This document shows positions 1 to 64,000 of a stretch of DNA of 64,000 nucleotides, piece after piece. Both the position numbers and the translations under genes were made by a program. Below the pieces are notes generated by a model. The model saw only the letters and a list, made by a program, of their open reading frames with translations. It was not told the DNA's origin and made no database searches. The number at the start of each line of letters is the position of its first letter. Position 1 is the first letter of the stretch. This stretch comes from Candidatus Latescibacterota bacterium (GTDB lineage: Bacteria; Latescibacterota; UBA2968; UBA8231): positions 1,056,001 to 1,120,000 of the forward strand of contig CBDCSU010000006.1 of the NCBI GenBank assembly GCA_965221775.1, written 5' to 3'.

Positions 1-585
1 AAGGCTGATATCTTGGATGGTCGCAGTTACGGGGACATCAGCGTCTACTACGGCTCTCTCGACATCGTGGTCAATTTCACTGGATACAAGCTGGTTGACG
101 AGCGTTCCGGAGACGTCATCAAGACCGGTGGCGACAACGATGCCTTGTTCCTCAAGAGCCTGCATTCTCTCTGGCTTGACGTGCCACAAAGCGAAACCGC
201 GGTTGACGGCATTGGGGCAGTAGAGCACATGATTCGCGTCGGGGCAATGTTCGTGATTCCAATGGACCGTTTCGACACCAGCACCTACTCGGTCCGGGGT
301 GGCGAGCTTGCCGCGTACTGCTACGAGAACTACTCCGGCGGCATCGGAGTGGCGAAGAAGCTCTTCAGCGTGTGGGACACGGCAATGGAGAAGGGAGCGG
401 AGATCGCCCGCAACTGCCGGTGCCCCCTGGGATGCCAAAACTGCATCGAGCCTGCCAAATCCTGGGACATCAGCAACGCCCACATTGACAAGGTGAAGGG
501 ACTCGAACTGGCAGAGGACCTGTTGGGGGCAGTACGCGAAGGGCCAACTCACGAATTCAGGAATGGCCTAATGGGTCCCGTATAG
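1..585 (+). CDS. C-terminal part of DEAD/DEAH helicase with DUF1998 (MrfA-like Zn-binding) domain; 5' end lies outside the window
   Basis: Frame open from base 1. YENYSGGIG and CRCPLGCQNC match the DUF1998 pattern YDxxxGGxG...CxCxxGCxxC. GC is lower than in the downstream genes. Confidence 0.8.
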   Translation, partial: KADILDGRSYGDISVYYGSLDIVVNFTGYKLVDERSGDVIKTGGDNDALFLKSLHSLWLDVPQSETAVDGIGAVEHMIRVGAMFVIPMDRFDTSTYSVRGGELAAYCYENYSGGIGVAKKLFSVWDTAMEKGAEIARNCRCPLGCQNCIEPAKSWDISNAHIDKVKGLELAEDLLGAVREGPTHEFRNGLMGPV

Positions 586-702
586 TGGAAGCCCCGACAA
601 GGACGTTCGCCGGAGCAAATCCACCTCTCTCCCCGATGGAGATCCCCCGGGGCGATAGGGGTGAAAGGGTGGGCAGTGCCCCGGGCGTTCTTGCTTCCGC
701 CC

Positions 703-3240
703 TCAACCCCGCTGCCCCGCCAGCGGCACCTCCGTGCTCTCGCTGGTGGCCAGGGTCAGGGCGCGCAGGTCCTCGGGCTCGATGTTGTGGAGCACCGTCT
801 TGCCGCAGCAGCGCGCCATCATCGACGCCTCGCTGCAGTTGGCGCGCACCAGGTTGGCCACGGCCGAGGCGCGCTCCCCGGCGCCGAGGTCGGCGTCGAA
901 GGCCAGCTCCGAGCCCTGCACGTGACCTCCCGCCGCCAGTCCCGCCGAGACACCCAGCACCATGGCCGCGGCGCCCAGGCCGATGAGCTTGGCCGCGTCG
1001 GTGCCGGAGCGGACCCCGCCGAAGTGGACCAGGTCCACGTCGCCCTCGCGGCGGTGCTCGCGCAGGAGACGCACGGCGTCGCGCAACAGCCGCAGGTCGG
1101 GCGCCCCGGCCAGCTCCGCCCAGCCGTTGGCGGGCCACGCGGGGCCCTGGCCGTTGAGGAGCAGAAGCGACTGGTCCTGCTCCAAGGCCGCGGAAACGGC
1201 CGCCTCCAGATGCTCCCGCCGCGAGACGACCAGCCCCGTGACCTGGCCCTCCCGCAACCGCTCAGGCAGGCGGGCCCCGCCGGCGCCTGACACCAGCCGC
1301 AGCAGCCCGGCCGCCTCCGCCCGCGGCGCGGAACCGTCACCGCCGAGCATCTGGAGCCAGGGCACCGCCGTCTCCCGGGACAGGGGCCGGGCGCCCACGT
1401 AGACGGCCTCCGCCTCGGCCAGCCCGAGGGCCACGGCCTCCTTCACCTGGCGGGGGGACTCGTCGAAGCCGGTCACCATCAGCGGATGGGCCAGCTCCAG
1501 GACGCCGCCCAGCTCGCAGGCGACGCGGCAGGCCTCGCGGTAGGGGTCGATCACCAGGCGCGACAGGTTCGCGGGCAGGAAGACCAGGTCCTCCAGCTGC
1601 GGCGGCCGCTGCTCGGGGAAGGGGTTGTCCCGCGGCGCCAGGCGCCGCCGCAGCATGGCCTGCTGCTTGTCGGTCTCCCCCGTCTCCATGCGGGCCATGG
1701 AGAACAGGTCCTCGCGGTGCTGCACGCTGTAGTCGGGGGTGCCGGTCTCGGCGTCGCAGCGGTAGCAGCGCGCCGCCTCCTTGTGGGCCGACTCGGGGTC
1801 GTAGGTGCTCTCGATCTCGGGGAACGTCACCGGCTCGCGGCCGAGGCCGTGGAACTCCGGGTGCTGCAGGGCCAGCCGCTCCCACAAGGCGTCCTGGGCC
1901 ACCTCCACGCGGCGGGTGCGGTACGGGGTGCGGTAGGGCAGGGGCTCGTCGTGGCCCTCGAGGAAGTTGCGCACGTAGTAGGCGGCCTTCTGCCCGTGGT
2001 GCATGGCGATGACGATCGTCGAGCCGCCGAAGGCGCCGTCGCCGGCGGCGAAGACCTTGGGGTCGGTGGTGCGCATGCTGTCGAAGTCGGCGTCGATGCG
2101 GTCGGGGCGCATCATGCCCAGTTGGTCCAGCTCCTCGCAGACCCCCTTCTGCCCCACCGACGCGATCACCATGCCGCACTCGATGTCGTGCTCGCTTCCC
2201 GGCACGTTGACCGGACTGCGGCGGCCGTCGGCCTCGGGCTCGCCCAGCTCGGTGCGCACGCACTTCAGGGCGAGTCCCTCCCCCCGGGGTTCCACCGCCA
2301 CCGGCTGGGTGTGGTAGACGAACTCGATGCCCTCGGCGATCGCCCCCTCCAGCTCGATGCGCCGCGCCGGGATCTCCTCCGGGCCGCGGCGGTAGAGGAC
2401 CTGCACGTGCTCGCAGCCGGGCAGCCGCCGGGCGACGCGGCAGGCGTCCATGGCCACGTCGCCGCCGCCGACGACGACCACCTTCTCGGGCAGCCGGGGC
2501 CGCGCCCCGGCGTTGATCTCGCGCAGCCAGCCGACGCCGTCGATCACGCCCTCGTGCTCCTCGCCCGGGATCCCCATCGGCTTGCCCCACCAGGCACCGA
2601 TGGCCAGCAGCACGGCGTCGTGGCGCTCCTTCAGCTCCTCCAGGCTGATGTCGCGGCCGAGGGCGGTGTTCAGGTGGACCTCCAGGCCGGGGCAGCGCCG
2701 CGTCAGGCGCGTGATGTCCTCGTCGATGATGCCCGGCGGCAGGCGGAAGGCCGGGATCCCCCAGACCATCATGCCGCCGAGGCGGTCGGTCATCTCGTAG
2801 ACGTGCACGGCGTACCCGGCCTCGCCGAGGTCGTGGGCGGCGGTCAGCCCCGCGGGGCCGGCGCCGACGATGGCGATCGTCTCCTTCTTCGTCACCGGCA
2901 CCGGCGGCGGGTCGCAGCGGTGTCCGATGCGGTCCATGACGAAGCGCTTGAGGTTGCGGATCTGGATCGGGCCGTCCGAGTCGGTGCGCCGGCAGGCGGG
3001 CTCGCAGGGGGCGTCGCAGACGCGGCCGCAGATCGAGCTGAAGGGGTTGGTCGCCGTGATCGCCTCGAAGGCCTCCTCGTACTTCCCCTCCCAGATCAGG
3101 CCGATGTAGGAGGCCGCGTCGGTGCCCACGGGGCAGGCGACCTGGCAGGGCGCGGGTACGTAGTGGAGGTCGCCGGTGTCGTCGGCGAAGCCGGGCGGGG
3201 CGTCCGGCATGTCGATGCGCAGCAGGTCGTAGACGGCCAT
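703..3240 (-). CDS. GltD-like Fe-S/FAD/NAD(P) oxidoreductase fused to a C-terminal degenerate glutamate-synthase-like FMN barrel
   Basis: PCQVACP, CGRVCDAPCEPAC, GAGPAG, GGGDVAMD, YRR, FAAGD and EAARCYRC are GltD-like motifs. The C-terminal ~300 aa has GGVRSGTDAAKLIGLGA. Confidence 0.85.
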   Translation of the reverse strand: MAVYDLLRIDMPDAPPGFADDTGDLHYVPAPCQVACPVGTDAASYIGLIWEGKYEEAFEAITATNPFSSICGRVCDAPCEPACRRTDSDGPIQIRNLKRFVMDRIGHRCDPPPVPVTKKETIAIVGAGPAGLTAAHDLGEAGYAVHVYEMTDRLGGMMVWGIPAFRLPPGIIDEDITRLTRRCPGLEVHLNTALGRDISLEELKERHDAVLLAIGAWWGKPMGIPGEEHEGVIDGVGWLREINAGARPRLPEKVVVVGGGDVAMDACRVARRLPGCEHVQVLYRRGPEEIPARRIELEGAIAEGIEFVYHTQPVAVEPRGEGLALKCVRTELGEPEADGRRSPVNVPGSEHDIECGMVIASVGQKGVCEELDQLGMMRPDRIDADFDSMRTTDPKVFAAGDGAFGGSTIVIAMHHGQKAAYYVRNFLEGHDEPLPYRTPYRTRRVEVAQDALWERLALQHPEFHGLGREPVTFPEIESTYDPESAHKEAARCYRCDAETGTPDYSVQHREDLFSMARMETGETDKQQAMLRRRLAPRDNPFPEQRPPQLEDLVFLPANLSRLVIDPYREACRVACELGGVLELAHPLMVTGFDESPRQVKEAVALGLAEAEAVYVGARPLSRETAVPWLQMLGGDGSAPRAEAAGLLRLVSGAGGARLPERLREGQVTGLVVSRREHLEAAVSAALEQDQSLLLLNGQGPAWPANGWAELAGAPDLRLLRDAVRLLREHRREGDVDLVHFGGVRSGTDAAKLIGLGAAAMVLGVSAGLAAGGHVQGSELAFDADLGAGERASAVANLVRANCSEASMMARCCGKTVLHNIEPEDLRALTLATSESTEVPLAGQRG

Positions 3241-3244
3241 GGAG

Positions 3245-5170
3245 TCAGCCTTGGCCGGGCGCCAGCGGGAGCCCGGTGATCTCGGCGGCCTCCGGCGTCA
3301 GCGCCACGAGGTCGCCGCGGTTCAGCTCGCGGGTGCTGGAGTAGCCCATGCCGTGGGTCAGGGCGGCGATCTGCCAGCGCACGGTCTCCAGGAAGCGGTG
3401 GATGTTGCGCGCCTCCACGGCCGGCTCGTAGCGCTTCTCGTGCTCCGGGTCCTGGGTGGCGATGCCGGTGACGCACTGGCCCACGTGGCACTGCATGCAG
3501 GCGATGCAGCCGCCGGCGATGAGCACCGAGGTGCCGAAGGCGGCGGCGTCCGCCCCCAGGCAGAGGGCCTTCACCGCGTCGATGCCGTCCCGCAGGCCGC
3601 CCATGAGGACGACCTCGATGTCCTGGCGGCGGCCGATCTCCTCCAGCGCCTCCAGGGCCTCGATGATCGCCGGCAGGGTGGGGATGCCCACGTGGTCGAT
3701 GACCTCGCCGCTGCCGGCGCCGGTGGCGCCCTGCATGCCGTCCAGCTCGACGAAGTCGAAGCCGTCCTTGACGGCGATCTTGATGTCGTCGCGCACGCGG
3801 CCGGCGCCGAGCTTGACGCTCACCGGCTTGCGGTAGCCCGTGGCCTCGCGGAACTCCTCGATCTTGATGACCAGGTCGTCGGCGCCGAGGATGTCCGGGT
3901 GGCGCGACGGCGAGCGCAGGTCGATGCCCGCCGGGATGCCGCGGATCGCCGCCAGCTCCGGCGTCACCTTCTTGGCCATCAGCTGGCCGCCGAGGCCGGG
4001 CTTGGCCCCCTGGGAGATGTAGATCTCCAGGCCGTCGGCGCGCTTCATGTCGTGGATGTTCCAGCCCAGGCGGCCGCCCAAGCACTGGAAGATCAGCTGC
4101 TTGGCCGCGTCCCTCTGGGCGTCGCTCATGCCGCCCTCGCCGGTGTTCTCGGCGATGTCGGACATGGCCGAGGCCATGGCCACGGCCTGCTTCGTCGAGC
4201 GGCTGATGGCGCCGTAGCTCATGGGCGCGATCATGACCGGCATGCTCAGCTTCAGCGGCTCCGCTCCGTTGAGGCCGCCGATCTCGGTGCGCATCCGGAC
4301 CCTGGAGACCACGTCTTCCACCTGCCCGGCGCCGGTCAGGTCGGCGCGGAAGCCGAGGTCGGCCAGGTGCGGAAGGGGCCGCGCCGCCCCGTAGCCGCGG
4401 ATGCGGTAGCGGCCGATGCGCGACTTGACGTGCACGTCCTCCTGCACCTTGGGGTTCCAGTACTCCGAGTCCCGCGAGTAGGTGAAGAAGGGGATGCTGC
4501 GCACTTGGGGCTCCTCGGTGGCGTAGCGCAGCTTGGTGCCGGCGTTGACGATCTTCCGCAGGGAACCGCGGAAGGGGATCTCCCAGCGGTCGAGGAACTC
4601 GCGCACGCTGTCGTCGTCGCCCTCGTCCAGATCGGTCAGCTCGGCGTCGCTGCCGAGGTCGCGAACCTGGCCCCCCACGAAGATCTCGCCCCCGGTCATG
4701 TCCTCGCCGACGCGCTCGCCCGAATCGCCGAGGAGGATGATGCGCCCCCCGTACATCATGTAGCCGGCCATGAAGTTGGCGTTGCCGGCGCAGCACAGGG
4801 TGCCGGCCTTCATCACCTGGCCGGCGCGGGAGCCGAGGTTGCCGTGGACCACCACCTCGGCGCCGCGGATGGCGACGCCGGCGATGGCCCCGGCGTTGCC
4901 GCGGACCACCACCGATCCGGTGTACATGTTGTCGGCCAGCCCCCAGCCGACGTTGTTGTCGACCTCGAAGCGGGCCTGGTCCGACAGGCCGGCGCAGAAG
5001 TAGCCCGCCGACCCCCGCACCCGCACACGGATCGGCGAGGTGAGGCCGACGCCGATGTGGTGGCGGGCGTCGGGGTTGAGGACCTCCACGTCCTCGCCGG
5101 CCTCGCCGTGGGCGCGGATGCGTTCGTTGGCCTCGCGGACCGGTACTTGGGCGAGATCTACCTGGACCAT
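3245..5170 (-). CDS. mgsBC: Fused GXGXG domain and FMN-binding glutamate synthase domain (N-methylglutamate synthase subunits B+C)
   Basis: N-terminal GXGXG repeats, then APMSYGA, NTGEGG, QGAKPGLGG, SPSRHPD and the cluster motif CIACMQCHVGQC. Adjacent to mgsA and linked to mgd/gmaS. Confidence 0.85.
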   Translation of the reverse strand: MVQVDLAQVPVREANERIRAHGEAGEDVEVLNPDARHHIGVGLTSPIRVRVRGSAGYFCAGLSDQARFEVDNNVGWGLADNMYTGSVVVRGNAGAIAGVAIRGAEVVVHGNLGSRAGQVMKAGTLCCAGNANFMAGYMMYGGRIILLGDSGERVGEDMTGGEIFVGGQVRDLGSDAELTDLDEGDDDSVREFLDRWEIPFRGSLRKIVNAGTKLRYATEEPQVRSIPFFTYSRDSEYWNPKVQEDVHVKSRIGRYRIRGYGAARPLPHLADLGFRADLTGAGQVEDVVSRVRMRTEIGGLNGAEPLKLSMPVMIAPMSYGAISRSTKQAVAMASAMSDIAENTGEGGMSDAQRDAAKQLIFQCLGGRLGWNIHDMKRADGLEIYISQGAKPGLGGQLMAKKVTPELAAIRGIPAGIDLRSPSRHPDILGADDLVIKIEEFREATGYRKPVSVKLGAGRVRDDIKIAVKDGFDFVELDGMQGATGAGSGEVIDHVGIPTLPAIIEALEALEEIGRRQDIEVVLMGGLRDGIDAVKALCLGADAAAFGTSVLIAGGCIACMQCHVGQCVTGIATQDPEHEKRYEPAVEARNIHRFLETVRWQIAALTHGMGYSSTRELNRGDLVALTPEAAEITGLPLAPGQG

Positions 5171-6063
5171 GTGGCGTAGGTTCCCGGCGGGGGCTCGCGG
5201 GTGTCGAGGGCCTGGCCGGGGAACAGGCGGTTGAGGGAGACCTCCTCGGAGGCGACGGCCACCAGGTCATCGTTCTCGTACATGATCATCGGCTTGGCGG
5301 CGATGCGGTCCTTGGCGTAGCCGATCTCGTCCTTCGTCGACACCAGGAAGGAGAAGGTGCCGTCCAGGTCGTCGATGGAGGTGCGCAGGGCCTCCTGGAG
5401 CGGCACCCCCTGGGAGAGCTTGTCCGCCAGGTAGACGGCGATCAGCTCCGAGTCGTTGTCGGTGGCGAACTCGAAGCCGCGCTGCTCCAGGCGGCGGCGC
5501 ATCTTCCAGTAGTTGGTGATCTGGCCGTTGTGGACGATGGCCACGTCGGCGAACCCGGTGGCCCAGAAGGGGTGGGAGGCCTCGGGCTTGACGTCGCTCT
5601 CGGTGGCCAGGCGCACGTGGCCGAGGCCGTGGCTGCCCTCGAACTGCTGCACGCCGTAGCGCCCGTCCACGTCGCGGGCGCCGCCCACGTCCTTGACGAT
5701 CTCCAGGCTCGAGCCGATGGAGACGACCTTGGCGGCGTGCTCCACGGCGTAGGCGAAGCGCTGCAGGTCGCCGTCGAACTCGACGGTGACGCGGTAGTCG
5801 CCGCCGACGCGCTCCTCGCTCACCACCGAGGCCCCCTGCTGCTTCAGGGCCTCGCCGATGCGGGCGCAGGCCGCCTCGGCGCCGCCGTCCTCGCCGACGA
5901 TGAAGCGCAGCCGCAGGCGCCCGGGCTCGTCCTCGCCGTAGAGGGCGAACCCGGTGGAGTCGGGGCCGCGGTGCTGGCAGCCGTCGAGCATCTCCACCAG
6001 GGCGCGGCCGGCGCTCAGGTGCTCCGGCGGACGCTTGAACAGGATTCCGGCGATGCCGCACAT
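5158..6063 (-). CDS. mgsA: Class II glutamine amidotransferase (N-methylglutamate synthase subunit A)
   Basis: Ntn-type start MCGIAG at 6063; HRGPDSTG, GHVRLAT, SHPF, HNGQITN, TDNDSE. Confidence 0.88.
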   Translation of the reverse strand: MCGIAGILFKRPPEHLSAGRALVEMLDGCQHRGPDSTGFALYGEDEPGRLRLRFIVGEDGGAEAACARIGEALKQQGASVVSEERVGGDYRVTVEFDGDLQRFAYAVEHAAKVVSIGSSLEIVKDVGGARDVDGRYGVQQFEGSHGLGHVRLATESDVKPEASHPFWATGFADVAIVHNGQITNYWKMRRRLEQRGFEFATDNDSELIAVYLADKLSQGVPLQEALRTSIDDLDGTFSFLVSTKDEIGYAKDRIAAKPMIMYENDDLVAVASEEVSLNRLFPGQALDTREPPPGTYATWSR

Positions 6064-6064
6064 G

Positions 6065-6694
6065 TCAGCTCTCCCTCGGCTCAATCAGGACGGACAGGAA
6101 GCGGATGGGCAGCTCGGTGAGCTCCTCGGGCCCGTGGGGGGCCTCGGCGTCGAAGAACAGGGAGTCGCCCGGGCCCATGGCCCAGGTGCGGTCCCCGTGC
6201 CTGTAGGTGATGCGGCCCTCGAGGATGTAGATGAACTCGACGCCGCCGTGCTGGAAGACCGGGAAGACGTCCGACTCGCCGGTCAGGTGGATCAGGTAGG
6301 GCTCGACGAACATGCGCCGGCTCACGGTGTGCCCGAGGAGCTGGTACTGGTGTCCGGCGCGGGTGCCGCGGCGCTCGATGTCGAGGCCGGTGCCGGCGCG
6401 CACGAAGGAGACATCGCGGGCCTCCTCGTACTTGCGGAAGAGGGCGGTCACCGGGACGTTGAGGGCCCCCGCCAGGGCGCTCAGGGTCGCCAGGGAGGGC
6501 GAGGTGAGACCGTTCTCGATCTTGGAGAGCATCCCCGCCGACAGACCCGCCTCGCGCGACAGGTCGGCGGCGGTCATGTCCAACTGCTGGCGGAAGCTGC
6601 GGATCTGGCGGCCAATGGAGCGCTCCAGGCGGTTCTCGGGGGCGCCGGTAGTCGCCGGATCGGCGACTGCGTTGCGATGATTCGACTCGGCCAT
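6065..6694 (-). CDS. XRE-family HTH regulator with cupin sensor domain
   Basis: LSAGMLSKIENG HTH and C-terminal cupin (EFIYILEG...GDSLFFDAEAPH). Start placed at ATG 6694 from the promoter position. Confidence 0.88.
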   Translation of the reverse strand: MAESNHRNAVADPATTGAPENRLERSIGRQIRSFRQQLDMTAADLSREAGLSAGMLSKIENGLTSPSLATLSALAGALNVPVTALFRKYEEARDVSFVRAGTGLDIERRGTRAGHQYQLLGHTVSRRMFVEPYLIHLTGESDVFPVFQHGGVEFIYILEGRITYRHGDRTWAMGPGDSLFFDAEAPHGPEELTELPIRFLSVLIEPRES

Positions 6695-6701
6695 CTCCGG
6701 G

Positions 6702-6730
6702 AGTATACCTCTCACCGCCATGAGATGCAA
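6702..6730 (-). promoter_or_regulatory. Sigma70-type promoter for the XRE-mgs operon, probably giving a leaderless mRNA
   Basis: Minus strand TTGCAT (6730-6725), 17 nt, TATACT (6707-6702), 7 nt, ATG (6694). Confidence 0.65.
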
Positions 6731-6795
6731 TCTTCTTTCCCTTCATTCAACCCTTGAGCCCTGCCGTATCTTGTCGCCTTTCGGGAGGTAAATCC

Positions 6796-7287
6796 GTGAA
6801 CGGCGATCCCATCGACCGCAGCGCCTTCCAGGCGATCGGCGAATCCGTTGACTTCGGGCCCCTCACCTCGATCCGGCGGCCCGAAAACATCCGCCTCGGC
6901 GACCACGTGAGCTTCATCCACGGGGCCTTCCTGAACCCCGGCGCCACCTGGATCGAGGTCGGCAGTCACACCCACTTCGCTCCGTACTGCGTCCTCTACG
7001 GGCCCCTCACCATCGGCTCCCGGGTGGCGGTGGCGGCCCACGTCGTCTTCGCCAGCATCGGCCATGGCCACGATCGCATCGACCAGCCGATGGTCGATCA
7101 GCCCGTCACGCGGCGGGAGATCGTGATCGAGGACGATGTCTGGATCGGGGCCAACGCGGTGATCCTCGGGGGCGTGCGGGTCGGGGCTCACAGCATCGTC
7201 GGCGCCGGCGCCGTGGTCACCCGCGACGTTCCGCCGTACTCCGTCGTCGGCGGCGTTCCCGCCAGGCTCATCCGGCGCCGCGAGTAA
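6796..7287 (+). CDS. Hexapeptide-repeat (LbH) acyltransferase
   Basis: [36 protein letters not shown]; GGAGG at 6784 before GTG. Confidence 0.88.
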
Positions 7288-7298
7288 CTCCAGCAGAG

Positions 7299-9314
7299 TC
7301 AGCCGGGGCGGCGGACGACCAGCAGGGGGCCGTCTTCCGGCGTCAGCTCGCTTCGCGGCTCGAAGGCGGTGACCGCGCCCGCCGCGAGCCGGCACGACCA
7401 CAGGGGCCCGGGGGGCGGCTGCCCCAGCACGTCACCCGGACGGACGGACCCGGCCTCGACGATCACCAGGCAGGCCTGGTCTCCGAGAGAGGCGATCTCG
7501 CAGGACCCGCGCCGGGAGACGGAGACCGCACGGCCGGCTCCCCGGCGCAGCAGGGCGCCGAGGCATCGGGCAACCTCGAAGGAGGGCCGCGGGTTGCAGC
7601 GCGTGTCCAGCAGGCCCCAGGCCGCGTCCATGGTGCGGTCCAGGTCGACCAGCGGCTCGAGGAAGACCGGTACGTCGAGACTCGCCGCGGCCAGCAGGGC
7701 GCGGGCCACGGCCTTCGCGTTGGTCCCGTCGTCCACGGCGGGCAGCTCGACAAGCAGCTGCAGCCTCCACGACCTCCGGCCGCGGGCCTGCTCCAGGCGC
7801 CTCGCCGTCTCCCAGGGATCGGACGGGTCCAGCCGGCAGGCAACGGCGGCCGTCAGGCGCGACGCCTCGAGGGCCTCGCCGAGGTCGTCCAGCTCGTCGG
7901 GCGAAAACCCGATCCGCGTGCGGTGGTGCTGCTTGCCCGGCACCGGCTGGCCCGGGAGCACGGGGGCCAGCACCAGGGGCGGCGCGGCCTTCTCCAGCGC
8001 CGACAGGGATCGGGTATCCGGCAGGACGCGCCCGGGCAACTGCACCTCCAGGGCATCCGCTCCGGCGAGAGCGCCGGCGTGGGCGAGGGCCTCCTCCTCG
8101 CCGAGGGCGACGGCCTGTACGCGCACCCCCTCGGCGCGCAGCACGTCGAGGCGCCGGGCCTGCACCGGATCCGCCAAGTCGGCCAGGGGCGCGCGCACCC
8201 ACGAGGCGCCCATCTCCAGGCAGGCGAGCAGCGGGTAGTCGTTGCGCACCGGCTGACGGATCACCGACGGCCAGGCCAGGGGCACGTCGGCCTGTGGGGC
8301 CAGGGCATGGCGCAGGGTGAGACCGGTGCCGAAGCGAGACCCGTCCCGGGCCGGCTTCTCGGACGCGGCCGGCAGCGGCGTGATCAGGCAGGACCCGTCG
8401 CCGGCGGCCGCCAGCGCCGCCATGCGCACGCGGTGAACGTCGAGCCGGCCGCCGGACACCCGGCACAGGAAGAACCCCAGCTTCCCGGCGTCGTCCCGGC
8501 CCTGCTCCGGAGGCGGAGCCGAGGTGAAGAGATGCGAGAACCCGGGCCTCGTGAACGACGGGGAGGGGGTCACGTAGTAGCGGCAGAGGCCGGCCTCGGC
8601 GGCGACGTGATCGAAGAACTGGAAGTGCACGTGTCCGGCGAACATGGCGAGCACCCGGTGCCGGCGCACCCGATCGAGGAGCCAGCCGCGGTCCGGCTCG
8701 CCGAGGTTGTCGTAGTGGCCGAGCCAGGGCTCGCCGGGGTCCCCGAGGTACGGCGGCATGTGCAGGAACAGGACGCACGGCTCGGAACCCGCCGCCGCCA
8801 GCTGCGCCTCGAACCAGGCCCGCTGCCGGGCGGCCGCGGCCAGACCGGTGTTGAACAGCTGCGAGTTGAGCACCAGGAAGCGGACCCCCGCCGCGGACCA
8901 GGACCGCCAGGACGGTCCGTGCCTCCGCTCCCAGATGCCGAGGCTCTCCTCGGTCGCCTCGCCGGTGGGCATGGTCGGGTCGGGGCGATCGCCGATGTCG
9001 TGGTTGCCGGCCGCGAAGCGGCAGCGCTCCCACAGCCCTGCGGCGCGGATCTGGTCGAGTGCCTCGCCCACGGCGCGGTCGTAGTCGGGCCGGCCCGGGA
9101 ACTCCTGCACCATGTCGCCGAGATGCACGACGAAGGCCGGGTCGAGGCCGGCGACGGCGCGCCAGGCGGCCCCGGCCCGCTGGCCCTGGCGGCGGCGCGA
9201 CTCGAACTCCAGGGGAGCGTCGCCGACGTCGATCATGTAGTGGGTGTCGGAGACGACGACGAACTCGAGGTCCGCCGGCGGCAGCAGGCTGCGGTCGAAG
9301 CGGGGTGGAGGCAT
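7299..9314 (-). CDS. Calcineurin-like metallophosphoesterase with uncharacterised C-terminal domain
   Basis: SDTH, HLGD, GNHD, LHMP and GHVH motifs. Confidence 0.8.
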   Translation of the reverse strand: MPPPRFDRSLLPPADLEFVVVSDTHYMIDVGDAPLEFESRRRQGQRAGAAWRAVAGLDPAFVVHLGDMVQEFPGRPDYDRAVGEALDQIRAAGLWERCRFAAGNHDIGDRPDPTMPTGEATEESLGIWERRHGPSWRSWSAAGVRFLVLNSQLFNTGLAAAARQRAWFEAQLAAAGSEPCVLFLHMPPYLGDPGEPWLGHYDNLGEPDRGWLLDRVRRHRVLAMFAGHVHFQFFDHVAAEAGLCRYYVTPSPSFTRPGFSHLFTSAPPPEQGRDDAGKLGFFLCRVSGGRLDVHRVRMAALAAAGDGSCLITPLPAASEKPARDGSRFGTGLTLRHALAPQADVPLAWPSVIRQPVRNDYPLLACLEMGASWVRAPLADLADPVQARRLDVLRAEGVRVQAVALGEEEALAHAGALAGADALEVQLPGRVLPDTRSLSALEKAAPPLVLAPVLPGQPVPGKQHHRTRIGFSPDELDDLGEALEASRLTAAVACRLDPSDPWETARRLEQARGRRSWRLQLLVELPAVDDGTNAKAVARALLAAASLDVPVFLEPLVDLDRTMDAAWGLLDTRCNPRPSFEVARCLGALLRRGAGRAVSVSRRGSCEIASLGDQACLVIVEAGSVRPGDVLGQPPPGPLWSCRLAAGAVTAFEPRSELTPEDGPLLVVRRPG

Positions 9315-9538
9315 CTCGGCGTCTTCCGGGAGGCGCGGCTCGACGTGCCCTTGGTGCCTGTGCCCAGTCGCTCGCCGCTGCATCCCGGCGCGCGCAAGCA
9401 CGAGGTCGCTGATGTTGCACAAGAGGGGTGGGGCCGGCAAGCTCGGGCGATGGCCGGGCCGCGGGTGAGGTGGCGAGCCTCCCCCTTGCGGCACATCTTT
9501 CCGCCTTCTCCCGTGCGTTACCCGCGGAGCGCCTCCGA

Positions 9539-10771
9539 ATGCCCTTCAAGCTGCTGGCCCACGGCCTGGGCGCCAGGCCCCGGCGCATGTGGCACGACCG
9601 CCCCCTGAAGGACCGCTACGACGTCGTCATCATCGGCGGCGGCGCCCACGGTCTGGCCTGCGCCTACTACCTGGCACGGGACCACGGCGTCACCGACGTG
9701 GCCGTCCTCGAGAAGAGCTACATCGGCTCCGGGGGCTCGGGCCGCAACACCGCCATCCTGCGCTCCAACTACCTCACCCCCGAGGGAGTGCGCTTCTACG
9801 ACGCCAGCCTCGATCTCTACGGGGACCTGTCCGAGGATCTCGACTTCAACGTCATGTTCAGCCGCCGCGGCCACCTCACCCTGGCCCACGACGACGGCTC
9901 GGTGCGGACCATGCGCCGCCGCGCCGAGGTCAACCGCCTGCAGGGCGTCGACTCGCGCCTCGTCTTCCCCGACGAGCTGGCCGGGATCTGCCCGCAACTC
10001 GACCTCTCGGACCGCCCCCGCTTCCCCATCCACGCGGCCCTCTACCATCCGCCGGGAGGCATCATCCGCCACGACGCCGTCGTCTGGGGGTACGCCCGCG
10101 GCGCCGACGAGCGCGGTGTCGACATCCATCAGTACACCGAGGTCACCGGCATCGACGTCGTCGGCGGCGGCGTCACCGGCGTGCAGACCACCCGGGGGCC
10201 GGTGGCGGCCGGGACCGTGCTCTCCGCCACCGCCGGCTGGGCCTCCGACCTGGCCGCCATGGCCGGCCTGCGCCTGCCCCTCGACACCTTCCCCCTGCAG
10301 GCCTGCGTCACCGAGCCCCTCAAGCCCTTCCTCGACGTGGTCGTCGTCTCCGGCTCGCTGCACGTCTACATCAGCCAGTCCGGCCGCGGCGAGCTGGTCA
10401 TGGGCGCCAGCGTCGATCCCTTCACCTCCTACTCGGTGGCCGGCTCCCTCGACTTCCTCGAGGGCCTCTCGGGGCACGTGCTGGAGCTGTTCCCCTTCCT
10501 GTCGCAGGTCCGCATCCTGCGCCAGTGGGCGGGCCTGTGCGAGATGCCCCCCGACTACAGCCCCCTCATGGGGGTCACGCCGGTGAAGGGCTTCTACCTC
10601 GACGCCGGCTGGGGCACCTACGGCTTCAAGGCCTCGCCCATCTGCGGCAAGACCCTGGCCGAGCTGATCGCCACGGGGCGGTCTCCGGACCTCATCCACC
10701 CCTTCCGCCTCTCCCGCTTCGCCGAGTTCGACCCGGTGGGCGAGAAGGGCGCCGCCGCCGTGGGCCACTGA
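9539..10771 (+). CDS. mgdA: Sarcosine oxidase beta-like subunit / NMG dehydrogenase A
   Basis: GGGAHG FAD motif, GRNTAILRSNY, GWGTYGFKA, EKGAAAVGH terminus. Confidence 0.85.
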   Translation: MPFKLLAHGLGARPRRMWHDRPLKDRYDVVIIGGGAHGLACAYYLARDHGVTDVAVLEKSYIGSGGSGRNTAILRSNYLTPEGVRFYDASLDLYGDLSEDLDFNVMFSRRGHLTLAHDDGSVRTMRRRAEVNRLQGVDSRLVFPDELAGICPQLDLSDRPRFPIHAALYHPPGGIIRHDAVVWGYARGADERGVDIHQYTEVTGIDVVGGGVTGVQTTRGPVAAGTVLSATAGWASDLAAMAGLRLPLDTFPLQACVTEPLKPFLDVVVVSGSLHVYISQSGRGELVMGASVDPFTSYSVAGSLDFLEGLSGHVLELFPFLSQVRILRQWAGLCEMPPDYSPLMGVTPVKGFYLDAGWGTYGFKASPICGKTLAELIATGRSPDLIHPFRLSRFAEFDPVGEKGAAAVGH

Positions 10772-11055
10772 TGCTGCTGCTGGCCTGCCCCCACTGCGGC
10801 GAACGCAACGTCTCCGAGTTCCACTACGGCGGCGAGTACAGCCCGCGGCCCTCGCCCTCGACGGCGGCGGACGACGAGGAGTGGCACGACTACCTCTACC
10901 TGCGCGACAACCCCATGGGGACCCGCCGCGAGTGGTGGCTCCACCGGGCCGGCTGCGGCCTGTGGTTCCTGGTCGAGCGCGACCGGCGCACGAACGCCGT
11001 CTCCCGGACCTTCCGGTGGTCCCCGGACAGCGCGCCGGCCGAAGGCGCCGGATGA
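10771..11055 (+). CDS. mgdB: Sarcosine oxidase delta-like subunit / NMG dehydrogenase B
   Basis: MLLLACPHCGER...EF, YLYLRDNP, HRAGC Zn motif; TGATG overlap with the upstream gene. Confidence 0.87.
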   Translation: MLLLACPHCGERNVSEFHYGGEYSPRPSPSTAADDEEWHDYLYLRDNPMGTRREWWLHRAGCGLWFLVERDRRTNAVSRTFRWSPDSAPAEGAG

Positions 11056-11137
11056 GCCGCTCCGGCGGCCCCGGCGGCACCCGGGTGTGTTGGGCGGACC
11101 TCCTCCAGCTGCGACGCGGCGTCCGGAAGGGCCGGCC

Positions 11138-14100
11138 GTGAGCGGACCCTCGCACCGCATCGACCCGCGGCCGGGGGAGGTCCTGGACCGCGGCCGCAGC
11201 CTGCGCTTCCGCTTCGGCGGCCGCCAGTACAGCGGCTGCGCCGGCGACACGATCGCCTCGGCCCTGGCCGCCGCCGGGGTCTCCCTCTTCAGCCGCTCCT
11301 TCAAGTACCACCGGCCCCGCGGCCTGCTGTGCTGCGCCGGCCACTGCCCCAACTGCCTCGTGCAGGTCGACTCCGAGCCGAACGTGCGCGCCTGCACCCG
11401 GCCCCTTGAGCAGGACATGGCGGTCTGGCCGCAGAACGTCTGGCCCTCCCTCAAGCTCGATCTCATGGCCCTGACGGAGCGGCTCTCGCGCTTCCTGCCC
11501 GCCGGGTTCTACTACAAGACCTTCATCCGGCCGAAACGGCTGTGGCCCCTGTACGACCGGGTGCTGCGCACCGCCGCCGGCCTCGGCACCGTGGACGAGC
11601 GCACGCCGGAGGGGGAGCACGACAAGCAGTACCTGCACGCCGACGTGGTCGTCGCCGGGGGCGGGCCCACCGGACTGAGCGCCGCCCTCGCCGCCCGCGA
11701 GAGCGGCGCCCGGGTGCTGCTGCTCGACGAGAACCCCGCCGTCGGCGGCCACCTGCGCTACAGCGGCCGGACGCCGCGGGCCGAGCTCGACGCCGCCGGG
11801 GAGCGGCTGGACCAAGCCGGGGTGGAGGTGCTCACCGGCACCTCGGCCACCGGCTGGTACCAGGACCACTGGCTGTCGGCGGCGCGCGGCCAGCGGCTGT
11901 TCAAGATCCGCGCCCGCGCCGTGGTGGTCGCCACCGGCAGCCACGAGATCCCGCCGCTCTTCGACGGCAACGACCGCCCGGGGGTCATGCTCGGCACGGC
12001 GGCGAAACGGCTGCTGCGCCTCTACGGCGTGGCCCCGGGCCGGCGGGCGGTGGTGGTCACCGCCGGCGACGGCGGCTGGGAGGTAGCCGCCGACCTGCTG
12101 GCTGCCGGCGTCGAGGTCGCCGCCGTGGCCGACGAGCGGCCGGGAGCGGAGCCGGCCGCGGCGGCAGACCTGGCCGCTTCCGGGGCCGAGGTGCTCAGCG
12201 GCTACACGATCGGCGAGGCCCGGGGCCGCCGCCGCGTGCGCGAGGCCGTGCTCGTGCCGGTCTCCGGGACCGGCGACCGGCGCCGGGTGCGCTGCGACCT
12301 CGTCGCCGTCAGCACCGGGCGGCAGCCCTCGGCCGAGCTCGCCTGGATGGCCGGCGCCGGCAGCCGCTACGACGAGGATCACGCCGAGATGCGGGTGGTG
12401 GACCTGCCGGAGGGGCTGTTCCTCGCGGGACGGGTCGCCGGCCTGCAGGGGCCGGTGGAGGCCGAGGAGGAGCACGGCCGCCGGGCGGGCGCCGCCGCGG
12501 CTGACCATGCGCTGGGCGCTGGGACGGCGGAGGCCGGGCAGGCCGGGCAGGCCCTGGGCACGGGGATACCCGAGGCCACGGAGTCCGGCCAGGCCCTGGG
12601 CGCGGGGACAGCGGAGGCCGCGGGGGCCGCCCACGCCCCGGGGGACGACCCCGCGGTAACCGGAGACTCCCCGGGTGAGCCGCACGCTGCCGCGGCGGCG
12701 CACGCCCTCGGCGCGGGGACACCGGAGGCCGGGCAGGCCCCGGAGGCCGTCGCCGCCCGCCCCCTGGCCGCGGACCCCGCCGATGCCGCTGCGGACCCGC
12801 CGGGAGCTGAGCCCTCCCGCTCCTCGGCGCTGGTCACTGCTCCCGCCTGCGCCGGCGGCAAGCGCTTCGTCTGCCTGTGCGAGGACGTGACCGACACCGA
12901 CGTGGAGACCTCCCTGGCCGAGGGCTACGACCACCTCGAGCTGCTCAAGCGCTACACCACCATCGGCATGGGTCCCTGCCAGGGGCGAATGTGCAACCTC
13001 CACGGCATCCGCCTGTGCGCCGCCGGCACCGGCCGCTCGGTGCAGGAGACCGGGCGGACCACGGCGCGCCCCCCCGTGACGCCCGTCTCCCTGGGAACCC
13101 TCGCCGGCCAGAAGATGGAGCCGGTGCAGGTCTCGGCGATGCACGACTGGCACCTGGCCCGCGGCGCCCGCCTGATGACCGCCGGCACCTGGCTGCGGCC
13201 GGAGCGCTACGGGGACCCGGCCGAGGAGGTGGCGGCGGTGCGCAACGCCGTCGGCCTCATCGACGTGAGCCCCCTCGGCAAGCTGCGCCTCACCGGCCCG
13301 GGGGTGCCCGACCTGCTGGAGCGCCTCTACGTCAACTCCTGGCGGGACCTGCGCCGGGGCCGGGTGCGCTACGGCATGATGTGCAACGACGAGGGCGTCA
13401 TCCTCGACGACGGCGTCTGCGCCCGGCTGGCCGACGACGACTGGTACGTGAGCACCACCTCCACCGGCGCCGCCGGCGCCCTGGAGTGGGTGGAGTGGTG
13501 GCGCCAGTCGGGCTGGGGCGACGGCGTCCACGTCACCGACCTCACCGAGGCCCGGGCCGCCGTCAACCTGGCGGGTCCCGCCTCGCGCGAGGTCCTGCAG
13601 AAGCTCACCTCCCGCGACCTGTCGAAGGCGAAGTTCCCCTACATGCGCGCCCGGCGGACCCGCATCGCCGGCCTCTCCTGCCTGGTGCTGCGCATCGGCT
13701 TCACCGGCGAGCTGTCGTACGAGATCCACGGCCCGGCGGGCGGCGGACAGTATCTGTGGGAGGCGCTCATGGAGGCCGGGGCCGAGCACGGCATCCGCCC
13801 CTTCGGGGTGGAGGCGCAGCGCATCCTGCGCCTGGAGAAGGGCCACCTGATCGTCGGCCAGGACACGGACGCGCTGTCCGACGCCATCTCCGCCGACTCC
13901 GGATGGGCCGTCAAGCTGGAGAAGGAGGACTTCCTCGGGAAGCGGGCCCTGACCCGGGTGGCGGAGACCGGCCCGAAGCAGCGCCTCGTCGGGTTCCGCA
14001 TGACCCGCGACGACGCCGCCGTGGAGGAGGGCCTGCAGATCGTCACCCGCCGGTCCCGCCGCGGCTTCGACATCATCGGCTGGATCACCTCCTGCCGGCG

Positions 14101-14263
14101 CTCGCCCACCCTCGGCGGCACCATCGGCCTGTGCTGGCTGCCGGCCGATATCGCCGCGGAGGAGGGGGCCTCCTTCTCCGTGTACGCCGGGGGCCGCCTC
14201 GAGGAGGGGCGCGTCCACCACGGGGCGTTCTACGATCCCGGCGGCGAGAGACTGCGCGGCTGA
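11138..14263 (+). CDS. mgdC: Sarcosine oxidase alpha-like subunit / NMG dehydrogenase C
   Basis: GDTIASAL, RSFKYHRPRG, GFYYKTF, CLCEDV, GPCQGRMC and a C-terminal GcvT-like folate domain. Confidence 0.87.
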   Translation: MSGPSHRIDPRPGEVLDRGRSLRFRFGGRQYSGCAGDTIASALAAAGVSLFSRSFKYHRPRGLLCCAGHCPNCLVQVDSEPNVRACTRPLEQDMAVWPQNVWPSLKLDLMALTERLSRFLPAGFYYKTFIRPKRLWPLYDRVLRTAAGLGTVDERTPEGEHDKQYLHADVVVAGGGPTGLSAALAARESGARVLLLDENPAVGGHLRYSGRTPRAELDAAGERLDQAGVEVLTGTSATGWYQDHWLSAARGQRLFKIRARAVVVATGSHEIPPLFDGNDRPGVMLGTAAKRLLRLYGVAPGRRAVVVTAGDGGWEVAADLLAAGVEVAAVADERPGAEPAAAADLAASGAEVLSGYTIGEARGRRRVREAVLVPVSGTGDRRRVRCDLVAVSTGRQPSAELAWMAGAGSRYDEDHAEMRVVDLPEGLFLAGRVAGLQGPVEAEEEHGRRAGAAAADHALGAGTAEAGQAGQALGTGIPEATESGQALGAGTAEAAGAAHAPGDDPAVTGDSPGEPHAAAAAHALGAGTPEAGQAPEAVAARPLAADPADAAADPPGAEPSRSSALVTAPACAGGKRFVCLCEDVTDTDVETSLAEGYDHLELLKRYTTIGMGPCQGRMCNLHGIRLCAAGTGRSVQETGRTTARPPVTPVSLGTLAGQKMEPVQVSAMHDWHLARGARLMTAGTWLRPERYGDPAEEVAAVRNAVGLIDVSPLGKLRLTGPGVPDLLERLYVNSWRDLRRGRVRYGMMCNDEGVILDDGVCARLADDDWYVSTTSTGAAGALEWVEWWRQSGWGDGVHVTDLTEARAAVNLAGPASREVLQKLTSRDLSKAKFPYMRARRTRIAGLSCLVLRIGFTGELSYEIHGPAGGGQYLWEALMEAGAEHGIRPFGVEAQRILRLEKGHLIVGQDTDALSDAISADSGWAVKLEKEDFLGKRALTRVAETGPKQRLVGFRMTRDDAAVEEGLQIVTRRSRRGFDIIGWITSCRRSPTLGGTIGLCWLPADIAAEEGASFSVYAGGRLEEGRVHHGAFYDPGGERLRG
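12506..12742 (+). repeat. Degenerate in-frame 42-bp (14-aa) repeat inside mgdC
   Basis: Units at 12506 (HALGAGTAEAGQAG), 12548 (QALGTGIPEATESG), 12590 (QALGAGTAEAAGAA), a partial unit at 12632 and 12701 (HALGAGTPEAGQAP). Confidence 0.8.
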
Positions 14264-14946
14264 TGGCCGGGCCCTGGTACGCGACCCCCCTCCACGGCCG
14301 CTGGGAGGCCCTCGGCGCGGAGCTGACCGAGGTGGCCGGGTGGCGCGTCCCCGAGCGCTTCGGCGACGGCGCCGCGGAGGCGCGGGCGGCGCTCGAAGGG
14401 GTGGCTCTCGGCGACGAGACGCCGCGGGCCAAGCTGCTCGTGCAGGGAGACGAAGCCGCCGGGGTGGTCGTCGCCGCCACCGGCCTGGCGGCGCCGCGGG
14501 GTGGAGAGGTGAGCGGCGGCCGGGTGACCGCCTGCGGGCTGCGGCCCGACCTCCTGCTGGTGGCCGCCGGCCCCGGCGAGGGAGAAGCGATCCTGGCCGC
14601 CCTGGAGAGATCCGCAGACGCGGCCCCCGGCCTGGTGACCGTCACCGACGTGACCCACGGCCGCTTCGAGTACCGCATCGTCGGCCCGCGGGCGCCCCGG
14701 CTGCTGAGCAAGGTCTGCGGCCTCGACTTCGACGACTCCGTCTTCCCCGACCGCCGCGCCCGCCAGACCAGCGTCGCCCGCGTCAAGGCCCTGGTGGTGC
14801 GCGCCGACGCCGGAGATCTGCCCGCCTACCGCGTCCTCGGCGGGCGCGCCCCGGGCGCCTACGTTTGGGACATCCTCATGGAGGCCGGCGCCGAGCTCGG
14901 CATCGCCCCCATCGGCGCCGCCGCCCTGCGGTCACTGCAAGCCTGA
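14263..14946 (+). CDS. mgdD: Sarcosine oxidase gamma-like subunit / NMG dehydrogenase D
   Basis: TGATG overlap with mgdC; VTDVTHG, LLSKVCGLDF, YVWDILMEAG. Confidence 0.82.
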   Translation: MAGPWYATPLHGRWEALGAELTEVAGWRVPERFGDGAAEARAALEGVALGDETPRAKLLVQGDEAAGVVVAATGLAAPRGGEVSGGRVTACGLRPDLLLVAAGPGEGEAILAALERSADAAPGLVTVTDVTHGRFEYRIVGPRAPRLLSKVCGLDFDDSVFPDRRARQTSVARVKALVVRADAGDLPAYRVLGGRAPGAYVWDILMEAGAELGIAPIGAAALRSLQA

Positions 14947-14978
14947 GCATACTTCAACGCATCCCCGAGGAGAGGGTC

Positions 14979-16313
14979 ATGGAACTGAGAGACGTGCAGA
15001 AATGGGTGAAGGACGACGGCATCGAGTACTTCCTGTGCTCCTTCGTCGAGATGGGCGGCATGCCCAAGGCCAAGCTGGTGCCGGCCACCAACCTTCAGGA
15101 CATGGCCGCCGAGGGCGCCGGCTTCGCCGGCTTCGCCGCCGGCAACATGGGCCAGGGACCCCACAGCCCCGAGCTGGCCAACATGCCCGACTTCGGCCAG
15201 GGGATGATCGTGCCCTGGCGGCCCAACATGGCCTGGGTCCCCGGCAACCTCGAGGTCGAGGGCGAGCCCTTCGACTACTGCCCGCGCACCATCCTCAACC
15301 GCCAGCTCGAGCGCGCCCGCGGTCTCGGCTACCGCTTCAACGTCGGCGTCGAGGCCGAGTTCATCCTCCTCGAGCGCGACGAGGACGGCCACTTCACCAC
15401 CAGCGATCCCTTCGACACCCTCGACAAGCCGTGCTACGACCTGGTCACCCTCAACCGCAACTTCGACCTCATGACCACCCTCATCGGCCACCTGCAGGCC
15501 CTCGGCTGGGGTCCCTACGCCAACGACCACGAGGACGCCAACTGCCAGTTCGAGATCAACTGGGAGTACTCCGACGCCCTGACCACCGCCGACCGCCACA
15601 CCTTCTACCGCTGGATGGTCAAGACCATGGCCGAGGAGCGCGGCCTCCACGCCACCTTCATGCCCAAGCCTTTCGGCGACCTCACCGGCTCGGGCGCCCA
15701 CTTCCACATGAGCCTGTGGGACACCGACAACGAGACCAACCTGTTCCTCGACGACAGCGACCCCAGCGGCCTGACCCAGATGGCCTACCACTTCATGGGC
15801 GGCGTCCTGGCCCACGCCAAGGCCCTCGTGGCGGTCACCGGTCCGCTGGTCAACAGCTACAAGCGCCTCACCCGCGGCGCCCCCCGCTCCGGCGCCAGCT
15901 GGGCCCCGGTGTACGTCACCTACGGCGGCTCCAACCGCACCCAGATGATCCGCATCCCGGCCCCCGGCCGCATCGAGAACCGCTGCGTCGACGGCGCCGC
16001 CAACCCCTACCTGGCCAGCGCCGTGCTGCTGGCCGCCGGCCTCGACGGCATCGAGAACCAGACCGACCCCGGCCGCCGCAACAACGAGAACCTCTACGAG
16101 CTGACCGAGGCGGAGCTGGCCGAGCGCGGCATCGACTACCTGCCCGCCACCCTGCGCGACGCCTGCGACGCCCTGGAGCAGGACGAGGTGGTCCGCGAGG
16201 CCCTCGGCCAGGAGTACTCCGGCTACTACCTGGAGTGCAAGCGCGAGGAGTGGGGGTCCTACCACCAGGCGGTCAGCGACTGGGAGCGGGAGACCTACCT
16301 GTCGGTGTTCTGA
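14979..16313 (+). CDS. gmaS: GlnT-type glutamine synthetase-like gamma-glutamylmethylamide synthetase
   Basis: KAKLVP, GAGFAGFA, GVEAEF, NDHEDANCQFE, FMPKPF, NRTQMIR. Context with mgs and mgd; GAGGAG RBS. Confidence 0.85.
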   Translation: MELRDVQKWVKDDGIEYFLCSFVEMGGMPKAKLVPATNLQDMAAEGAGFAGFAAGNMGQGPHSPELANMPDFGQGMIVPWRPNMAWVPGNLEVEGEPFDYCPRTILNRQLERARGLGYRFNVGVEAEFILLERDEDGHFTTSDPFDTLDKPCYDLVTLNRNFDLMTTLIGHLQALGWGPYANDHEDANCQFEINWEYSDALTTADRHTFYRWMVKTMAEERGLHATFMPKPFGDLTGSGAHFHMSLWDTDNETNLFLDDSDPSGLTQMAYHFMGGVLAHAKALVAVTGPLVNSYKRLTRGAPRSGASWAPVYVTYGGSNRTQMIRIPAPGRIENRCVDGAANPYLASAVLLAAGLDGIENQTDPGRRNNENLYELTEAELAERGIDYLPATLRDACDALEQDEVVREALGQEYSGYYLECKREEWGSYHQAVSDWERETYLSVF

Positions 16314-16317
16314 GGTG

Positions 16318-17397
16318 TCAGGATGACCCGTCCCGGACGAACTCCGCCTGGGGCTGGTCGTCGTACGCGGCCGTCAGGGAACCGGGGCCGGGCCCGTCCT
16401 CGACCGACAGGAGATCGTTGAGCAGCAGATCCCGCTCCTGGGAGGTCACCACGGAGAAGCCGTAGTTCCGGTTGACGTGCTTGAAGGCGCCTCCCTCGGC
16501 GAGCCTCCTCTCGGCGAACTCCACGTGGCGCTGCAGCCGCTGCCGGAGATGGCGGTTCGCGAACTCCGGCAGCGACAGCAGGAGACGCCGGGCCACCGGA
16601 AGCAGCGCCGGGTCCAGCTCCACCGAGACGGCGTTGCGCCCCGCGGCGAGGGCCGCCGCCGCGGTGATGCCGGTGCCCGCGAAGGGATCCAGGACCGTGT
16701 CTCCCTTCACCGAGTGCATGCAGACCAGCCGGTAGGCCAGTTCGAAGGGGAAGGCCGCGCTCCTGCGGCGGGACGCCTCGTCGACCAGCTCCTGCCCGGC
16801 CCCCGGGATGTCGAGCCAGACGTCCGAGAACCAGACGTTCCGCTCCTCCCAGAAGAAGGCGCTCTCCCGCCGCCGGCTCTTCGCCGCGGCCGTGCCGAAC
16901 TCCCGGCGCGGCCCCTTGCGGGCGATCAGGATATACTCGTGCTCGTAGGTCACGTAGGCCCCGGCGGGCAGCATCCCCGAGCCGAGGAACTTGCTCGGCG
17001 AGTTGTTCGGCTTGCGCCAGAGGATGTCGGGCAACAGGACGAAGCCGGCGCGCAGCAGGCCGGTCAGCACCCGTGAGTGGTTGGACCACAGGCGGAAGTC
17101 CCCGTTCAGGGTGCGGGTGGCGTCGCCGATGTTGATGCAGGCGATCCCCCCCGGCCGCAGGACGCGGTGGACCTCGGCCCAGGCGGCGTCGAGTAACTGG
17201 TGCATCAACTCGAAGGCCCGGGGGCCGTCACCGGCGGCCAGGGCCTCCCCGGCGCCGGGCCTCTGGCGGCCAAAGGCCTCGTCCCACATCTCGATCATGG
17301 GATACGGCGGCGAGGTGATCACCAGGTCCACCGATCCCTCGTCGAGGAAGCCGAGGTCGGCGGCGTCGCCGGAACCTATTGTCGCGCTTGCACGCAC
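16318..17397 (-). CDS. Site-specific DNA methyltransferase, beta class (N4-C/N6-A); no cognate endonuclease seen
   Basis: TSPPY (motif IV) precedes DPFAGTG (motif I); GGAGG RBS before GTG. Confidence 0.88.
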   Translation of the reverse strand: MRASATIGSGDAADLGFLDEGSVDLVITSPPYPMIEMWDEAFGRQRPGAGEALAAGDGPRAFELMHQLLDAAWAEVHRVLRPGGIACINIGDATRTLNGDFRLWSNHSRVLTGLLRAGFVLLPDILWRKPNNSPSKFLGSGMLPAGAYVTYEHEYILIARKGPRREFGTAAAKSRRRESAFFWEERNVWFSDVWLDIPGAGQELVDEASRRRSAAFPFELAYRLVCMHSVKGDTVLDPFAGTGITAAAALAAGRNAVSVELDPALLPVARRLLLSLPEFANRHLRQRLQRHVEFAERRLAEGGAFKHVNRNYGFSVVTSQERDLLLNDLLSVEDGPGPGSLTAAYDDQPQAEFVRDGSS

Positions 17398-17407
17398 TCG
17401 GCCTCCC

Positions 17408-17780
17408 TCATGGAGGGTTCGAAGGAACCTCCACCACCAGGCCGACGGCCAGCGCGACTTCGTCCATCAGGTCACCTGGCAAGCGCCCGATTCGCTTCTC
17501 GAACCGGCTCAGATCAAGACCTCTCAACTGCAGGGCATCGACGGCGCTCTTCTTCGCCAGGCCGTTCGACGGGTCCGGCTCCACGGGTACCAGCCAGTGG
17601 TTACGCTCGAAATCGTGGCTTCCAGGCCGTGATTGGCGCCACGAGCTTGATGGGCAGTTTCCCCAGGGCGTCGGAACTGAGGACGAGTGCCGGACGTTCC
17701 TTCCGCATCTCCGCCCCCCGGGTCGGGTTCAGCTGAACTCGCCATATCTCGCCGCGCCTGGGAGCCTGCTCAGTATTCAA
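17408..17780 (-). pseudogene. PemK/MazF-family endoribonuclease toxin split by a 1-nt frameshift (not in the ORF track)
   Basis: Manual translation gives (L)NTEQAPRRGEIWRVQLNPTRGAEMRKERPALVLS...VAPITAWKPRF. After the shift at 17610-17612 it continues ERNHWLVPVEPDPSNGLAKKSAVDALQLRGLDLSRFEKRIGRL...PP*. Confidence 0.88.
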
Positions 17781-18945
17781 CGAACCGCTCCCCTGCGAGG
17801 GCCTGCCAATCGGGATCAGGCTGGTAGTCCTCCGCGATGCGATCGGCCTGCTCCTTGAGATGCCGCCGTCTCTCCTCGGCGGACATGGCGATCAGGACCC
17901 TGCGTTCAACGAGAGAAGGCGCAGGTTTCTTCGACACCGCCTCCCCAAGCATCTCCTCTCCCTCTCTCGTACTCAGCACCCCCTCCGACACCGCCCGAAG
18001 GACGTTCTGCCGAAGCCACATCGGCTGCTCCGGCTCGAGTGCCATCGGCTCCCCGCGTCGCCATCCCATCTTGTTGATGTCTACGCAGCCGGACTTGTAC
18101 TGGCCTTCGCTGATGATGCCCAGATCCCTCAGTCTGTACAGAAGGGCCTGGACGCTCATCCCGTAGCGTCTCTTCAGCAACAGCAGCTCCTGCAGGTCCA
18201 CGTGCCTTCGATGTGACCCCACGTCCCGCCGTACCGCTTCGGCCGGGGCCAGCATGGCGGCACCGAAGCGAAAGGCTGTCTTCTCCTCTTCGACTCCCTC
18301 GGCCAGCCGCAACACCAGATGGCCGAGCTCATGGGTCAGGCTCAAGCGCTGCCGTTCGCCTGGCAGCCCCTTCCGGATCACCACGGCTGCACCGAGCACA
18401 CGCGCCCTGCGACCGCGGGCCACGGCGGAGATCCCATCGAAGGCGTCCGACGCCTCCACCTCGATCACGTGGATGTGATGCTCTTCGAAGGTGTCGATCA
18501 CATTGGCGATGGGATCCTCGCCAAGGCCCCATGCGGATCGCACCTTCGCCGCGGCATCCTCGGCGTCCACGACACGCTCCACGGGGATCCGTGGCACAGA
18601 GCGCGCCGGGGCCGGCGTCAGGCCCAGCACGTCCTCCAGCCTCACCCGGTCTTCCAGATGGACGGTGGTGAGGTTTTCGATCCGCTCCATCTCTCTCCGG
18701 CCCATCCGCGCCTTTCGGCGGTAGGCCCGGATGTCGACCTGGATGGGATCGGCCTCGATCAGGCGCGCGGTGGTTACCTCCAGCGCCTTCGCCATGCTGC
18801 GGAGCACGCCCTGGCTCGGACGGCTCAGGTCGCGCTCGTACTTGGACAGAGCCTGCTTCGTGACGACCCCCCCCATCTCAGCCACGCACTGGTCCATCGA
18901 CAGCCCTCGGGCCAACCGCAGTTGACGGAGCCGACTTCCAAGCAT
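17770..18945 (-). CDS. XRE HTH + ImmA/IrrE (HExxH) metallopeptidase with a C-terminal antitoxin-like tail
   Basis: LRQLRLARGLS...KQALSKYE HTH; QRLSLTHELGH; stop overlaps the toxin start. Confidence 0.88.
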   Translation of the reverse strand: MLGSRLRQLRLARGLSMDQCVAEMGGVVTKQALSKYERDLSRPSQGVLRSMAKALEVTTARLIEADPIQVDIRAYRRKARMGRREMERIENLTTVHLEDRVRLEDVLGLTPAPARSVPRIPVERVVDAEDAAAKVRSAWGLGEDPIANVIDTFEEHHIHVIEVEASDAFDGISAVARGRRARVLGAAVVIRKGLPGERQRLSLTHELGHLVLRLAEGVEEEKTAFRFGAAMLAPAEAVRRDVGSHRRHVDLQELLLLKRRYGMSVQALLYRLRDLGIISEGQYKSGCVDINKMGWRRGEPMALEPEQPMWLRQNVLRAVSEGVLSTREGEEMLGEAVSKKPAPSLVERRVLIAMSAEERRRHLKEQADRIAEDYQPDPDWQALAGERFVEY

Positions 18946-18991
18946 CCGAACCTCTTTCTGACGATGGGTGTGTGAATCCTCGCGATGGGGG

Positions 18992-19034
18992 GCGGTTGAC
19001 AACTCTACCGAGAAACGTGAGTTGCGTCAACCGC
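18992..19034 (-). promoter_or_regulatory. Sigma70 promoter embedded in an inverted repeat (candidate autoregulatory operator)
   Basis: Minus strand TTGACG-N17-TAGAGT (19030-19025 and 19007-19002). Arms GCGGTTGAC-AACTC (18992-19005) and GAGTT-GC-GTCAACCGC (19019-19034). Confidence 0.7.
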
Positions 19035-19063
19035 ACTGTGGGGGTCCGACGAGGATCTGTGCC

Positions 19064-20767
19064 TCAGAAGGGCAGCACCGGCAGCACCAACCGCGACGGC
19101 CGCCGGGCCGAGTGGTGCACGGCGTTGGCCGCCACCGCCAGTTCCGTGTCGGCCAGGTCGTTCTTCCCGGTGTTGTGGTTGCGGTCGTGGTTGGGGAAGT
19201 CGCTCGAGGTGATCTCGAGGCGGATGCGGTGGCCGGGGTCGAAGCGGCAGGCCGTCGGCCCGAGCTGAGTCCGCACCTCCACCACCTCCCCCGGTGACAG
19301 CAGCTCCTCCACGTCGAGGGAGTTGCGGTGGCGGAGGCGCACCATGCCGTAGCAGACCTCCAGGGCCCGCCCGGGAGCGGGATGCTCGTCCACCAGGCGG
19401 GCGAAGAAGTCGGTGTCCGGGGCGGAGGAGCTGACGAAGAGCACGGCCTCCGGGTAGCCGGCGATCTCCACCGCCTCGGCCAGCGGCTCGGTGCGGTAGC
19501 AGAGGATGTCCTCGCGGTCCTCCAGCCGGCGGCGGTCCGACGGCCCCGTGAACCAGTCCTTCGTCCACAGGGTCGGCACGGGGTCGCGGGGGTCGTAGTC
19601 GAAGCGGTCCACCTCGGCGCCCCCGGCGCCGCCATCCTCGGACAGCCGCCCGGTGCCGCCGAAGCCGGCGTCACCGCTACTGCCGAGGCGGTACTCCCGA
19701 GGCGTGGTCCCGGCTGGCGGCCAGGTGTCCGCCGAGCGCCAGCGGCCCCGCTTCCCGGCCATGACGAAGTAGCGCACCGCCGGCTCGCGGTCGACGCCGT
19801 TGTCGATGCCCTTCAGCCAGCGGTCGAACCAGCGGATGATCAGGTCGGGCAGGTTGAGCCCGGCCTGGGGGCCGAAGTCGACGCCGGCCACGGCGCGGCT
19901 GCCGAGGCCCGGGTGGTTCCAGGGGCCGGCGATCAGCCGGGTCTGGGACCGCGCCTTCTCGCTGCGGCCGTTGCGCTGCATGAGCTGCAGGTGCCGCATG
20001 GAGCCGTTGCAGTGGTCGTACCAGCCGCTGAAGTCGAGGTTCGGCACCTCCACCTCGCCGTGGACTTCGCCGAGCCGCCAGGGCCGCCGGTTCGGGTGCT
20101 CGAGCCAGTCCCGGGCATACTCCGCCAGACCCGGCGGCAGGTGCCGCGGGAAGTCGAGCCAGGGCAGGTACTCGACCCAGGGGGACTCGCCGTCGGCCTC
20201 GTCCCAGTCCCGCCGGGCCTCGGCCGGCGTGTGGGGCGGCGGCAGTCCCTGCCGGCGGCGCAGGTCCGGCGCCATGGAGGTGAGCCACCACTTGATCCGC
20301 CGCCCCGGCCGGAACCCGCCCGGCCAGTCGACCTCGGTCAGCTCCAGGGGGATGGTGTAGGCGCACATCGCCGCCAGGTGCGGCGGCCGCAGGCGCGCCA
20401 GCTGCCACTGCATCCAGGCGTCGTACGAGGCTCCGAGGGTGCCCACGCGGCCGTCGCACCAAGGCTGCGCCGCCAGCCACTCCACCGAGTCGTAGCCGTC
20501 CTCGGCGTCGCCCGTGCGCTCCACGGTGAAGGGCACCCAGTCGCCCTCGGAGCCGTAGCGGCCGCGCGAGTCCATGGAGACCACGGCATACCCGGCGCGC
20601 ACGTAGCGCTCGTAGCCGCCCTTCGAGCGGCCGTACGGCGTGCGGTGCAGGATCGCCGGGAAGGGCCCCCCGGCGTCGGGGCGGAAGAGGTGGGCCTCCA
20701 GGCGGACCCCGTCGCGCATGGGGACGCGCACGTCGGCCTCGGTGTGGATCCCGAGGGCACCGCTCAT
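19064..20767 (-). CDS. CocE/NonD family hydrolase
   Basis: VPMRDGVRL, RTPY, DSRGRYGSEG, GASYD nucleophile, GPWNH, SSDFPNHDRN. Confidence 0.9.
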   Translation of the reverse strand: MSGALGIHTEADVRVPMRDGVRLEAHLFRPDAGGPFPAILHRTPYGRSKGGYERYVRAGYAVVSMDSRGRYGSEGDWVPFTVERTGDAEDGYDSVEWLAAQPWCDGRVGTLGASYDAWMQWQLARLRPPHLAAMCAYTIPLELTEVDWPGGFRPGRRIKWWLTSMAPDLRRRQGLPPPHTPAEARRDWDEADGESPWVEYLPWLDFPRHLPPGLAEYARDWLEHPNRRPWRLGEVHGEVEVPNLDFSGWYDHCNGSMRHLQLMQRNGRSEKARSQTRLIAGPWNHPGLGSRAVAGVDFGPQAGLNLPDLIIRWFDRWLKGIDNGVDREPAVRYFVMAGKRGRWRSADTWPPAGTTPREYRLGSSGDAGFGGTGRLSEDGGAGGAEVDRFDYDPRDPVPTLWTKDWFTGPSDRRRLEDREDILCYRTEPLAEAVEIAGYPEAVLFVSSSAPDTDFFARLVDEHPAPGRALEVCYGMVRLRHRNSLDVEELLSPGEVVEVRTQLGPTACRFDPGHRIRLEITSSDFPNHDRNHNTGKNDLADTELAVAANAVHHSARRPSRLVLPVLPF

Positions 20768-21074
20768 CGCATCGGCTCCGTGCTCGGATGGCTGGTCAAC
20801 CGCGGTGAATGGCGCGGCTTCCGCTCGTTCGCCCGGGCTGCAGCCGAGGCCCGCACGCCAAGGCGTTGCCGCGCAGCCGGTCGAATCACCTCTCAGGCCG
20901 GCCGCTGCCCGCACGCTAGGGCGGTTCCTCGCGCCCGGTCAAATCCCATGCGATCACCTTCGCGGGCGCCTCGGTGCTCGCGCGGCAACCCTTCCGCCCC
21001 TGGCAGATGACGAAAGGCCTGAGTTAGTTCTTGGTGTCCGCGCCCTGGCACTCCCTCCTCCGAAGAGACCCGCT

Positions 21075-23825
21075 ATGCGCCCCTTCCCGACCTCCCGGAT
21101 CTCCACCCTCCTGAGCCTGCTCGCCGCCGGCGCCGTCTCCGCCCAGGACTACGACGCCGACTATCCGCCCGGCACCCTGACCCCCACCATCGACCTGGGT
21201 CTGCAGAAGGTCGAGATCGAGGTGCCGGAGAAGTACCGCGACCGAGTCCCCGAGGGCCTGAGTGTCAACCTGCCGCCGGGCTTCCGTGCCCGGCTCTTCG
21301 CCGTGGTTCCGGGAGGTCCGCGGGACCTGCAGTTCAGCCCCGAAGGCGTGCTCCACGCCGTCACGCGGCGGGGCCAGGTCATGGCCCTGCCCGACCGCGA
21401 CGGCGACGGCGTCGCCGACGAGGAGACCGTCGTCCTCGGCGGACTGCGGACCTGCGACGCTCTGGCGTTCTACAAGGGGGAGATGTACGTCGGCGAGGAG
21501 CACCAGGTGATCCGGGCCATCGACGCCGACGGCGACGGCCTCTACGAGGAGACCGAGGTCCTCGTCGCCGACCTGCCCTACGAGGCCTGGCACGACACCA
21601 AGACGATCGTCTTCGACGAACAGAACGAGAAGCTCTACGTCAGCGTCGGCTCTCCCTGCGACCTGTGCCGCATGGAGCCCGGGCACCAGTTCGCCGGCGC
21701 CAGCACCACGGACGTGCTTCCCTACCGCCCCGAGCGCGGCACCGTCATGGAGTTCAACGCCGACGGCACGGGAGGACGCATCTTCGTCACCGGGGTGCGC
21801 AACGTCGTCGGCATGGACCTGCACCCGGTCACCAACGAGCTGTGGGGCACCAACAACGGCCACGACGAGGAGGGCCGCTCCCGCCCCCCGGAGTGGATCG
21901 ACGTGCTGCGCGACGGCGACTTCCAGGGCTACCCCTTCGTGCAGAGCCACCAGGTCTGGAACGACTTCACCATCTCCCGCTACCACCCGATGCTGCCGAT
22001 CACGCGCGAGGACACGCTGCTGGCGATGACCCAGAAGAAGCCGGCGGTCCTGGTGCCGGCGCACTGGGCGCCGATGCGCATCCACTTCTACACGGGCCAG
22101 CAGTTCCCCGCGAGGTACCGCAACGCCGCCTTCGTCGCCTTCCGCGCCGGCCGCGCCAAGCTCTCCTCCCACCCCGGGTACAAGGTGCAGGCCCTGTTCA
22201 GCGACCCCGACGGCTCCGAGGCCGTCATGGCCGACTTCGTCACCGGCTTCCAGACGGGAACCACCACCAGCAGCGTCTGGGGCTTCCCCCACGGCATCGC
22301 CAGCGACGCGGAGGGCAGCCTCTACGTCGGCAGCGACAACCGCACCACCGTGATCCTCAAGATCACCCACAGCCAGCTGCAGGGGGTCTGGGAGCACGAC
22401 CTGCCGGAGTCGGTCGGCCTCGCCGGGCGGGTGACGCTGCGCGGCACCGTGCGCCTCGAGCGCCTGGCGGAGGGCGGTGAGGAGCCGCGGGTGACCGCCG
22501 ACCTGAGCGCCCTCGGCGGTCCCGCCGAGGTGGAGCTGACGCCCCTGGGCGACGGGGAGTACGGCCTCGAGGTCGAGCTCGTCGCCGGCGAGGTCGGCCG
22601 CCGCGACATCGTCATCCGCGTCGAGCAGCGGGCCGGGGAGCGCACCGAGTCGCTGCGCTTCGCCAGCACCGTGTACGTCCTGCCCCCGATCTGGAGCCAC
22701 GACCTGCCCGCCGGCCTGACCCTCGGGGATCCCCTGGAGCTGCGGGCCACGGTGCGCATCGAGCCGCTGTCCGCCGACGGCGCGGACCCGCGGGTCACGG
22801 CGGACCTGTCGGCCATGGGCGGTCCTGCCGACGTGCCGTTGAGCCCGGCCGGCGGTGACGCGTACTCGCTGCGGGCCGTCGTCGACCTCGACGTGCCCCC
22901 CGGCACCTACCCGGTCCTCGTGCGCTTCGAGCAGGAGGTGGGGGGCGTCGTCTTCCGCCACGAGTTCCGCCACGACGTGGTGCTCTCGCCGCCCGACCTG
23001 CCGATCCTCGACGACGGCCTCGCCGGCGGCTGGCAGCTCCTCGGCGAGCAGGGCGCGCAGATCGTCGGTCCGACGGAGGCGGGACCCGTCTTCAACGGCC
23101 GCGAGTCGCTGGAGCTGCACCTGCAGCCCGAGAACTTCTGGACCCTCTGGCGGGCCACCGTGGTGCCGCCCTCCCCCGTGGACATCCAGGGCTTCGCCGG
23201 CCTGCGTCTCGTCCTCCACGCCGGCGCCGCCGCCATGCCCGGTCCCGCGGCCCTGTCGGTGGTCGTCGACGATCTCTCCGTCGACCTGCTGCGCCCGCCG
23301 TACGAGGTCGTCCCCGGAGACCCGGGGTGGCAGGTCGTGGAGATCGACTTCGACGCCTTCACCGTGGAGAACAGGTACGGCGGCCAGGACCGTATCGTCG
23401 AGGAGGTCGACGCGATCGTGCTTCGCGGCTCCATGGCCGGCACCCTCTACCTGGACGACGTGCGTCTCGTCACCCGCATCCCGGCGGCGCCCCCGGAGCC
23501 GCCGGAGGCGACCTCGGTGAGCGTGAGCCCCGACGACGGAGCGCCGCGGGCCTACTCGCTGGGTCCGAGCTACCCGAACCCCTTCAACGCCGGGACCGTG
23601 GTGCTCTTCGACCTGCCCGAGGCCGCCGAGGCCCGGCTGTCCGTGTACAACCTCGCCGGGCAGCGGGTCGTGGAGCTGGTCAGCGGCCGCCGCGAGGCCG
23701 GCACCCACCGCGTGAGCTGGGACGGGCGCGATGGGTCGGGAGGAGCGCTGGCTTCGGGGGTGTACCTGGTGCGCCTGACCGCCGGGAGCTGGATCGGCAC
23801 GGAGAAGCTGTTGCTGCTGCGCTGA
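21075..23825 (+). CDS. Secreted PQQ/sorbosone-dehydrogenase-family beta-propeller with two Ig-like repeats, a CBM-like domain and a FlgD-Ig/sorting tail
   Basis: Signal peptide; LYVSVGSPCD, GVRNVVG, NGHD; C-terminal YPNPFN...VYNLAGQ...WDGRD...SGVY. Confidence 0.8.
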   Translation: MRPFPTSRISTLLSLLAAGAVSAQDYDADYPPGTLTPTIDLGLQKVEIEVPEKYRDRVPEGLSVNLPPGFRARLFAVVPGGPRDLQFSPEGVLHAVTRRGQVMALPDRDGDGVADEETVVLGGLRTCDALAFYKGEMYVGEEHQVIRAIDADGDGLYEETEVLVADLPYEAWHDTKTIVFDEQNEKLYVSVGSPCDLCRMEPGHQFAGASTTDVLPYRPERGTVMEFNADGTGGRIFVTGVRNVVGMDLHPVTNELWGTNNGHDEEGRSRPPEWIDVLRDGDFQGYPFVQSHQVWNDFTISRYHPMLPITREDTLLAMTQKKPAVLVPAHWAPMRIHFYTGQQFPARYRNAAFVAFRAGRAKLSSHPGYKVQALFSDPDGSEAVMADFVTGFQTGTTTSSVWGFPHGIASDAEGSLYVGSDNRTTVILKITHSQLQGVWEHDLPESVGLAGRVTLRGTVRLERLAEGGEEPRVTADLSALGGPAEVELTPLGDGEYGLEVELVAGEVGRRDIVIRVEQRAGERTESLRFASTVYVLPPIWSHDLPAGLTLGDPLELRATVRIEPLSADGADPRVTADLSAMGGPADVPLSPAGGDAYSLRAVVDLDVPPGTYPVLVRFEQEVGGVVFRHEFRHDVVLSPPDLPILDDGLAGGWQLLGEQGAQIVGPTEAGPVFNGRESLELHLQPENFWTLWRATVVPPSPVDIQGFAGLRLVLHAGAAAMPGPAALSVVVDDLSVDLLRPPYEVVPGDPGWQVVEIDFDAFTVENRYGGQDRIVEEVDAIVLRGSMAGTLYLDDVRLVTRIPAAPPEPPEATSVSVSPDDGAPRAYSLGPSYPNPFNAGTVVLFDLPEAAEARLSVYNLAGQRVVELVSGRREAGTHRVSWDGRDGSGGALASGVYLVRLTAGSWIGTEKLLLLR
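22389..22990 (+). repeat. Internal duplication of a ~101-aa domain
   Basis: WEHDLP...PRVTADLSALGGPAEV at 22389 and WSHDLP...PRVTADLSAMGGPADV at 22692 (303-bp period). Confidence 0.85.
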
Positions 23826-23826
23826 C

Positions 23827-23846
23827 GCCTCGCCCTGCGGTGAGGC
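23827..23846. terminator. Short hairpin between convergent genes
   Basis: GCCTCGCC-CTGC-GGTGAGGC; no U-tract. Confidence 0.3.
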
Positions 23847-23861
23847 CCCCGTCGGCGGGCC

Positions 23862-26843
23862 TCAGTGGTCGGCGAAGGCGTCGAGGTAGAACAGCAGCAC
23901 CGGCGCCGCCCAGTACGCGTACATCACGTGCGCCAGGCCGGCCCGGGCCGCCTCCTCGTAGCCGCCGCGCGCCGCCTCCAGGAAACGCGCCTCGCCGGTC
24001 AGGTCGTAGGCGTACGCGAACCCCTGGCAGACCTGGTGGACGTACTCGGGCGCCCAGTTTTTCTGCAGCGGGTTCCCCGAGTAGTGGGTGACGCCGGGCT
24101 TGCCGCGGTCCCCCTCGCCCTCCGGCAGCAGCCGCAGGCCCTGCGGACCGCGCTCCCAGTAGCAGGGCAGCGACTGGGGACCGCCGGTGTTCTCGGCGAG
24201 AACCGCGGAGGCCAGGGCCACGATCGCCGCCGCCGCACGGCGGTCGCCGGTGGCCGCCCAGTAGGGCATCATGCCCTCCGTCAGGTGGGTGACCATGCCG
24301 CCGCCGTTGGCCATGTACTCGAAGCTCATGAAGGGCTCCACGTAGGCGCCCCGCCGCGGGCCGAAGCTGAGGGCGTCCTCGAAGAGCCGCCGCGCCGCCT
24401 CCAGCAGCCGCTCGTCGCGGGTCTCCTCCCAGACCGCCATCAGCGCCGCCAGGGGGAAGGCCTGGGCCCGCGCCGAACGGCCGCCGATGCCGCTGGCGCT
24501 GCGCGCCACGTAGTCGCCGATGGCCAGGGCCGTCTCCAGGGCGTCGAGGTCCCCCGTCAGGTGGTAGAGACGCAGGTAGGCCTTCGGCGACAGCCCCTTG
24601 TAGTCGACGACGGGCGTCAGGTTGTGATGCCGGCTGGAGCCGAAGGCGCGCACGGCCCCCGTGGAGCGGCGGCGGGGCGGACCGGACGGCAGCTGCGGTC
24701 TGGCCGCCCACATGGCCGGCGCCGCCGGGCCGGCGAGGGGCTCGTCGGCGGCGTGGTCATGGACCGCGTCCACGTCCATCAGGTGCAGGACCATCGCCTC
24801 GCCCAGCCGGTAGAAGGCGGCGGAGCCGCCGAGGAGGTACTCGGCGAGCAGGGTGTGAGCCATGTCGTAGTAGTTGTTGTACCAGCCGTCGCCGTAGCGG
24901 CTGTCGCCGAAGTTGCGGATCCCGTACTCCTCCCCCCAGGACGAGCGGCCCTCGAGGGTGGCGCCGTACTTCTCCATCGCCTCGTGCAGCCGCGGGAAGG
25001 CCGTTGGACCGTGTCCCCCCGCCGGTCCCCAGCCGCCGCTGCGGCGGTGCCACGGGGCGTCGAAGAGCCGCGGCGGGTGCTGGAAGGCCTGCAGGGCGCG
25101 CCGGTTCTCCTCGGCGTCGGCGGCGAAGGTCAGCAGGACCTCGTGGCGCTTGGCCTCGCCGGCGGCGAACCAGTTGTGGACGCTGGCGGGATCGGCCGGG
25201 TGGTAGAGGTCGATGTCGAGGCGCTCCGTCCCCGGGAGGATCGCCTTCGGGAACTGCTGCCAGAACCAGCGCACACCGACGCCGAAGCCGCCCCGGCTCA
25301 GCAGGCCGTCGGGGCCCGGGTTCGCGCCGTCCGCCTCCAGGCAGCGCACCTCCGGCAGTCCCCCCCACGGCGGCGACCCCCCGGGAGCCCGCAGCGACAG
25401 CCGCGACAGGTCGAGCCGCCGGTGGCGGTCGGAGCCGTTGAAGACGCGGTAGCTCAGATGCAGGTACGGCAGCCCCGCCCACAGGGTGGCCCGGGTGATC
25501 ACGGCGCCGAGGGTATCGCCGGCGGCGGAGACGAGGTGCCCGTGGAGGCGCACGGTGGTGCGCACCGGCCCTGCCGCCTCCACCACGTAGCGGCCGCCCC
25601 CGGCGACATAGCGCCGGCTCGGGCCGGGGGGCTCGGCCTCTTCGGCGTCCTGGGCCCGCGCCTCCAGCGCGCCGCCGAGGCTGGAGATCACCACGCCGCC
25701 GTCGAGGGCCACGTCCGCCAGCAGGACCGGCCCGGGCGTCGCCGGCACCGTGAACCGCAGTATCCCGCCGTCGACGACGAGGCCCTCCGCCGTCCGCCGG
25801 TGCATCGGCGGCGGAGGCGGCGGCCCCGCCTCGGCGTCCTGCCAGTGGAGGGTGTAGCGGCCGTCGTCGCTCTCCGGAAGGGCCACGAAATCGAGGAGGA
25901 GCCATCTCGTGGAGCCGTCGGGCCAGCGGCTCAGCACCGTCGTCTGCAGGGGCACCACGGCGCCGGCGGGGTCGCGCAGGGCCACCGGCCGCCCCGCCGG
26001 CAGCATGCCCTGGGCGAAGGGGACGCCCGAGCGCACCGGGTAGCCCGTCTCCGGCAGCGGCGTTCCCGCGTCCGTCTCCAGGGTCAGCCCGATGGGGCCC
26101 TCCGCCGGGATCCCGCGCCGGCCCCGCTCCCACGCCCCCTGGGGGCGGGCGCCTTCCAGCCAGTCGTACGCCGTGGCCGCGGCCGCCGCCGAGTCCGTCA
26201 CCGTCGCGTCGTGGAGCACCACGTCGCCCCAGTAGGTGCGGGTTTCGAAGCGCTTGTAGGTCGACGGCTCGTACCACGCCGGGTGGTCCTGGGGCCGGAA
26301 GGCCTCGGAGCGGATGCGGAAGTAGTCGCCCTCCAGCTCCACGTCGCTGGCCACCCGGTCCACGACGCGGAAGGTGAGCTCGAAGCTCTGGCCGGGGCGC
26401 ACGACCCAGCTCAGGTCGACCTCCTCGTACTGGCCGGTGCCGGTGTCGGCCACATCCTTCTCCCACACGATCCGCCCGTCGACGAGGACCTGCTTGAAGC
26501 GGTGGCCCACGAAGCCGGTCTCGGCGTACCAGTCCGCCGCCTGCGAGCGGTCGATCCCCCCGGCCTGGTAGTCGTCGGCCTGGAAGAACCGCAGCCGCCA
26601 GGGCCGCACCCAGTCGGCGGGCAGGGTCACCGTGGTCGACAGGGCGCCGCGGTTGCCGCGGCGGCTGATCTCCCAGTGGGCGTTGATCTGGTAGAGGTCG
26701 CGGATGTCGAGAGCGACGTCGTAGGGTCCCGCGGTGGCGGTCCGCCAGCGGTCCCCGCCCGGGGCGATCTGTAGCAGGCGGGGCTCGGCGCCGAGGGCCT
26801 CGACCAGCAGCAGGGCGAGGAGCGCCGCGGCGCGGCGGCTCAT
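23862..26843 (-). CDS. Large secreted protein resembling YetA/exo-rhamnogalacturonan lyase (PL26)-like proteins
   Basis: Signal peptide; PVRSGVPFAQG...WPDGSTRWLLLDF, GIRNFGD, NNYYD, HLMDVD. Confidence 0.6.
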   Translation of the reverse strand: MSRRAAALLALLLVEALGAEPRLLQIAPGGDRWRTATAGPYDVALDIRDLYQINAHWEISRRGNRGALSTTVTLPADWVRPWRLRFFQADDYQAGGIDRSQAADWYAETGFVGHRFKQVLVDGRIVWEKDVADTGTGQYEEVDLSWVVRPGQSFELTFRVVDRVASDVELEGDYFRIRSEAFRPQDHPAWYEPSTYKRFETRTYWGDVVLHDATVTDSAAAAATAYDWLEGARPQGAWERGRRGIPAEGPIGLTLETDAGTPLPETGYPVRSGVPFAQGMLPAGRPVALRDPAGAVVPLQTTVLSRWPDGSTRWLLLDFVALPESDDGRYTLHWQDAEAGPPPPPPMHRRTAEGLVVDGGILRFTVPATPGPVLLADVALDGGVVISSLGGALEARAQDAEEAEPPGPSRRYVAGGGRYVVEAAGPVRTTVRLHGHLVSAAGDTLGAVITRATLWAGLPYLHLSYRVFNGSDRHRRLDLSRLSLRAPGGSPPWGGLPEVRCLEADGANPGPDGLLSRGGFGVGVRWFWQQFPKAILPGTERLDIDLYHPADPASVHNWFAAGEAKRHEVLLTFAADAEENRRALQAFQHPPRLFDAPWHRRSGGWGPAGGHGPTAFPRLHEAMEKYGATLEGRSSWGEEYGIRNFGDSRYGDGWYNNYYDMAHTLLAEYLLGGSAAFYRLGEAMVLHLMDVDAVHDHAADEPLAGPAAPAMWAARPQLPSGPPRRRSTGAVRAFGSSRHHNLTPVVDYKGLSPKAYLRLYHLTGDLDALETALAIGDYVARSASGIGGRSARAQAFPLAALMAVWEETRDERLLEAARRLFEDALSFGPRRGAYVEPFMSFEYMANGGGMVTHLTEGMMPYWAATGDRRAAAAIVALASAVLAENTGGPQSLPCYWERGPQGLRLLPEGEGDRGKPGVTHYSGNPLQKNWAPEYVHQVCQGFAYAYDLTGEARFLEAARGGYEEAARAGLAHVMYAYWAAPVLLFYLDAFADH

Positions 26844-28063
26844 CCGATCCACGGTCCGTCCCGCCGCACGCGCTCCCAGGTGCGGCGGAACTCCTCGGAC
26901 CCGTCGTCGTGCCAGGTCTCGCTGCGCAGCCCCTGGATCGCGCCCTCCTCGCGCCCGGTGGCGGGGGCCACATCCGTCGGCGAGCGCCCGTACAGGGTGC
27001 GGCCGCCGGGCAGGTGCACGCGCTCCAGGTACCGCGGGACGGCGGCAGGCGGGTTGGCGGCCAGCCGCTCCAGGGCCTCCTCGTCGACGTCGAACCCGAG
27101 CCCCGGCCGCTCCGGCACCGGGGAGCACCCCGCCGCCACCTCGATGCGTCCGGTGGTGATGTCGTCCTCGTACTGGTCGTCGAGGTGGATCGAGTGGCCG
27201 GTGGCGGTGGGCAGCACGGCGGCCATGTGCAGGCCCAGGGCCTTGGTCAGGGTGCCGCCCGTCAGCTGGATCAGGCACTGGGTGTTGAGCCGGGCGCAGG
27301 CGGTGCCGTTGGCCAGGGTGTCGCCGATGCTGCTGCCGCCGCTGCCGATGAGGTAGGCGTCGGCGGCGCCGCGCCCCAGGGCCGGCAGGCGGGTCTCGCC
27401 GGGGGGCACGTGGAAGACCACGGGCAGGCCGGTCTGCTCGCGCAGCCGGCACCAGGAGTCCAGGTCGTCCTTGGCGCACGGGTCCTCGATGCAGCCGACC
27501 ACGGGACGGTCCTCGAGCCAGCGCACGATCGGCAGGAGGGTGGCCAGGGTGCGGGAGCCGTTCAGGTCGAGGTGCAGGCGGAACCCCTCCGGCGCCACCT
27601 CCTCGGCGGCGCTCACCTGCTCCCGCACGTCGTGGACCGGCGACGTGTGCATCTTGATCACCAGGTACCCCTGGCCCGCGGCGCGCTGCACCTCCGCGGC
27701 GAACTCGGCCGGCGACGCCTGCCGCGTCCAGGCCGCCACCGAGACCGCGTCCCTCACCTTCGGACCCATGAGCCGGTACGCGGGCACCCCCAGGTGCTTG
27801 CCCATCACGTCGTACAGGGCGCCGCCCACGGCCGGGTCGAAGTCGTTGCCGATGAACTCGAAGGGGCTGCGCCCGATGAGCGGCTCCACGCTCGCCGCCG
27901 AGGGCGCGCCGCCCCGGTGGTCACCGTAGCCGACGAGGCCGTCGTCGGTGCGCACCCGGCAGACGACGCGGTGGTCGATGCCGGCGAAGCGCACCGGATC
28001 CTGCCGGTTGCGCTCGGCCAGGCGGGGATGGATGGGAATGATGTCCACGTCCGTGATCTTCAT
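26840..28063 (-). CDS. Mandelate racemase/muconate lactonizing (enolase superfamily) enzyme
   Basis: MKITDV, TDDGLVGYG, ALYDVMGK, DLNG, IEDP, PERPGLG. Confidence 0.85.
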   Translation of the reverse strand: MKITDVDIIPIHPRLAERNRQDPVRFAGIDHRVVCRVRTDDGLVGYGDHRGGAPSAASVEPLIGRSPFEFIGNDFDPAVGGALYDVMGKHLGVPAYRLMGPKVRDAVSVAAWTRQASPAEFAAEVQRAAGQGYLVIKMHTSPVHDVREQVSAAEEVAPEGFRLHLDLNGSRTLATLLPIVRWLEDRPVVGCIEDPCAKDDLDSWCRLREQTGLPVVFHVPPGETRLPALGRGAADAYLIGSGGSSIGDTLANGTACARLNTQCLIQLTGGTLTKALGLHMAAVLPTATGHSIHLDDQYEDDITTGRIEVAAGCSPVPERPGLGFDVDEEALERLAANPPAAVPRYLERVHLPGGRTLYGRSPTDVAPATGREEGAIQGLRSETWHDDGSEEFRRTWERVRRDGPWIG

Positions 28064-28076
28064 GGTCGACTCCTGG

Positions 28077-29084
28077 TCAGAACCGGGTGCTCTCGAAGCG
28101 GGCGAAGGGCGTCTCCACCCCGACCTCGGCGGCGATCCGCTCCAGCTCCTCCTGGTGCTCGCGGCCGACGGGGATGCCGTCGCGGGCGTGGTCCTGCTCC
28201 CAGCGGTGTTCCAGGCCGCCGGGCAGCTCGGCCTGGTCCACGCCCGGGTAGGGCCGCATGCGGCGCGCCCGCGCCACGTAGGCGTCCATGTCGGCCTTGA
28301 ACTCCTCCAGGGGCATGAACCGGTCGACGGCGATGGCGGCGACGAAGCCGCCCTGGTCCGACACCCAGGGCGACCGCAGGGCCTGCCGCTCCGGCCGGTG
28401 GATGCCGGCCAGCACCCCGCCGAGGACCTGCAGCACCGCTCCCAGGCCGAGGCTCTTGAAGAACACCCGCGGGAAGCGCTCGAGCAGCTCCGGCTCGTGG
28501 GGCAGCATGTGCGCCCCCATGTCGAGGACCAGGGGCGGCTGCGCCCCCGCGGGGACGGCCACGCTCAGCGGCGAGGCCCCGGCGGCGCGCAGCACGAGGT
28601 CATCGGGGTCCATGGGGTAGCGCACCGACGACGCCGCCAGGCCGATGCAGCCCGCCTCCAGAGCCATGCGCGAGTAGAGGCCGGCCGAGCCGATGTGGTG
28701 ATGGTTGCCGGTCGACACCGCTCCGAGTCCGTGGGCGCGGGCCCTGGCCACCGCCATCTCCATCCCCCGGCGGCAGGGGAAGTAGCCGAGGCCACCGTCG
28801 CCGTCGAGAACGGCCGTGGTCGGGGACTCGTCCACGACCCGGACCTCGGGCGCGGGGTTGACGCGGCCGGCGCGCATGAGCCGCACGTAGTGGGCCGCGT
28901 GCTTCGTGCCGTGGCTGAAGACGCAGCGCAGGTCGCACTCGACGAGGAGTCCGGCCAGCTGTCCGGCCAGCCCCCCGGGCATGCCGGCCCGGCCGAGGAG
29001 GGCCGCCGTGAACTGCCGCATGTCGGCCGCCGGCACCCGGATGCCGTGGGCCGGCGGGTAGTTGGGCAGCTGCAGGGTGCTCAC
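28077..29084 (-). CDS. Ldh_2 family (malate/L-lactate/ureidoglycolate) oxidoreductase
   Basis: DLRCVFSHG, LDGDGGLG, NHHHIG, PLVLDMG; GTGA overlap with the upstream gene. Confidence 0.82.
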   Translation of the reverse strand: MSTLQLPNYPPAHGIRVPAADMRQFTAALLGRAGMPGGLAGQLAGLLVECDLRCVFSHGTKHAAHYVRLMRAGRVNPAPEVRVVDESPTTAVLDGDGGLGYFPCRRGMEMAVARARAHGLGAVSTGNHHHIGSAGLYSRMALEAGCIGLAASSVRYPMDPDDLVLRAAGASPLSVAVPAGAQPPLVLDMGAHMLPHEPELLERFPRVFFKSLGLGAVLQVLGGVLAGIHRPERQALRSPWVSDQGGFVAAIAVDRFMPLEEFKADMDAYVARARRMRPYPGVDQAELPGGLEHRWEQDHARDGIPVGREHQEELERIAAEVGVETPFARFESTRF

Positions 29085-30670
29085 CCGGTCTCCGCGGGAT
29101 AGCGGACGTGGACCTCCACGTTCTGCACCACCACCGGCGGCCGCAGGCGCGGGTCCCGCTCCAGGAGGTCGATGCCGACGACGTGGACCCCCTTGCCGAC
29201 CTGGGCCGGCTCCAGCGGCCAGACGAGCCAGGTGTTCTCCGACACGTCCGCGGGATTCGTGCTGTCCCCGGCCGCAGGGCTGCGGCGCTCCGCCTCCCCC
29301 AGCCGCTGGCCGTCCAGCTCGACGGTGAGCCGGTCCCGCGGCGCCAGGTGGTCCAGGTCGACCTGCAGCTCCAGGACCGCGTCCTCGGACAGCTCCTCGT
29401 ACACGCCGACGTGGAACCGGGGACCGCCGCCGCCCGGCATGGGCCGCAGATCGACGGGGACCTCGCCGCCCAGCCGGTCGTCGCGCTCGGCGCCGTAGCG
29501 CAGCTCGCCGCGGTCGCGGATGTGGCGCTTCACGGCGGCGTGGACCTTGTCCTGGCGGCGCAGGGTGTCGGGTGCGCCGAGGCTCTGGAGCAGGGGCCTC
29601 ACCCTGAGCACGTGGCTGTGCCAGTTGAACAGGTGCACCCCCGTCGCTCCGCGCTCGTAGTAGCCGGCGGCCAGGCCGCGGAACCAGGCCTCCCGCCAAC
29701 GCGCGGCCGGCAGCAGGTGCCTCTGGCCCCACTCGCCGTGGCTGTCGAACCCGGGATAGAGCCGCACCTGGGTGCCGCGCATCATCTCCAGGTAGGCCTC
29801 CACCTCGACGCCGGGATCGGTCCCCGAGTTGGCCCCGGTGACGACGATGTCGCACAGGTCCTGCGCGATCCACGCCTCCAGGTCGTAGCCGACGCGGCGG
29901 TTCGTCTCCCGGGAGGCGCCGGCGCGCACGATCACGAAGAAGGGCCGGCCCCGCCGCTCGGCGATGGCGTCGCCGATGCGGCGCACCTGGCGGTGCAGGT
30001 CGGTGAGGGTGTGGCGCAACCGCCAGGCGTCCTCCTCGGGCAGGTGGAAGGCGTGGCGCTCCCAGTCGATCTCGACGCCGTCCCAGTCGGCCAGCTCGCA
30101 GGCCTCGGCGATGCGTTGCAGGGTGTACTCGCGGACCTCGGGGACCGCCATGTTCCACGACGTGGCCGCCCAGGCCGGGGCGCCGTCGCCGAGGACCCAT
30201 TCCGGGTGGCTCTTGCGGAAGGCGGTGAGATGGGGCCGCTCCGTGGCGGCCATCTCTTCGGGCTTCAGCGGTGGGGCGCGGCGCGCCTTGTCGGACCAGA
30301 AGTGGTTGTCGTTCATGCGGATCGAGGCGTACACGCCGAGCCCGAGTTGGTGGCCGCGGCGCACCATCTGCCCGTAGAGATCGACGCCGGCGTCGAACAT
30401 CGCCCTCAGGCTCTCGGCCCTCCGCATGTCGCTCACCGAGAAGTAGCGGCGCCCCTCGGACTCGCCGACCATGGGCAGGTGGTCCGAGGGCCAGTGGGCC
30501 TCCTCCACCCCCACGCACCACGACAGGGCGCCGACCTGGGTCCCCTCCAGGGGCCGGTAGATCCGCTCCAGCAGGTCCTCCACGGAGATGGGGACTTCGG
30601 CGTTCTTCAGGTAGCCGCCGTCGTTGTTGAGGATGATCCCGTAGTCGGGAGCGGGGGGACGCGGACTCAC
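29081..30670 (-). CDS. Glycosyl hydrolase-like 10 (GHL10/DUF187-like) TIM-barrel protein
   Basis: ILNNDG, ASIRMND, WNMAVPEVR, DGVEIDW, GVHLFN. Confidence 0.7.
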   Translation of the reverse strand: MSPRPPAPDYGIILNNDGGYLKNAEVPISVEDLLERIYRPLEGTQVGALSWCVGVEEAHWPSDHLPMVGESEGRRYFSVSDMRRAESLRAMFDAGVDLYGQMVRRGHQLGLGVYASIRMNDNHFWSDKARRAPPLKPEEMAATERPHLTAFRKSHPEWVLGDGAPAWAATSWNMAVPEVREYTLQRIAEACELADWDGVEIDWERHAFHLPEEDAWRLRHTLTDLHRQVRRIGDAIAERRGRPFFVIVRAGASRETNRRVGYDLEAWIAQDLCDIVVTGANSGTDPGVEVEAYLEMMRGTQVRLYPGFDSHGEWGQRHLLPAARWREAWFRGLAAGYYERGATGVHLFNWHSHVLRVRPLLQSLGAPDTLRRQDKVHAAVKRHIRDRGELRYGAERDDRLGGEVPVDLRPMPGGGGPRFHVGVYEELSEDAVLELQVDLDHLAPRDRLTVELDGQRLGEAERRSPAAGDSTNPADVSENTWLVWPLEPAQVGKGVHVVGIDLLERDPRLRPPVVVQNVEVHVRYPAETG

Positions 30671-31554
30671 CGCACCGGCTCCGTGGCGATCGTCCCGAGG
30701 GGCACCTCGAGCAGGTCGCGGCCGAGGATCACCTGTCCCTTGAAGACCTCGCCCACCTCTTGCAGGACGCGCTCCTGCACGCCGGGCGTCTCCAACTGCT
30801 CGGTCAGGTGGACGAGGACCAGCGTCTTGACGCCGGCGTCCCTCGCCGTGGCCGCCGCATCCAGGTGGCCGGAGCAGCAAGCGGTCAGGCGCTCGTCGTC
30901 CTCGGCGCCGTTGATGAAGTGGCACATGTGCAGCAGCACGTCGGCGCCGCGGGCGAGATCGGTGAGCCGCTGCACCGGCGCCGTGTCGCCGCCGAAGACG
31001 ATCGTCCCGCCGGGGGTGGTCAGGCGGTAGGCGAGGCAGGTGAGCTGGGGCTGCACGTGCACCACCTCGGCCACGTCGACCTGCCAGCCGCCGGCGACGA
31101 GGCGGTCGCCGTGGGACAGCTCGCGCACCTGCGGGTCGGGCTTCCGCCTCGGCATGACCCCGCCGCGGGCCTCGTACACGAAGTGGCTCCCCGGGTGCGC
31201 GGTGCGCGCCTCCAGGTCCGGGCCGAAGACACCGTCGGGGGAGAAGAGGCGGCGCGTCATGTGTGCCGTCGGCGGGGGGCCGTAGACCCGCAGCTCCGGG
31301 ATCTTGCCAACGCCCTGGTCCCAGCGCGTGAGGACCAGGCAGGCGTAGTCGACGCAGTGGTCGTAGTGCAGGTGGGTGAGGAACAGGTGGTCGATCGAGG
31401 GCAGCTCGACGCCGGCCTCGAGCATGCGCCGCACCGAGGCCGGCCCGCAGTCGAAGACCAGGGTCTGGTCGCCGGCGCCGACGAGATAGCTGGAGCCGCC
31501 GCGGTGGGCCAGGGGCGTGGGCGTGCCCGTGCACAGGAGCTGGAGCCGTGTCAC
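30667..31554 (-). CDS. MBL-fold metallo-hydrolase (RNase Z/AtsA-like)
   Basis: GTPTP, FDCG, THLHYDH, GDT, LVLVH. Confidence 0.85.
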   Translation of the reverse strand: MTRLQLLCTGTPTPLAHRGGSSYLVGAGDQTLVFDCGPASVRRMLEAGVELPSIDHLFLTHLHYDHCVDYACLVLTRWDQGVGKIPELRVYGPPPTAHMTRRLFSPDGVFGPDLEARTAHPGSHFVYEARGGVMPRRKPDPQVRELSHGDRLVAGGWQVDVAEVVHVQPQLTCLAYRLTTPGGTIVFGGDTAPVQRLTDLARGADVLLHMCHFINGAEDDERLTACCSGHLDAAATARDAGVKTLVLVHLTEQLETPGVQERVLQEVGEVFKGQVILGRDLLEVPLGTIATEPVR

Positions 31555-31579
31555 CGGGACCGGCCCGGGCGCCTCGCGA

Positions 31580-32371
31580 TCAGGAATGATCCACCGCCTC
31601 CCAGTGGGCCCGCACCGCGTCTTCGACCTCGCCGTCGCTCCACTTCTCCACGAGGGGGCACTGGTCCTCGGGCCAGTCGGGCAGGACGTAGGGGTTGGAG
31701 GCGGCCACGTAGGCGTAGATGAGCGACCAGCGCGGCTGCTCGCTGAGGTTGGGGTCCGAGGCGTGGAGGGTGTTGCCGTGGAAGTAGAGGACCGATCCCG
31801 GCTGCAGCTCGCAGTGGACCTCCTCCAGCTCCCGCAGGGCCAGCTCCAGGCGGCCGGGATCGGTGATCAGCTGGGAGCCGGAGGACCGGTGCTCGAGCCG
31901 GCCGAGGCGGTTGGAGCCGCGCACCACCTTCAGACAGCCGTTGGCGCGGGTGGCCGGATCGAGGGCGACCATGACGCTGGCGAAGGCGGGAAAGAGGAAC
32001 TGCTGGTAGTGGTAGCCGTAGTCCTGGTGATACTGCCAGCCCCCGGTGCGGGGGTCCTTCAGCATCTGAAGCTGATAGTAGTAGCGCACGCGATCGCCGA
32101 ACAACTGCTCCAGGGGCTCGACGATGCGGCGGCTGCGGGCCAGGGCGCTGTAGGCGTCTTCGCCGAGGGCCGGGCGGTAGGCCAGGCGGGTGTCGAGTCC
32201 CTCGCCCTCGTAGTTCTGGTTGCCCTTGGCGTCGGCGGAGAGCTGCGGGTCCCGGCGGGCGATCTCCAGGACCCGCGCCACGAGTCGGGGGTCGAGTTGG
32301 TCCTCCAGGATGAGGTAGCCGTCGTCCTCGAACCGGCGGATCCGTGCGGCGCTCAGGGTGGAAACGCTCAT
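31580..32371 (-). CDS. PhyH-family Fe(II)/2-oxoglutarate dioxygenase
   Basis: FEDDGYL, HQD, ALDPATRANGCL, FHGNTLHAS...NLSEQPR. Confidence 0.88.
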   Translation of the reverse strand: MSVSTLSAARIRRFEDDGYLILEDQLDPRLVARVLEIARRDPQLSADAKGNQNYEGEGLDTRLAYRPALGEDAYSALARSRRIVEPLEQLFGDRVRYYYQLQMLKDPRTGGWQYHQDYGYHYQQFLFPAFASVMVALDPATRANGCLKVVRGSNRLGRLEHRSSGSQLITDPGRLELALRELEEVHCELQPGSVLYFHGNTLHASDPNLSEQPRWSLIYAYVAASNPYVLPDWPEDQCPLVEKWSDGEVEDAVRAHWEAVDHS

Positions 32372-32430
32372 GCTTTCCTCGGAAATTATGGATTGACAAC
32401 TGATGAAATTTACGTTAATTCGTTCAGTTA

Positions 32431-33579
32431 ATGAACGGATATTCCTATATACCCCAGGCGCAGATGGCACGCCTCAAAGGTCTGGTCGCTCCCGGAAAGG
32501 TCGTGGTGGTCTACGGCCCCAGGAGGGTCGGGAAGACCACCCTCATCCGGCGCTATGCTCAACAGTACGACCCGGAGGCCCTGGTGGTGACCGGCGAGGA
32601 CATCTCGGTGCGCGAGTACCTGGAGAGCCAGTCCCTGTCCAGGCTGAAGGCTTTTGTCGGCCGGCGGCGCACACTGATCGTGGACGAGGCCCAGTACGTG
32701 CGGCACGTGGGGTTGAATCTGAAGCTCCTGGCCGATCACGTGGAGGATCTCCGCATCATCGCCACGGGCTCGTCGTCCTTCGATCTCGCCCAGCAGACCG
32801 GCGAGCCCCTGACGGGCCGCAAGTACACCCTGCTGCTCCTGCCCCTCGCGCAGATGGAGCTCCAGGGAGTGGAGGAAGCCCATGAGACGAAGGCCCAGCT
32901 CGAGCTGCGGCTGATCTACGGATCGTATCCCGAGGTCGTCCTCATGGAATCGAACGAAGACCGCGAGCTCTACATCAAGGAGCTTGTCGCTTCCTATCTC
33001 CTCAAAGACATCCTCCAGCTCGAAGGCGTCCGGCATGCCGCCAAGCTGCAGCGCCTGCTGCAGCTGCTGGCCTTCCAGGTCGGCCGGGAAGTCTCGGTGC
33101 CGGAACTGGGGACCCACCTCGGCATGACCCGGAACACGGTCGATCGCTATCTCGACCTGCTGGAGAAGGCCTATGTCGTCTACAGCCGGCACGGCTTCAG
33201 CCGCAATCTCCGCAAGGAGATCAGCAAGAGCCGCCGCTACTACTTCTACGACAACGGCCTCCGCAACGGACTGATCAGCAACTTCAACCCCCTGTCCCTG
33301 CGGCAGGACACGGGCGCCCTGTGGGAGAACTACATCCTCGCCGAGCGGCTGAAACACAACCTGTACACGGGGCGCCTGGCCGAGAGCCGCTTCTGGCGCA
33401 CCTACGACCAGCAGGAGATCGACCTGGTCGAGGAGTGGGGCGGACGCCTCGAGGCGGCGGAGATGAAGTGGTCCACCCGGGCCGGGGTCCGCGCCCCCGG
33501 CGGTTGGCGAAAAGCCTATCCCGACGGCTCCTTCCAGGTGGTTCACCCGGGGAACTACCTCGACTTCATCACCGGCTGA
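32431..33579 (+). CDS. AAA_14 ATPase with DUF4143 C-terminal domain
   Basis: GPRRVGKT, VDEAQ, ATGSS, LTGR, YFYDNG, FWR..DQQEIDLV, EMK. Confidence 0.88.
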   Translation: MNGYSYIPQAQMARLKGLVAPGKVVVVYGPRRVGKTTLIRRYAQQYDPEALVVTGEDISVREYLESQSLSRLKAFVGRRRTLIVDEAQYVRHVGLNLKLLADHVEDLRIIATGSSSFDLAQQTGEPLTGRKYTLLLLPLAQMELQGVEEAHETKAQLELRLIYGSYPEVVLMESNEDRELYIKELVASYLLKDILQLEGVRHAAKLQRLLQLLAFQVGREVSVPELGTHLGMTRNTVDRYLDLLEKAYVVYSRHGFSRNLRKEISKSRRYYFYDNGLRNGLISNFNPLSLRQDTGALWENYILAERLKHNLYTGRLAESRFWRTYDQQEIDLVEEWGGRLEAAEMKWSTRAGVRAPGGWRKAYPDGSFQVVHPGNYLDFITG

Positions 33580-35185
33580 GTCGAGCCCAGTCGTTGCCCC
33601 AGAAGCCCCAGTCCAGGACCTCGCCCTCCGAGTAGACGAGGTAGTCGGGCAGCAGCTGCATGTCGAGGTGACTCCCCCAGCAGATGGCGTCGGGCGCCGT
33701 GCCGCCGTGAACCGCCACGTAGCGCCGCGGGTTGCGGGGGTGGGGGAAGAGGGCGAAGAGAGCGGTGCGCTCGCCGCGGTAGAGCTTGCCGGCCAGGTGC
33801 AGGGCGCCGTCCTCGAAGGCCAGGGGCAGGTGCCTGGCCAGCAGCCCGAGCACCGCGTTGCTGGAGGGGGTTCCGTAGAGCAGCAGGTTGTGGCCGTTGC
33901 GGTCCTCGTCGCTCAGGTCCTCGTCCCGGACGATGGGGAGATCGACCGTGTTCTGGCCCATGATGCCGCCGCGGTGAACGCCGCCGTTGCGGCTGCGGAA
34001 GTACGCCGCGGCGTGGCCGGCCATCCAGTTGTTGAAGAAGCTCTCCTCCTCCGAGCCGGAGGTCCCGGGGACCAGCAGCAGGCCGTCGAAGAACAGGTCG
34101 CCCATGGGGCCGGAGCACCCGTGCCGCTTCTGGCTCAGCGGCTCGGCCCCCCTCTCCCAGGCGCCGTCCGGGCGGCGGCGGAAGGACTGGCGGCGCCCCG
34201 GGTCGAGGCCGCCAAGATCCTGGCCGTCGACGACCAGTTCCAGGGCAGCTCCCGCCTCCAGGGGCCCCAGGGACAGGGCGCGGACCCCCTCCGTGCTCAC
34301 CGTCAGGCGATCCCCGGACCGGCGGGCGTCCACCTCGCCGGGCGACTCGCAGCCGGCGAGCTGATCGATCTCCACCCAGTGGCAGCGGTTGTGGCGCAGG
34401 GTGTGGGCGACCAGGGAGACGTGGGCGGGAGACTCCGGCTTGCGCTGGTCCAGCAGCCACGGGATCACCCGCTTCCAGATCTCCGGCGTGCGGCAGTCGT
34501 GGCCGGTGGCGGGCACCTCGGTGTAGGTGTGGGGAAACCCTCGCTCCGCCAGCAGCTCCGCCATCTGGCGCGAGTGCGCCACGGGCACGCCGCCGCCCAC
34601 GGCCCGGTCCCACTCCCCGTGGACGATCCACAGCGGCGTGTGCCGCAGGTTGTCCACCAGGAAGGCCGCCGAGCGCGACTGCCACGACGCCTCCTCCCAC
34701 GGCTGCATGGGGAAGGCGAGGCCCCCGGGCTTCTCCCAGAGGCGATAGTCGCAGTAGCCGCAGAACGGCGCCGCCGCCGCGAAGAGGCCGGGATAGTGGG
34801 AGACCAGGTACCAGACGGCGGCCCCTCCCATGGAGGCGCCGGTGATGCTGATGCGCGCCCGGTCGATGGCGTGGTGGGCGGCGACATGCTCGATCGCCTC
34901 GAGGACGTCGACCTCGCCGTAGTTCTGGTAGACGGAGCCGGGGCCGCGTCCCGTGGGCCGCAGGACGACGCAGGACCGTCCCGCCCCGGCGGCGATGGCG
35001 GTCATCTCCTCGGTGAGGGCCACGGCCCCGGGCAGGTCGCTCATGGCGCCGGGGCTGACCTCGATGAGCAGCGGCTTGGGCTGCGGACCCGTATCGGTGG
35101 CGCAGACGGCGCAGGGGTGGAGCCGGCCGTCGACGGGGGAGCGGAAGTACTGGAGTTGGCCGGCGGGGGATCTCATGGGCGCCAT
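33569..35185 (-). CDS. Alpha/beta hydrolase (S9 peptidase/esterase-like)
   Basis: GASMGG nucleophile elbow; HGEWD; GH. Confidence 0.8.
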   Translation of the reverse strand: MAPMRSPAGQLQYFRSPVDGRLHPCAVCATDTGPQPKPLLIEVSPGAMSDLPGAVALTEEMTAIAAGAGRSCVVLRPTGRGPGSVYQNYGEVDVLEAIEHVAAHHAIDRARISITGASMGGAAVWYLVSHYPGLFAAAAPFCGYCDYRLWEKPGGLAFPMQPWEEASWQSRSAAFLVDNLRHTPLWIVHGEWDRAVGGGVPVAHSRQMAELLAERGFPHTYTEVPATGHDCRTPEIWKRVIPWLLDQRKPESPAHVSLVAHTLRHNRCHWVEIDQLAGCESPGEVDARRSGDRLTVSTEGVRALSLGPLEAGAALELVVDGQDLGGLDPGRRQSFRRRPDGAWERGAEPLSQKRHGCSGPMGDLFFDGLLLVPGTSGSEEESFFNNWMAGHAAAYFRSRNGGVHRGGIMGQNTVDLPIVRDEDLSDEDRNGHNLLLYGTPSSNAVLGLLARHLPLAFEDGALHLAGKLYRGERTALFALFPHPRNPRRYVAVHGGTAPDAICWGSHLDMQLLPDYLVYSEGEVLDWGFWGNDWARLSR

Positions 35186-35781
35186 CCTTGCTTCGTCACG
35201 ATCTGCGTGAGGTCACGCAGCGAAGAGTAGTCTGCAATCGTCTGGGCCAGCCGATGGACGGCCTGATCCATCCGGAATCTCTTCTGTCGCCTCCCGGGAA
35301 GGCCATTGGCCGCCCTGAGCAGATCATGCAGAGTCTTCTTGGAATCGGGCAGTCCTTCCAGTTGCTGTAACGCCGGCATCGAGAGTGGGACGGATCCACG
35401 TGGATTCCCCGCGGCGCTCCGCAGCGCGGCCTCGTCGATCAGCAACCACGCCTCTGTCATGCGCTCCGGCACCACGGCCACGGTGCGATTTCGATCCCAG
35501 GTCTCCACCGCGGCCACCGCATTCTCGATCTCCGCCAGGCGCCGTTCCTGCGGCTCGGACTCCGCATCACGGTGCACGAAAAGCAGATCGCACGGAAACA
35601 GCCTGACGGCCTGGGCCACTCGAGCCGCCAACGGCCTGGGAGGGGGACTCAAGCGTCTGAGGTCGGCCCAGTCGATGTTGACCGCAGAGGGAACCTGCTG
35701 CCGCAGAACCCACTGCAGGACCGGGATCAGGGCCCGGTCGCTCGGGCCATCGGTCAGGAGCGTACAGCGGAGTTCCTTCAA
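35173..35781 (-). CDS. DUF4276-like (TOPRIM-like) protein
   Basis: TDGPSD, LLFVHRDAE, MTEAWLL; TTGA overlap with the ATPase stop. Confidence 0.65.
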   Translation of the reverse strand: MKELRCTLLTDGPSDRALIPVLQWVLRQQVPSAVNIDWADLRRLSPPPRPLAARVAQAVRLFPCDLLFVHRDAESEPQERRLAEIENAVAAVETWDRNRTVAVVPERMTEAWLLIDEAALRSAAGNPRGSVPLSMPALQQLEGLPDSKKTLHDLLRAANGLPGRRQKRFRMDQAVHRLAQTIADYSSLRDLTQIVTKQGWRP

Positions 35782-37265
35782 CCCGCGTGCCCGTCGAAGG
35801 GCAGTAGCGTCTGCACGTCGTGGCGGTCTACTACCCTGGGCGATCCCCCCGGCCCGTCACCTGCGTGCGCTGCCTTCGAGAGCACCGGATTCAGGTAGGA
35901 CAGCAGCTTTCCGAGCGAGACCTCTCCCCCACCGTCTTCCCCGGCTCTCCAGGTGCCGGGAAGGCAGGAGCAAGAGAGTCTGTCGAACCGCGCTCCGCCT
36001 TTGGCCATCTCCTTGGACTCGGCCACCAGAAGGCTGTCTTCGGGGACCTGGGACACGACGGCCGGTGAATGGGTGTTGACGATCACCTGCCGCAGCGGGT
36101 TGTCGTCGCCCACCGGCTCATTCGTGTCCGTGGCGATGTCCTGAAGCAGGGACAGCATCGCTGGAATCCGCTCGGGGTGAATCCCGTTCTCCGGCTCCTC
36201 CAGGCAGAGCACTCCCCGGCATTGCGGGTCCACCTCCAGCACCGACAGCGCCAGGAAGCGCAGGGTGCCGTCCGACAGGGCCCGGGCCGGATGCTCGGTC
36301 CCGTCCCGCATGCGCACGCTGACCGTGAGCAGCTCCCGCCGTTCGTCCCGGTCGACCCGCAACTCGGCCACGTCCTCGACCAACTCCGAGAGCCGGTTGG
36401 CGACCTGGCCGTGGACCCTGGCTTCCCTCTCCTCGCGGCCGTTCCCACGCTCCAGGCTCTCTTCCCGGCCGAGTCTGTAGAGCGTCGCCGCGAGATGAGA
36501 CCCGTCCGAACCCAGTTCGTCCGGGTCGTTGAAGGAGTCGGGCTTTCGCATCGCCGAAGGCTCGAGCTGCAGGAGCCGCCAGGACTCCATCTCCCGGCGC
36601 GCGACAAGGGCCGTGGGACTCTCGGCCGTAGTCGACGACAGCACGGTTCTCGGCAGACTGGCTGCCGGGAAAGGGACCTGCCTGCCCCGGCTGCCGCCGT
36701 CTTGGTGCAGGCGGATGACCGGCTGTCCTCCGCGACTCTCCGTGGAGATGAAGGGTGGCTGCCGCTTGCCGTGCAGCACACTGTCCCTCCACTTCGACTT
36801 GCTGTGGGGGAAGGACAGTTGTCTGGGGGCGGTCCCCTTGCGGATGTGTGTCAGCTCCTCATGCCGAATCTCCAGTTCCCGGCCACCGGCTCGACCGGAG
36901 TCCTGCCGAAGTCCCAAGACCAGCCTATAGCGCGCGAAGGTCATGGTCGCGAGGGCCTTCTGGCCCAGGTCGTCCATCGCTTCCCTGGGCAGCAGCATCT
37001 CCGCTTCCAGGGACATTTCCACGGCGTACCGCCCCAGGGTGCGATGAAAGAGGCTGCGCACGTCCGTCGACCTGGCGTCCTCGTCGCGCACCGACAGGGC
37101 GGCCTCGGCCAGGGTCATCGTCGAGAGATTGCTCAGAAACCGGATCGCGTCGAAGAGATTGGACTTGCCCACGCCATTGGGACCGGCCACGCACGTGAAG
37201 GGGCCGAAACGGACGTCCAGGTCCACCAGGTTCTTGAAACCGGAAACCTTGAATCTCGTCAGCAT
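35778..37265 (-). CDS. ABC/SMC-type ATPase (AAA_21)
   Basis: GFKN, GPNGVGKSN, LSDGT, LEEPENGIHP, NTHS. Confidence 0.9.
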   Translation of the reverse strand: MLTRFKVSGFKNLVDLDVRFGPFTCVAGPNGVGKSNLFDAIRFLSNLSTMTLAEAALSVRDEDARSTDVRSLFHRTLGRYAVEMSLEAEMLLPREAMDDLGQKALATMTFARYRLVLGLRQDSGRAGGRELEIRHEELTHIRKGTAPRQLSFPHSKSKWRDSVLHGKRQPPFISTESRGGQPVIRLHQDGGSRGRQVPFPAASLPRTVLSSTTAESPTALVARREMESWRLLQLEPSAMRKPDSFNDPDELGSDGSHLAATLYRLGREESLERGNGREEREARVHGQVANRLSELVEDVAELRVDRDERRELLTVSVRMRDGTEHPARALSDGTLRFLALSVLEVDPQCRGVLCLEEPENGIHPERIPAMLSLLQDIATDTNEPVGDDNPLRQVIVNTHSPAVVSQVPEDSLLVAESKEMAKGGARFDRLSCSCLPGTWRAGEDGGGEVSLGKLLSYLNPVLSKAAHAGDGPGGSPRVVDRHDVQTLLPFDGHAG

Positions 37266-37376
37266 GTCAGCAGCTCCCTCGGCCCTCGCCGAATCTAGCC
37301 GACCCCTCCCACATCGGCAAAGCACCGCCGCCCTCCGCGTTGCCGGCCTTCCGCACCCGCCGTTACCTTCCGCCCC

Positions 37377-39191
37377 ATGACCAACCTCGGACAGTTCCTG
37401 GACCTGCTGCGGCGCGCGAAGGAGATCGTCGACGTGGAGGCGCCGGTCTCCTCCGACCTCGAGATCGCCGAGATCCACCGCCGGGTGATCGCCGCCGGGG
37501 GGCCGGCGCTGTTGTTCCGCAACGTCGAGGGGGCCGACTTCCCTTGCGTGACCAACCTCTTCGGCACGCCGCGCCGGGTGGAGCTGGCTTTCGGCCCGCG
37601 CCCGGGGCGGTTCCTGCGCGAGCTGGTCAGCCTCGCCCAGGACCTGCCCGACCTGTCGCCGGGCAAGCTGTGGTCCCGGCGGGAGCTGGCCCGGGAGGCG
37701 CTGCGGGTGGGCCTGAAGTCGGTGCGCTCCGCCCCCGTCACCGAGCGCCGCCAGGCGGAGCCCGACCTGACGCGGCTGCCCCTGCTCAAGACCTGGCCCG
37801 AGGACGGCGGCCACTTCGTCACCCTCCCCCTGGTCTACACCGAGCACCCCGGGACCGGCCACCACAACCTCGGCATGTACCGCATGCAGCGGTACGACGA
37901 GCGCACCCTCGGCGTGCACTGGCAGATACAGAAGGGGGGCGGCTTCCACTACCACGCCGCCGAGGGGGAGGGCCGGCCCCTGCCCCTCACCCTGCTGGTG
38001 GGCGGCCCCCCGGCGCTGATCCTGGCGGCGATCGGTCCGCTGCCCGAGAACGTGCCCGAGCTGGTGCTGGCCTCGCTGCTGCAGGGAGGCAAGGTCCGCC
38101 GCGCCCGCGTCGACGGCCACCCGCACCCGCTCCTGGCCGAGGCCGAGTTCGCCGTGCAGGGACACGTCCCGCCCCACGAGCGGCGGCCGGAGGGCCCCTT
38201 CGGCGACCACTTCGGCTACTACTCGCTGCGCCACGACTACCCCGTCCTGCGGGTGGAGCGCCTCTTCCACCGCCGCGACGCCGTCTTCCCCGCCACGGTG
38301 GTGGGCAAGCCGCCCCAGGAGGACCTGTGGCTCGGCAACTACATCCAGGAGCTGATGACGCCGCTGACCCGCCTCGTCATGCCTTCCATCCACTCCGTGT
38401 GGAGCTATGGCGAGACCGGCTACCACTGCCTGACCTCGATCGTGGTGGAGGAACGCTACAAGCGCGAGGCGATGAAGTTCGCCTTCCGCATCCTCGGCGA
38501 GGACGGCGGCCAGCTGGCGCTGACCAAGTTCCTCGTCGTCTACGACGGCCCGGGCGTCGACCAGACCGACTTCCGGCAGGTCCTGGCCCACGTGCTGGCC
38601 CGCTGCCGCTTCGAGACCGACCTCTTCGTCATCGCCAACCTCGCCATGGACACCCTCGACTACTCGGGTCCCGCCGTGAACGAGGGCAGCAAGGGGATCC
38701 TCCTCGGCATCGGCGATCCGGTGCGCGAGCTGCCGGGCGAGTTCAGCGGCGAGCTGCCCGCCGGCGCCCGCCAGGCGGCCGTCTACTGTCCCGGCGCCCT
38801 CGCCGTGGCCGGCCCCTCCTACGCCGAGGACCGGGACTACCCGCAACGCCTGGCGCGGGACCCGCGCGTTGCCTCATGGCCGCTGGTGTTCCTGGTCGAG
38901 GACACCGCCGTGGTCGAGCGCAACGTCGCCTTCCTGTGGAGCGCCTTCACCCGCTTCGAGCCGGCCGCCGACGTCCACGCCGCCGGCTCGCGGGTCCACC
39001 GCCACCACGAGGTCCTCACCCCGCCGGTGGTCTTCGACTGCCGCCTCAAGCCCGGCTTCCCGGAGGAGCTGTTCGTTGACGAGGAGACGCTGACGCGGGT
39101 GACGCGCCGCTGGCCGGAGTACTTCCCCGCCGGGAACGTGGAGGGCGAGGAGGACCGGCAGGGCTACGGCGGGTTCACGAGGATGGGGTGA
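37377..39191 (+). CDS. UbiD-family prFMN decarboxylase (MqnL-like)
   Basis: NLFG, NLGMYRMQ, EGPFGDHFGYYS, VVGKPPQED, DTLDYSG. Confidence 0.88.
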   Translation: MTNLGQFLDLLRRAKEIVDVEAPVSSDLEIAEIHRRVIAAGGPALLFRNVEGADFPCVTNLFGTPRRVELAFGPRPGRFLRELVSLAQDLPDLSPGKLWSRRELAREALRVGLKSVRSAPVTERRQAEPDLTRLPLLKTWPEDGGHFVTLPLVYTEHPGTGHHNLGMYRMQRYDERTLGVHWQIQKGGGFHYHAAEGEGRPLPLTLLVGGPPALILAAIGPLPENVPELVLASLLQGGKVRRARVDGHPHPLLAEAEFAVQGHVPPHERRPEGPFGDHFGYYSLRHDYPVLRVERLFHRRDAVFPATVVGKPPQEDLWLGNYIQELMTPLTRLVMPSIHSVWSYGETGYHCLTSIVVEERYKREAMKFAFRILGEDGGQLALTKFLVVYDGPGVDQTDFRQVLAHVLARCRFETDLFVIANLAMDTLDYSGPAVNEGSKGILLGIGDPVRELPGEFSGELPAGARQAAVYCPGALAVAGPSYAEDRDYPQRLARDPRVASWPLVFLVEDTAVVERNVAFLWSAFTRFEPAADVHAAGSRVHRHHEVLTPPVVFDCRLKPGFPEELFVDEETLTRVTRRWPEYFPAGNVEGEEDRQGYGGFTRMG

Positions 39192-39296
39192 TCGGAATTG
39201 ACATGTGCCCTGCAATCTTTCCGACTAGTTGGGTCGAGATTTGACCTAACTTGCATACGAGATGTGCGTCCGTAGATGCCAGCACTGGAAAACGCC

Positions 39297-39517
39297 TTGC
39301 AGACCACGATCCGAGACATTCCGGAGGACTTGGAGCAACGCGCTTCGACAACGGGCGCGCAGGTCGGGCGAGAGCCGCGGAAGCCGTGGGCCTGAACCCG
39401 CCCCCCAAGAAGAGGGACCTTTCCGCGCTGGCCGGCACCTGGAGCCAGGAGGAAGCGGACGAGTTCGATCGCCAGGTCCGCTGGTCTGAGCAGATCGATG
39501 CGGAGCCATGGCGATGA
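39297..39517 (+). pseudogene. Decayed ribbon-helix-helix antitoxin (FitA/VapB-like); no toxin follows
   Basis: Pieces in three frames: (L)QTTIRDIPEDLE, ALRQRARRSGES and AEAVGL...RDLSALAGTW...EQIDAEPWR*. TTGACA upstream at 39198. Confidence 0.6.
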
Positions 39518-39559
39518 TCCCGTGCCGGCGCCCCGGTTGACCGCCATGGAGGAGATATC

Positions 39560-40561
39560 ATGTCCACACCCCTGAACGCCGCCGTCATCGGCTGCGGCGG
39601 CCACGCCCAGGGCCACTTCAGCATGATCGCCGAGGAGCCGCGCCTGCGGCTGGCCGGGGTCTGCGACCTCGACCCGGAGAGGCTGGCCCGGGCGGTGGAG
39701 GAGCACGGGCCGGTGCCCGGCTTCCAGGACTACCGCCAACTCCTGGACGAGGTCGAGCTCGATGTGGTCCACGTGGTTACCATGCCCGGCCACCTGTTGC
39801 CCATCGTCCTGGATGTGCTCGGCCGCGGCCTGCACGTCTCGGTGGAGAAGTCGCCGGGCATGACCTCGGAGGAGACGCGGCAGATGGCCGAGGCGGCGGC
39901 GGCTTCGGAGGGCAAGGCGATCGTCTCCCTCAACCGCCGCTACTACCCCGAGGTGCTGGCCGTGCGCCGGCTGGTGCAGGAGCGGGGCGGGGCCGTGCAC
40001 GTGGCCGCCACCTACAACAAGCCCCTGATCCGCATCGGCACGCCGGACGTGCCGGGGAGCCCGGACCCGCTGATCTGCGACGCCATCCACCACGTCGACC
40101 TGATCCGCTGGCTCGCCGGCGAGGGGATGACCGCGGCCCGGCCGGTCGCCGTCCACGGGGAGGTCGCCGACGGCGGGCGCACCACCGACCACCGCCACAA
40201 CGCCGTGGTCCGCTTCGACACCGGCGCCATCGGCGTGCTCATGAGCCACTACGGCGTCGGCTTTCGCATCCAGCGCGCCGAGGTCCACGCCGACGACCTG
40301 TCCGCCTACCTGGAGCTGACCCGGGGCCGGCAGGTGGAGCTGTACACGGCCGCCGACGCGGGCGACGGCACGACCCGCGGAGGGCCGGCCGCGGACGAGC
40401 TGGACCTGGAGCCGGTGGGCGGCCCCGACTTCAACGAGGTGAGCCACTTCACCGACTGCATCCTCGAGGACCGCCAGCCCTGGTCCACCCTCGACGACGC
40501 GGTCCTCACCATGCGCCTGTGCGAGGCGATCCGCGCCGGCCACCGGGGGCCGCTGCCTTGA
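39560..40561 (+). CDS. Gfo/Idh/MocA oxidoreductase
   Basis: IGCGGHA, VEKS, NRRY, DAIHHVD. Confidence 0.88.
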   Translation: MSTPLNAAVIGCGGHAQGHFSMIAEEPRLRLAGVCDLDPERLARAVEEHGPVPGFQDYRQLLDEVELDVVHVVTMPGHLLPIVLDVLGRGLHVSVEKSPGMTSEETRQMAEAAAASEGKAIVSLNRRYYPEVLAVRRLVQERGGAVHVAATYNKPLIRIGTPDVPGSPDPLICDAIHHVDLIRWLAGEGMTAARPVAVHGEVADGGRTTDHRHNAVVRFDTGAIGVLMSHYGVGFRIQRAEVHADDLSAYLELTRGRQVELYTAADAGDGTTRGGPAADELDLEPVGGPDFNEVSHFTDCILEDRQPWSTLDDAVLTMRLCEAIRAGHRGPLP

Positions 40562-41394
40562 AGCTCTCCCTGTCGACGCGGGTGGCCGAGAGCTTCTCCG
40601 ACAAGCGGCAGGCGGCGATGCCGCTGGCAGAGCTGGCCGGACTCGCCGCCGGTGAGGGCTACCAGGCGGTCTGCATGCGCGCCTCCCAGGTCGGGATCGA
40701 CTCCTCCCGCGAGGAGGTGGAGACGGCGCGGGAGCTGCTGGCCTCCCGCGGTCTCGGCGTCTCCATGGTCACCGGCGACTTCCCCATCCCCGAGAACTCC
40801 GACGAGGGCCCCGGATCGCTGCGCAACATCACCCCCTATCTGGACCTGGCCGACGGCCTCGACTGCGACCTGCTGCGGGTCTGCATGAAGACGGCCGACG
40901 ACATCGAGTGGGCCCGCCGCGCCGCCGACGAGTCCCGCGAGCGCGGCCTGCGGCTGGCCCACCAGTGCCACACCCGTTCCCTCTTCGAGACCGTCGACGA
41001 GTCGGTGCGGGTGCTGCGCGCCGTCGACCGGACCAACTTCGGCGTCACCTACGAGCCGGCGAACCTCGAGCTGTGCGGCCAGGACTACGGCGCGGCGACA
41101 CTCCAGGCCCTGGCACCCTGGATCTTCAACGTCTACCTGCAGAACCATCGCCTTCACGACGGCGGCGCCGACCGCATCGAGACCTGGTGCCGCGGCCCGG
41201 TCCCCTTCGACCAGATCCCGCTGTGGGAGGACGGCGGCATCGACTTCCCCCGGATCTTCGGGCAGCTCGCGGCCCTCGGCTACGACGGCTGGGTCACCGT
41301 CCACCAGGCCTCGGCCGCCCTCGGCGGCGCCGGGGAGGCCGCCCGCCGCAGCGCCGCCTACCTGCGCTCCATCGGCTCCTTCGACGCGGGCTGA
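40558..41394 (+). CDS. Sugar phosphate isomerase/epimerase (AP_endonuc_2 TIM barrel)
   Basis: TTGA overlap; NFGVTYEPAN, GGIDF, GYDGWVTVH. Confidence 0.75.
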   Translation: MKLSLSTRVAESFSDKRQAAMPLAELAGLAAGEGYQAVCMRASQVGIDSSREEVETARELLASRGLGVSMVTGDFPIPENSDEGPGSLRNITPYLDLADGLDCDLLRVCMKTADDIEWARRAADESRERGLRLAHQCHTRSLFETVDESVRVLRAVDRTNFGVTYEPANLELCGQDYGAATLQALAPWIFNVYLQNHRLHDGGADRIETWCRGPVPFDQIPLWEDGGIDFPRIFGQLAALGYDGWVTVHQASAALGGAGEAARRSAAYLRSIGSFDAG

Positions 41395-41397
41395 CCC

Positions 41398-42825
41398 GTG
41401 GACGACCGGCTTCCCTTCGCGCCCCTGCACGAGCAGGCCTCCCTCATCGCCCACGGCGAGGTGCGCGCCGTGGAGCTGGCCGAGCTCTACCTGGACCGCA
41501 TCGAGCGCTACGACGGCATCCTGAACGCCTATACGGTGGTCACCGCCGAGCGCGCCCTGGCCATGGCCCGCGCCGCCGACGAGTGGACGGACGCCGGCGT
41601 GAGCCGCGGCCCCCTGCACGGCCTGCCGCTGGCCCTCAAGGACCTGATCGACGTGGCCGGGCTGCCCACGGCGGCCGGCTCCCTCATCCTGCGGGACAAC
41701 GTGGCCGCCGGCGACGCCACGGTGGCGCGGCGGCTCTTCGAGGCCGGCGCCGTGCTCCTCGGCAAGACCCACACGGTGGAGTTCGCCTTCGGCGGGGCCG
41801 GCATCAACCACCACTACGGCACCCCCTGGAACCCCTGGGACGCCGAGGTGCAGCGCCTGCCCGGCGGCTCCAGCAGCGGCTCGGCCGTGGCCGCCGCCGC
41901 GGGGCTGGCCGCCGCCGCCATCGGCAGCGACACGGGCGGCTCGGTGCGCATCCCGGCCTCGTTCTGCGGGATCGTCGGGCTCAAGCCGACCTTCGGCCGC
42001 GTCAGCAGCGCCGGCGTCCTGCCCCTGGATCCGCGTCTCGACTCGGTGGGCCCCATGGCCCGCTGCGTCGCCGACGTGGCCCTGCTCTACAGCCTCCTCG
42101 CCGGACCCGACCCCGCCGACCCCGACACCCTGGCGCAGCCCGCCCTCACCGACGACGACTTCGAGGGCGAGGCCGGGGGCACCCGCCTGTGCATTCCGAG
42201 GGAGTACTTCTGGGAGGACGTCGATCCCGAGGTGGAGGGCGCGGTGCGGGCCTCGGCGCAGGTCTTCGCCGACCTCGGCGTCCACGTGGACGAGATCTCC
42301 ATGGAGGAGCTGGACCAGCTGACGGAGCTGCGGGCCCGCAAGAGCCTGATCGCCGTGCAGACCTACGCTACCTACCGCGAGTGGATCGAGGAGCGCGCCG
42401 ATGAGTTCGACCCCATCGTCCACGAGCGCATGCTCGACGGCCGCGACGTGAGCGCCCACGAATACGTGGAGATCAGCCGCGCCTGGGATGCCCTGCGCCG
42501 CCGCACCGCCGAGGCCCTGCGCAACGTCGACGCCCTGCTGGCGCCAGCCACCCCCTTCCCGGCGCTGCCGCTGCAGGAATGCGACGACCGCGGCGAGACC
42601 TACCGCCGCGTTAACGCCCTCTGCCTGCGCAACACCGCCGCCGCCAACCAGCTCGGCCTGTGCTCGATCTCCCTGCCCTGCGGCTTCACCCGCGGCGGCC
42701 TGCCCGTGGGACTGATGCTGATCGGCCGGCCCTTCGAGGAGGCCGGCCTCCTGCGCCTGGCGCGGGCCTACGAATCGGCCGCCGGGTGGAGCGGCCGTCA
42801 CCCCGATCTGGGCGGCTTCGGCTGA
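41398..42825 (+). CDS. Amidase signature enzyme (GatA-like)
   Basis: LKD, GKT, GGSSSGS, GSDTGGSVRIPA. Confidence 0.92.
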   Translation: MDDRLPFAPLHEQASLIAHGEVRAVELAELYLDRIERYDGILNAYTVVTAERALAMARAADEWTDAGVSRGPLHGLPLALKDLIDVAGLPTAAGSLILRDNVAAGDATVARRLFEAGAVLLGKTHTVEFAFGGAGINHHYGTPWNPWDAEVQRLPGGSSSGSAVAAAAGLAAAAIGSDTGGSVRIPASFCGIVGLKPTFGRVSSAGVLPLDPRLDSVGPMARCVADVALLYSLLAGPDPADPDTLAQPALTDDDFEGEAGGTRLCIPREYFWEDVDPEVEGAVRASAQVFADLGVHVDEISMEELDQLTELRARKSLIAVQTYATYREWIEERADEFDPIVHERMLDGRDVSAHEYVEISRAWDALRRRTAEALRNVDALLAPATPFPALPLQECDDRGETYRRVNALCLRNTAAANQLGLCSISLPCGFTRGGLPVGLMLIGRPFEEAGLLRLARAYESAAGWSGRHPDLGGFG

Positions 42826-42836
42826 GTCCTTCCATC

Positions 42837-42865
42837 TTGCGAATGTTGGGGGGTGCCCATAGTTT
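42837..42865 (+). promoter_or_regulatory. Putative sigma70 promoter of tRNA-Glu
   Basis: TTGCGA-N17-TAGTTT, ending about 37 nt before the tRNA. Confidence 0.45.
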
Positions 42866-42902
42866 CGAGCGCCTCCGCAGCACCCGCGTCAGTTCCCGCG
42901 TC

Positions 42903-42977
42903 GCTCCCATCGTCTAACGGTCAGGACTCCAGATTTTCAATCTGGCAACCGGGGTTCGACTCCCCGTGGGAGCACCA
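42903..42977 (+). tRNA. tRNA-Glu (TTC)
   Basis: Acceptor stem GCTCCCA/TGGGAGC, anticodon arm CCAGA-TTTTCAA-TCTGG, T-loop GGTTCGACTCC, encoded CCA. Confidence 0.97.
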
Positions 42978-42980
42978 AAC

Positions 42981-43764
42981 TACCTATTTCGTGCTGTTCC
43001 ACGTGGACAAGATCGGGCGCGAGGACGTGCTGGCCGTCCTGACGCCGATTTGGACCGACAAGCCTGAAACGGCTCGCCGGGTGCGCCGGAGCATCAAGGA
43101 CACACTCGCTTGGGCGCAGGCACACGGCTTCATCGAGCACAACGTGGCGGGAGAGGCCATTGACGGTGCGTTGCCATCCCTGACCAGCGTCAAGAAGCAC
43201 CTTCGAGCCCTGCCCTATCAGGAAGTCGCCGGGGCCTTGGAGACCGCGCAGGCGTCCAATGCCTCGCTGTCGGTCAAGCTCTGCATCCGCTTTCTCGTGC
43301 TGACGGCTTCACGTAGCGGGGAGGCTCGGGGAGCCAGGTGGAGCGAAATCGACTTGGAAGCCCGTGAATGGCGCATCTCCGCTAGCCGGATGAAGGCCGG
43401 CGCCGAGCACCGCGTACCTCTGTGTGACGCCGCCCTCTCAGTGCTTGAACAGGCCCGGGATCTCGATGATGGGAGTGGGTTGGTCTTCCCCTCTCCCTCT
43501 CGCCAAGGGAAGCCCTTGAGCGATATGGCCTTGACCAAATTGCTCCGGGACAACGGCCTTGCCGAACGCACCACGGTCCACGGGTTCCGATCCGCGTTCA
43601 GGACCTGGGCGGACGAGGCTACGGATGCCGACCATGCAATCAAGGAGTTGTCCCTCGCCCATGCCGTGGGCTCACAAGTTGAGCGCGCCTATGCCCGGTC
43701 GGATCTGCTGTCCAAGTGCCGTGAGCTGATGAGCCAGTGGGGAGATTTCGTCACCGGCAGCTGA
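42981..43764 (+). pseudogene. 5'-truncated P4-like tyrosine integrase
   Basis: SRSGEARGA (R), RMKAG (K), HGFRS (HxxR), LAH, RAY (Y). The arm-binding N-terminus and a convincing start are missing. Confidence 0.85.
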
Positions 43765-44128
43765 CGCCGCCCTCAGGGCGAACATAGGCCGCCTTCACTG
43801 GCGGGCTTCTACTTGCCGTCAAATCTGCTCCTTGATCCTGGCGGCCCAGCCTGTTCAGGAACAGCTCCTTCCCCCGTCGTACCCTGAGCCTCACTGGCCG
43901 TGGCCCTCTGACGGTTCGCAGGCGCCGGAGGTACTCGTCCACCTGGAAGCCTTCAGCCAGCTCGCTCACGTAGGTTGCGAGGATCGAGATCGCTTGCTCG
44001 GCCCCCCCGGGCCCTAGGCCAACAGCCTTCACGTCCTCCGACTGGGTGACTACCTCCCCCAGCCCGCCAACCTGCTTTTCTAGCTGGGCAATCCGCTGCT
44101 CCAGCTCGTTAACTCGATCTGCGGTCAT
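43751..44128 (-). CDS. Hypothetical protein with N-terminal coiled coil
   Basis: GGAGG RBS, ATG start, RVNELEQRIAQLEKQV heptad. Confidence 0.5.
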   Translation of the reverse strand: MTADRVNELEQRIAQLEKQVGGLGEVVTQSEDVKAVGLGPGGAEQAISILATYVSELAEGFQVDEYLRRLRTVRGPRPVRLRVRRGKELFLNRLGRQDQGADLTASRSPPVKAAYVRPEGGVSCR

Positions 44129-44820
44129 GTCTGGACCTCCGAAGGGTAAACCGCCGGGGAAACTCGGCGCCTGTGGCGCCTTCTCGCCGTCCGACTAGCA
44201 AAGGCGGGGCCAATCCCTGCACCTTCTGTCCGTCACCGATCCAGGCGGCCCGTACCTTCCCCTGGGAATAGATTGGGTCGCTCCCCGTCACCCCCCTCTG
44301 GCTGGCTCGGAGGCCGGTGACGGTCCACCACCGGCCGGTACCGGATCGACAGTTGGAAGTGCTATTCTGAGCACCTACATTCCGACATGGTTTCGCCTCC
44401 CTCGCACACCCCAAGGGGAGAAATCCATTGACAGAGCGACGGGAAGCGAAGGAGCTTCTATTCCTTCGGCATCTTTGCCGCGCCCTCTCCAGGGTCCAGG
44501 AGGCCCGCTGGCAGATGTACCATGCCCTCGACCTGGAACCCCGGAAACAGGTGAGGACGCAGAGATCGAGCATCTTGCAGCCCTGATCCGAGAGACGGCT
44601 CCTCTCGGACCCCGATGCCGCCGGGGAGCGGCTGAGAGCGGGGCTTGAGCGGGGGGACTTGACTCGCCCGCAACTCACTACTAGGAAGGACGCAAGGGAG
44701 TGGGCCAGCCATATTGCTCCCATTTCAAAGCGGCTCCTACTGACCATGCTCACGTGGCCCCGGCTGAGCTTGGGCCACAGAGATTAGGAGAGCGCCCCCT
44801 CGGGGCCTAGCTATTTTCAG

Positions 44821-45534
44821 ATGGCGTCAAAGTCCCAAGTTCTAGAGGAGTTTTCTCTTTTCTCAGTCCCGACAGGGGGTATCGGCAGTTGGTTGACGAA
44901 GGATACTCATGACGATGTCTTCGCCCGCCTCGCAAAGATCAGTGAGCATCCGCTGCCTGCTGGGCAACTGAACCAACTGTTGGTCCTTGCACATGAAGCA
45001 CCCGTTAGCGACGGATTCTTTGAGTACTACTGGCTCAAGGCGCCCGAACAGCACTGCTACGACGTGCGAGATCTCCCCGGCTATTCCGAAGACTTCCTTG
45101 CTTCAGGGAGTTTCATTACCTCTCTATCTCATCTGAAGTGGGGGCTCTACCGCCTGTATGTCGATGGCCTTCTGTTCTTCGGGAACATCCGCTCCGCGTT
45201 TCACGGCCTTCGTGATCTGAGAGTGTGCGACCTAGAAGCGTTCTTCCGCGCTGAACGACTGGACACAGAGGCTATGAGGCAACGGGGTCCAACTCTGCCT
45301 TTGAAGTTGATTCCGAAGGACAGTCGGTATCTCATTTCGGAAATGGCATGCAAGTCTTACGGGGATACGCCTGGAGTAGAGGGTGATCTCGGAGAGTTCC
45401 TTCTCGAAGCCTATCGAAGACATGCTGCAGCGGGGAATCCCTCGCCAACGATTCGGCAGCTGTTGCATGAGGACGTTCCTGATGCGCGAGGTGGCCCTCT
45501 ACAACACGCAACAGTACCTCTCCGTGCTAAGTGA
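44821..45534 (+). CDS. Hypothetical protein; possibly the N-terminal half of a split gene
   Basis: Protein-like 237-aa ORF whose last ~20 codons overlap the next ORF in the +1 frame. Confidence 0.65.
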   Translation: MASKSQVLEEFSLFSVPTGGIGSWLTKDTHDDVFARLAKISEHPLPAGQLNQLLVLAHEAPVSDGFFEYYWLKAPEQHCYDVRDLPGYSEDFLASGSFITSLSHLKWGLYRLYVDGLLFFGNIRSAFHGLRDLRVCDLEAFFRAERLDTEAMRQRGPTLPLKLIPKDSRYLISEMACKSYGDTPGVEGDLGEFLLEAYRRHAAAGNPSPTIRQLLHEDVPDARGGPLQHATVPLRAK

Positions 45535-46144
45535 ACTCGATGTCTATGTTGCCACTAGTATGAGGACGCGAGAAGACTTCCGGAAAATGGCCGATACTTG
45601 CCAGACGATTTTCTCTAGTCCCGAACTGAAGAAGATGCATCTTCGCCACTTCGATCCGACGCTCAGTGCCGCCGCGGGACACGAAGACAAAGGACTGATC
45701 GAGTGTCTGATGGTGAAGTGCGCCAAGGTCCTTGTATATTGCGCTGGAGAGAAGGAGAGCTACGGAAAAGACGCAGAGGCGGCGATGGCACTGAGTCTTG
45801 GAAAGCCAGTGATCTTCTACTCCGACCAAGAGCAGCGAAGCAGATTTTATCGCGATGTGCATCCGCTGAGTCGTCTCATTGAGTTTGAAACTGGTGTGGC
45901 GGTTGGAGCAATGGTAACGGACAGTCCTGAGGAGGTCTCGCAGCTTCTTTGCAGGATTTTCCAGAACCGGATGGAGTATCGCCTTGAACAGCCGAAGCGC
46001 GGCTTTCTACGCCTCAAGGAGAAGCTAACTGACTCGGTTGTTCGTCTCCAGACGGATGACCAGCTTCTTAGCGAAGCATTCTGGAATCACTATCACAGAG
46101 AAGAGAAGAGGGCTAAGAGAGGTGTGGGAGGAAACTACGGGTGA
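45482..46144 (+). CDS. Nucleoside 2-deoxyribosyltransferase (NDT)-like Rossmannoid domain protein
   Basis: DVYVATSMR, FDPT, AKVLVY, SYGKDAEAAMALSLGKPVIFY resembles the NDT SxGTxxExGxAxALGKPV pattern. GAGGA lies 8 nt before ATG 45482. Confidence 0.6.
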   Translation: MREVALYNTQQYLSVLSELDVYVATSMRTREDFRKMADTCQTIFSSPELKKMHLRHFDPTLSAAAGHEDKGLIECLMVKCAKVLVYCAGEKESYGKDAEAAMALSLGKPVIFYSDQEQRSRFYRDVHPLSRLIEFETGVAVGAMVTDSPEEVSQLLCRIFQNRMEYRLEQPKRGFLRLKEKLTDSVVRLQTDDQLLSEAFWNHYHREEKRAKRGVGGNYG

Positions 46145-46604
46145 TGGGTCTCTTTAGCGGCAACGGCCAGATTTGGCTGGGTAGAGGGGGCGAAAGGTGT
46201 CGGATACCCCTTGGGGGCCCGCGGACGCCCTGCGCTACGCCTACATGCAGGACGGCAATGGGGTCGCACGGGAGGGAGCATCGGGGAGTCTGCTGACATG
46301 CTCCCTTGGAAGGAAACGCGTCCTGCTGGAGAACGTGGCCCCCGGAACGGGCGCGGTGGCGGGAGAAGATTCGAGCGAAGGCTCGTACACCGTGACATGG
46401 CGAGAAGTGATGCTCCGAGAGTGCAGCGGCTGAGGAGTGAGTTCTCGGCGCTTCTGAATCCTCACGAGTGCGAGGACAAAGAGCTGGTGGCGTGCAGCAG
46501 CAACTGGGTGTTATGCCGATGAGGAGCGGAACAAGCCTATGGAGGAGATCGACCTGCGCACCACGCAAGGGGCAAGTGGCCGGTAGAGGCCTTGGGCCTC
46601 CAAG

Positions 46605-47123
46605 ATGACAGATCGATCTCTTACAGACTGCAAGCGACGGCTGCTCGTTCTGTCTTGCTCGCGCCGGAAACGGGTGTCCGAGCGACCCATGCCGGCGATC
46701 GAGCGATACAATGGACCGCTATTCTTGACCTTGCGTCGCTTCCTGCGTATCTGTCCAGAGGGAGCGGGGCCGCTAGACATTTACGTCTTGTCGGCCGCCC
46801 ATGGGCTTATCCCCGGAGGGAAGCCAATCAAGTGGTATGATCGGAGAATGGACTTGAGAAGAGCGATTGAGTTGCAGCCCTCGGTCAAGAGAGCATTCTC
46901 AGAACTCCTACGGAACAACAGCTATTGCTCAATGTGCTTGGCACTCGGAAGGCTGTACTCTAGGGCGCTTGATGACTGGCAAGAGCTGATTCCATCAGAT
47001 GCGGAATGCACAATCGCTAAGGGTCCCTTAGGAGCAAAGGCCCGCGAGCTGAAGAGGTGGCTAAACGGCCCAGAAATAGAGCCACTGCAACAATTGCAGG
47101 AGCAACCAAATGGTCCGCATTGA
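46605..47123 (+). CDS. DUF6884/YaaA-like protein
   Basis: LVLSCSRRK, PAIERYNGPLF, YVLSAAHGLI, WYDRRM. Confidence 0.7.
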   Translation: MTDRSLTDCKRRLLVLSCSRRKRVSERPMPAIERYNGPLFLTLRRFLRICPEGAGPLDIYVLSAAHGLIPGGKPIKWYDRRMDLRRAIELQPSVKRAFSELLRNNSYCSMCLALGRLYSRALDDWQELIPSDAECTIAKGPLGAKARELKRWLNGPEIEPLQQLQEQPNGPH

Positions 47124-47457
47124 AATATTGGAGATAGGACCGGGAGAAGATGAAGCAAAGACGAAGAGAAGAATCGAAATAGACGCAATTGACCCATCGC
47201 AAATACCTCCGGTAAACCAAAGAGCCGGCAGTCTGATCGCGATGCCCGAAATTGAGGGAATCATCGACGAAATCACTCCGATGGATCAGGGGGAGGATCA
47301 GGAGCTGTATTATGCGAGAAACGTGCCCGTTCTCGAAGATGGGAATCTGGCGCGGACTCCGCTAGATCTCCCACACCATACAGGCCTACGAGTTGTGCTA
47401 GAGAGTATTCTTAGGGAATATGGTACGCCGGATAACCTCCAGATACGCCTTAGCTGA
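47110..47457 (+). CDS. Small acidic hypothetical protein
   Basis: AGGAG RBS; overlaps the upstream stop; 115 aa. Confidence 0.7.
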   Translation: MVRIEILEIGPGEDEAKTKRRIEIDAIDPSQIPPVNQRAGSLIAMPEIEGIIDEITPMDQGEDQELYYARNVPVLEDGNLARTPLDLPHHTGLRVVLESILREYGTPDNLQIRLS

Positions 47458-47468
47458 AGGGGGCTTGT

Positions 47469-48575
47469 ATGGCGCAGATTCTATCTCTTGGGGAATTCAA
47501 GACAGCCGCCGGCAGACATCTGTGCAAAGGCACTTGGACTCTAGAATATCACGACCGAACGCATCTGCCAAGGGGTGCTTTCGTTGCTCTTGCAAGCATC
47601 GAGATCGAAGATGGAGGACCAGGTGGCAACTGGTTTTTTCGCTTCGAGCCCAAGTCGCACACTGGTCTCGCGAAGGGTTTCGAAGCCGCTGAGAAGCTCT
47701 TCAGCAAGGGAATGGAAGCGACGAAGGCGGCTAAGGTTAGCCTGGATCAAATCAGGGAGTCGTTGGTTCGAGTGGGTCTCCTACAGCCGCGCTTTGAAAT
47801 AGAGGGTTCTCACTCTCTGGAGTGTAGTCGGTTTGCGATTGTCATATTGGATACCAACGCGCTGCGAAGTGGCTCGGCCTACCATCTACAGGAGCAATTC
47901 CCCGATACTCGGATTTGGATGGTCGTTCCAAGTGTCACATTGATGGAAATTGGGGAGAGGCTTGCTAGTGTGGCAAGCAGAGATAGAGGGGGATGTAAGC
48001 CTCAGAACAGTGCTCTCCTCAGGACGCGGCCCCAGGTTACAATTGCGCCTGGGGAGATAATGAGGATAAGGGAGCAGTTCCCTGCAGAGACGTTAGAACT
48101 AGCTCCGGAGTTGCTCCGCGTCTTTCGGGGCTACGAGACGAGACATGGGGACAAGGAGCCTGATCGAGTCTCCATCAACGACCGGCTGATTCTGGAGAGC
48201 ATTAAGGATCTTCAGCGGCAGCGCAATGTGTCCTCGGGCGTGTACTTGATGTCCGGAGACAAGGATATTTCCCGGTTGGCTCATCTTGAAGGGATTCAGA
48301 CGATTTTTCCGGAAGTGCCAGACCTGGAAACGACGGGCATCTACTCAGTGCGGTACTCGTTAGAGTCTCGCGCACATGTGGTGTGCTCCATCTTCCGACT
48401 GCTGTGGGACTTGGCCCATGTCTTCAGTTGTATCCGGATGAGCAGAGATGGAGCGCCGGGCGGGGAGAGCGACTTGGCACTGTCCTACTACTACGAGTCA
48501 AAGCTGGTGAAGGATTGGGCAGACGACAAACTGGAGGTGCAAGTTGGACCCGGTTGTCCCAGCGACGCTGTTTAG
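47469..48575 (+). CDS. PIN-domain nuclease-like protein with N- and C-terminal extensions
   Basis: VILDTNAL, VVPSVTLMEI, SINDRLILE, LMSGDKDI (PIN acidic residues). Confidence 0.78.
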   Translation: MAQILSLGEFKTAAGRHLCKGTWTLEYHDRTHLPRGAFVALASIEIEDGGPGGNWFFRFEPKSHTGLAKGFEAAEKLFSKGMEATKAAKVSLDQIRESLVRVGLLQPRFEIEGSHSLECSRFAIVILDTNALRSGSAYHLQEQFPDTRIWMVVPSVTLMEIGERLASVASRDRGGCKPQNSALLRTRPQVTIAPGEIMRIREQFPAETLELAPELLRVFRGYETRHGDKEPDRVSINDRLILESIKDLQRQRNVSSGVYLMSGDKDISRLAHLEGIQTIFPEVPDLETTGIYSVRYSLESRAHVVCSIFRLLWDLAHVFSCIRMSRDGAPGGESDLALSYYYESKLVKDWADDKLEVQVGPGCPSDAV

Positions 48576-49383
48576 CGTCTTGGACAGGTTGGCAACAAGG
48601 ATGGGGCCTGTCCGAATAGCCGATCTGGAATCTACGCGCCGGTTCTCCAATCGGCGCTTCGCTGAAATTGGGAGAGTAATCGAGGGCCTCGGCCTTGCGC
48701 AGCGGGTAGGCCAAACGCTAGTACCGACTGGAGCGTTGGGACCCTTTGTTTCCTATTGGGAGCAAGGAGATCTTGATGGGATTAGCGGTTTCTTTCAACG
48801 ATATGTCCCGTACGACGCTTTCCGTGGATACCTGCAAGCGGAGAGATGCATTGCTCTGCCGCGGAAGGGCGAGCGAGGGGCACGGCGCAGGATGGGCAAA
48901 GAGTTGAGGTCCGGCGGCACCGGACTGACCTTCGTAGCTATTGATACCTTCAAGTGGTGGGGGATGGCGGTCGGGGAGGTGTATCTGTCGCCCTTCGGAG
49001 AGAGAGAGATCTACTGGGGTGGGGAGCGGCCCGCATTGGATGAGTTCGAAGCAATACTACAAGTTGAGTATGCGGAGATCCGGCCATTGGATGGGTTCGC
49101 GAACGTTGGGAGGCTGGCGGACCGTGTCTGCCGGCAGCTTTGCATTTCATTTCCGTGCTTTGAGAGGCTCTTCCTGGGACTGTGGCAGCGCCGGAGGTTT
49201 GCCACGGGGACATCCTTACAGCGCGGCCACCGAGGAAGAGGGGCGATACAGATCCTTCGGCCTCGGTCAGAAGCAAAGAGGCGCGGACTCCCGGTTGAGT
49301 GGACGGCTAAGCGTTTTGTGGAGGACGGTTTGGTGATCCATGGCCGGAGCGTTAAGGTGGTCAAACTTAGGCCAGGGCCTTAG
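48544..49383 (+). CDS. Hypothetical basic protein, probably with winged-helix domains
   Basis: GGAGG before TTG; IEGLGLAQR and FEAILQVEYAEI...VGRLADRVCRQLCISFPCFERLF patterns. Confidence 0.65.
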   Translation: MDPVVPATLFSVLDRLATRMGPVRIADLESTRRFSNRRFAEIGRVIEGLGLAQRVGQTLVPTGALGPFVSYWEQGDLDGISGFFQRYVPYDAFRGYLQAERCIALPRKGERGARRRMGKELRSGGTGLTFVAIDTFKWWGMAVGEVYLSPFGEREIYWGGERPALDEFEAILQVEYAEIRPLDGFANVGRLADRVCRQLCISFPCFERLFLGLWQRRRFATGTSLQRGHRGRGAIQILRPRSEAKRRGLPVEWTAKRFVEDGLVIHGRSVKVVKLRPGP

Positions 49384-49391
49384 GGACCCAA

Positions 49392-50624
49392 ATGGCAAGG
49401 AGGGCGATGCTTGTGGCTCGTTCAATTGGTGATCCAGATCTGGAGCAAATCCGGAGCGAGTTCAGTCAGGAGGTTCCTCGTAATCCGTACGAGGACTTCT
49501 TTCTGCTGGCGAATCCGTTTCCAGACCTTGGACAGTTCTGCGGGCTCTGCGTGAACCAAGAGTCGGTAAAGGCAGAATTCACCCGTGTACTTAGGGAACT
49601 GTACGGGGGATCGCAGTCCCGAGTGATGACCATACTGGGTAGCACAGGAGCGGGGAAGACGAATCTTCTACGGTTTCTCGAAGGGACACTGAAAGGCTGG
49701 AGAGAACCCGGTCCGGAGAGAAGAGCCATTACCGATCTGTTTACCGTGTTTGTTGAGCAGCCGCAGGGGAGCTACTTAGAAATGCACCGGCAGATCGTTG
49801 GTCAGTTGGGAGAGGTTTTCTTTAGCGAGTTCTTCACCAGAGTGCGTCGGGGCGAAGTTGACTTGGGGGAGCTATCTGAGGCATTGGGTGATGTGAACCC
49901 AGAATTGCTGCAAGCACTTCGGTACATTGCGGGGGCGGAGTCGGGACAACTGCCCTTGGGCGAACCGCGTTCGTACCGGCTGTTGGGCGACTGGTTGCAG
50001 GGCGGAAGGGTGGGGGTTGCGGAGAGGAGGAGACTGGGAAGCGTCTCCGCAGAGGTCGGAAGATCGGGTACCGTCGCCATTAGGTTTCTGTCAGACTTTG
50101 TTCGGGTCCTGTTGGAGGCGAAGCTTCTTAGGGGGTTAGTGATATTCGTCGATGAATTTGAGGAAGTGTTTTCCGGAGTGTCAGCGGCAAAGCAGGCGCA
50201 GTATGCTCAAGACTTGAGGAATTTGATCGATAGCCACCCGAAGGGAGTGGTCTTTGTCATCGGTACGGCACCGCTTGGTGAGCAACTGCAGAGTGTCTCG
50301 CCTCCCCTGCAGCGGCGTCTAGGAAGAGGGGTGGAGGTGGAGCCGATCGCGGATGAGAAGACTGCTCTGGAATACGCACAGGCGTACGTTGGGTGGGGTA
50401 GGGAGAGATTTGTGGAGGAGAGGCAAGTCCCGGTGTGTGTGCCAGAAGAGTGTGAGGAGAGAGACCAACCGTACTACCCGTTGTGTGAGGAGAGCGTGAA
50501 GGGAGTGTTCAGAGACCTGCAGGGGGAATTGGGATCCCAGGAGGTTGTGCCTGGTGACTTTCTTCCGGGGCTGAATTTTCTACTCTACAAGCGGGTCTAT
50601 GGAGAGGGGCGATGCGAGAGGTGA
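49392..50624 (+). CDS. P-loop ATPase (AAA+/BrxD-DpdH-like)
   Basis: NPF, Walker A GSTGAGKT, DWLQG, Walker B IFVDEFE, QDLRNLID, PLQRRL arginine finger. Confidence 0.85.
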   Translation: MARRAMLVARSIGDPDLEQIRSEFSQEVPRNPYEDFFLLANPFPDLGQFCGLCVNQESVKAEFTRVLRELYGGSQSRVMTILGSTGAGKTNLLRFLEGTLKGWREPGPERRAITDLFTVFVEQPQGSYLEMHRQIVGQLGEVFFSEFFTRVRRGEVDLGELSEALGDVNPELLQALRYIAGAESGQLPLGEPRSYRLLGDWLQGGRVGVAERRRLGSVSAEVGRSGTVAIRFLSDFVRVLLEAKLLRGLVIFVDEFEEVFSGVSAAKQAQYAQDLRNLIDSHPKGVVFVIGTAPLGEQLQSVSPPLQRRLGRGVEVEPIADEKTALEYAQAYVGWGRERFVEERQVPVCVPEECEERDQPYYPLCEESVKGVFRDLQGELGSQEVVPGDFLPGLNFLLYKRVYGEGRCER

Positions 50625-50645
50625 GGGGGGAGGGGGGAGGGGGGG
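50625..50645 (+). repeat. G-tract G6-A-G6-A-G7
   Basis: Read directly, starting right after the ATPase stop codon. Confidence 0.9.
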
Positions 50646-50762
50646 AGAGTTCGCCCAAGGATGGAGAGTTGAGTTGGTGGAATCGTGGCTTCATGTGTTC
50701 CGGCCCCGGCGGCTGGGAAGGAACGAGAAGTTGGCGTGGCTAGATTCTAGTGGCGATAGGGG

Positions 50763-51968
50763 ATGACCAAGGCTCTTCTATCGACCTTCGACGTGCCTGG
50801 GCTATTTGCTAGCTATCGGATCGGGGACTATCCGAGTGCTGGGCTACGTTGCCACCCGTGGAGGTTGACCCAGACGAAAGGGATATTGCTCAATGCGTTT
50901 GACCTACTGGCGAATAGGCGAACCCGGAAGTCTGTAGCCGAGATGCGAAGTGGCGGGGGGCACTTGCACGAGTACGTTGAATTTGATGGTCCCCTGATCC
51001 TTGACTCAGGAGCGTTTAATTTCCTGCGGCGGGAGGAACTGACCATATCGGCTAGTGAGGTCCTATCGATTGGGATTGAACTGGGTGCGGATGTGTCGGT
51101 TGTACTGGACCACCCATTCACGCCCACGACAGATAGTGATGAAGTTGAGAGGCGCTGGGCGAACACTGTGAGGAACACCCGGGAGATGTTTCGTGCGCTG
51201 GAGGGGGTCAACCCTTCTCTTCTTTCGGAGGGCTTTAGGCTGATACCAGTTGTCCACGGCCATAATGAAGAGAGTCTTTCGAAGGGCATAGAGGACATTA
51301 GGGAGATTCTGGGACGGGAGCCGGAGATCCTTGGAATCGGGAGCCTAGCACCGCTTGCGCTGAATGGCAGCAAACGTACGGTTGTAGAGGTCATTACGGA
51401 GACGAGGAGGCTATTGCCGAGTACGCACCTGCATTGTTTCTCGCTTGGTTCCGCGCTACTGATGCTCCTGGCCTTTTACTGCGGGGCAGACAGCGTTGAT
51501 TCGCAAACCTGGATGATGAGTGCTGCGTTCAAGCAAGTGCAATTGCCGGGCTTGCACCTGACCCGTTTCTCACGCCGTGAGGCTGAGAGGAATCCTGAAA
51601 GGTATGGACGGGATCGTGGGGTATTCGCCGACCACCTTGTCCGGCTTATTGGAGAGGAGAGTTTCTGCCCGAAGGATTGGGACACGGGAGAGGCTTGGCC
51701 AATCAGGGATGAGCGAGATGCGTTGGCATACATTGAGTATCTGGAAGATGGTCCGGGAGAGAACCATGTTCATCGACGCGCATGTCACAATTTGCATGTG
51801 TTCAACTTTGAGGCTGGCCGCGTTCGAAGGGAGATGAGTGTAGGCTCCCTCGATAGCTTCGTGGAAAGGCGTATCGAGGGAACGGTGTATCGAAGAGTGT
51901 GGGAATATGCACGTGAGAGGAAGGTGAGGAAGGGCACCCTAGGCGATTGCTATAGCGGGATTTCCTGA
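50763..51968 (+). CDS. tRNA-guanine transglycosylase (TGT)/DpdA-like protein
   Basis: LILDSGAF, VLDHP, IPVVHG, LGIGS, HLHCFSLG, GADSVDS and HNL in TGT order; no CxCxxC motif. Confidence 0.85.
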   Translation: MTKALLSTFDVPGLFASYRIGDYPSAGLRCHPWRLTQTKGILLNAFDLLANRRTRKSVAEMRSGGGHLHEYVEFDGPLILDSGAFNFLRREELTISASEVLSIGIELGADVSVVLDHPFTPTTDSDEVERRWANTVRNTREMFRALEGVNPSLLSEGFRLIPVVHGHNEESLSKGIEDIREILGREPEILGIGSLAPLALNGSKRTVVEVITETRRLLPSTHLHCFSLGSALLMLLAFYCGADSVDSQTWMMSAAFKQVQLPGLHLTRFSRREAERNPERYGRDRGVFADHLVRLIGEESFCPKDWDTGEAWPIRDERDALAYIEYLEDGPGENHVHRRACHNLHVFNFEAGRVRREMSVGSLDSFVERRIEGTVYRRVWEYARERKVRKGTLGDCYSGIS

Positions 51969-51983
51969 CGTGTATGTGTATTT

Positions 51984-52355
51984 TGTACAGTGACGGTAAT
52001 GACCTGACACTGCCCCTGCTCGGGGATGAGGGTAGCGGCGATTTTCTGCATGGCAGCCTCCTTGGCTCGGGGCTTGGTTGGGACCCCCTTCTTGAAAGCC
52101 TGCAGCGGCGTCAGGCCGTTCATGTTGCGGCCCTGGTGGGGGCGCTTCTCGTTGTACTGGACCAGGTAAGCATCCAGATCCTTCTGCATCGGGTCAATCG
52201 ACTCATACCAGGTCTTGCGGGCCCACGACGCGGAAGTGCCCGTCGAGAATGGTCCGGTGCAGTCGCTCCAAGAAGCCGTTGGTCTGGGGACTCTTCATCT
52301 TGGTGGTGCGGTGCTCGATCCCTTCCAGCTGCAGGAAGAACTCATAGGGATGCCG
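51984..52355 (-). mobile_element. IS481-family 3' fragment with frameshifted transposase
   Basis: HPYE, SPQTNGFLERLHRT, YNEKRPHQG; frameshift near 52220; end begins TGTACAGTGACGGTAATGACCTGACA at 51984. Confidence 0.82.
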
Positions 52356-52376
52356 AATTCGCGCAGTTAGGGAACA

Positions 52377-52815
52377 CGTAGGTACAAACCGGGTTGATGG
52401 TAACACTTCTGACCGGTTTGATGCGTGACACTCCCCGGTATCTTGGACCGACCCCCAAGCAGGAGGTTGGTCGATGCCGTGGATGGAGACCGCACCCGTG
52501 GAGCAGAGAGAGCGATTCATCGCTGATCATCGACCCGGTCACTTGACGATGACGGAGCTGTGCCGACGATACGGCATCAACCGCAGACGGGCTACAAGTG
52601 GCTTCGACGACACGCCGACGAGGGGCGGCCGGGCCTGCAGGACCGCAGCCATGCGCCGCACCACTGCCCCCACCGCCTGGAGCCGGAGATCGCCGGGCTG
52701 ATCCTCCGGGCGCGGCGACGGCATCCCGACTGGGGGCCTCGGAAACTGCTGACCTGGCTGACGTCCCGTCACCCGAGGATCTCGTCGTGGCCAGCGGTCA
52801 GCACGGCGGGCGATC
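52377..52815 (+). mobile_element. Second IS481-family element, 5' fragment with frameshift
   Basis: AGGAGG then MPWMET..EQRERF...TELCRRYGI, shift, TGYKWLRR..EG..GLQDRSHAPH...WGPRKL...PAVST. Repeated GTAACACT/GTGACACT motifs near the end. Confidence 0.82.
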
Positions 52816-52839
52816 CGAGACCGGCACAGGACCCTGAAT

Positions 52840-53094
52840 GACCGTATCGAGACGACATTCTTCGGCCAATCTCTGGACTTGGGAGCGTCTGGTATGGGCT
52901 ACACGCTCAACAATGACGGCGGGGGGCTGGGCAAGTTCAACGTCGGTGGATCGTTCGTGAATGGCGAGCCAGTGCTCGACGGGGAGTTTGAGTTGGCCCG
53001 CCGGCAGAAGATTGATGTCAGGCTCTCCAACCTCCAAGTGGCCTACTTGGTGAAGTATGGAGCGATCGCGGTCGGGTACATCCCCAAGCAGTGA
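52840..53094 (+). pseudogene. 3' remnant of an unknown gene truncated next to the IS fragment
   Basis: Protein-like frame DRIETTFFG...GYIPKQ* with no convincing start. Confidence 0.35.
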
Positions 53095-53760
53095 GCACGT
53101 TAGGAGGAAGCAGTGGCCTGCGGCATTTCGGCGCCAGAACAGTAATCATGCGGCGGCTAGCGGAGTTGCCTGGAACCTGATGAACTCTCCATCCAAGACG
53201 AGTACGCAGAGCGTCGCGGAACGGCAAGCGAAGTACAATCGCAAGGACGACCAGGAGTAGATCGGCCTTTGGACAAGAAAACTCTTTGAGAAAGGAAGTG
53301 CCTGATCGCAGAGCCTGTTGTCATGAACGAGCAGCCCGTCCTCTCCATAGGAGACGCAGAACGTATCGTCTACATGGACAAAGAGGAAGGGTGGGCGGTT
53401 GTGGCTTTAGGCAAAGAGACCCGTAACCGTCTTGGGATTCGATGGTTCAAGTCACGAAGTGGATGCCGGGGACTTTCCAAGCCATTCTTTCAGGCGTCAC
53501 GGAGCATTTAGCCACATCCACTCAAGGGTTCCTTGAAGCGGAGTAAAGTGTTTCTGAGCAGTATCCTTCGTAGGAAGGTGTTGTCACGGTAGAGCCGGTA
53601 GATTGGCCGGAGGCATGGGAAGCTCTCGACGAGCTTCCCGCACAAGCCAGGGCGCATCTTGTTTGGTATCCCGGCGTGTCCTGGATGGATTGATGGGGAG
53701 TAGGGTGGCGGCACCATTTACGCCCCGGCGTCATCCACAACACCGACGGGACAGTCCGGT

Positions 53761-54598
53761 TGTGAGAAGTGAGCCAGCTGCGCCCATTCTGGACTACGGC
53801 ACATACCGCGGATACCGCGTGCCGGTCGCTGCCGCCCGGGACCTGTGTGAACGTGAAGGTCTGCCTCGACCACGCCGCCTGAAGCGGATCATGCGCGGCG
53901 AGGTGAATGCGTCGTCCCGTCTCGACTTTGACGATGCAGCTCCGCTGATACTCAAGGTCTGGGTCCGAACGTCGGACCCGGAGCGAATGCGGCATGCAGA
54001 GTCTGTCGCTCGCCAACTCCGGCAACTGACTGGTGTACCGACGCCTTCATGGAAGACTGCGGGCTCGTCTTGAGAGAGATGCACGAGTCCGGCATCGATG
54101 TCCCAGGTCCCGCGGACGCGCAGGCATGGGCCGATGAAGACCTCACCCGATTCGCCCACTCCGTTGAGCAGCTCAATGACCAGGCCTGGATCCAGAGCCA
54201 TGCTCGATCGAGCTGTGCGCTTGTGGAAGGGAAACTCGAGTCTGCTTCAGGAGGCAGGGGGACTGTCTTTCGTCCACTATGACTTCCAGCCACACAACCT
54301 CCGAGTCGAGCCTGTCTCCGGTCGAATCGTCTCGGTCCTCGATCTGGATAACAGTACGCGCGGCCCGGCGTTCTCGGATATCAGAGATCTCCTGCTGACG
54401 GTCTTCGTCCCGGATCCCGGTTCGGCAGAACCGTTCTGGCGGGCGTATGGCCCTGTGGATGAGCAGAGGAGACTGGTCTTGCGCCTGCACTCACTCGCTC
54501 GAGTGCTCGATGTCCTCCGGGCCTACGCAGGCCCCGCTCCAGGAGGATGGAACCACACCACAGTGGCGACCTTGCTTGAGGACATAGAGACGGCCTAG
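53761..54598 (+). pseudogene. Aminoglycoside-phosphotransferase/kinase-like pseudogene
   Basis: Three frames: GEVNA...LILKV; CGLVLREMH; FVHYDFQPHN...VLDLDN (Brenner-type motif). Confidence 0.75.
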
Positions 54599-54602
54599 TT
54601 CC

Positions 54603-56135
54603 TCAGAACGGCGTCCAGTTCGGATGCATGTCGTCGTGCGGATCCTCGGTCACCCGCACCTCCTCCCCGCCCTCGACGGGGATGATCCAGATGTCGTAGC
54701 GGATGTCCTGCTCCGACTGCCGCGCGAAGGCGATGCGGGTGCCGTCGGGGGACCAGGTGGGGTTGCTGTCCCAGGTCTCGGCGAAGGTCAGCTGCCGGGC
54801 GTTGGTGCCGTCGGCGGTCATGACATAGACGTGGCTGAACTCGTTGGCGGTGTCCGACAAGGTGTAGGCGATCCAGGCTCCGTCGGGCGACCACGAAGGA
54901 TGCCTCCCGCGCTGGCCTTCCGGCAGCGGCGAGAGGATTCCGCTGTCCGGGTCCAGGAGATGGATCCCCCAGGCCTCCTCCGGACCGGAGACACAGGCGA
55001 TGGACGAGCCGTCGGGGGACCACGCCGGCGAGTAGGCCCAAGGGGCGGCGGGCTCGGAGGTGAGCTGCTCCACGCCGCTGCCGTCGGCGTTCATGACGAA
55101 GATGTGGTCCGTCCCGGCCCGTTTCGACTCGAAGGCGATGCGCCGGCCGTCGGGGGACCAGGCGGGACTTGAGTCCCAGGCCTCGTGGCGGGTGAGGTTC
55201 ACCGGATCTCCGCCGTCGGCGTCCATGACGTAGATCTCCATGTTGCCGTCCCGGCGCGAGGTCAGGGCCACTCTCGTCCCGTCCGGCGACCGCGCCGGCT
55301 CCTCGCCGTTGCGCGTCTGGTAGTGTTGCTCCAGGGAGTCGGGCTCGGAGCCGTCGGAACGGGGGACGGCGGCCAGGACCGAACACAGGTTCACGACCTC
55401 GCCCGTCTCCAGGTCCAGAGAGTGCACCTCGAGACCGGACAGGTATCCACTCATCAGGCGGCGGTTCGAGGAGAACAGGAGCAGCGAGCTTCCCAGGGGA
55501 GGGCCGGGCCCCTCGGGCGGGACCACCTCCACGCTGTCCTCCGGCTCGGGCGCGGTGAACTCCACGGTCACGCCGCGCTCCCCCAGGGCCGCGAGCTGGG
55601 CCCGAGCCGCCTCGCTCAGCGGGTTGCCGGTGAGATCCACGCTCTGCAGGCTGTCGAGACCCGCGAGGTCCGACACCTCCGTCACCCCGTTGTCGGCCAG
55701 CAGCAGCACCCGCAGGCCCTTCAGCGACGCCAGGGCCGACACCTCCTCGACCCGGTTGGCCCCCAGGTCGAGGTAGCGCAACCGCCTCAGCCCGGCCAGC
55801 GGCGACAGATCCCGGATCTCGTTGCCGTACAGGTCCAGGACCTCCAGTCGCGTCAGCTGCTCGATGCCGCCCAGGTCGGCGATCCCCCGGTCCTTGGCCG
55901 TCAGCGAGACCAGTCCCGCCGCGTCGCCGGTCCCGCCCGCGGCCTGCTCCACCGCCGCCTGCAGGGCCGAGTCCGCGAAGGCCGGGGACGTGCCGACGCC
56001 GCCGGTGCCCCCGGGGTCGGGGTCCGGTCCGCTGGGGCCCTCCGGACCCGACCCGCAGGCGGCCAGGGCCAACACCGCCAGCATCGTGCCGCCGAGGATC
56101 TCCGCCGCCGTCCTGCCTGCCTTCGAAGGGTCCAT
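54603..56135 (-). CDS. Lipoprotein with internalin-like LRRs and TolB-like PD40 repeats
   Basis: Lipobox LAAC; LxxLdLxxNxI repeats; about five WSPDG-type repeats. Confidence 0.88.
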   Translation of the reverse strand: MDPSKAGRTAAEILGGTMLAVLALAACGSGPEGPSGPDPDPGGTGGVGTSPAFADSALQAAVEQAAGGTGDAAGLVSLTAKDRGIADLGGIEQLTRLEVLDLYGNEIRDLSPLAGLRRLRYLDLGANRVEEVSALASLKGLRVLLLADNGVTEVSDLAGLDSLQSVDLTGNPLSEAARAQLAALGERGVTVEFTAPEPEDSVEVVPPEGPGPPLGSSLLLFSSNRRLMSGYLSGLEVHSLDLETGEVVNLCSVLAAVPRSDGSEPDSLEQHYQTRNGEEPARSPDGTRVALTSRRDGNMEIYVMDADGGDPVNLTRHEAWDSSPAWSPDGRRIAFESKRAGTDHIFVMNADGSGVEQLTSEPAAPWAYSPAWSPDGSSIACVSGPEEAWGIHLLDPDSGILSPLPEGQRGRHPSWSPDGAWIAYTLSDTANEFSHVYVMTADGTNARQLTFAETWDSNPTWSPDGTRIAFARQSEQDIRYDIWIIPVEGGEEVRVTEDPHDDMHPNWTPF

Positions 56136-56241
56136 GAATCACCGTCCTTTGAGGAGTCCTCGTGAGCTATTGGCAAACGTGGACCTGGTCAAGCTCGGCG
56201 CTCCTTGACCCCGCCCCACGGCCGCGCCTGCTTGTGCCGCC

Positions 56242-57888
56242 ATGAGCTGGCCTCCGCGCATCATCCACAACACCGACGGGCACTGGATCATCAACTACCA
56301 GGACCGCCGCGAGCCCGGGGACATCGTCCGGCTGATACCCGTCCTCGCCGAGGCCGGGGTGGACGCCCTCTCGGTGCTGGCCGGCATCGACGACGACATC
56401 TCCTGGCGGGGCAGCCCGCACGCCCAGCTCTACGGCGACCACATCACCGAGTGGCAGCCGGACCCGGTTCCCCGGGACATCCACGGTCACCCGCTCAAAG
56501 CAGAGCAGGCGCCCCACATCCACGGGCGGCCGATCAAGGAGGTCGGGGGCCGCCGGCCGGCCGACGCCCACGAGTTCCTGCACCTGCTCCTCGACCAGGT
56601 GATCGCCGACGGCCACGAGCTGATGCAGATCTACATCGACGGCGCCCGCCGCAGCGGCCTGCCGATCTACGCCGGCTTCCGCATGAACGACGCCCACGCC
56701 TGCGACGAGGCCAGGGGCTGGTACGGGCGCTCGCGGCAGAAACAGGAGCGCCGCCACCTCCTCATCGGCTCGCCGGTGCCCTTCGGCTGCCGCCACGGCG
56801 CCGACTGGTCGTTCTCGTGGGTGTGGAACTACGCCGAGGAGGAGGTGAGGGAGCGCTTTCTCGGGCTCTTCGACGAGACCCTGGAGCGCTACGACTTCGA
56901 CGGACTGGAGCTGGACTTCAGCCGGGCGCCGCCGTTCTTCCGGACCGGCGAGAAGTTCGCCAACATCCCGGTCATGACCCGCTTCATGGGGCAGGCCCGG
57001 CAGCTGGTGGACCGCCGCGGCGCGGAGGCGGGGCGGGAACTCCGCCTGATCGCGCGGGTGCCCGCCGGCCTCGGTGAGTCGCTGGAAGAGGGGCTGGACG
57101 TGGAGACCTGGATCCGCGAAGGGCTGGCCGACGCGGTGGTGCTCGGCTCGCCGGGCTACTGCGTGCACGAGATCGACGTCGGCCCGGCGGCGGCCCTGGC
57201 CCGGGAGAGCGGCGTGGCGGTCTACACCGGGTTCGACACCAAGACCTACACGGCCTCACCCCAGGAGGGCTACGAGGAGAGCCCCGCCAGCGTGCTGCGG
57301 GCGGCGGCCCTCAACGGCTACCGGGACGGCGCCGCAGGCGTCCACCTCTTCAACTTCGGCTACCCCTCCCACCGCGCCGCGCCGGCCGCCAGCGGCGACT
57401 TCAACGACTTCGACGACTACCACCTGCGCATGGTGGCCGAGCTGCGCGACCCGGCGGTCCTGGAGCGGCGCAACCGCTGCTACTACCTGCCCGCGGCGGC
57501 CGGCCCCGACCACCGGCCGCAACTGCCGCGCAAGCTGGCCCTCGCCGGCCGCGGCGCCGGGCCGGAGCACGCCCTGCGGATCCGCGTCGACGACGACATC
57601 GAGGCGGGACTCGCCGAGGGGCGGATCGCCCGGTGCGAGCTGCGCCTGTGCCTGGAGGACTGCGAGGGGGCGGAGGGCCGCCTTCACCTAACCGTCAACG
57701 GCACGCGGCTGGACCCGTCTGCCGATCGAATCGTGGAGAGCAGCCGCGGCCGGCGCTGGAGGGTCTTCGACGGACCGCCCCTGCGCCGGGGGATCAACAC
57801 CGTGCTCGTCATCCTCGACGGCAGCCGTACGCCCTCGCCGTGGCCGCGCCTGGAGAGCTGCGAGATCCTGCTGCTGGCCCCCGACTGA
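56242..57888 (+). CDS. GHL10/DUF187-like TIM-barrel protein (paralog of 29081-30670)
   Basis: IIHNTDG, FRMNDAH, WNYAEEEVR, DGLELDF, GVHLFN. Confidence 0.72.
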   Translation: MSWPPRIIHNTDGHWIINYQDRREPGDIVRLIPVLAEAGVDALSVLAGIDDDISWRGSPHAQLYGDHITEWQPDPVPRDIHGHPLKAEQAPHIHGRPIKEVGGRRPADAHEFLHLLLDQVIADGHELMQIYIDGARRSGLPIYAGFRMNDAHACDEARGWYGRSRQKQERRHLLIGSPVPFGCRHGADWSFSWVWNYAEEEVRERFLGLFDETLERYDFDGLELDFSRAPPFFRTGEKFANIPVMTRFMGQARQLVDRRGAEAGRELRLIARVPAGLGESLEEGLDVETWIREGLADAVVLGSPGYCVHEIDVGPAAALARESGVAVYTGFDTKTYTASPQEGYEESPASVLRAAALNGYRDGAAGVHLFNFGYPSHRAAPAASGDFNDFDDYHLRMVAELRDPAVLERRNRCYYLPAAAGPDHRPQLPRKLALAGRGAGPEHALRIRVDDDIEAGLAEGRIARCELRLCLEDCEGAEGRLHLTVNGTRLDPSADRIVESSRGRRWRVFDGPPLRRGINTVLVILDGSRTPSPWPRLESCEILLLAPD

Positions 57889-57891
57889 GCA

Positions 57892-58335
57892 ATGCACGAG
57901 CTGAGTTGGGAGTTCTGCTGCGTCATCGACGCGCCGGTGGACGAGGTCTTCACGGCGATCACGGACAAGGACGCCATCAGCACCTTCTTCACCGACGCCT
58001 CGAGCGCTTCCCTCGAAGCCGGGCGCACCGTCCTGTGGCGGTTCGGCGATCTCGAGATCGACGTCCACGTCGAGGAGGTCGTCCCCGGCGAGCGGATCGT
58101 CTGCAACTGGCCCGCCTGCAACGACGTGGGCTATCGGACGCGCTTCACATTCGCCTTCGAGGCGCTGGGTGAGGGCACGAAGGTCGTCGTGAGCGAGTCC
58201 GGCTGGCGCGCCGATGGCGAGGGGACCGCCAGCGCCTTCGAGCAGTGTTCGGGTTGGACCCACTTCTTCGCCAGCCTCAAGGCCCGTCTCGAGCACGGCG
58301 TCGACCTGAAGCGCTTCTACTGCGACGGCGGCTGA
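57892..58335 (+). CDS. SRPBCC/AHSA1-like protein
   Basis: IDAPVDEVF, GTKVVVSESGW, GWTHFFASLKARLE. Confidence 0.85.
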   Translation: MHELSWEFCCVIDAPVDEVFTAITDKDAISTFFTDASSASLEAGRTVLWRFGDLEIDVHVEEVVPGERIVCNWPACNDVGYRTRFTFAFEALGEGTKVVVSESGWRADGEGTASAFEQCSGWTHFFASLKARLEHGVDLKRFYCDGG

Positions 58336-58341
58336 GGCGGG

Positions 58342-58722
58342 TCAGCCCTCCGTCAGGATGGCGTACGCCTCGATCTCGACCCGCAGTTGGGGCCTCCCCA
58401 GGGCCGCCACCTGCACCAGCGTCGACGCCGGCTTGACGTCGGCGAAGCGCTCGTGGTGGGCCCGGGCGACCTCCTTCATGTCCGAGATGTCGGTCACGTA
58501 GACCACCGTCCTCACCACGTCCTCGATGCGCGCCCCCGCCTCGGCCAGGGCCGCGGCGATGATGTCGAGTGCGGCAACCGACTGCTCGTAGGTGCCTCCC
58601 TCGTCGTGGGGCGGGCGGGCGCAGGTGCCGGCCACGTGGACGTGGTCGCCGACGCGCACCGCCCGCGAGTAGCCGTACTCCTCCTCGAAGGGGTTGTTGC
58701 TCGATATGTTCCGCCGTTCCAT
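58342..58722 (-). CDS. RidA/YjgF family protein
   Basis: GYSRAVRVG, VAGT, DVVRT, PAST, VEIEA. Confidence 0.9.
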   Translation of the reverse strand: MERRNISSNNPFEEEYGYSRAVRVGDHVHVAGTCARPPHDEGGTYEQSVAALDIIAAALAEAGARIEDVVRTVVYVTDISDMKEVARAHHERFADVKPASTLVQVAALGRPQLRVEIEAYAILTEG

Positions 58723-58734
58723 GGATCTCCTCTT

Positions 58735-61161
58735 CTACTTCATCAGCATCATCTTGCGCATCGCCGCGTGGCCGGGCTGCACCAGGCGATACAGGTAGAC
58801 GCCCGTTCCCACGGCGCGGCCGTCGTCGTCGGTGCCGTCCCAGGAGTATACGTGGTCCCCGGGGACGAGGCCTTCCCACGCCTCGACGAGCACCCGCCGC
58901 CCGGTCAGGTCGTAGATCTCCAGGCGCACCGGCTGCGGGCCGAATCCGCCGGCGACGGTGATGCGGATGGTGGTCTCCGCGTTGAAGGGGTTCGGCGTGT
59001 TCTGGTGCAGCACCGCGGTCTCCGGCAGGGCCGGCCCCCGCAGCCGCCAGGCCTGTCCCTCGGCGACGACGATCATCTCCTTCTGGAGGGAGGCGAAGCT
59101 CTCGAGCTCAGCCGGCGCGGCCAGCGCGGTGGCGTGCTCCATCACCGGATCGCCGGGGGTGTACTCGGAGTCGATCCACACGCCATCGCTCAGGTGGAAG
59201 TCTCTGTCGAACCAGGAGGCGGTGGCAAGCACCTCCTCGATCCCGGTGGTGGCATAGCCACCGCCGCCGCCCACCGCCTCGTCGGAGACCCCCTGGGGCA
59301 GGGGCACGGGCTGCCCCACGCTGACCACCTCGGTGCCGTCGTTGCGCACCACCCGGTCGACGGCGACGAAGGAGGTGTAGGCGGTGAGCAGGTTGTAGGT
59401 CAGGCCCAACTCCAGGATGTGGCTCTTCACCCTGTCCTCCAACCCCAATCCCGCGTAGTCGCCCAGGGTGGCGATGAGCCGGCGCGCCCAGAGATAGCGC
59501 AGGGCCGAGTTGGACTCCTCGGGCGTCACCTCGGAGACGTCGATGTCGATGCCGTACTCGCCCTGTCCCGTATGCCCTCGCAGCGACACCGTGCCCTGGC
59601 GATCGCCCCGCCACTTCCCGTAGACCAGGACCGGGCGCTCCGCCAGCAGGTCCGGGATGGAGACCGGCTCCACCTCGTAGATATCGAAGCCCTCGGCGGA
59701 GAAGGTCGTCCCCGAGAGGACCGGCGTGCGGATGTACTCCCGGAACCGGTTCGCGGTCTCCTGCGCCTCGGACTCCTCGGTGACGACGAAGGGCTCGCCC
59801 GAACCCATGCGGGCCATGCCCTCGATGAGGAAGCGGTTGACGCCGGAGCCGATGCCGAAGGCGAAGACGTTGGCATCGCCGAGGTTTTCCCGGATCAGGT
59901 CGAAGACCCGCGCCTCCACCGTGATGTACCCGTCGGTGGCGATCACGATGGAACGGGATGTCGTCTCGCCTGGCCGGGGCAGATCGATGGCCCGACGGAG
60001 GGCCTGCGAGAGCCGGGTCCCGCCCCCGCCTTGCTGGCCATCGATGACTTCGAGAGCCCGCTCCACGTTCTCGCTCGACGCGGGGAGGGACTCCGGGGAG
60101 AGCACGCTGGAACCGTAGGCGAAGAGCAGCACGTTGAAGTGATCGGTGGGGCGGAGCGGCTCGATCAGGTCTCTCAGCAGCGCCTTCGACACGTCCAGTG
60201 GATAGCCGTGCATCGAGCCGGAGACGTCGACGACGAAGATGTACTCCCTCGGGGGGATCTCGTCCTCGAGGACGCGCTCGGGCGGCTGACCCATGAAGAG
60301 GAAGAAGCTCTCCTCCTCGCCCTCCCCCTCGTAGAGCAGCAGGCCCGACTTGATCTGGTCGCCCGCCAGCCGGTAGCGCAGGATGTAGTCCCGGTTGCCC
60401 CCGGTCCCGCCCGGATCGGACAGCTCGACCACGGCCCGGTTGGGCTCGGGATAGGTGACCTCGATGTCGTGGGAGATCGAAGAGAGGGACTGGATCGGCA
60501 CCCCCGTCCTCAGCTCCACGTCGATGTCGAAACCGTAGATCGCCGGCTCCCCCTCGCGGGTGTACGGCGACGCCACGAACAGGTCCCTGTGGTCGACCTC
60601 GGCCAAGGGGATCTCGGAGTACCGCGGCCCGACGACGGTGGGATAGACGAACTCGTACTCGCCCTTCGTGGGCACCAGGGTCTCGGTGTATCTCAACTCG
60701 ACGAGGATCCGGTCCCCCGGCAGGATGTTACCCAACGTCATCTGGAAGACGTTGGGCCTCTGCTGCTCCAGGAGCGAGGCCGTGTAGCCCTCTTCGATCG
60801 CCTCCTCGTACTCCTGCCGCGCCTCCTCCCGTTCCCGGATCTCGGCGGTGACGACCCGCTCGCCGATGGTCATCTCCATCCCGTACACGGCCGCCTGCGT
60901 GGAGGCGGGGAAGACGTAGGTCGCCTCCAGGGGCTTGCCGCCTTCGTTGGCGTACTCCTGGCGGATCACCACGTCGGCGATGACCCCGGCGATCCGGACG
61001 CTGGCCGAGATCGACTTCATCGGCAGCTGATCCAGCTCCGGATCGTCGGTCTCGACGAAGAAGAAGGGGGAGAGGGTTTGCTCCGGCTCCGGGAACTCGT
61101 CCCCCGAGCTGTGGGAGATGAACAACGCGGGCAATAGCAGGCAGAGAATGCGGATCAGCAT
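58735..61161 (-). CDS. Secreted VIT + vWA domain protein with FlgD-Ig/sorting tail
   Basis: Signal peptide; VIT (EATYVFP), MIDAS DVSGSM, TDG; C-terminal NTPNPFN...YDLTGR...WDG...GVY. Confidence 0.88.
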   Translation of the reverse strand: MLIRILCLLLPALFISHSSGDEFPEPEQTLSPFFFVETDDPELDQLPMKSISASVRIAGVIADVVIRQEYANEGGKPLEATYVFPASTQAAVYGMEMTIGERVVTAEIREREEARQEYEEAIEEGYTASLLEQQRPNVFQMTLGNILPGDRILVELRYTETLVPTKGEYEFVYPTVVGPRYSEIPLAEVDHRDLFVASPYTREGEPAIYGFDIDVELRTGVPIQSLSSISHDIEVTYPEPNRAVVELSDPGGTGGNRDYILRYRLAGDQIKSGLLLYEGEGEEESFFLFMGQPPERVLEDEIPPREYIFVVDVSGSMHGYPLDVSKALLRDLIEPLRPTDHFNVLLFAYGSSVLSPESLPASSENVERALEVIDGQQGGGGTRLSQALRRAIDLPRPGETTSRSIVIATDGYITVEARVFDLIRENLGDANVFAFGIGSGVNRFLIEGMARMGSGEPFVVTEESEAQETANRFREYIRTPVLSGTTFSAEGFDIYEVEPVSIPDLLAERPVLVYGKWRGDRQGTVSLRGHTGQGEYGIDIDVSEVTPEESNSALRYLWARRLIATLGDYAGLGLEDRVKSHILELGLTYNLLTAYTSFVAVDRVVRNDGTEVVSVGQPVPLPQGVSDEAVGGGGGYATTGIEEVLATASWFDRDFHLSDGVWIDSEYTPGDPVMEHATALAAPAELESFASLQKEMIVVAEGQAWRLRGPALPETAVLHQNTPNPFNAETTIRITVAGGFGPQPVRLEIYDLTGRRVLVEAWEGLVPGDHVYSWDGTDDDGRAVGTGVYLYRLVQPGHAAMRKMMLMK

Positions 61162-61413
61162 GGTGTGCCTCCCAGGCAGTCGCGGAGACGGCTGTGACCG
61201 TGCCGCATGTGGCGGGCTGGCATAGCCCCGATACCTGCCTGGGAAGGGAACGCAAGAAGCGTGCCCTCAGGTTCTCACCGCGTCATCTCTCGACTGGCCC
61301 TTCCAGTTTCCTGGACAACCAGTCCCTTACAGGCCGGACTCGTCCGGTTTCCCGGACAGGTACGGCGCGAGCGCGCACGAACCGGAGGCCCGAGGCGCCC
61401 GAAGACTGGTGAT

Positions 61414-61797
61414 CTACTCCTGGGACGCGGCACCAGGGTCCCTCTGGAACATGCCCATCACGTTGCCCTCCGTGTCCCGGAAGTCGGCGAACCAGCCCAC
61501 CCCGGGGATGGCGGTGCGGGGGGTGACGATCTCACAGCCGGCCGCGGTGACCTTGGCCAGGTAGGCGTCGAGGTCGTCCACGCCGATGACGACGTGGGTG
61601 CCGCCCCCGGTGGCCATTCTCTCCCTGGGCGCCAGGGCCCCGCCGATGCCGGGCTCCTCCTGCGGTCCGGTCTCCTGCAGGTAGTACTCGTGCGGGCCCT
61701 CCCACTTGTGGGACTCCCAGCCGAAGACCTCGGCGTAGAACCGGTTGGCGCGGTCGGCGTCGTCGAAGGGCAATTCGAAGTGCACGATCTTGGGCAT
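61414..61797 (-). CDS. VOC/glyoxalase family protein
   Basis: IVHFEL, FYAEVFGW, DTEGN; AGGAGG RBS. Confidence 0.9.
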   Translation of the reverse strand: MPKIVHFELPFDDADRANRFYAEVFGWESHKWEGPHEYYLQETGPQEEPGIGGALAPRERMATGGGTHVVIGVDDLDAYLAKVTAAGCEIVTPRTAIPGVGWFADFRDTEGNVMGMFQRDPGAASQE

Positions 61798-61805
61798 GGT
61801 TCCTC

Positions 61806-62435
61806 CTAGAAGTAGACGATGGCGGTCACCTTGGACGCGAAGGCCCTGAGGTGCAGGTCCCGATCGTAGGACGGGTGCGCTGTCGACACACCGCTGCCGC
61901 TTGTGACCCATCTTCTGGAGTCACCGAAGCTGTAGCTCAGGGAAAGCCCGGTCCTGCCGCCGACGCTGATGCGCTTCAATGGAAACCAGTCGACGCCCAG
62001 TCCCAGCCCGACCCCCAGATCGATCATGGATGTGGAGGACTCCCTGTGATCTGCCCTGGAGCCCGAGAAGCCGCCGAGGCCCTGGCCGTAGACATAGGCA
62101 GCGATCCCGTCGCGCAGAGGCCGATAGCGCTTCAAGGTGGGACGAAACTCCAGACTCAGGCGTTGGTAGCGCAGGTCGCTCCGGCCCGGACTCTCGTAAT
62201 CGCTCTCGAGCCGGCTCCAGTAGAGGCTCGCCTCCAGGCCCAGGGCGGTGTAAGGGGAGTGCACCTTCCACACGCTGAAGCTGCCGCCTTCGCCGTTGTG
62301 CAGGTCAAAGCCCAGGGCCCGGGTCCCCCGCTCGGCCAGGGGACCCTGGGGAGAGGGGTGGGCCGCAACGCCGGTGGCGCCGGCCAGCAGGGCGATGGCG
62401 CCGAGGCGGAAATGGCGGCAGGTCAGCAGTCTCAT
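61806..62435 (-). CDS. Putative outer-membrane beta-barrel protein
   Basis: Signal peptide, alternating strands, GLGVDWFP, terminal VYF. Confidence 0.65.
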   Translation of the reverse strand: MRLLTCRHFRLGAIALLAGATGVAAHPSPQGPLAERGTRALGFDLHNGEGGSFSVWKVHSPYTALGLEASLYWSRLESDYESPGRSDLRYQRLSLEFRPTLKRYRPLRDGIAAYVYGQGLGGFSGSRADHRESSTSMIDLGVGLGLGVDWFPLKRISVGGRTGLSLSYSFGDSRRWVTSGSGVSTAHPSYDRDLHLRAFASKVTAIVYF

Positions 62436-62594
62436 GATGGGCTCCGTCGAGGTTGGCCGGCGCGCCCTCCCCGGAGGAGGCGAAGCGGCCCCCTGCAGCT
62501 TCAGGGAATGAAGCCTCTCCCTCCCTGTCGGTAGAGGCAGAGTGGGAATATACTCGTCGAGGCCCGAAGGCGTTTCCGCCACCCGGACAGGCAG

Positions 62595-63272
62595 ATGAGC
62601 CACTCCGTACGGCGCCACCTGCGCGTCGAGATCGAAGCCTACGACCGCACCATCCGCGCCTTCATCCCCGCGTACGAGGAGATGCTGGAGAGGGCTGCCG
62701 GCGCCGTTGCGGAATCGCGCCCGGCAAGGGTGATCGACCTCGGCGCCGGCACCGGCGCCCTGGCGCAGGCCGTCCTGCAGCGGTGCGAGGAAGCCTCCGT
62801 CGAGCTCATCGACGCCGACGCCGAGATGCTCGACCAGGCCCGCGAGAGGCTCGCGCCCTTCGCATCGCGGGTCAGCTATTCGGTCCGCCCCTTCCAGGGG
62901 CCGCTGCCGGCGTGCGACGCGGTGGTCGCCTCCCTGGCCCTGCACCACGTGCCCACCCTGGCCGGGAAACGGGAGATCTTCGCCGCCATCCACGCCGCCC
63001 TGCCCACCGGCGGGGTGTTCGTCAACGCCGACGCCACCATGCCCGCCGACCCCGCCGCCCGGCAGGCCGACTACGAGACCTGGGCCGCCCACCTCGTCTC
63101 CTGCGGCATCGAGGAGGAGCAGGCGTGGCGCCACTTCCAGGAGTGGTCGGGCGAGGACACCTACTTCCCGCTGGAGGAGGAGCTGGCCGCCCTCGAGGAG
63201 GCCGGCTTCGACGCGGACTGCCTGTGGCGGGCGGTGCCGCAGGCGGTGGTGAGGGCCGTCAAGCGGCTGTAA
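62595..63272 (+). CDS. Class I SAM-dependent methyltransferase
   Basis: IDLGAGTG, ASLALHH, GGVFVNAD. Confidence 0.9.
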   Translation: MSHSVRRHLRVEIEAYDRTIRAFIPAYEEMLERAAGAVAESRPARVIDLGAGTGALAQAVLQRCEEASVELIDADAEMLDQARERLAPFASRVSYSVRPFQGPLPACDAVVASLALHHVPTLAGKREIFAAIHAALPTGGVFVNADATMPADPAARQADYETWAAHLVSCGIEEEQAWRHFQEWSGEDTYFPLEEELAALEEAGFDADCLWRAVPQAVVRAVKRL

Positions 63273-63362
63273 GGTCCGGCAGGACCACCACCTTGACCCT
63301 GGCGCCGGCGAGGCGCTTCTATCTCCCGCCGCATCTCCCCCAACCCAGGAGGATCGATCATC

Positions 63363-63728
63363 ATGGCCATGTCCCTTCACAAGTCGGCGGAGTGGAAGAC
63401 CGGCCTGCGCACCTACTTCGAGTACCGCGACCTCGGCGCCGTCGAGGCGACCAAGGGCCAACTGCTCGTCCACGTCATCCGCGCCACCGAACCTTGCAGC
63501 GGTCCGGGCGGCTATCACTCCCACGATCTCGAGTTCCAGATGAACTACGTGCTGCGCGGCTGGACCCGGGTCGAGTTCCAGGACATCGGCGAGGTGCGCT
63601 TCGAGGCCGGCGACAGCTGGCACCAGGACCCCGGGGTCCCGCACGAGGTGCTGGAGTTCTCCGAAGACTTCGAGGTCATCGAGATCTGCATGCCGGCGGA
63701 ATTCCCCACCAAGGACGAGCAACGCTGA
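63363..63728 (+). CDS. Cupin domain protein
   Basis: YHSHDLEFQMNYVLRG, PGVPHE. Confidence 0.85.
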   Translation: MAMSLHKSAEWKTGLRTYFEYRDLGAVEATKGQLLVHVIRATEPCSGPGGYHSHDLEFQMNYVLRGWTRVEFQDIGEVRFEAGDSWHQDPGVPHEVLEFSEDFEVIEICMPAEFPTKDEQR

Positions 63729-64000
63729 CCCCGGGAAGAAGACTGGACGGCCAGGTCGCGGCCGTCACCGGCGGTGCGTCCGGCATCGGCGAAGCCGCGG
63801 TGCGGCGCTTCGTGGAGGAGGGCGCGCGGGTGGCCTTTGCCGACCGGGACGGCCCCCGCGGCGCGTGCGTCGCCGGAGAGATCGAGGCCGGCGGCGGGGA
63901 GGCGCTGTTCGTGGAGGCCCGCATGGACCGCGAAGCCGAGGCCGCCGCCTTCATCCGGCGAGCGGCGGATCACTTCGGTCGGCTCGACATCCTCGTGAAC
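63725..64000 (+). CDS. SDR family oxidoreductase, truncated by the window end (not in the ORF track)
   Basis: Frame reads RLDGQVAAVTGGASGIGEAAVRRFVEEGARV...FGRLDILVN; the only nearby start candidate is CTG. Confidence 0.85.
   Translation, partial: MTPGRRLDGQVAAVTGGASGIGEAAVRRFVEEGARVAFADRDGPRGACVAGEIEAGGGEALFVEARMDREAEAAAFIRRAADHFGRLDILVN

What the first reader, a model, noticed from the sequence alone, without database searches (positions are those of the whole stretch)
46605..51968. Intact six-gene TGT/PIN/ATPase block: candidate undescribed deazaguanine-linked defence or modification system
Seen: six co-directional genes (DUF6884/YaaA-like, 115-aa acidic protein, PIN nuclease, wHTH-like, P-loop ATPase, TGT-like). 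The first five overlap or lie within 12 nt of each other, inside a tRNA-anchored low-GC island. Known: the Dpd system uses a TGT paralog (DpdA), DpdB and YaaA-like DpdC to put 7-deazaguanines in DNA, with DpdE-K helicases/PLD for restriction; QatABCD and type IV CBASS also reuse queuosine-pathway enzymes. This block has no DpdB/DndB-like gene, helicase, PLD, QueC, TatD or cyclase, and has a PIN nuclease instead, so it matches none of those layouts as I know them. Inference: a base-exchange 'mark' module coupled to an ATPase-gated PIN effector (restriction-like or abortive infection).
Basis: partly seen in the sequence, partly recalled or inferred. Interest (0 to 1): 0.9.

Follow-up and report, generated by a model that had tools for sequence, protein, structure and literature searches.

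The report
Conserved TGT–PIN–ATPase deazaguanine defence cassette
Six neighbouring genes on a foreign DNA island form a cassette that recurs in unrelated uncultured bacteria; it most likely marks DNA with a queuosine-type base and cuts unmarked DNA, using a gene layout not yet described.

Summary
Six intact co-directional ORFs (46605-51968) lie in a low-GC island beside tRNA-Glu. They encode a DUF6884/DpdC-like protein, a 115-aa acidic protein, a PIN nuclease, a tandem winged-helix protein, a BrxD-like AAA+ ATPase and a TGT-family enzyme with all catalytic Asp residues.

The block is a real, mobile unit. The same gene order occurs in 15 of 24 TGT-anchored loci from other genomes and metagenomes, and 6 contig-truncated loci are consistent with it. 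In 168 genomes of the phylum, the TGT and the PIN gene occur in the same 6.

Three results point to a 7-deazaguanine substrate and a mark-plus-effector design:
- a YhhQ (preQ0 transporter family) gene directly precedes the cassette in 10 of 18 loci;
- the DUF6884+TGT pair alone is coupled elsewhere to a YprA-like helicase-PLD or to HerA;
- haloarchaeal plasmids carry a homologous TGT/winged-helix/ATPase triad beside queC-folE-queE-queD.

PIN/winged-helix fusion proteins exist. The cassette is not Dpd, BREX, CBASS-IV, Qat, BRIGADE or BRC by their defining features, and six full-text searches found no description. Best reading (about 0.5): a DpdB-independent, Dpd-like modification-restriction system. 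The substrate (DNA, RNA or protein) is untested. Verdict: new variant of a known kind.

The parts
42903..42977 (+). tRNA-Glu(UUC) at the high-GC/low-GC boundary of the island
   Evidence: ARAGORN. The GC drop begins here. No repeat of its 3' end elsewhere in the window.
42978..43764 (+). Tyrosine integrase fragment lacking its N-terminal arm-binding part
   Evidence: Phage_integrase 64.4 bits. Phage_int_M is matched only from profile position 40. The ORF 42853-43764 runs through the tRNA.
46605..47123 (+). g1: DUF6884 (YaaA/DpdC-like) protein, basic (pI 9.65)
   Evidence: PF21818 29.9 bits against a cut-off of 30. S17-C18-S19..K22 and L62-S63-A64..G67 are invariant in 13 of 13 homologues. These match the CxxxK and LSAxxG motifs that Pfam's authors give (PMC11701544, passage). 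PADLOC: PDC-M57A in 13 of 13 and DpdC weakly in 5 of 13 family members.
47110..47457 (+). g2: small acidic protein (pI 4.46) of unknown fold
   Evidence: No hit in Pfam, PADLOC, NCBIfam or PHROGs. ESM Atlas best score 0.81, a lead only. Found by tblastn in 9 loci; a 140-150 aa acidic ORF fills the same slot in 6 more.
47469..48575 (+). g3: PIN-domain nuclease with an N-terminal beta/alpha domain (1-115) and a C-terminal domain
   Evidence: PIN_4 21.4 bits, residues 126-278. AF2 pLDDT 79.4. Foldseek PIN hits 3i8o (4.6e-4), 3ix7, Nmd4, SMG6 and VapC20. D128, E160, D238 and D264 are invariant in 12 of 12.
48544..49383 (+). g4: basic (pI 10.3) tandem winged-helix protein
   Evidence: AF2 pLDDT 86.8, pTM 0.86. 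MarR-type wHTH at residues 5-76 (Z 7.5, rmsd 2.3, 71 aligned) and a winged helix at 163-277 (Z 7.3). Weak Foldseek hits to multi-winged-helix proteins. The TTG start is supported by the invariant MDP N-terminus. Fused to g3-like proteins in P0152 and P0161.
49392..50624 (+). g5: BrxD-like (ORC/Cdc6-type) AAA+ ATPase
   Evidence: AAA_22 26.6, AAA_16 24.8 and BrxC_BrxD 18.3 bits. BrxD models hit at 1e-6 and 8e-7. ESM Atlas 0.98 to clusters carrying BrxC_BrxD and AAA_22. Walker A G83..G88-K89-T90 and Walker B D254-E255 are invariant in 14 of 14.
50763..51968 (+). g6: TGT-superfamily enzyme of a separate clade, about 395 aa, with no PUA or C-terminal tRNA-binding domains
   Evidence: PF01702 68.4 bits. 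TgtA 74 bits (cut-off 350) and DpdA 28.8 bits (cut-off 200). D81-S82-G83, D116 and D246 are invariant in 24 of 24 and align to ArcTGT D95, D130 and D249. No CxCxxC zinc motif; H342 aligns to ArcTGT H307.
51950..52841 (.). Broken transposase-like ORFs abutting and overlapping the g6 stop codon
   Evidence: Read by eye from the translations (rve-like and HTH-like pieces in several frames). Not scanned against a library.

Best explanation
The six genes are one horizontally acquired defence cassette of the Dpd kind, that is, a 7-deazaguanine-based modification-restriction system in a new layout.

Inferred steps:
1. g6, a catalytically intact TGT-family enzyme, exchanges guanine in the host's DNA for preQ0. 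The host can probably make preQ0 itself, since it has QueC; many relatives bring a YhhQ-type importer.
2. g1, a DUF6884 protein of the DpdC/YaaA fold, binds the flipped modified base and converts it further, by analogy with DpdC to the 7-amido form.
3. g4 (tandem winged-helix DNA binder), g5 (BrxD-like ORC/Cdc6-type ATPase) and g3 (PIN nuclease) form the discrimination and effector part, with the small acidic g2 as a regulatory subunit. They attack nucleic acid that lacks the mark.

TGT, g4 and g5 travel together even in archaea, and PIN is fused to g4 in some relatives. I therefore think that writer and effector sit in one ATP-gated complex, as in type I/III R-M or BREX, rather than in two independent modules. 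No DpdB is needed.

Shown here: gene integrity, conserved synteny, co-occurrence, folds, catalytic residues, module swapping, and linkage to deazaguanine supply genes. Inferred: the substrate (DNA), the base inserted, the chemistry of g1, the target of PIN, the complex, and the defence phenotype.
For: 1. Unit. The order g1-g2-g3-g4-g5-g6 is complete in 15 of 24 TGT-anchored loci (12 if three near-duplicate pairs count once). Another 6 loci are cut by contig ends but consistent, 1 has IS elements in place of g1/g2, and 2 have only the g1+g6 pair.
2. Co-occurrence. In 168 genomes of the phylum, g6 is found in 6 and g3 in the same 6, 3-4 kb apart, in 3 of 49 genera.
3. Composition. Cassette GC is below flank GC in 22 of 23 loci.
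4. Deazaguanine link. A Vut_1/YhhQ gene (181 bits) lies directly upstream of g1 in 10 of 18 loci that have g1. Homologous TGT2/g4-like/g5-like triads sit beside queD-queE (Haloarcula) or queC-folE-queE-queD (Halorientalis). hhalign probabilities are 98.9, 93.6 and 99.0. The host has a canonical Tgt and two QueC matches over the Pfam cut-off, so QueC is present.
5. Mark module. g1+g6 alone sit next to a 1840-aa DEAD/MZB/PLD helicase (L016), or next to PLD, Mrr and X+HerA (L024). g6 stays 55-66% identical while g3-g5 fall into a roughly 50% set and a roughly 32% set, so the modules evolve and probably recombine separately.
6. Catalysis. The TGT Asp triad, the g1 CxxxK/LSAxxG motifs, the four PIN acidic residues and Walker A/B are invariant.
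7. DNA leaning. g1 and g4 are basic. g4 is tandem winged-helix. DUF6884 is YaaA-like and DNA-binding, and DpdC carries it (PMC11701544 and PMC11888242, passages). Sibling modules are DNA helicases, PLD and HerA.
8. g3-g4 fusion proteins exist: P0152 (BLASTP 2e-35 to g3; 2.4e-27 to the g4 profile) and P0161 (hhalign 99%).
9. Defence or mobile context elsewhere: a DUF1156 methylase plus GIY-YIG, an N6_N4 methylase, HEPN-MNT and Schlafen/AlbA_2 neighbours.
Against: - No experiment or read-level evidence shows a modified base. DNA as the substrate is inferred.
- g6 is only remotely like bona fide DpdA: 22% identity, E 9e-8; hhalign probability 84%. In PADLOC its family hits the model named only 'TGT' (PDLC00913) about as weakly (16 of 24) as DpdA (20 of 24).
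- g6 lacks the CxCxxC zinc motif that DpdA of the same phylum keeps (sequence printed). The protein-directed Cap10 also lacks the zinc site (10.1101/2025.04.06.647259, passage).
- PIN domains are most often RNases.
- In the haloarchaeal relatives the TGT2/winged-helix/ATPase triad coexists with a separate DpdA+DpdC-like fusion. The TGT2-type enzyme therefore need not be the writer.
- The window's g1 is 0.1 bit under Pfam's cut-off and does not itself hit DpdC models.
- This copy lacks YhhQ and sits in a decayed island with a truncated integrase and IS debris at the g6 stop codon.
Confidence: 0.5

Rival explanations
1. Regulatory deazaguanine transfer, as for Cap10 or TIM-B. In this reading g6 does not mark DNA. 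It binds or transfers a deazaguanine onto a protein or small molecule that keeps the PIN/ATPase effector off until infection, giving an abortive-infection-type system.
For: TGT-family proteins are used this way in type IV CBASS, and this is proposed for TIM-B (passages of 10.1101/2025.04.06.647259 and 10.64898/2026.10.19.760177). Like Cap10, g6 lacks the zinc motif. It keeps an invariant His-x-His-Cys ahead of the nucleophile Asp; any likeness of this to Cap10's H226/D248 pair rests on similar numbering only and was not aligned. 16 of 24 family members weakly hit PADLOC's model named 'TGT'. PIN is typically an RNase effector.
Against: No QueC-like conjugating enzyme (Cap9) and no CD-NTase is in the cassette. 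The constant partner of g6 is a DNA-binding-fold DUF6884. The g1+g6 pair is swapped between DNA helicase/PLD/HerA modules, which is the pattern of R-M marks. g2 shows no conserved N-terminal acceptor motif.
Confidence: 0.12
2. Modification-dependent (type IV-like) restriction. In this reading g6 and g1 read 7-deazaguanines that phages put in their own DNA, and they direct the PIN/ATPase part against such DNA. The host DNA is not marked.
For: Small second TGT paralogues sit inside ATPase or helicase modules next to a separate long DpdA in haloarchaeal and Nostoc plasmids. Both the TGT and DUF6884 folds bind flipped deazaguanine bases (PMC10164549 and PMC11701544, passages).
Against: Linkage to a free-base importer (YhhQ) in 10 of 18 loci and to que genes argues for supply of a substrate to be inserted. 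The nucleophile Asp246 is invariant, and a mere reader would not need it.
Confidence: 0.1
3. RNA-level system. In this reading g6 modifies tRNA (its best HMM is archaeal tRNA TgtA) and the PIN domain is a tRNA or rRNA nuclease. Modified self tRNA would be spared, or the pair would act as a toxin-immunity unit.
For: The best-scoring models are tRNA TGTs: TgtA 74 bits, tgt_general 54.5 bits. The closest structural relatives of g3 include the RNA-decay PIN domains of Nmd4 and SMG6 and the VapC20 toxin.
Against: g6 lacks the C-terminal and PUA domains of ArcTGT, at 401 aa against 582 aa. The host already has a canonical Tgt. The partners are a YaaA-fold protein, a tandem winged-helix protein and an ORC-type ATPase, and sibling modules are DNA enzymes.
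Confidence: 0.08
4. A mobile element's self-protection and addiction cassette. In this reading deazaguanine modification shields the island or plasmid DNA from host restriction, as in phages, and PIN/ATPase/g2 act as a stabilising toxin-antitoxin-like unit rather than antiviral immunity.
For: The cassette always has a lower GC than its flanks (22 of 23 loci) and lies next to integrase or IS genes. Archaeal relatives are on plasmids. The acidic g2 next to PIN resembles an antitoxin-toxin pair.
Against: 0 relatives were found in the viral contig collection. The cassettes are chromosomal, in decayed islands that no longer look mobile. The mark module is coupled to classic restriction-type modules elsewhere.
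Confidence: 0.1

Closest known systems
Dpd system (DpdA/B/C plus DpdD-K; Salmonella Montevideo type)
   Same: It has a TGT-family enzyme with the same Asp triad and a DUF6884/YaaA-fold partner like DpdC. It is linked to preQ0 supply genes, and an R-M-like pairing of mark and nuclease is inferred. Per the YprA preprint, Dpd restriction also uses a BrxC-like ATPase (DpdH/I).
   Different: g6 is not a DpdA equivalog (28.8 bits against a cut-off of 200; 22% identity to a true DpdA). There is no DpdB, no SNF2/DEAD/YprA helicases and no PLD. PIN, a tandem winged-helix protein, a short BrxD-like ATPase and a small acidic protein stand in their place, and the effector genes lie between the two 'mark' genes.
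Haloarchaeal Dpd-like loci on plasmids (probably the BRIGADE systems of bioRxiv 10.1101/2025.09.15.676423)
   Same: They carry a homologous triad of TGT2, a g4-like protein and a BrxD-like ATPase (hhalign probabilities 98.9, 93.6 and 99.0), with deazaguanine biosynthesis genes beside it.
   Different: The gene order there is TGT-g4-g5. A separate 969-aa DpdA+DpdC-like fusion is present, with a PD-(D/E)xK nuclease and no PIN or g2. Per the preprint, BRIGADE is defined by YprA helicases and was found only in halophilic archaea. I saw passages only, not its figures or supplements, so the identification is my inference.
Type IV CBASS Cap9/Cap10
   Same: A TGT-family protein without the zinc site is used in defence, and 7-deazaguanine chemistry is involved.
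   Different: The cassette has no CD-NTase and no QueC-like Cap9, and its partners are different.
BREX type 2 BrxD, and the BRC system with TGT (PMC12839542)
   Same: g5 is a stand-alone ORC/Cdc6-type ATPase like BrxD. BRC also recruits a TGT into a multi-ATPase defence locus.
   Different: The cassette has no PglZ, PglX, BrxC, BrxHI, HerA, GNAT or DUF4007. g5 scores 28.5 bits against a BrxD cut-off of 350.
PADLOC candidate PDC-M57
   Same: Component A is the best PADLOC match of the g1 family (13 of 13 members, best E 5.6e-9).
   Different: The match covers only about half of the profile, and no other cassette protein hits a PDC-M57 model. The make-up of PDC-M57 could not be looked up (0 papers).

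Membership tests
TGT superfamily (PF01702) | Pfam score over the gathering cut-off, and the catalytic Asp (general acid/base), base-binding Asp and nucleophile Asp | tested here: met
   68.4 bits against 26.3. D81, D116 and D246 are invariant in 24 of 24 and align to ArcTGT D95, D130 and D249.
Dpd system | DpdA equivalog (NF041059, at least 200 bits) | tested here: not met
   28.8 bits. hhalign against true DpdA of the phylum gives probability 84%, E 7.6e-6.
Dpd system | DpdB (ParB/DndB-like ATPase) present | tested here: not met
   No such hit among the six ORFs and two upstream ORFs in Pfam, PADLOC or NCBIfam.
Dpd system | DpdC (DUF6884/YaaA-fold) present | tested here: inconclusive
   g1 scores DUF6884 29.9 against 30, with both motifs present. 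The window's g1 hits no DpdC model. 5 of 13 family members hit weakly (best 1.3e-4).
Dpd system | DpdD-K restriction genes (SNF2, DEAD and YprA helicases, PLD) | tested here: not met
   None in the block or the island. A sibling locus, L016, does have a YprA-like helicase-PLD.
Dpd system | dPreQ0 or dADG in genomic DNA | not testable with these tools
   This needs LC-MS or modification-aware sequencing.
PIN-domain nucleases | PIN fold with four conserved acidic residues | tested here: met
   PIN_4 is just under the cut-off (21.4 against 21.9). Foldseek probability is 1.00 to PIN structures 3i8o, 3ix7, 8rdd and 2hww. D128, E160, D238 and D264 are invariant.
BREX (BrxD) | BrxD equivalog score, and PglZ/PglX/BrxC in the locus | tested here: not met
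   NF033438 28.5 bits against a cut-off of 350. No PglZ, PglX or BrxC hits.
Type IV CBASS | CD-NTase plus QueC-like Cap9 plus TGT-like Cap10 | tested here: not met
   No CD-NTase or QueC-family hit in the block. The two QueC copies of the genome over the Pfam cut-off lie on another contig, C5; a third, weak match under the cut-off lies on C4.
QatABCD | QueC-family QatC and TatD-like QatD | tested here: not met
   No such hits.
BRIGADE | YprA-family helicase(s) with Dpd-like genes; halophilic archaea | tested here: not met
   There is no helicase in the window's island. The definition is taken from passages of the preprint.
BRC (BREX-related capture) system | HerA/FtsK universally present, plus PglZ, DUF6079 and DUF4007 | tested here: not met
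   None in the window; tblastn with HerA and X from sibling loci finds nothing. The definition is taken from passages of PMC12839542.
PDC-M57 (PADLOC candidate) | All components present | tested here: inconclusive
   Only the A model is hit, weakly (2.3e-6, residues 12-85). The composition of the system is unknown to me.

The most novel reading that the evidence does not exclude
TGT, the tandem winged-helix protein and the BrxD-like ATPase form an ancient three-part machine shared by bacteria and haloarchaea. This machine both writes and reads a 7-deazaguanine mark on DNA without DpdB. In the bacterial form it directly gates a PIN nuclease that is sometimes fused to the winged-helix subunit. 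That would be a self-contained base-exchange R-M complex of a new architecture, with the TGT acting as sensor as well as enzyme.
Probability: 0.25. Interest if true: 0.8.

Novelty: new variant of a known kind. Interest (0 to 1): 0.68.

Why it matters
Only a few kinds of DNA base-exchange marking are known in cells, Dpd being the cellular example. If this reading is right:
- A compact six-gene cassette that does the job without DpdB or helicases, using a separate TGT clade, would widen the known enzymology of 7-deazaguanine in DNA.
- It would give a tractable minimal system for asking how a TGT is loaded onto duplex DNA.
- It would add a PIN/BrxD-type effector to the list of restriction modules.
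- The TGT/winged-helix/ATPase triad shared with haloarchaeal plasmids hints at an older core than the named Dpd genes.
- If the target is instead a protein or RNA, that would extend the newly found non-canonical uses of TGT enzymes in immunity.

The cassette is rare: the g4 family has 85 representatives at E up to 0.001 among 1.84 billion proteins. It is so far seen mostly in uncultured lineages, which may explain why it has been missed.

Tried and rejected
- Profile searches of the g4, g5 and g3 alignments against PDB sequences gave nothing meaningful.
- The ESM Atlas gave no usable lead for g2 (best score 0.81).
- Complex prediction with g3 + g5 + g2 as partner returned 'no answer'. The score was 0.80, but a control with g5 replaced scored 0.79, so I draw nothing from it for or against binding.
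- The promoter and terminator scan of 46000-52300 was at chance level (2 found against 2.6 expected; 8 against 4.7).
- No att-like repeat of the tRNA end was found.
- The viral contig scan with the TGT alignment found 0 relatives.
- The sequencing-run look-up listed no RNA holder. There were 4 holders from one study, which is probably the source sample, so I did not lay reads and say nothing on expression.
- tblastn found no remnants of YhhQ, X, HerA or the L016 helicase in the window.
- I considered that g5 replaces DpdB as the insertion ATPase and that g4/g5 belong only to the writer. I did not adopt this as the main reading, because g1+g6 occur without g4/g5 (L016, L024) and PIN is fused to g4 in relatives. 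It remains possible and is folded into the 'one complex' model.
- I considered that the window's g6 is truncated by the IS debris. I rejected this because its C-terminus aligns to the end of the family.
- The two upstream ORFs (44821-46144) are not part of the unit; they have no homologues in the 24 loci.
- A direct comparison of g1, g4 and g5 with named DpdC, DpdG, DpdH and DpdI proteins could not be made. The true-DpdA locus I fetched (L038) and the Nostoc plasmid (L042) carry no genes so named.
- Literature. These searches found no description of this cassette in the held library: 'DUF6884', 'PDC-M57', DpdA/PIN/defense/7-deazaguanine, transglycosylase/YaaA/PIN/defense system/deazaguanine, DpdA/HerA/YhhQ, deazaguanine+BrxD and DpdC+'PIN domain'. 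Subscription papers are not covered, and supplements are closed. The supplementary tables and Figure S1 of the YprA/BRIGADE preprint, and Supplementary Data S1 of PMC12839542, could list related loci that I could not see.

Full report
**1. What is in the window.**
One search confirms six + strand ORFs at exactly the reported coordinates:
- g1 46605-47123
- g2 47110-47457
- g3 47469-48575
- g4 48544-49383
- g5 49392-50624
- g6 50763-51968

The first five overlap or lie 8-11 nt apart. g6 follows after 138 nt.

Library scans give the following:
- g1 scores DUF6884 29.9 bits against a cut-off of 30.
- g2 has no hit. It is acidic, with a pI of 4.46.
- g3 scores PIN_4 21.4 bits against a cut-off of 21.9.
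- g4 has no hit.
- g5 gives weak AAA_22, AAA_16, nSTAND and BrxD hits.
- g6 scores TGT 68.4 bits. Its best NCBIfam model is archaeal TgtA (74 bits, cut-off 350). DpdA reaches only 28.8 bits (cut-off 200).

The block has a GC of 0.557 and the 43.0-54.6 kb stretch 0.581, against 0.716 and 0.697 on either side. tRNA-Glu and an integrase fragment lacking its N-terminal part mark the left border. Broken transposase-like frames, read by eye and not scanned, begin at the g6 stop codon. I found no att-like repeat. The island is therefore real by composition, but it is decayed.

**2. The cassette is a conserved unit.**
The g6 protein has at least 120 close relatives at 57-68% identity and about 395 aa in the 90% clusters. 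Source names include Anaerolineae. Anchoring on g6 gave 6 loci in species-representative genomes (five Latescibacterota, one Poribacteria), 18 metagenome loci and none in viral contigs.

tblastn and ORF clustering sort the 24 loci as follows:
- The full order g1 to g6 occurs in 15 of 24. Three pairs are near-duplicates (L018/L019, L022/L025, L027/L029).
- 6 loci are cut by contig ends but agree as far as they reach.
- L001 has two IS elements where g1/g2 should be, and its g3 is N-terminally clipped.
- L016 and L024 have g1 directly followed by g6, with nothing in between.

g2 is the fastest-evolving gene. tblastn finds it in 9 loci. In 6 others the same slot holds a 140-150 aa acidic ORF with a similar C-terminal motif.

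In the 168 genomes held for the phylum, g6 (E up to 1e-30) occurs in 6. g3 (E up to 1e-10) occurs in the same 6, on the same contig 3-4 kb away. These 6 fall in 3 of 49 genera. None of the other 9 genomes of the window's own genus has it with these queries.

Cassette GC is below flank GC in 22 of 23 loci, and flank GC ranges from 0.44 to 0.63. This is the signature of an accessory cassette that moves between hosts.

**3. What the proteins are.**
- g6: D81-S82-G83, D116 and D246 are invariant in 24 of 24. They align to D95, D130 and D249 of Pyrococcus ArcTGT. In passages of PMC10164549, the equivalent DpdA residues are the general acid/base (Asp95), the base-binding Asp130 and the nucleophile Asp256. 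The family lacks the CxCxxC zinc motif but keeps the last zinc-ligand position (H342). It has a longer insert after the nucleophile and none of ArcTGT's C-terminal tRNA-binding domains.
- g1: the SCSxxK and LSAxxG motifs are invariant in 13 of 13. These are the two motifs that Pfam's authors give for DUF6884, which they describe as YaaA-like, DNA-binding and predicted to flip a base (PMC11701544, passage). A preprint states that DpdC carries DUF6884 (PMC11888242, passage), while PMC12839542 calls DpdC DUF328, the YaaA family proper. In PADLOC all 13 family members hit PDC-M57A, and 5 of 13 weakly hit DpdC.
- g3: the AF2 model (pLDDT 79.4) has a PIN core that matches 3i8o, 3ix7, Nmd4, SMG6 and VapC20. 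D128, E160, D238 and D264 are invariant.
- g4: the AF2 model (pLDDT 86.8, pTM 0.86) is a chain of winged-helix domains. It has a MarR-like domain at residues 5-76 (Z 7.5) and a winged helix at 163-277 (Z 7.3). Foldseek gives weak hits to multi-winged-helix proteins such as UFL1, SelB, AlkX/YcaQ and FokI. These Z values are in the range the tool calls common, so only the fold class is claimed. g4 is basic, with a pI of 10.3.
- g5: Walker A and B are invariant. The ESM Atlas puts it at 0.98 with clusters that carry BrxC_BrxD and AAA_22. BrxD is classed as a stand-alone ORC/Cdc6 AAA+ ATPase (PMC12839542, passage).

**4. Evidence on function from relatives.**

(a) Substrate supply. A Vut_1/YhhQ gene (181 bits) lies immediately upstream of g1 in 10 of the 18 loci that contain g1. 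YhhQ is named as the preQ0 transporter that accompanies dpd islands (PMC11888242, passage). The window has no YhhQ, but its genome has a canonical Tgt and two QueC matches over the cut-off.

(b) Module swapping.
- L016 reads YhhQ, g1, g6, then a 1840-aa protein with DEAD, Helicase_C, MrfA-Zn and PLD domains.
- L024 reads PLD, Mrr, g1, g6, X, HerA.
- X+HerA also follow g6 in the six-gene loci L020, L022/L025 and L027. Remnants are present in L018/L019 and L026.
- g6 identity to the window stays at 55-66% in all loci. g3-g5 split into a set near 50% and a set near 32% that does not track g6.

(c) Fusions. The g4 family is rare: 85 representatives at E up to 1e-3 and 27 at up to 1e-30 among 1.84 billion proteins. 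It includes 620-660 aa proteins whose N-terminal half is g3-like. P0152 gives BLASTP 2e-35 to g3, and P0161 gives hhalign probability 99%. PIN and the winged-helix protein therefore very probably work as one unit.

(d) An archaeal counterpart. All 5 plasmids that match g5 are haloarchaeal (Haloarcula, Halomicrobium, Halobaculum, Salinigranum, Halorientalis). All 5 also match g6 within 1-2 kb.
- In Haloarcula the operon is TGT2 (344 aa), a 293-aa protein, then a 386-aa 'BREX ATP-binding' protein. These are homologous to g6, g4 and g5, with hhalign probabilities of 98.9% (E 2e-17), 93.6% (E 2e-7) and 99.0% (E 4e-18).
- Beside it lie queD and queE, an EVE-domain gene, a PD-(D/E)xK nuclease and a 969-aa protein that is DpdA (232 bits) with a DpdC/PDC-M57A-like C-terminal part.
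- Halorientalis has queC-folE-queE-queD, the long TGT, and then the same triad.
- These loci look like the Dpd-like 'BRIGADE' systems that a 2025 preprint reports only from halophilic archaea and defines by YprA helicases (passages). Its main text does not mention TGT, and I could not see its figures or supplements.

(e) True DpdA. Matches over the NCBIfam cut-off occur in 9 of 168 genomes of the phylum. G160 carries both a true DpdA and the cassette. g6 is only 22% identical to such a DpdA (E 9e-8), and hhalign gives probability 84%. g6 is much closer to the haloarchaeal TGT2.

**5. Most likely mechanism.**
I read the cassette as a Dpd-like modification-restriction system, with a probability of about 0.5.
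- g6 inserts preQ0 into DNA.
- g1 processes the inserted base, as DpdC does.
- g4, g5 and g3, with g2, discriminate and cleave.

Because TGT, g4 and g5 are linked across domains of life and g3 is fused to g4 in relatives, one ATP-gated complex that both marks and restricts fits better than two independent modules. DpdB is absent. A cited statement says DpdB may be dispensable in some clusters (PMC12839542, passage). That phage DpdA enzymes act without DpdB is my recollection, not a call.

Points against this reading:
- The substrate is untested.
- g6 is about as weakly similar to PADLOC's model named 'TGT' (16 of 24) as to DpdA (20 of 24).
- g6 lacks the zinc motif, as does the protein-directed Cap10, while DpdA of this phylum keeps CxCxxC.
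- PIN domains are usually RNases.
- The archaeal loci have a separate DpdA-DpdC fusion, so a TGT2-type enzyme might be a reader or have another target.

The rivals and my odds are: Cap10/TIM-B-like regulatory transfer (0.12), a sensor of phage deazaguanine DNA (0.10), an RNA-level system (0.08), and self-protection or addiction of a mobile element (0.10).

**6. Comparison and novelty.**
By their defining features the cassette is not Dpd (DpdA equivalog, DpdB and DpdD-K not met). It is not BREX, type IV CBASS, QatABCD, BRIGADE or BRC either, as set out in the membership tests. No PADLOC model of any system covers g2, g3 or g4. The full-text searches found no description. The limits are that subscription journals and supplements were not visible.

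I rate it a new variant of a known kind. The logic (deazaguanine mark plus nuclease) and two of the folds are those of Dpd. The TGT clade, the PIN/winged-helix/BrxD-like effector, the gene order and the independence from DpdB are new as far as I can tell.

**7. Limits.**
- The complex prediction gave no verdict.
- No RNA data were listed.
- Metagenome loci carry no taxonomy. Several are near-duplicates, so locus counts overstate independence.
- The window's copy is intact at the sequence level, but whether it is expressed or active is unknown.

Noticed in passing
window 45383-46144 (+), overlapping ORF 44821-45534: A 253-aa ORF 460 nt upstream of g1 gives weak hits to nucleoside 2-deoxyribosyltransferase (phrog_355 2.2e-4; PF05014 0.067) and SLOG cluster 4 (0.019). 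That is another base-exchange or nucleotide-sensor fold in the same island. It has no homologue next to the cassette in the other 24 loci.
   Followed up: partly
L038 (G144:C1:5329000-5348900), genes at 9450-11219(-), 7634-9718(-), 5804-7630(-): In a Latescibacterota genome a bona fide DpdA (PADLOC 328 bits) is followed by a 694-aa protein X and then HerA and UvrD-like genes, not by DpdB/DpdC. X has no PADLOC hit, and its L027 homologue has no Pfam hit. X is 47% identical to the X that follows g6 in L027. A TGT/X/HerA triad therefore recurs with two different TGT clades.
   Followed up: partly
L016 1184-9175: A compact four-gene layout: YhhQ, DUF6884, TGT, then a 1840-aa protein with DEAD, Helicase_C, MrfA-Zn (DUF1998) and PLD domains. 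This looks like a minimal Dpd-like system without DpdB.
   Followed up: partly
L021:1004-1762, L026:5624-6397, L027:1650-2438, L018:1787-2548, L017:1943-2728, L024:4008-4748: In these loci g1 is 246-262 aa long. It carries a conserved C-terminal domain of about 85 aa (core W-Y-V-E-V-D ... R-V-A-P-K-W-L). In L024, the only one of these scanned, the domain has no Pfam hit at E up to 0.01. The window's g1 lacks it.
   Followed up: no
L042 (Nostoc plasmid NZ_AP017297.1) and L041 (Aulosira plasmid AP018313.1): The Nostoc plasmid has a long annotated DpdA plus a second 315-aa TGT paralogue wedged between two DEAD/DEAH helicases. The Aulosira plasmid has a 353-aa TGT-like gene after a putative exonuclease and a 1041-aa protein. 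Small TGT paralogues embedded in effector-type modules may be a wider theme.
   Followed up: no
L002:2615-5875 and the same genes in L003, L006, L014: In four related Latescibacterota loci a 949-aa DUF1156 DNA methyltransferase and a small GIY-YIG protein lie directly upstream of g1. Housekeeping suf genes lie downstream.
   Followed up: partly
L004/G025 (g6), L018 and L019 (g3, g4), L001 (g1-g3): Several copies look damaged. g6 of G025 has an in-frame TGA. g3 is split into two ORFs and g4 carries a 73-aa insertion in L018/L019. IS elements replace g1/g2 in L001. The cassette is often decaying, as expected for costly accessory genes.
   Followed up: partly
window 51950-52841: Frame-broken transposase-like ORFs start 19 nt inside the 3' end of g6 on the opposite strand. 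Any genes that once followed g6, such as X+HerA as in L027, could have been lost here; tblastn finds no remnant.
   Followed up: partly

Follow-up and report, generated by a model that had tools for sequence, protein, structure and literature searches.

A compact six-gene cassette, conserved in at least six bacterial lineages, ends in a TGT-superfamily protein that retains the catalytic aspartates of TGTs and lacks their CxCxxC zinc site. The cassette occupies positions 46605-51968 of the window (the whole 64,000-nt stretch of Candidatus Latescibacterota DNA analysed here) and lies in an island of low GC content. It constitutes the main result of our analysis and was absent from the initial annotation of this DNA.

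Cassette genes and their conservation

The genes run in the order DUF6884 protein, small protein, PIN-like nuclease, putative multi-winged-helix protein, BrxD-like AAA+ ATPase and TGT, and we refer to them as g3 to g8. Specifically, g3 (46605..47123, +) encodes a 172-aa DUF6884 protein of the YaaA/DpdC clan with CxxxK (C18..K22) and LSAxxG (L62-S63-A64..G67) motifs, and is followed by g4 (47110..47457, +), a small protein of 115 aa without known family whose slot is filled across loci by one of two unrelated small-protein types. The 368-aa PIN-like nuclease encoded by g5 (47469..48575, +) scores about at the PIN_4 cut-off, and across 17 sequences its acidic residues D128, E160, D238 and D264 do not vary. 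The putative multi-winged-helix protein g6 (48544..49383, +; 279 aa) has no Pfam, NCBIfam or PADLOC family match; its confident structure model contains repeated helix-helix-helix-strand-strand units, which we interpret as probable tandem winged helices. The BrxD-like AAA+ ATPase g7 (49392..50624, +; 410 aa) has Walker A (G83, A87-G88-K89-T90) and Walker B (D254-E255) residues that are invariant in 17 sequences. The final gene, g8 (50763..51968, +), encodes the TGT-superfamily protein, which is 401 aa long and has an Asp triad (D81/D116/D246), His165 at the Gln position and no CxCxxC motif. Two assignments to Dpd components were considered and dropped: g6 as DpdG, for which a protein-atlas DpdG-like cluster scored only 0.81 (lead level) and NCBIfam and PADLOC scans were empty, and g7 as DpdH, for which NF041065, a 1014-position model, matched nothing in five DpdA-carrying genomes.

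Across 20 genome loci searched with tblastn, we found the ATPase in 19 and g6, the PIN-like nuclease and the DUF6884 protein in 18 each, with identical order and strand in every locus where they were found. The cassette as such is kept in 18/20 loci, and partners are missing where the contig is cut upstream (L006), where a transposase takes the DUF6884 position (L001) and in a variant locus (L016). A complex prediction from alignments for the TGT, g6 and residues 28-330 of g7 returned no verdict (score 0.00, mark 0.32) and counts neither for nor against a complex. We found no description of the cassette in the literature searched or in PADLOC; it could be listed in the supplementary tables to the papers on BRIGADE, BRC and GATOR-GC.

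g8 retains the TGT active site

The g8 frame is open and intact, and its product matches Pfam TGT (PF01702) at 68.4 bits (cut-off 26.3) and TIGR00449 (TGT superfamily) at 54.5 bits (cut-off 47.6). Its best PDB sequence match is 1iq8, the Pyrococcus archaeosine TGT (HMMER, E=4.2e-10), and a Foldseek search with the g8 structure model returned TGTs without exception among the top 50, the best being 1iq8_A (E=1.3e-12, TMq 0.66). Judged by these matches, the resemblance of g8 to TGTs is homology and not chance. The motifs that the initial annotation had read from the translation were all located by script and follow the canonical order: DSGAF (aa 81-85, nt 51003-51017), LDHP (aa 115-118, nt 51105-51116), PVVHG (aa 162-166, nt 51246-51260), GIGS (aa 191-194), HCFSLG (aa 224-229), DSVDS (aa 243-247, nt 51489-51503) and HNL (aa 342-344, nt 51786-51794).

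The HMMER alignment of g8 with 1iq8 pairs the aspartates D81, D116 and D246 of g8 with D95, D130 and D249, and H342 with the zinc histidine H307. The catalytic aspartates, already described as kept, thus align with the 1iq8 active site, and they are invariant in alignment A1, which holds 23 sequences 57-65% identical to g8. A1 has 95 invariant positions, including D81, F85, D116, G193, D246 and H342-N343. The proposed replacement of Gln by His is likewise present, at residue 165, and, by our own reckoning from its distance to the GG loop, this residue shares a column with His181 of Salmonella DpdA. In one account, the essential residues of that enzyme include Asp95 and Asp256, while the base is read by Asp130 together with His181 and is stacked on by Phe99 (PMC10164549). 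The canonical DpdAs of the same phylum as g8 hold Gln in the His165 column of a 67-sequence alignment, so His is not a general mark of DpdA. The TGT family was the sole Pfam match of g8 at E<=0.1, and the search thus detected neither a PUA domain nor any other tRNA-binding domain at the C-terminus.

Loss of the zinc site

Of the TGT zinc site CxCxxC...H, g8 retains only the histidine, H342. It has six cysteines (30, 225, 240, 302, 341 and 396) and no CxCxxC motif; C225 and C341 are the only invariant cysteines in A1, and H337 and C341, next to H342, are invariant and specific to the g8 family. The place of the zinc knuckle is taken by aa 262-336 (51546..51770, +), where 28 of 75 residues are charged (17 D/E and 11 K/R), which agrees with the charged replacement described in the initial annotation. 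This segment is predicted to be chiefly helical (H271-276, H278-299, H317-327), in a model with low confidence at 251-267 and 331-338.

CxCxxC is present in 13/13 non-family rows shown over the region in the 67-sequence alignment (four unnamed relatives, two haloarchaeal plasmid TGTs, the Aulosira TGT, two archaeal TGTs, three DpdAs and the Tgt of the same genome) and absent from 3/3 g8-family rows shown there. Since all aligned outgroups retain the motif, its loss is derived and specific to the g8 family. For DpdA, a zinc site of the form CxCx2Cx22H is stated to be conserved (PMC10164549). In g8 the zinc knuckle, which pins the C-terminal insertion of all other TGTs, has given way to the charged, mostly helical segment, with the zinc histidine H342 retained.

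g8 is separate from housekeeping Tgt, TgtA and DpdA

The genome carries a canonical tgt elsewhere (G000:C6:2012633-2013724), which scores 543.6 bits to PF01702 vs 58.1 for g8 in that scan. Against the NCBIfam models, g8 scores 26.3 bits for Tgt (TIGR00430, cut-off 306.75), 74 bits for TgtA (TIGR00432, cut-off 350) and 28.8 bits for DpdA (NF041059, cut-off 200), the last of which gives 338-352 for true DpdAs of the same phylum. In a tree from a quick search, which sampled one bacterial Tgt and two archaeal TGTs, the g8 family formed its own clade (SH-aLRT 100). The sampled Tgt, TGT and DpdA sequences, from bacteria and archaea, all fell outside it, and starred branches part it from the rows of bacterial Tgt and of archaeal TGT. 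The separate canonical tgt, the scores below the NCBIfam cut-offs and the position in the tree all bear out the earlier statement that g8 is not a housekeeping queuine Tgt. The initial annotation had also suggested a phylogeny with bacterial Tgt, archaeal TGT and DpdA, which yields this separate clade, and a look for tgt and que genes elsewhere in the genome, where canonical tgt, queC (two copies), queD, queF and a queE-like gene are indeed present.

These que genes are of the kind that supplies preQ0-type precursors in the host, and neither the window's cassette nor the neighbour clusters conserved across the 20 loci contain any of them. The Tgt of the same genome has DSGG, VQG, DMFDC and CGCPTC...HNL, and archaeal TGT and DpdA have FDS following the nucleophile in the 67-sequence alignment, as expected from the initial annotation's remarks on how bacterial Tgt and archaeal TGT/DpdA differ.

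Genomic island and distribution

The initial annotation rightly placed g8 on an island: GC content is 0.557 over 46605-51968 vs 0.716 over 1-42000 and 0.696 over 55000-64000; the island borders are set by GC content alone. A tRNA-Glu (UUC) gene (42903..42977, +) marks the left edge of this low-GC region and may be its integration site. A search for a direct repeat matching the tRNA-Glu end gave only chance-level short repeats, and no integrase was found. Just downstream of g8 are broken pieces of an IS481-type transposase (51950..52841), comprising rve_3 fragments (minus strand) and HTH_32/LZ_Tnp_IS481 (plus strand). Two further island genes, g1 and g2 (44821..46144, +), lie upstream of the cassette and are probably separate cargo, because they are beside it in 0/20 related loci. 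As a candidate for the nucleoside 2-deoxyribosyltransferase seen in L016, g2 was rejected: BLASTP gave no similarity, and g2 matches Pfam families only weakly (E 0.019 and 0.067).

We found more than 370 relatives of g8. Within the phylum, 6/168 genomes carry the family, with 0/9 among other genomes of the genus, and cassette hosts include the candidate phyla Latescibacterota, Poribacteria and Saccharibacteria as well as Chloroflexota. Elsewhere, the genes next to the cassette encode, among others, an HNH endonuclease, a DUF1156 methyltransferase, a GIY-YIG protein and a transposase. Together with the low GC of the island, this points to a mobile cassette that moves horizontally and is patchily spread. 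A phage origin was considered and set aside: a scan of a viral contig collection gave no relative, and tblastn on 50,697 phage records returned only five Sulfolobus virus records, in which 48% of the query aligned at 27-28% identity. We had expected the cassette to be common to an unnamed sister clade of the g8 family; that clade sits in another operon (NurA-HerA-large protein-DUF5591-TGT), which has no DUF6884 or g7-type ATPase.

Relation to known TGT-containing systems

A link between the cassette and DpdA comes from DUF6884. In 5/5 genomes tested, the open frame of canonical DpdA also carries a DUF6884 match, immediately N-terminal to DpdA itself, and the cassette DUF6884 family matches this DpdA-fused domain in profile comparison (probability 99.8%, E=1e-29) and by BLASTP (36% identity, E=1e-19). 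PF21818 is matched by 19/19 members of the cassette family and PF03883 by 18/19, which can be set beside the phrase 'DUF6884, e.g., dpdC' in PMC11888242 and the equation of DpdC with DUF328/PF03883 in PMC12839542. g8 itself resembles DpdA in its TGT fold and Asp triad, in F85, which corresponds to DpdA Phe99, and in a His that stands where Salmonella DpdA has His181 (PMC10164549). It is also co-operonic with an ATPase and, in 18/20 loci, with the YaaA-clan DUF6884 protein, a homologue of the domain fused to DpdA, and is borne on a genomic island. In contrast to DpdA, g8 falls far below the NF041059 cut-off (28.8 bits vs 200), forms a separate clade and lacks CxCxxC. The cassette ATPase is AAA+/BrxD-like and not a ParB-like DpdB, with no ParB/DndB-type match in the eight island proteins (Pfam, PADLOC, NCBIfam), and a PIN-like nuclease stands in place of the helicases and PLD nuclease of DpdD-K.

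In sequence as in structure, g8 matches TgtA/arcTGT (1iq8) best, and the two have DSG, LD.P, FDS and HNL in common. They differ in that g8 is bacterial and island-borne, is 401 aa long without C1, C2 or PUA domains, reaches 74 bits vs a cut-off of 350, and has His for Gln, GxGS for the GG loop and no CxCxxC. Related sets of genes occur on haloarchaeal plasmids. On Haloarcula plasmid pHsi139, a TGT (5e-18 to g8), a 293-aa protein (8.3e-6 to the g6 profile) and a 'BREX system ATP-binding' protein (BLASTP 1e-16 and profile 1.7e-27 to g7) adjoin queE and a QueD-type gene, and on a Haladaptatus plasmid DUF6884, TGT and an ATP-binding protein lie within one operon. The haloarchaeal plasmid TGTs share the His-Gly and G-x-G-S features of g8 but retain CxCxxC and occupy a separate tree branch.

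The cassette also differs from BRIGADE, BRC, TIM-B and type IV CBASS. BRIGADE consists of YprA helicases and PLD or PD-(D/E)xK nucleases and, according to its description, is reported only from halophilic archaea (bioRxiv 10.1101/2025.09.15.676423); the hosts of our cassette are bacteria, and it has none of these components, with no helicase or PLD match in Pfam, PADLOC or NCBIfam. BRC (BREX-Related Capture) resembles it in having a TGT homologue in an ATPase-centred, BREX-related predicted defence operon with proposed DNA marking (PMC12839542). As outlined in that paper, BRC with GNAT and TGT needs HerA/FtsK, PglZ, DUF6079, STAND NTPase and DUF4007 and is without DpdC homologues; in the window's cassette all five are unmatched and a DpdC-type protein is present. 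TIM-B differs in PF14350, which had no match (Pfam, E<=0.1), and the type IV CBASS TGT in its partners, as the cassette has no QueC-like or CD-NTase gene (Pfam, PADLOC, NCBIfam); a toxin dyad is likewise absent. The PADLOC 'TGT' model did not match g8 at E<=0.1, and a homologue matched it only at E=0.006.

Discussion

We observed homology of g8 to TGTs, active-site conservation, CxCxxC loss, cassette conservation, a DUF6884-DpdA link and host que genes. The best explanation, which by analogy with Dpd we consider just as likely to hold as to fail, is that g8 may exchange guanine for 7-deazaguanine in DNA, as the base-exchange enzyme of a modification-restriction cassette that is compact, horizontally transferred and Dpd-like. 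We infer the base identity, the partner roles, the defence function and, from the gene neighbours alone, the DNA substrate; the gene context, with its DUF6884/DpdC-type protein, putative winged-helix protein, ORC/BrxD-like ATPase and nuclease, favours DNA. By analogy to DpdA and tRNA TGTs, D246 would attack C1' of a guanine nucleotide in DNA with D81 as general acid/base, and a 7-deazaguanine precursor, most simply preQ0 from the host que genes, would take the place of guanine. g7 and g6 may provide ATP-dependent DNA handling, the part that ParB-like DpdB plays for DpdA, g3 may work on the inserted base or on a flipped or abasic site, like DpdC in Dpd, and g5 may restrict nucleic acid that lacks the mark. 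More tentatively, and with rather more doubt than confidence, we speculate that the cassette is an unnamed 'mini-Dpd' defence system in which a zinc-less TGT clade writes a 7-deazapurine or other unusual base into host DNA, helped by the BrxD-like AAA+ ATPase and the putative winged-helix protein, with the DpdC-type DUF6884 protein maturing the base and the PIN-like nuclease destroying unmarked invaders.

Several points stand against a Dpd-like reading. The relation of g7 to ParB-like DpdB is an analogy of function and not homology, the zinc-site loss might alter or abolish activity, the cassette has no que genes, the sister clade sits in a different operon, the phylum's canonical DpdAs hold Gln in the His165 column, the tree samples few TGTs, and the structure model is poor at 251-267 and 331-338. 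The intact Asp triad and the absence of que genes would also suit an attack on invading DNA, in which the TGT removes guanine or phage 7-deazaguanine, so that an abasic site or an enzyme covalently bound to the DNA remains, and DUF6884 and PIN process the lesion in a type IV or glycosylase style. A DUF6884 member, YfjM, is listed among binders of abasic and RNA-base lesions (PMC11701544), and defence glycosylases against 7-deazaguanine phage DNA are described (bioRxiv 10.1101/2025.10.29.685425). We regard this as unlikely, as the TGT and DpdA enzymes characterised in papers including PMC10164549 all finish the exchange with no stop at excision. Moreover, genuine DpdA, a modifying enzyme, carries a DUF6884 fusion, and the Haloarcula relative adjoins queD and queE. 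PIN_4 members are mostly RNases, which would suit an RNA-directed system too, with the TGT altering or damaging own or phage tRNA or another RNA and PIN acting as an abortive-infection type of RNase. The nearest sequence models of g8 are archaeal tRNA TGT (74 bits; 1iq8), and winged-helix arrays bind RNA too, as in the SelB matches of g6. Nevertheless, we think an RNA target distinctly unlikely, given that the search at E<=0.1 detected only the TGT family and no PUA or other tRNA-binding extension, that the g8 family falls outside the tRNA TGT rows of the tree, that the DUF6884/DpdC and ORC/BrxD-type ATPase partners are DNA-associated, and that the genome already holds a canonical tgt.

A role away from nucleic acids has precedent in a preprint (bioRxiv 10.64898/2026.10.19.760177) and in QueC-family proteins so described in PMC13639016: the TGT would put a deazaguanine-type base on a protein or make a soluble product, and, along the lines suggested for type IV CBASS and TIM-B, the PIN effector would stay restrained until the cell is infected. 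The small, variable g4 and the nuclease could then be regulated targets, but QueC-like and CD-NTase genes are absent from the cassette, PF14350 (TIM-B) is not matched at E<=0.1, the PADLOC 'TGT' model is unmatched by g8 at the same threshold (homologue E=0.006), and the DUF6884-DpdA link points to DNA, which together leave this reading improbable. We give very little credence to g8 being a decaying or redundant tRNA Tgt paralogue without a function of its own. Its place in an island beside broken transposase genes and its lost zinc site would fit decay, but the frame is intact, 95 positions are invariant in 23 sequences 57-65% identical to g8, there are more than 370 relatives, and gene order is kept across phyla; a decaying gene would show neither purifying selection nor a conserved operon.

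Dpd islands and the DpdA enzymes of phages are the known settings of 7-deazaguanine in DNA. If the reading of g8 as a DNA base-exchange enzyme is true, it would define a new family of such enzymes and a new modification-restriction architecture, and this second, far smaller cassette with other helpers would add to the known routes of self-DNA hypermodification. DUF6884, a poorly understood family, is tied to DNA base exchange both by its natural fusion to DpdA and by the operon with g8. The TGT fold would also be able to function without the zinc subdomain that pins the substrate-binding insertion in every solved TGT/DpdA. With six genes, the system is small enough for transfer to E. coli. Its hosts are mostly uncultured lineages, whose DNA modifications could affect sequencing and cloning.

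g8 is a TGT-superfamily protein distinct from the housekeeping enzyme

The g8 reading frame (50763-51968, + strand) is open over 401 residues, and its product scores 68.4 bits against the Pfam TGT model (cut-off 26.3, residues 38-258) and 54.5 against TIGR00449 (cut-off 47.6); judged by these profiles, g8 is a true member of the TGT superfamily. The initial annotation had described seven motifs in canonical order (DSGAF, LDHP, PVVHG, GIGS, HCFSLG, DSVDS and HNL), retained catalytic aspartates and a charged segment in place of the CxCxxC zinc site, and this description was confirmed in full. Specifically, a script located all seven motifs in that order and returned their coordinates, counting along the HMMER alignment pairs D81, D116 and D246 with D95, D130 and D249 of the Pyrococcus horikoshii archaeosine TGT (1iq8), and g8 has six cysteines but no CxCxxC, with 28 of 75 residues charged in the corresponding segment. 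By sequence, 1iq8 is the nearest solved relative (E=4.2e-10, and 3.6e-13 with a family profile as query). An AlphaFold2 model of g8 (mean pLDDT 75.6, pTM 0.77) retrieved only TGTs among its top 50 Foldseek matches, the best again being 1iq8_A (E=1.3e-12, TMq 0.66).

That g8 is not the housekeeping queuine Tgt, as had been proposed, is borne out by the host genome (5.36 Mb, six contigs), which carries a canonical tgt elsewhere (C6:2012633-2013724, 543.6 bits), along with two queC genes, one QueD-type gene, queF and a queE-like gene; the last stays under the equivalog cut-offs, which is also the case in most control genomes. g8 itself falls far short of the equivalog cut-offs for Tgt (26.3 vs 306.75), TgtA (74 vs 350) and DpdA (28.8 vs 200). 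In a quick maximum-likelihood tree (LG+G4, 375 columns, SH-aLRT support) of the kind the initial annotation had suggested, set against bacterial and archaeal TGTs and DpdA, the g8 family forms a single clade with support of 100, the tRNA enzymes being thinly sampled with one bacterial and two archaeal rows. This family is nested within a larger clade (support 100) that includes unnamed relatives and an Aulosira protein, and the larger clade is separate from DpdA (100), from haloarchaeal plasmid TGTs (94) and, when the tree is rooted on bacterial Tgt, from archaeal TGTs (97).

Two positions set this group apart. The histidine noted at the usual Gln position is His165 in g8, vs Gln in the genome's own Tgt, the DpdAs of the phylum and one of two archaeal TGTs, the other having Gly in this column. 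Ser194, the last residue of GIGS, is Gly in the Tgt rows, the DpdA rows and one of the two archaeal TGTs. His165 and Ser194 are common to the g8 family, all 36 sampled relatives and four haloarchaeal plasmid TGTs, with the exception of one divergent family representative (P0127), in which these residues are Gln and Gly, respectively; the Gly following His165 varies among the unnamed relatives. Counting by spacing to the GG loop, we mapped His181 of Salmonella DpdA, one of its base-reading residues (PMC10164549), to the H165 column.

Loss of the zinc site is confined to one clade

The zinc region was compared in a 67-sequence alignment comprising 15 members of the g8 family, 36 unnamed distant relatives, the genome's own Tgt, two archaeal TGTs above the TgtA cut-off, four haloarchaeal plasmid TGTs, seven DpdAs (six from the same phylum, at 338-352 bits against a cut-off of 200, and one annotated Nostoc plasmid DpdA), a second Nostoc TGT and an Aulosira plasmid TGT. 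Among the rows printed over this region, CxCxxC is present in all 13 non-family rows and in none of the three family rows, which include the most divergent family representative. Because the outgroup rows keep the motif and the family rows lack it, the loss is, on this alignment, a derived feature of the g8 family clade alone. The His-Asn pair after the zinc region is kept in 66 of 67 rows (N-Q in the second Nostoc TGT), and the HMMER alignment places the zinc-site histidine H307 of 1iq8 at H342 of g8. Other residues here mark the family: H337 occurs in 15/15 family rows and in no other row, and C341 in 14/15 family rows and one relative outside. In the g8 model, predicted helices at 271-276, 278-299 and 317-327 replace the zinc knuckle, and residues 251-267 and 331-338 are modeled unreliably. 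The zinc site is stated to be conserved in bacterial DpdA (PMC10164549), and phage 9g DpdA, in which a review reports two of four zinc ligands as not conserved (PMC5699537), is a partial precedent.

g8 closes a conserved, island-borne six-gene cassette

The cassette has a GC content of 0.557 vs 0.70-0.72 in its flanks and lies in a low-GC island whose start adjoins a tRNA-Glu gene, with broken IS481-type transposase pieces (51950-52841, both strands) and an APH-type phosphotransferase fragment (54098-54598) on its right side. It is a tight plus-strand array of g3 (46605-47123, DUF6884), g4 (47110-47457, a small protein of no family), g5 (47469-48575, PIN_4 at about the cut-off score), g6 (48544-49383, no family), g7 (49392-50624, an AAA+ ATPase whose best named matches are BrxD at about 1e-6) and g8. 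The first high-GC gene past the island (54603-56135, - strand) encodes 510 aa with leucine-rich repeats followed by PD40 beta-propeller repeats. Upstream of the cassette the island carries two further genes (44821-46144, + strand), the second of which, g2, belongs to a large unnamed protein family with 688 relatives at E<=1e-3, the best 120 of which are 63-82% identical to it; some relatives reach about 440 aa, suggesting fused forms. In Pfam, g2 gives no more than faint hints of SLOG cluster 4 (0.019) and of nucleoside deoxyribosyltransferase (0.067). We did not find g2 beside the cassette at other loci.

Scanning one genome per species with a sequence pattern yielded 20 loci: nine in Poribacteria, five in Latescibacterota, two in Anaerolineae and one each in Chloroflexia, Aggregatilineales, Pyrinomonadaceae and Saccharibacteria. 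In tblastn searches the ATPase is found at 19/20 and g6, the PIN protein and DUF6884 at 18/20 each, with order and strand constant and the TGT always last. All-against-all clustering agrees on this conservation and places one of two unrelated small-protein types in the g4 slot. The exceptions are L006, where the contig is cut just upstream, L001, which has a DDE transposase at the DUF6884 position, and the Saccharibacteria contig L016 (4044-10115), where a DUF6884 protein with a C-terminal extension and the TGT precede a 614-aa protein without a family assignment, then a HerA-type ATPase and an unambiguous nucleoside 2-deoxyribosyltransferase (E=3.7e-21). Flanking genes vary by locus: an HNH endonuclease is found at five loci and a PAPS-reductase-type protein at four, and a DUF1156 N6-adenine methyltransferase and a GIY-YIG protein also occur. 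The HNH_2 and PAPS-reductase-type genes often lie just upstream of DUF6884 (L005, L011, L012, L013, L014, L019), and on many alphaproteobacterial and Burkholderia plasmids DUF6884 genes likewise adjoin PAPS-reductase-family genes.

The spread is patchy: the g8 family occurs in 6 of 168 genomes of the phylum, the window's own included (a profile search adds one fragment), and in none of nine other genomes of the same genus; one genome has both the g8 family and a canonical DpdA. No relatives were found in 2.9 million viral contigs, and among 50,697 phage records the sole matches are five Sulfolobus virus records (27-28% identity). At one locus (L047, G092:C1:1758344-1759486) a protein search read the TGT homologue through one in-frame TGA, whereas a profile search gave an open 406-aa frame with no stop; the TGA may reflect a frameshift, an alignment effect or recoding.

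Partner proteins link the cassette to DpdA

PF21818 matches 19/19 DUF6884 proteins of the family, 18 of which are also matched by PF03883 (YaaA family), and the CxxxK and LSAxxG motifs, named for DUF6884 in the Pfam paper (PMC11701544), are present and conserved. DpdC is given as DUF328, Pfam PF03883, in one source (PMC12839542), and dpdC is cited as a DUF6884 example in another (PMC11888242). In all five genomes of the phylum tested that have canonical DpdA, the open frame of DpdA also carries a DUF6884 match, directly before the DpdA domain on its N-terminal side, such that canonical DpdA in these genomes is a DUF6884-DpdA fusion of about 580-594 aa (L036-L041, L056-L061); the annotated 715-aa Nostoc plasmid DpdA (L031:6870-9014) also has a DUF6884 part. 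The cassette DUF6884 family matches the DpdA-fused domain with 99.8% probability (E=1e-29), and g3 alone at 36% identity (E=1e-19). We found no named NCBIfam model for either. Five DUF6884 proteins (L007, L009, L016, L017, L018) are extended at the C-terminus by a conserved stretch of some 90 aa (alignment A2, columns 220-320; …SPKW…LTG.P…F…EAR..L.QLG), and one extended member weakly matches the AspBHI restriction enzyme N-terminal domain (E=0.013).

The Walker A and Walker B motifs of g7 are invariant in 17 sequences; BrxD is described as a stand-alone ORC/Cdc6-type AAA+ ATPase (PMC12839542). In g5, the four acidic positions that an active PIN domain should have are invariant, PIN_4 matches four of four further homologues (two above the cut-off), and a protein atlas links g5 to PIN_4 clusters of equal length in archaea. 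The confident model of g6 (pLDDT 86.9) contains repeated helix-helix-helix-strand-strand units, and Foldseek returned weak matches only (one at E<=0.001, TM about 0.2), to UFL1, SelB, AlkX/YcaQ and MarR or IclR regulators; from this model g6 may be a tandem winged-helix nucleic-acid binder.

Relatives of g8 occur beside other DNA-handling genes

On Haloarcula plasmid pHsi139 (L033, 2416-10908), a 344-aa TGT, a 293-aa protein and a BrxD-like ATPase annotated as 'BREX system ATP-binding' are encoded with overlapping stops and starts, and no more than 6 kb away are QueE, a QueD-type gene, a PD-(D/E)xK nuclease and an EVE-domain protein. Its ATPase is a homologue of g7 and its TGT of g8; the middle protein has no BLASTP similarity to g6, and a g6 profile matches it at 8.3e-6 in a small search. 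A nearby 969-aa protein has weak DUF6884 and TGT profile matches. On a Haladaptatus plasmid a single operon encodes a helicase, a PLD protein, DUF6884, a TGT and an ATP-binding protein, which fits the Dpd-like 'BRIGADE' systems reported from halophilic archaea only (bioRxiv 10.1101/2025.09.15.676423). The Aulosira plasmid carries a ten-gene array with DUF6884 at one end, the TGT at the other and a predicted exonuclease inside.

In the unnamed sister clade, a TGT ORF matching the clade profile stands last in the operon at 76 of 80 metagenome loci (L063-L142). The genes before it encode, in order, a NurA-type protein (at 37 loci), a HerA-type ATPase (at 45), a roughly 1400-aa protein (at 56) and a DUF5591 protein (at 47, with a short form at 14 more). 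These TGTs, of about 350-390 aa, keep CxCxxC and have His at the Gln position; DUF6884 is nearly absent from the 80 loci (two weak matches), and a g7-type match occurs at one. This operon looks to be either a further DNA-directed system, as yet undescribed, or a HerA-centred one that already has a name. Every context found for the wider TGT clade thus centres on DNA-handling genes and none is tRNA-related, with partners that vary.

Proposed function

The best-supported reading, to which we give roughly an even chance, is that g8 is a DNA guanine/7-deazaguanine exchange enzyme marking host DNA within a small Dpd-like modification-restriction system. Homology, a conserved active site and operon, the DUF6884-DpdA link, the que genes of the host and a patchy, island-borne spread are established, whereas we infer the substrate, the base, the partner roles and the defence function: the g7 ATPase and g6 would stand in place of DpdB and the DUF6884 protein g3 in place of DpdC, and the PIN protein g5 may serve as the restriction arm. 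Counting against host-DNA marking, the cassette contains no que genes, its ATPase is not homologous to DpdB, PIN_4 is usually an RNase family, the zinc site that pins the substrate-binding insertion in DpdA is lost in g8, and the sister clade has other genes around it.

Of the rival readings, we regard an attack on invading DNA by excision alone as unlikely, and an RNA target for g8 as slightly less likely again. It is very unlikely that g8 deazaguanylates a protein or small molecule and so regulates the nuclease, and a decaying paralogue is barely credible.

g8 falls outside Tgt, TgtA and DpdA, and the cassette outside Dpd, BRIGADE, BRC, type IV CBASS and TIM-B, by the membership tests for each. 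PADLOC v2 recovered only weak pieces of the cassette (DpdA, BrxD and PDC-M57A models), and we found no description of it in the article texts searched. What is new in the cassette, within a Dpd-like type of system, is a zinc-less TGT clade together with helper proteins that differ from those of Dpd.
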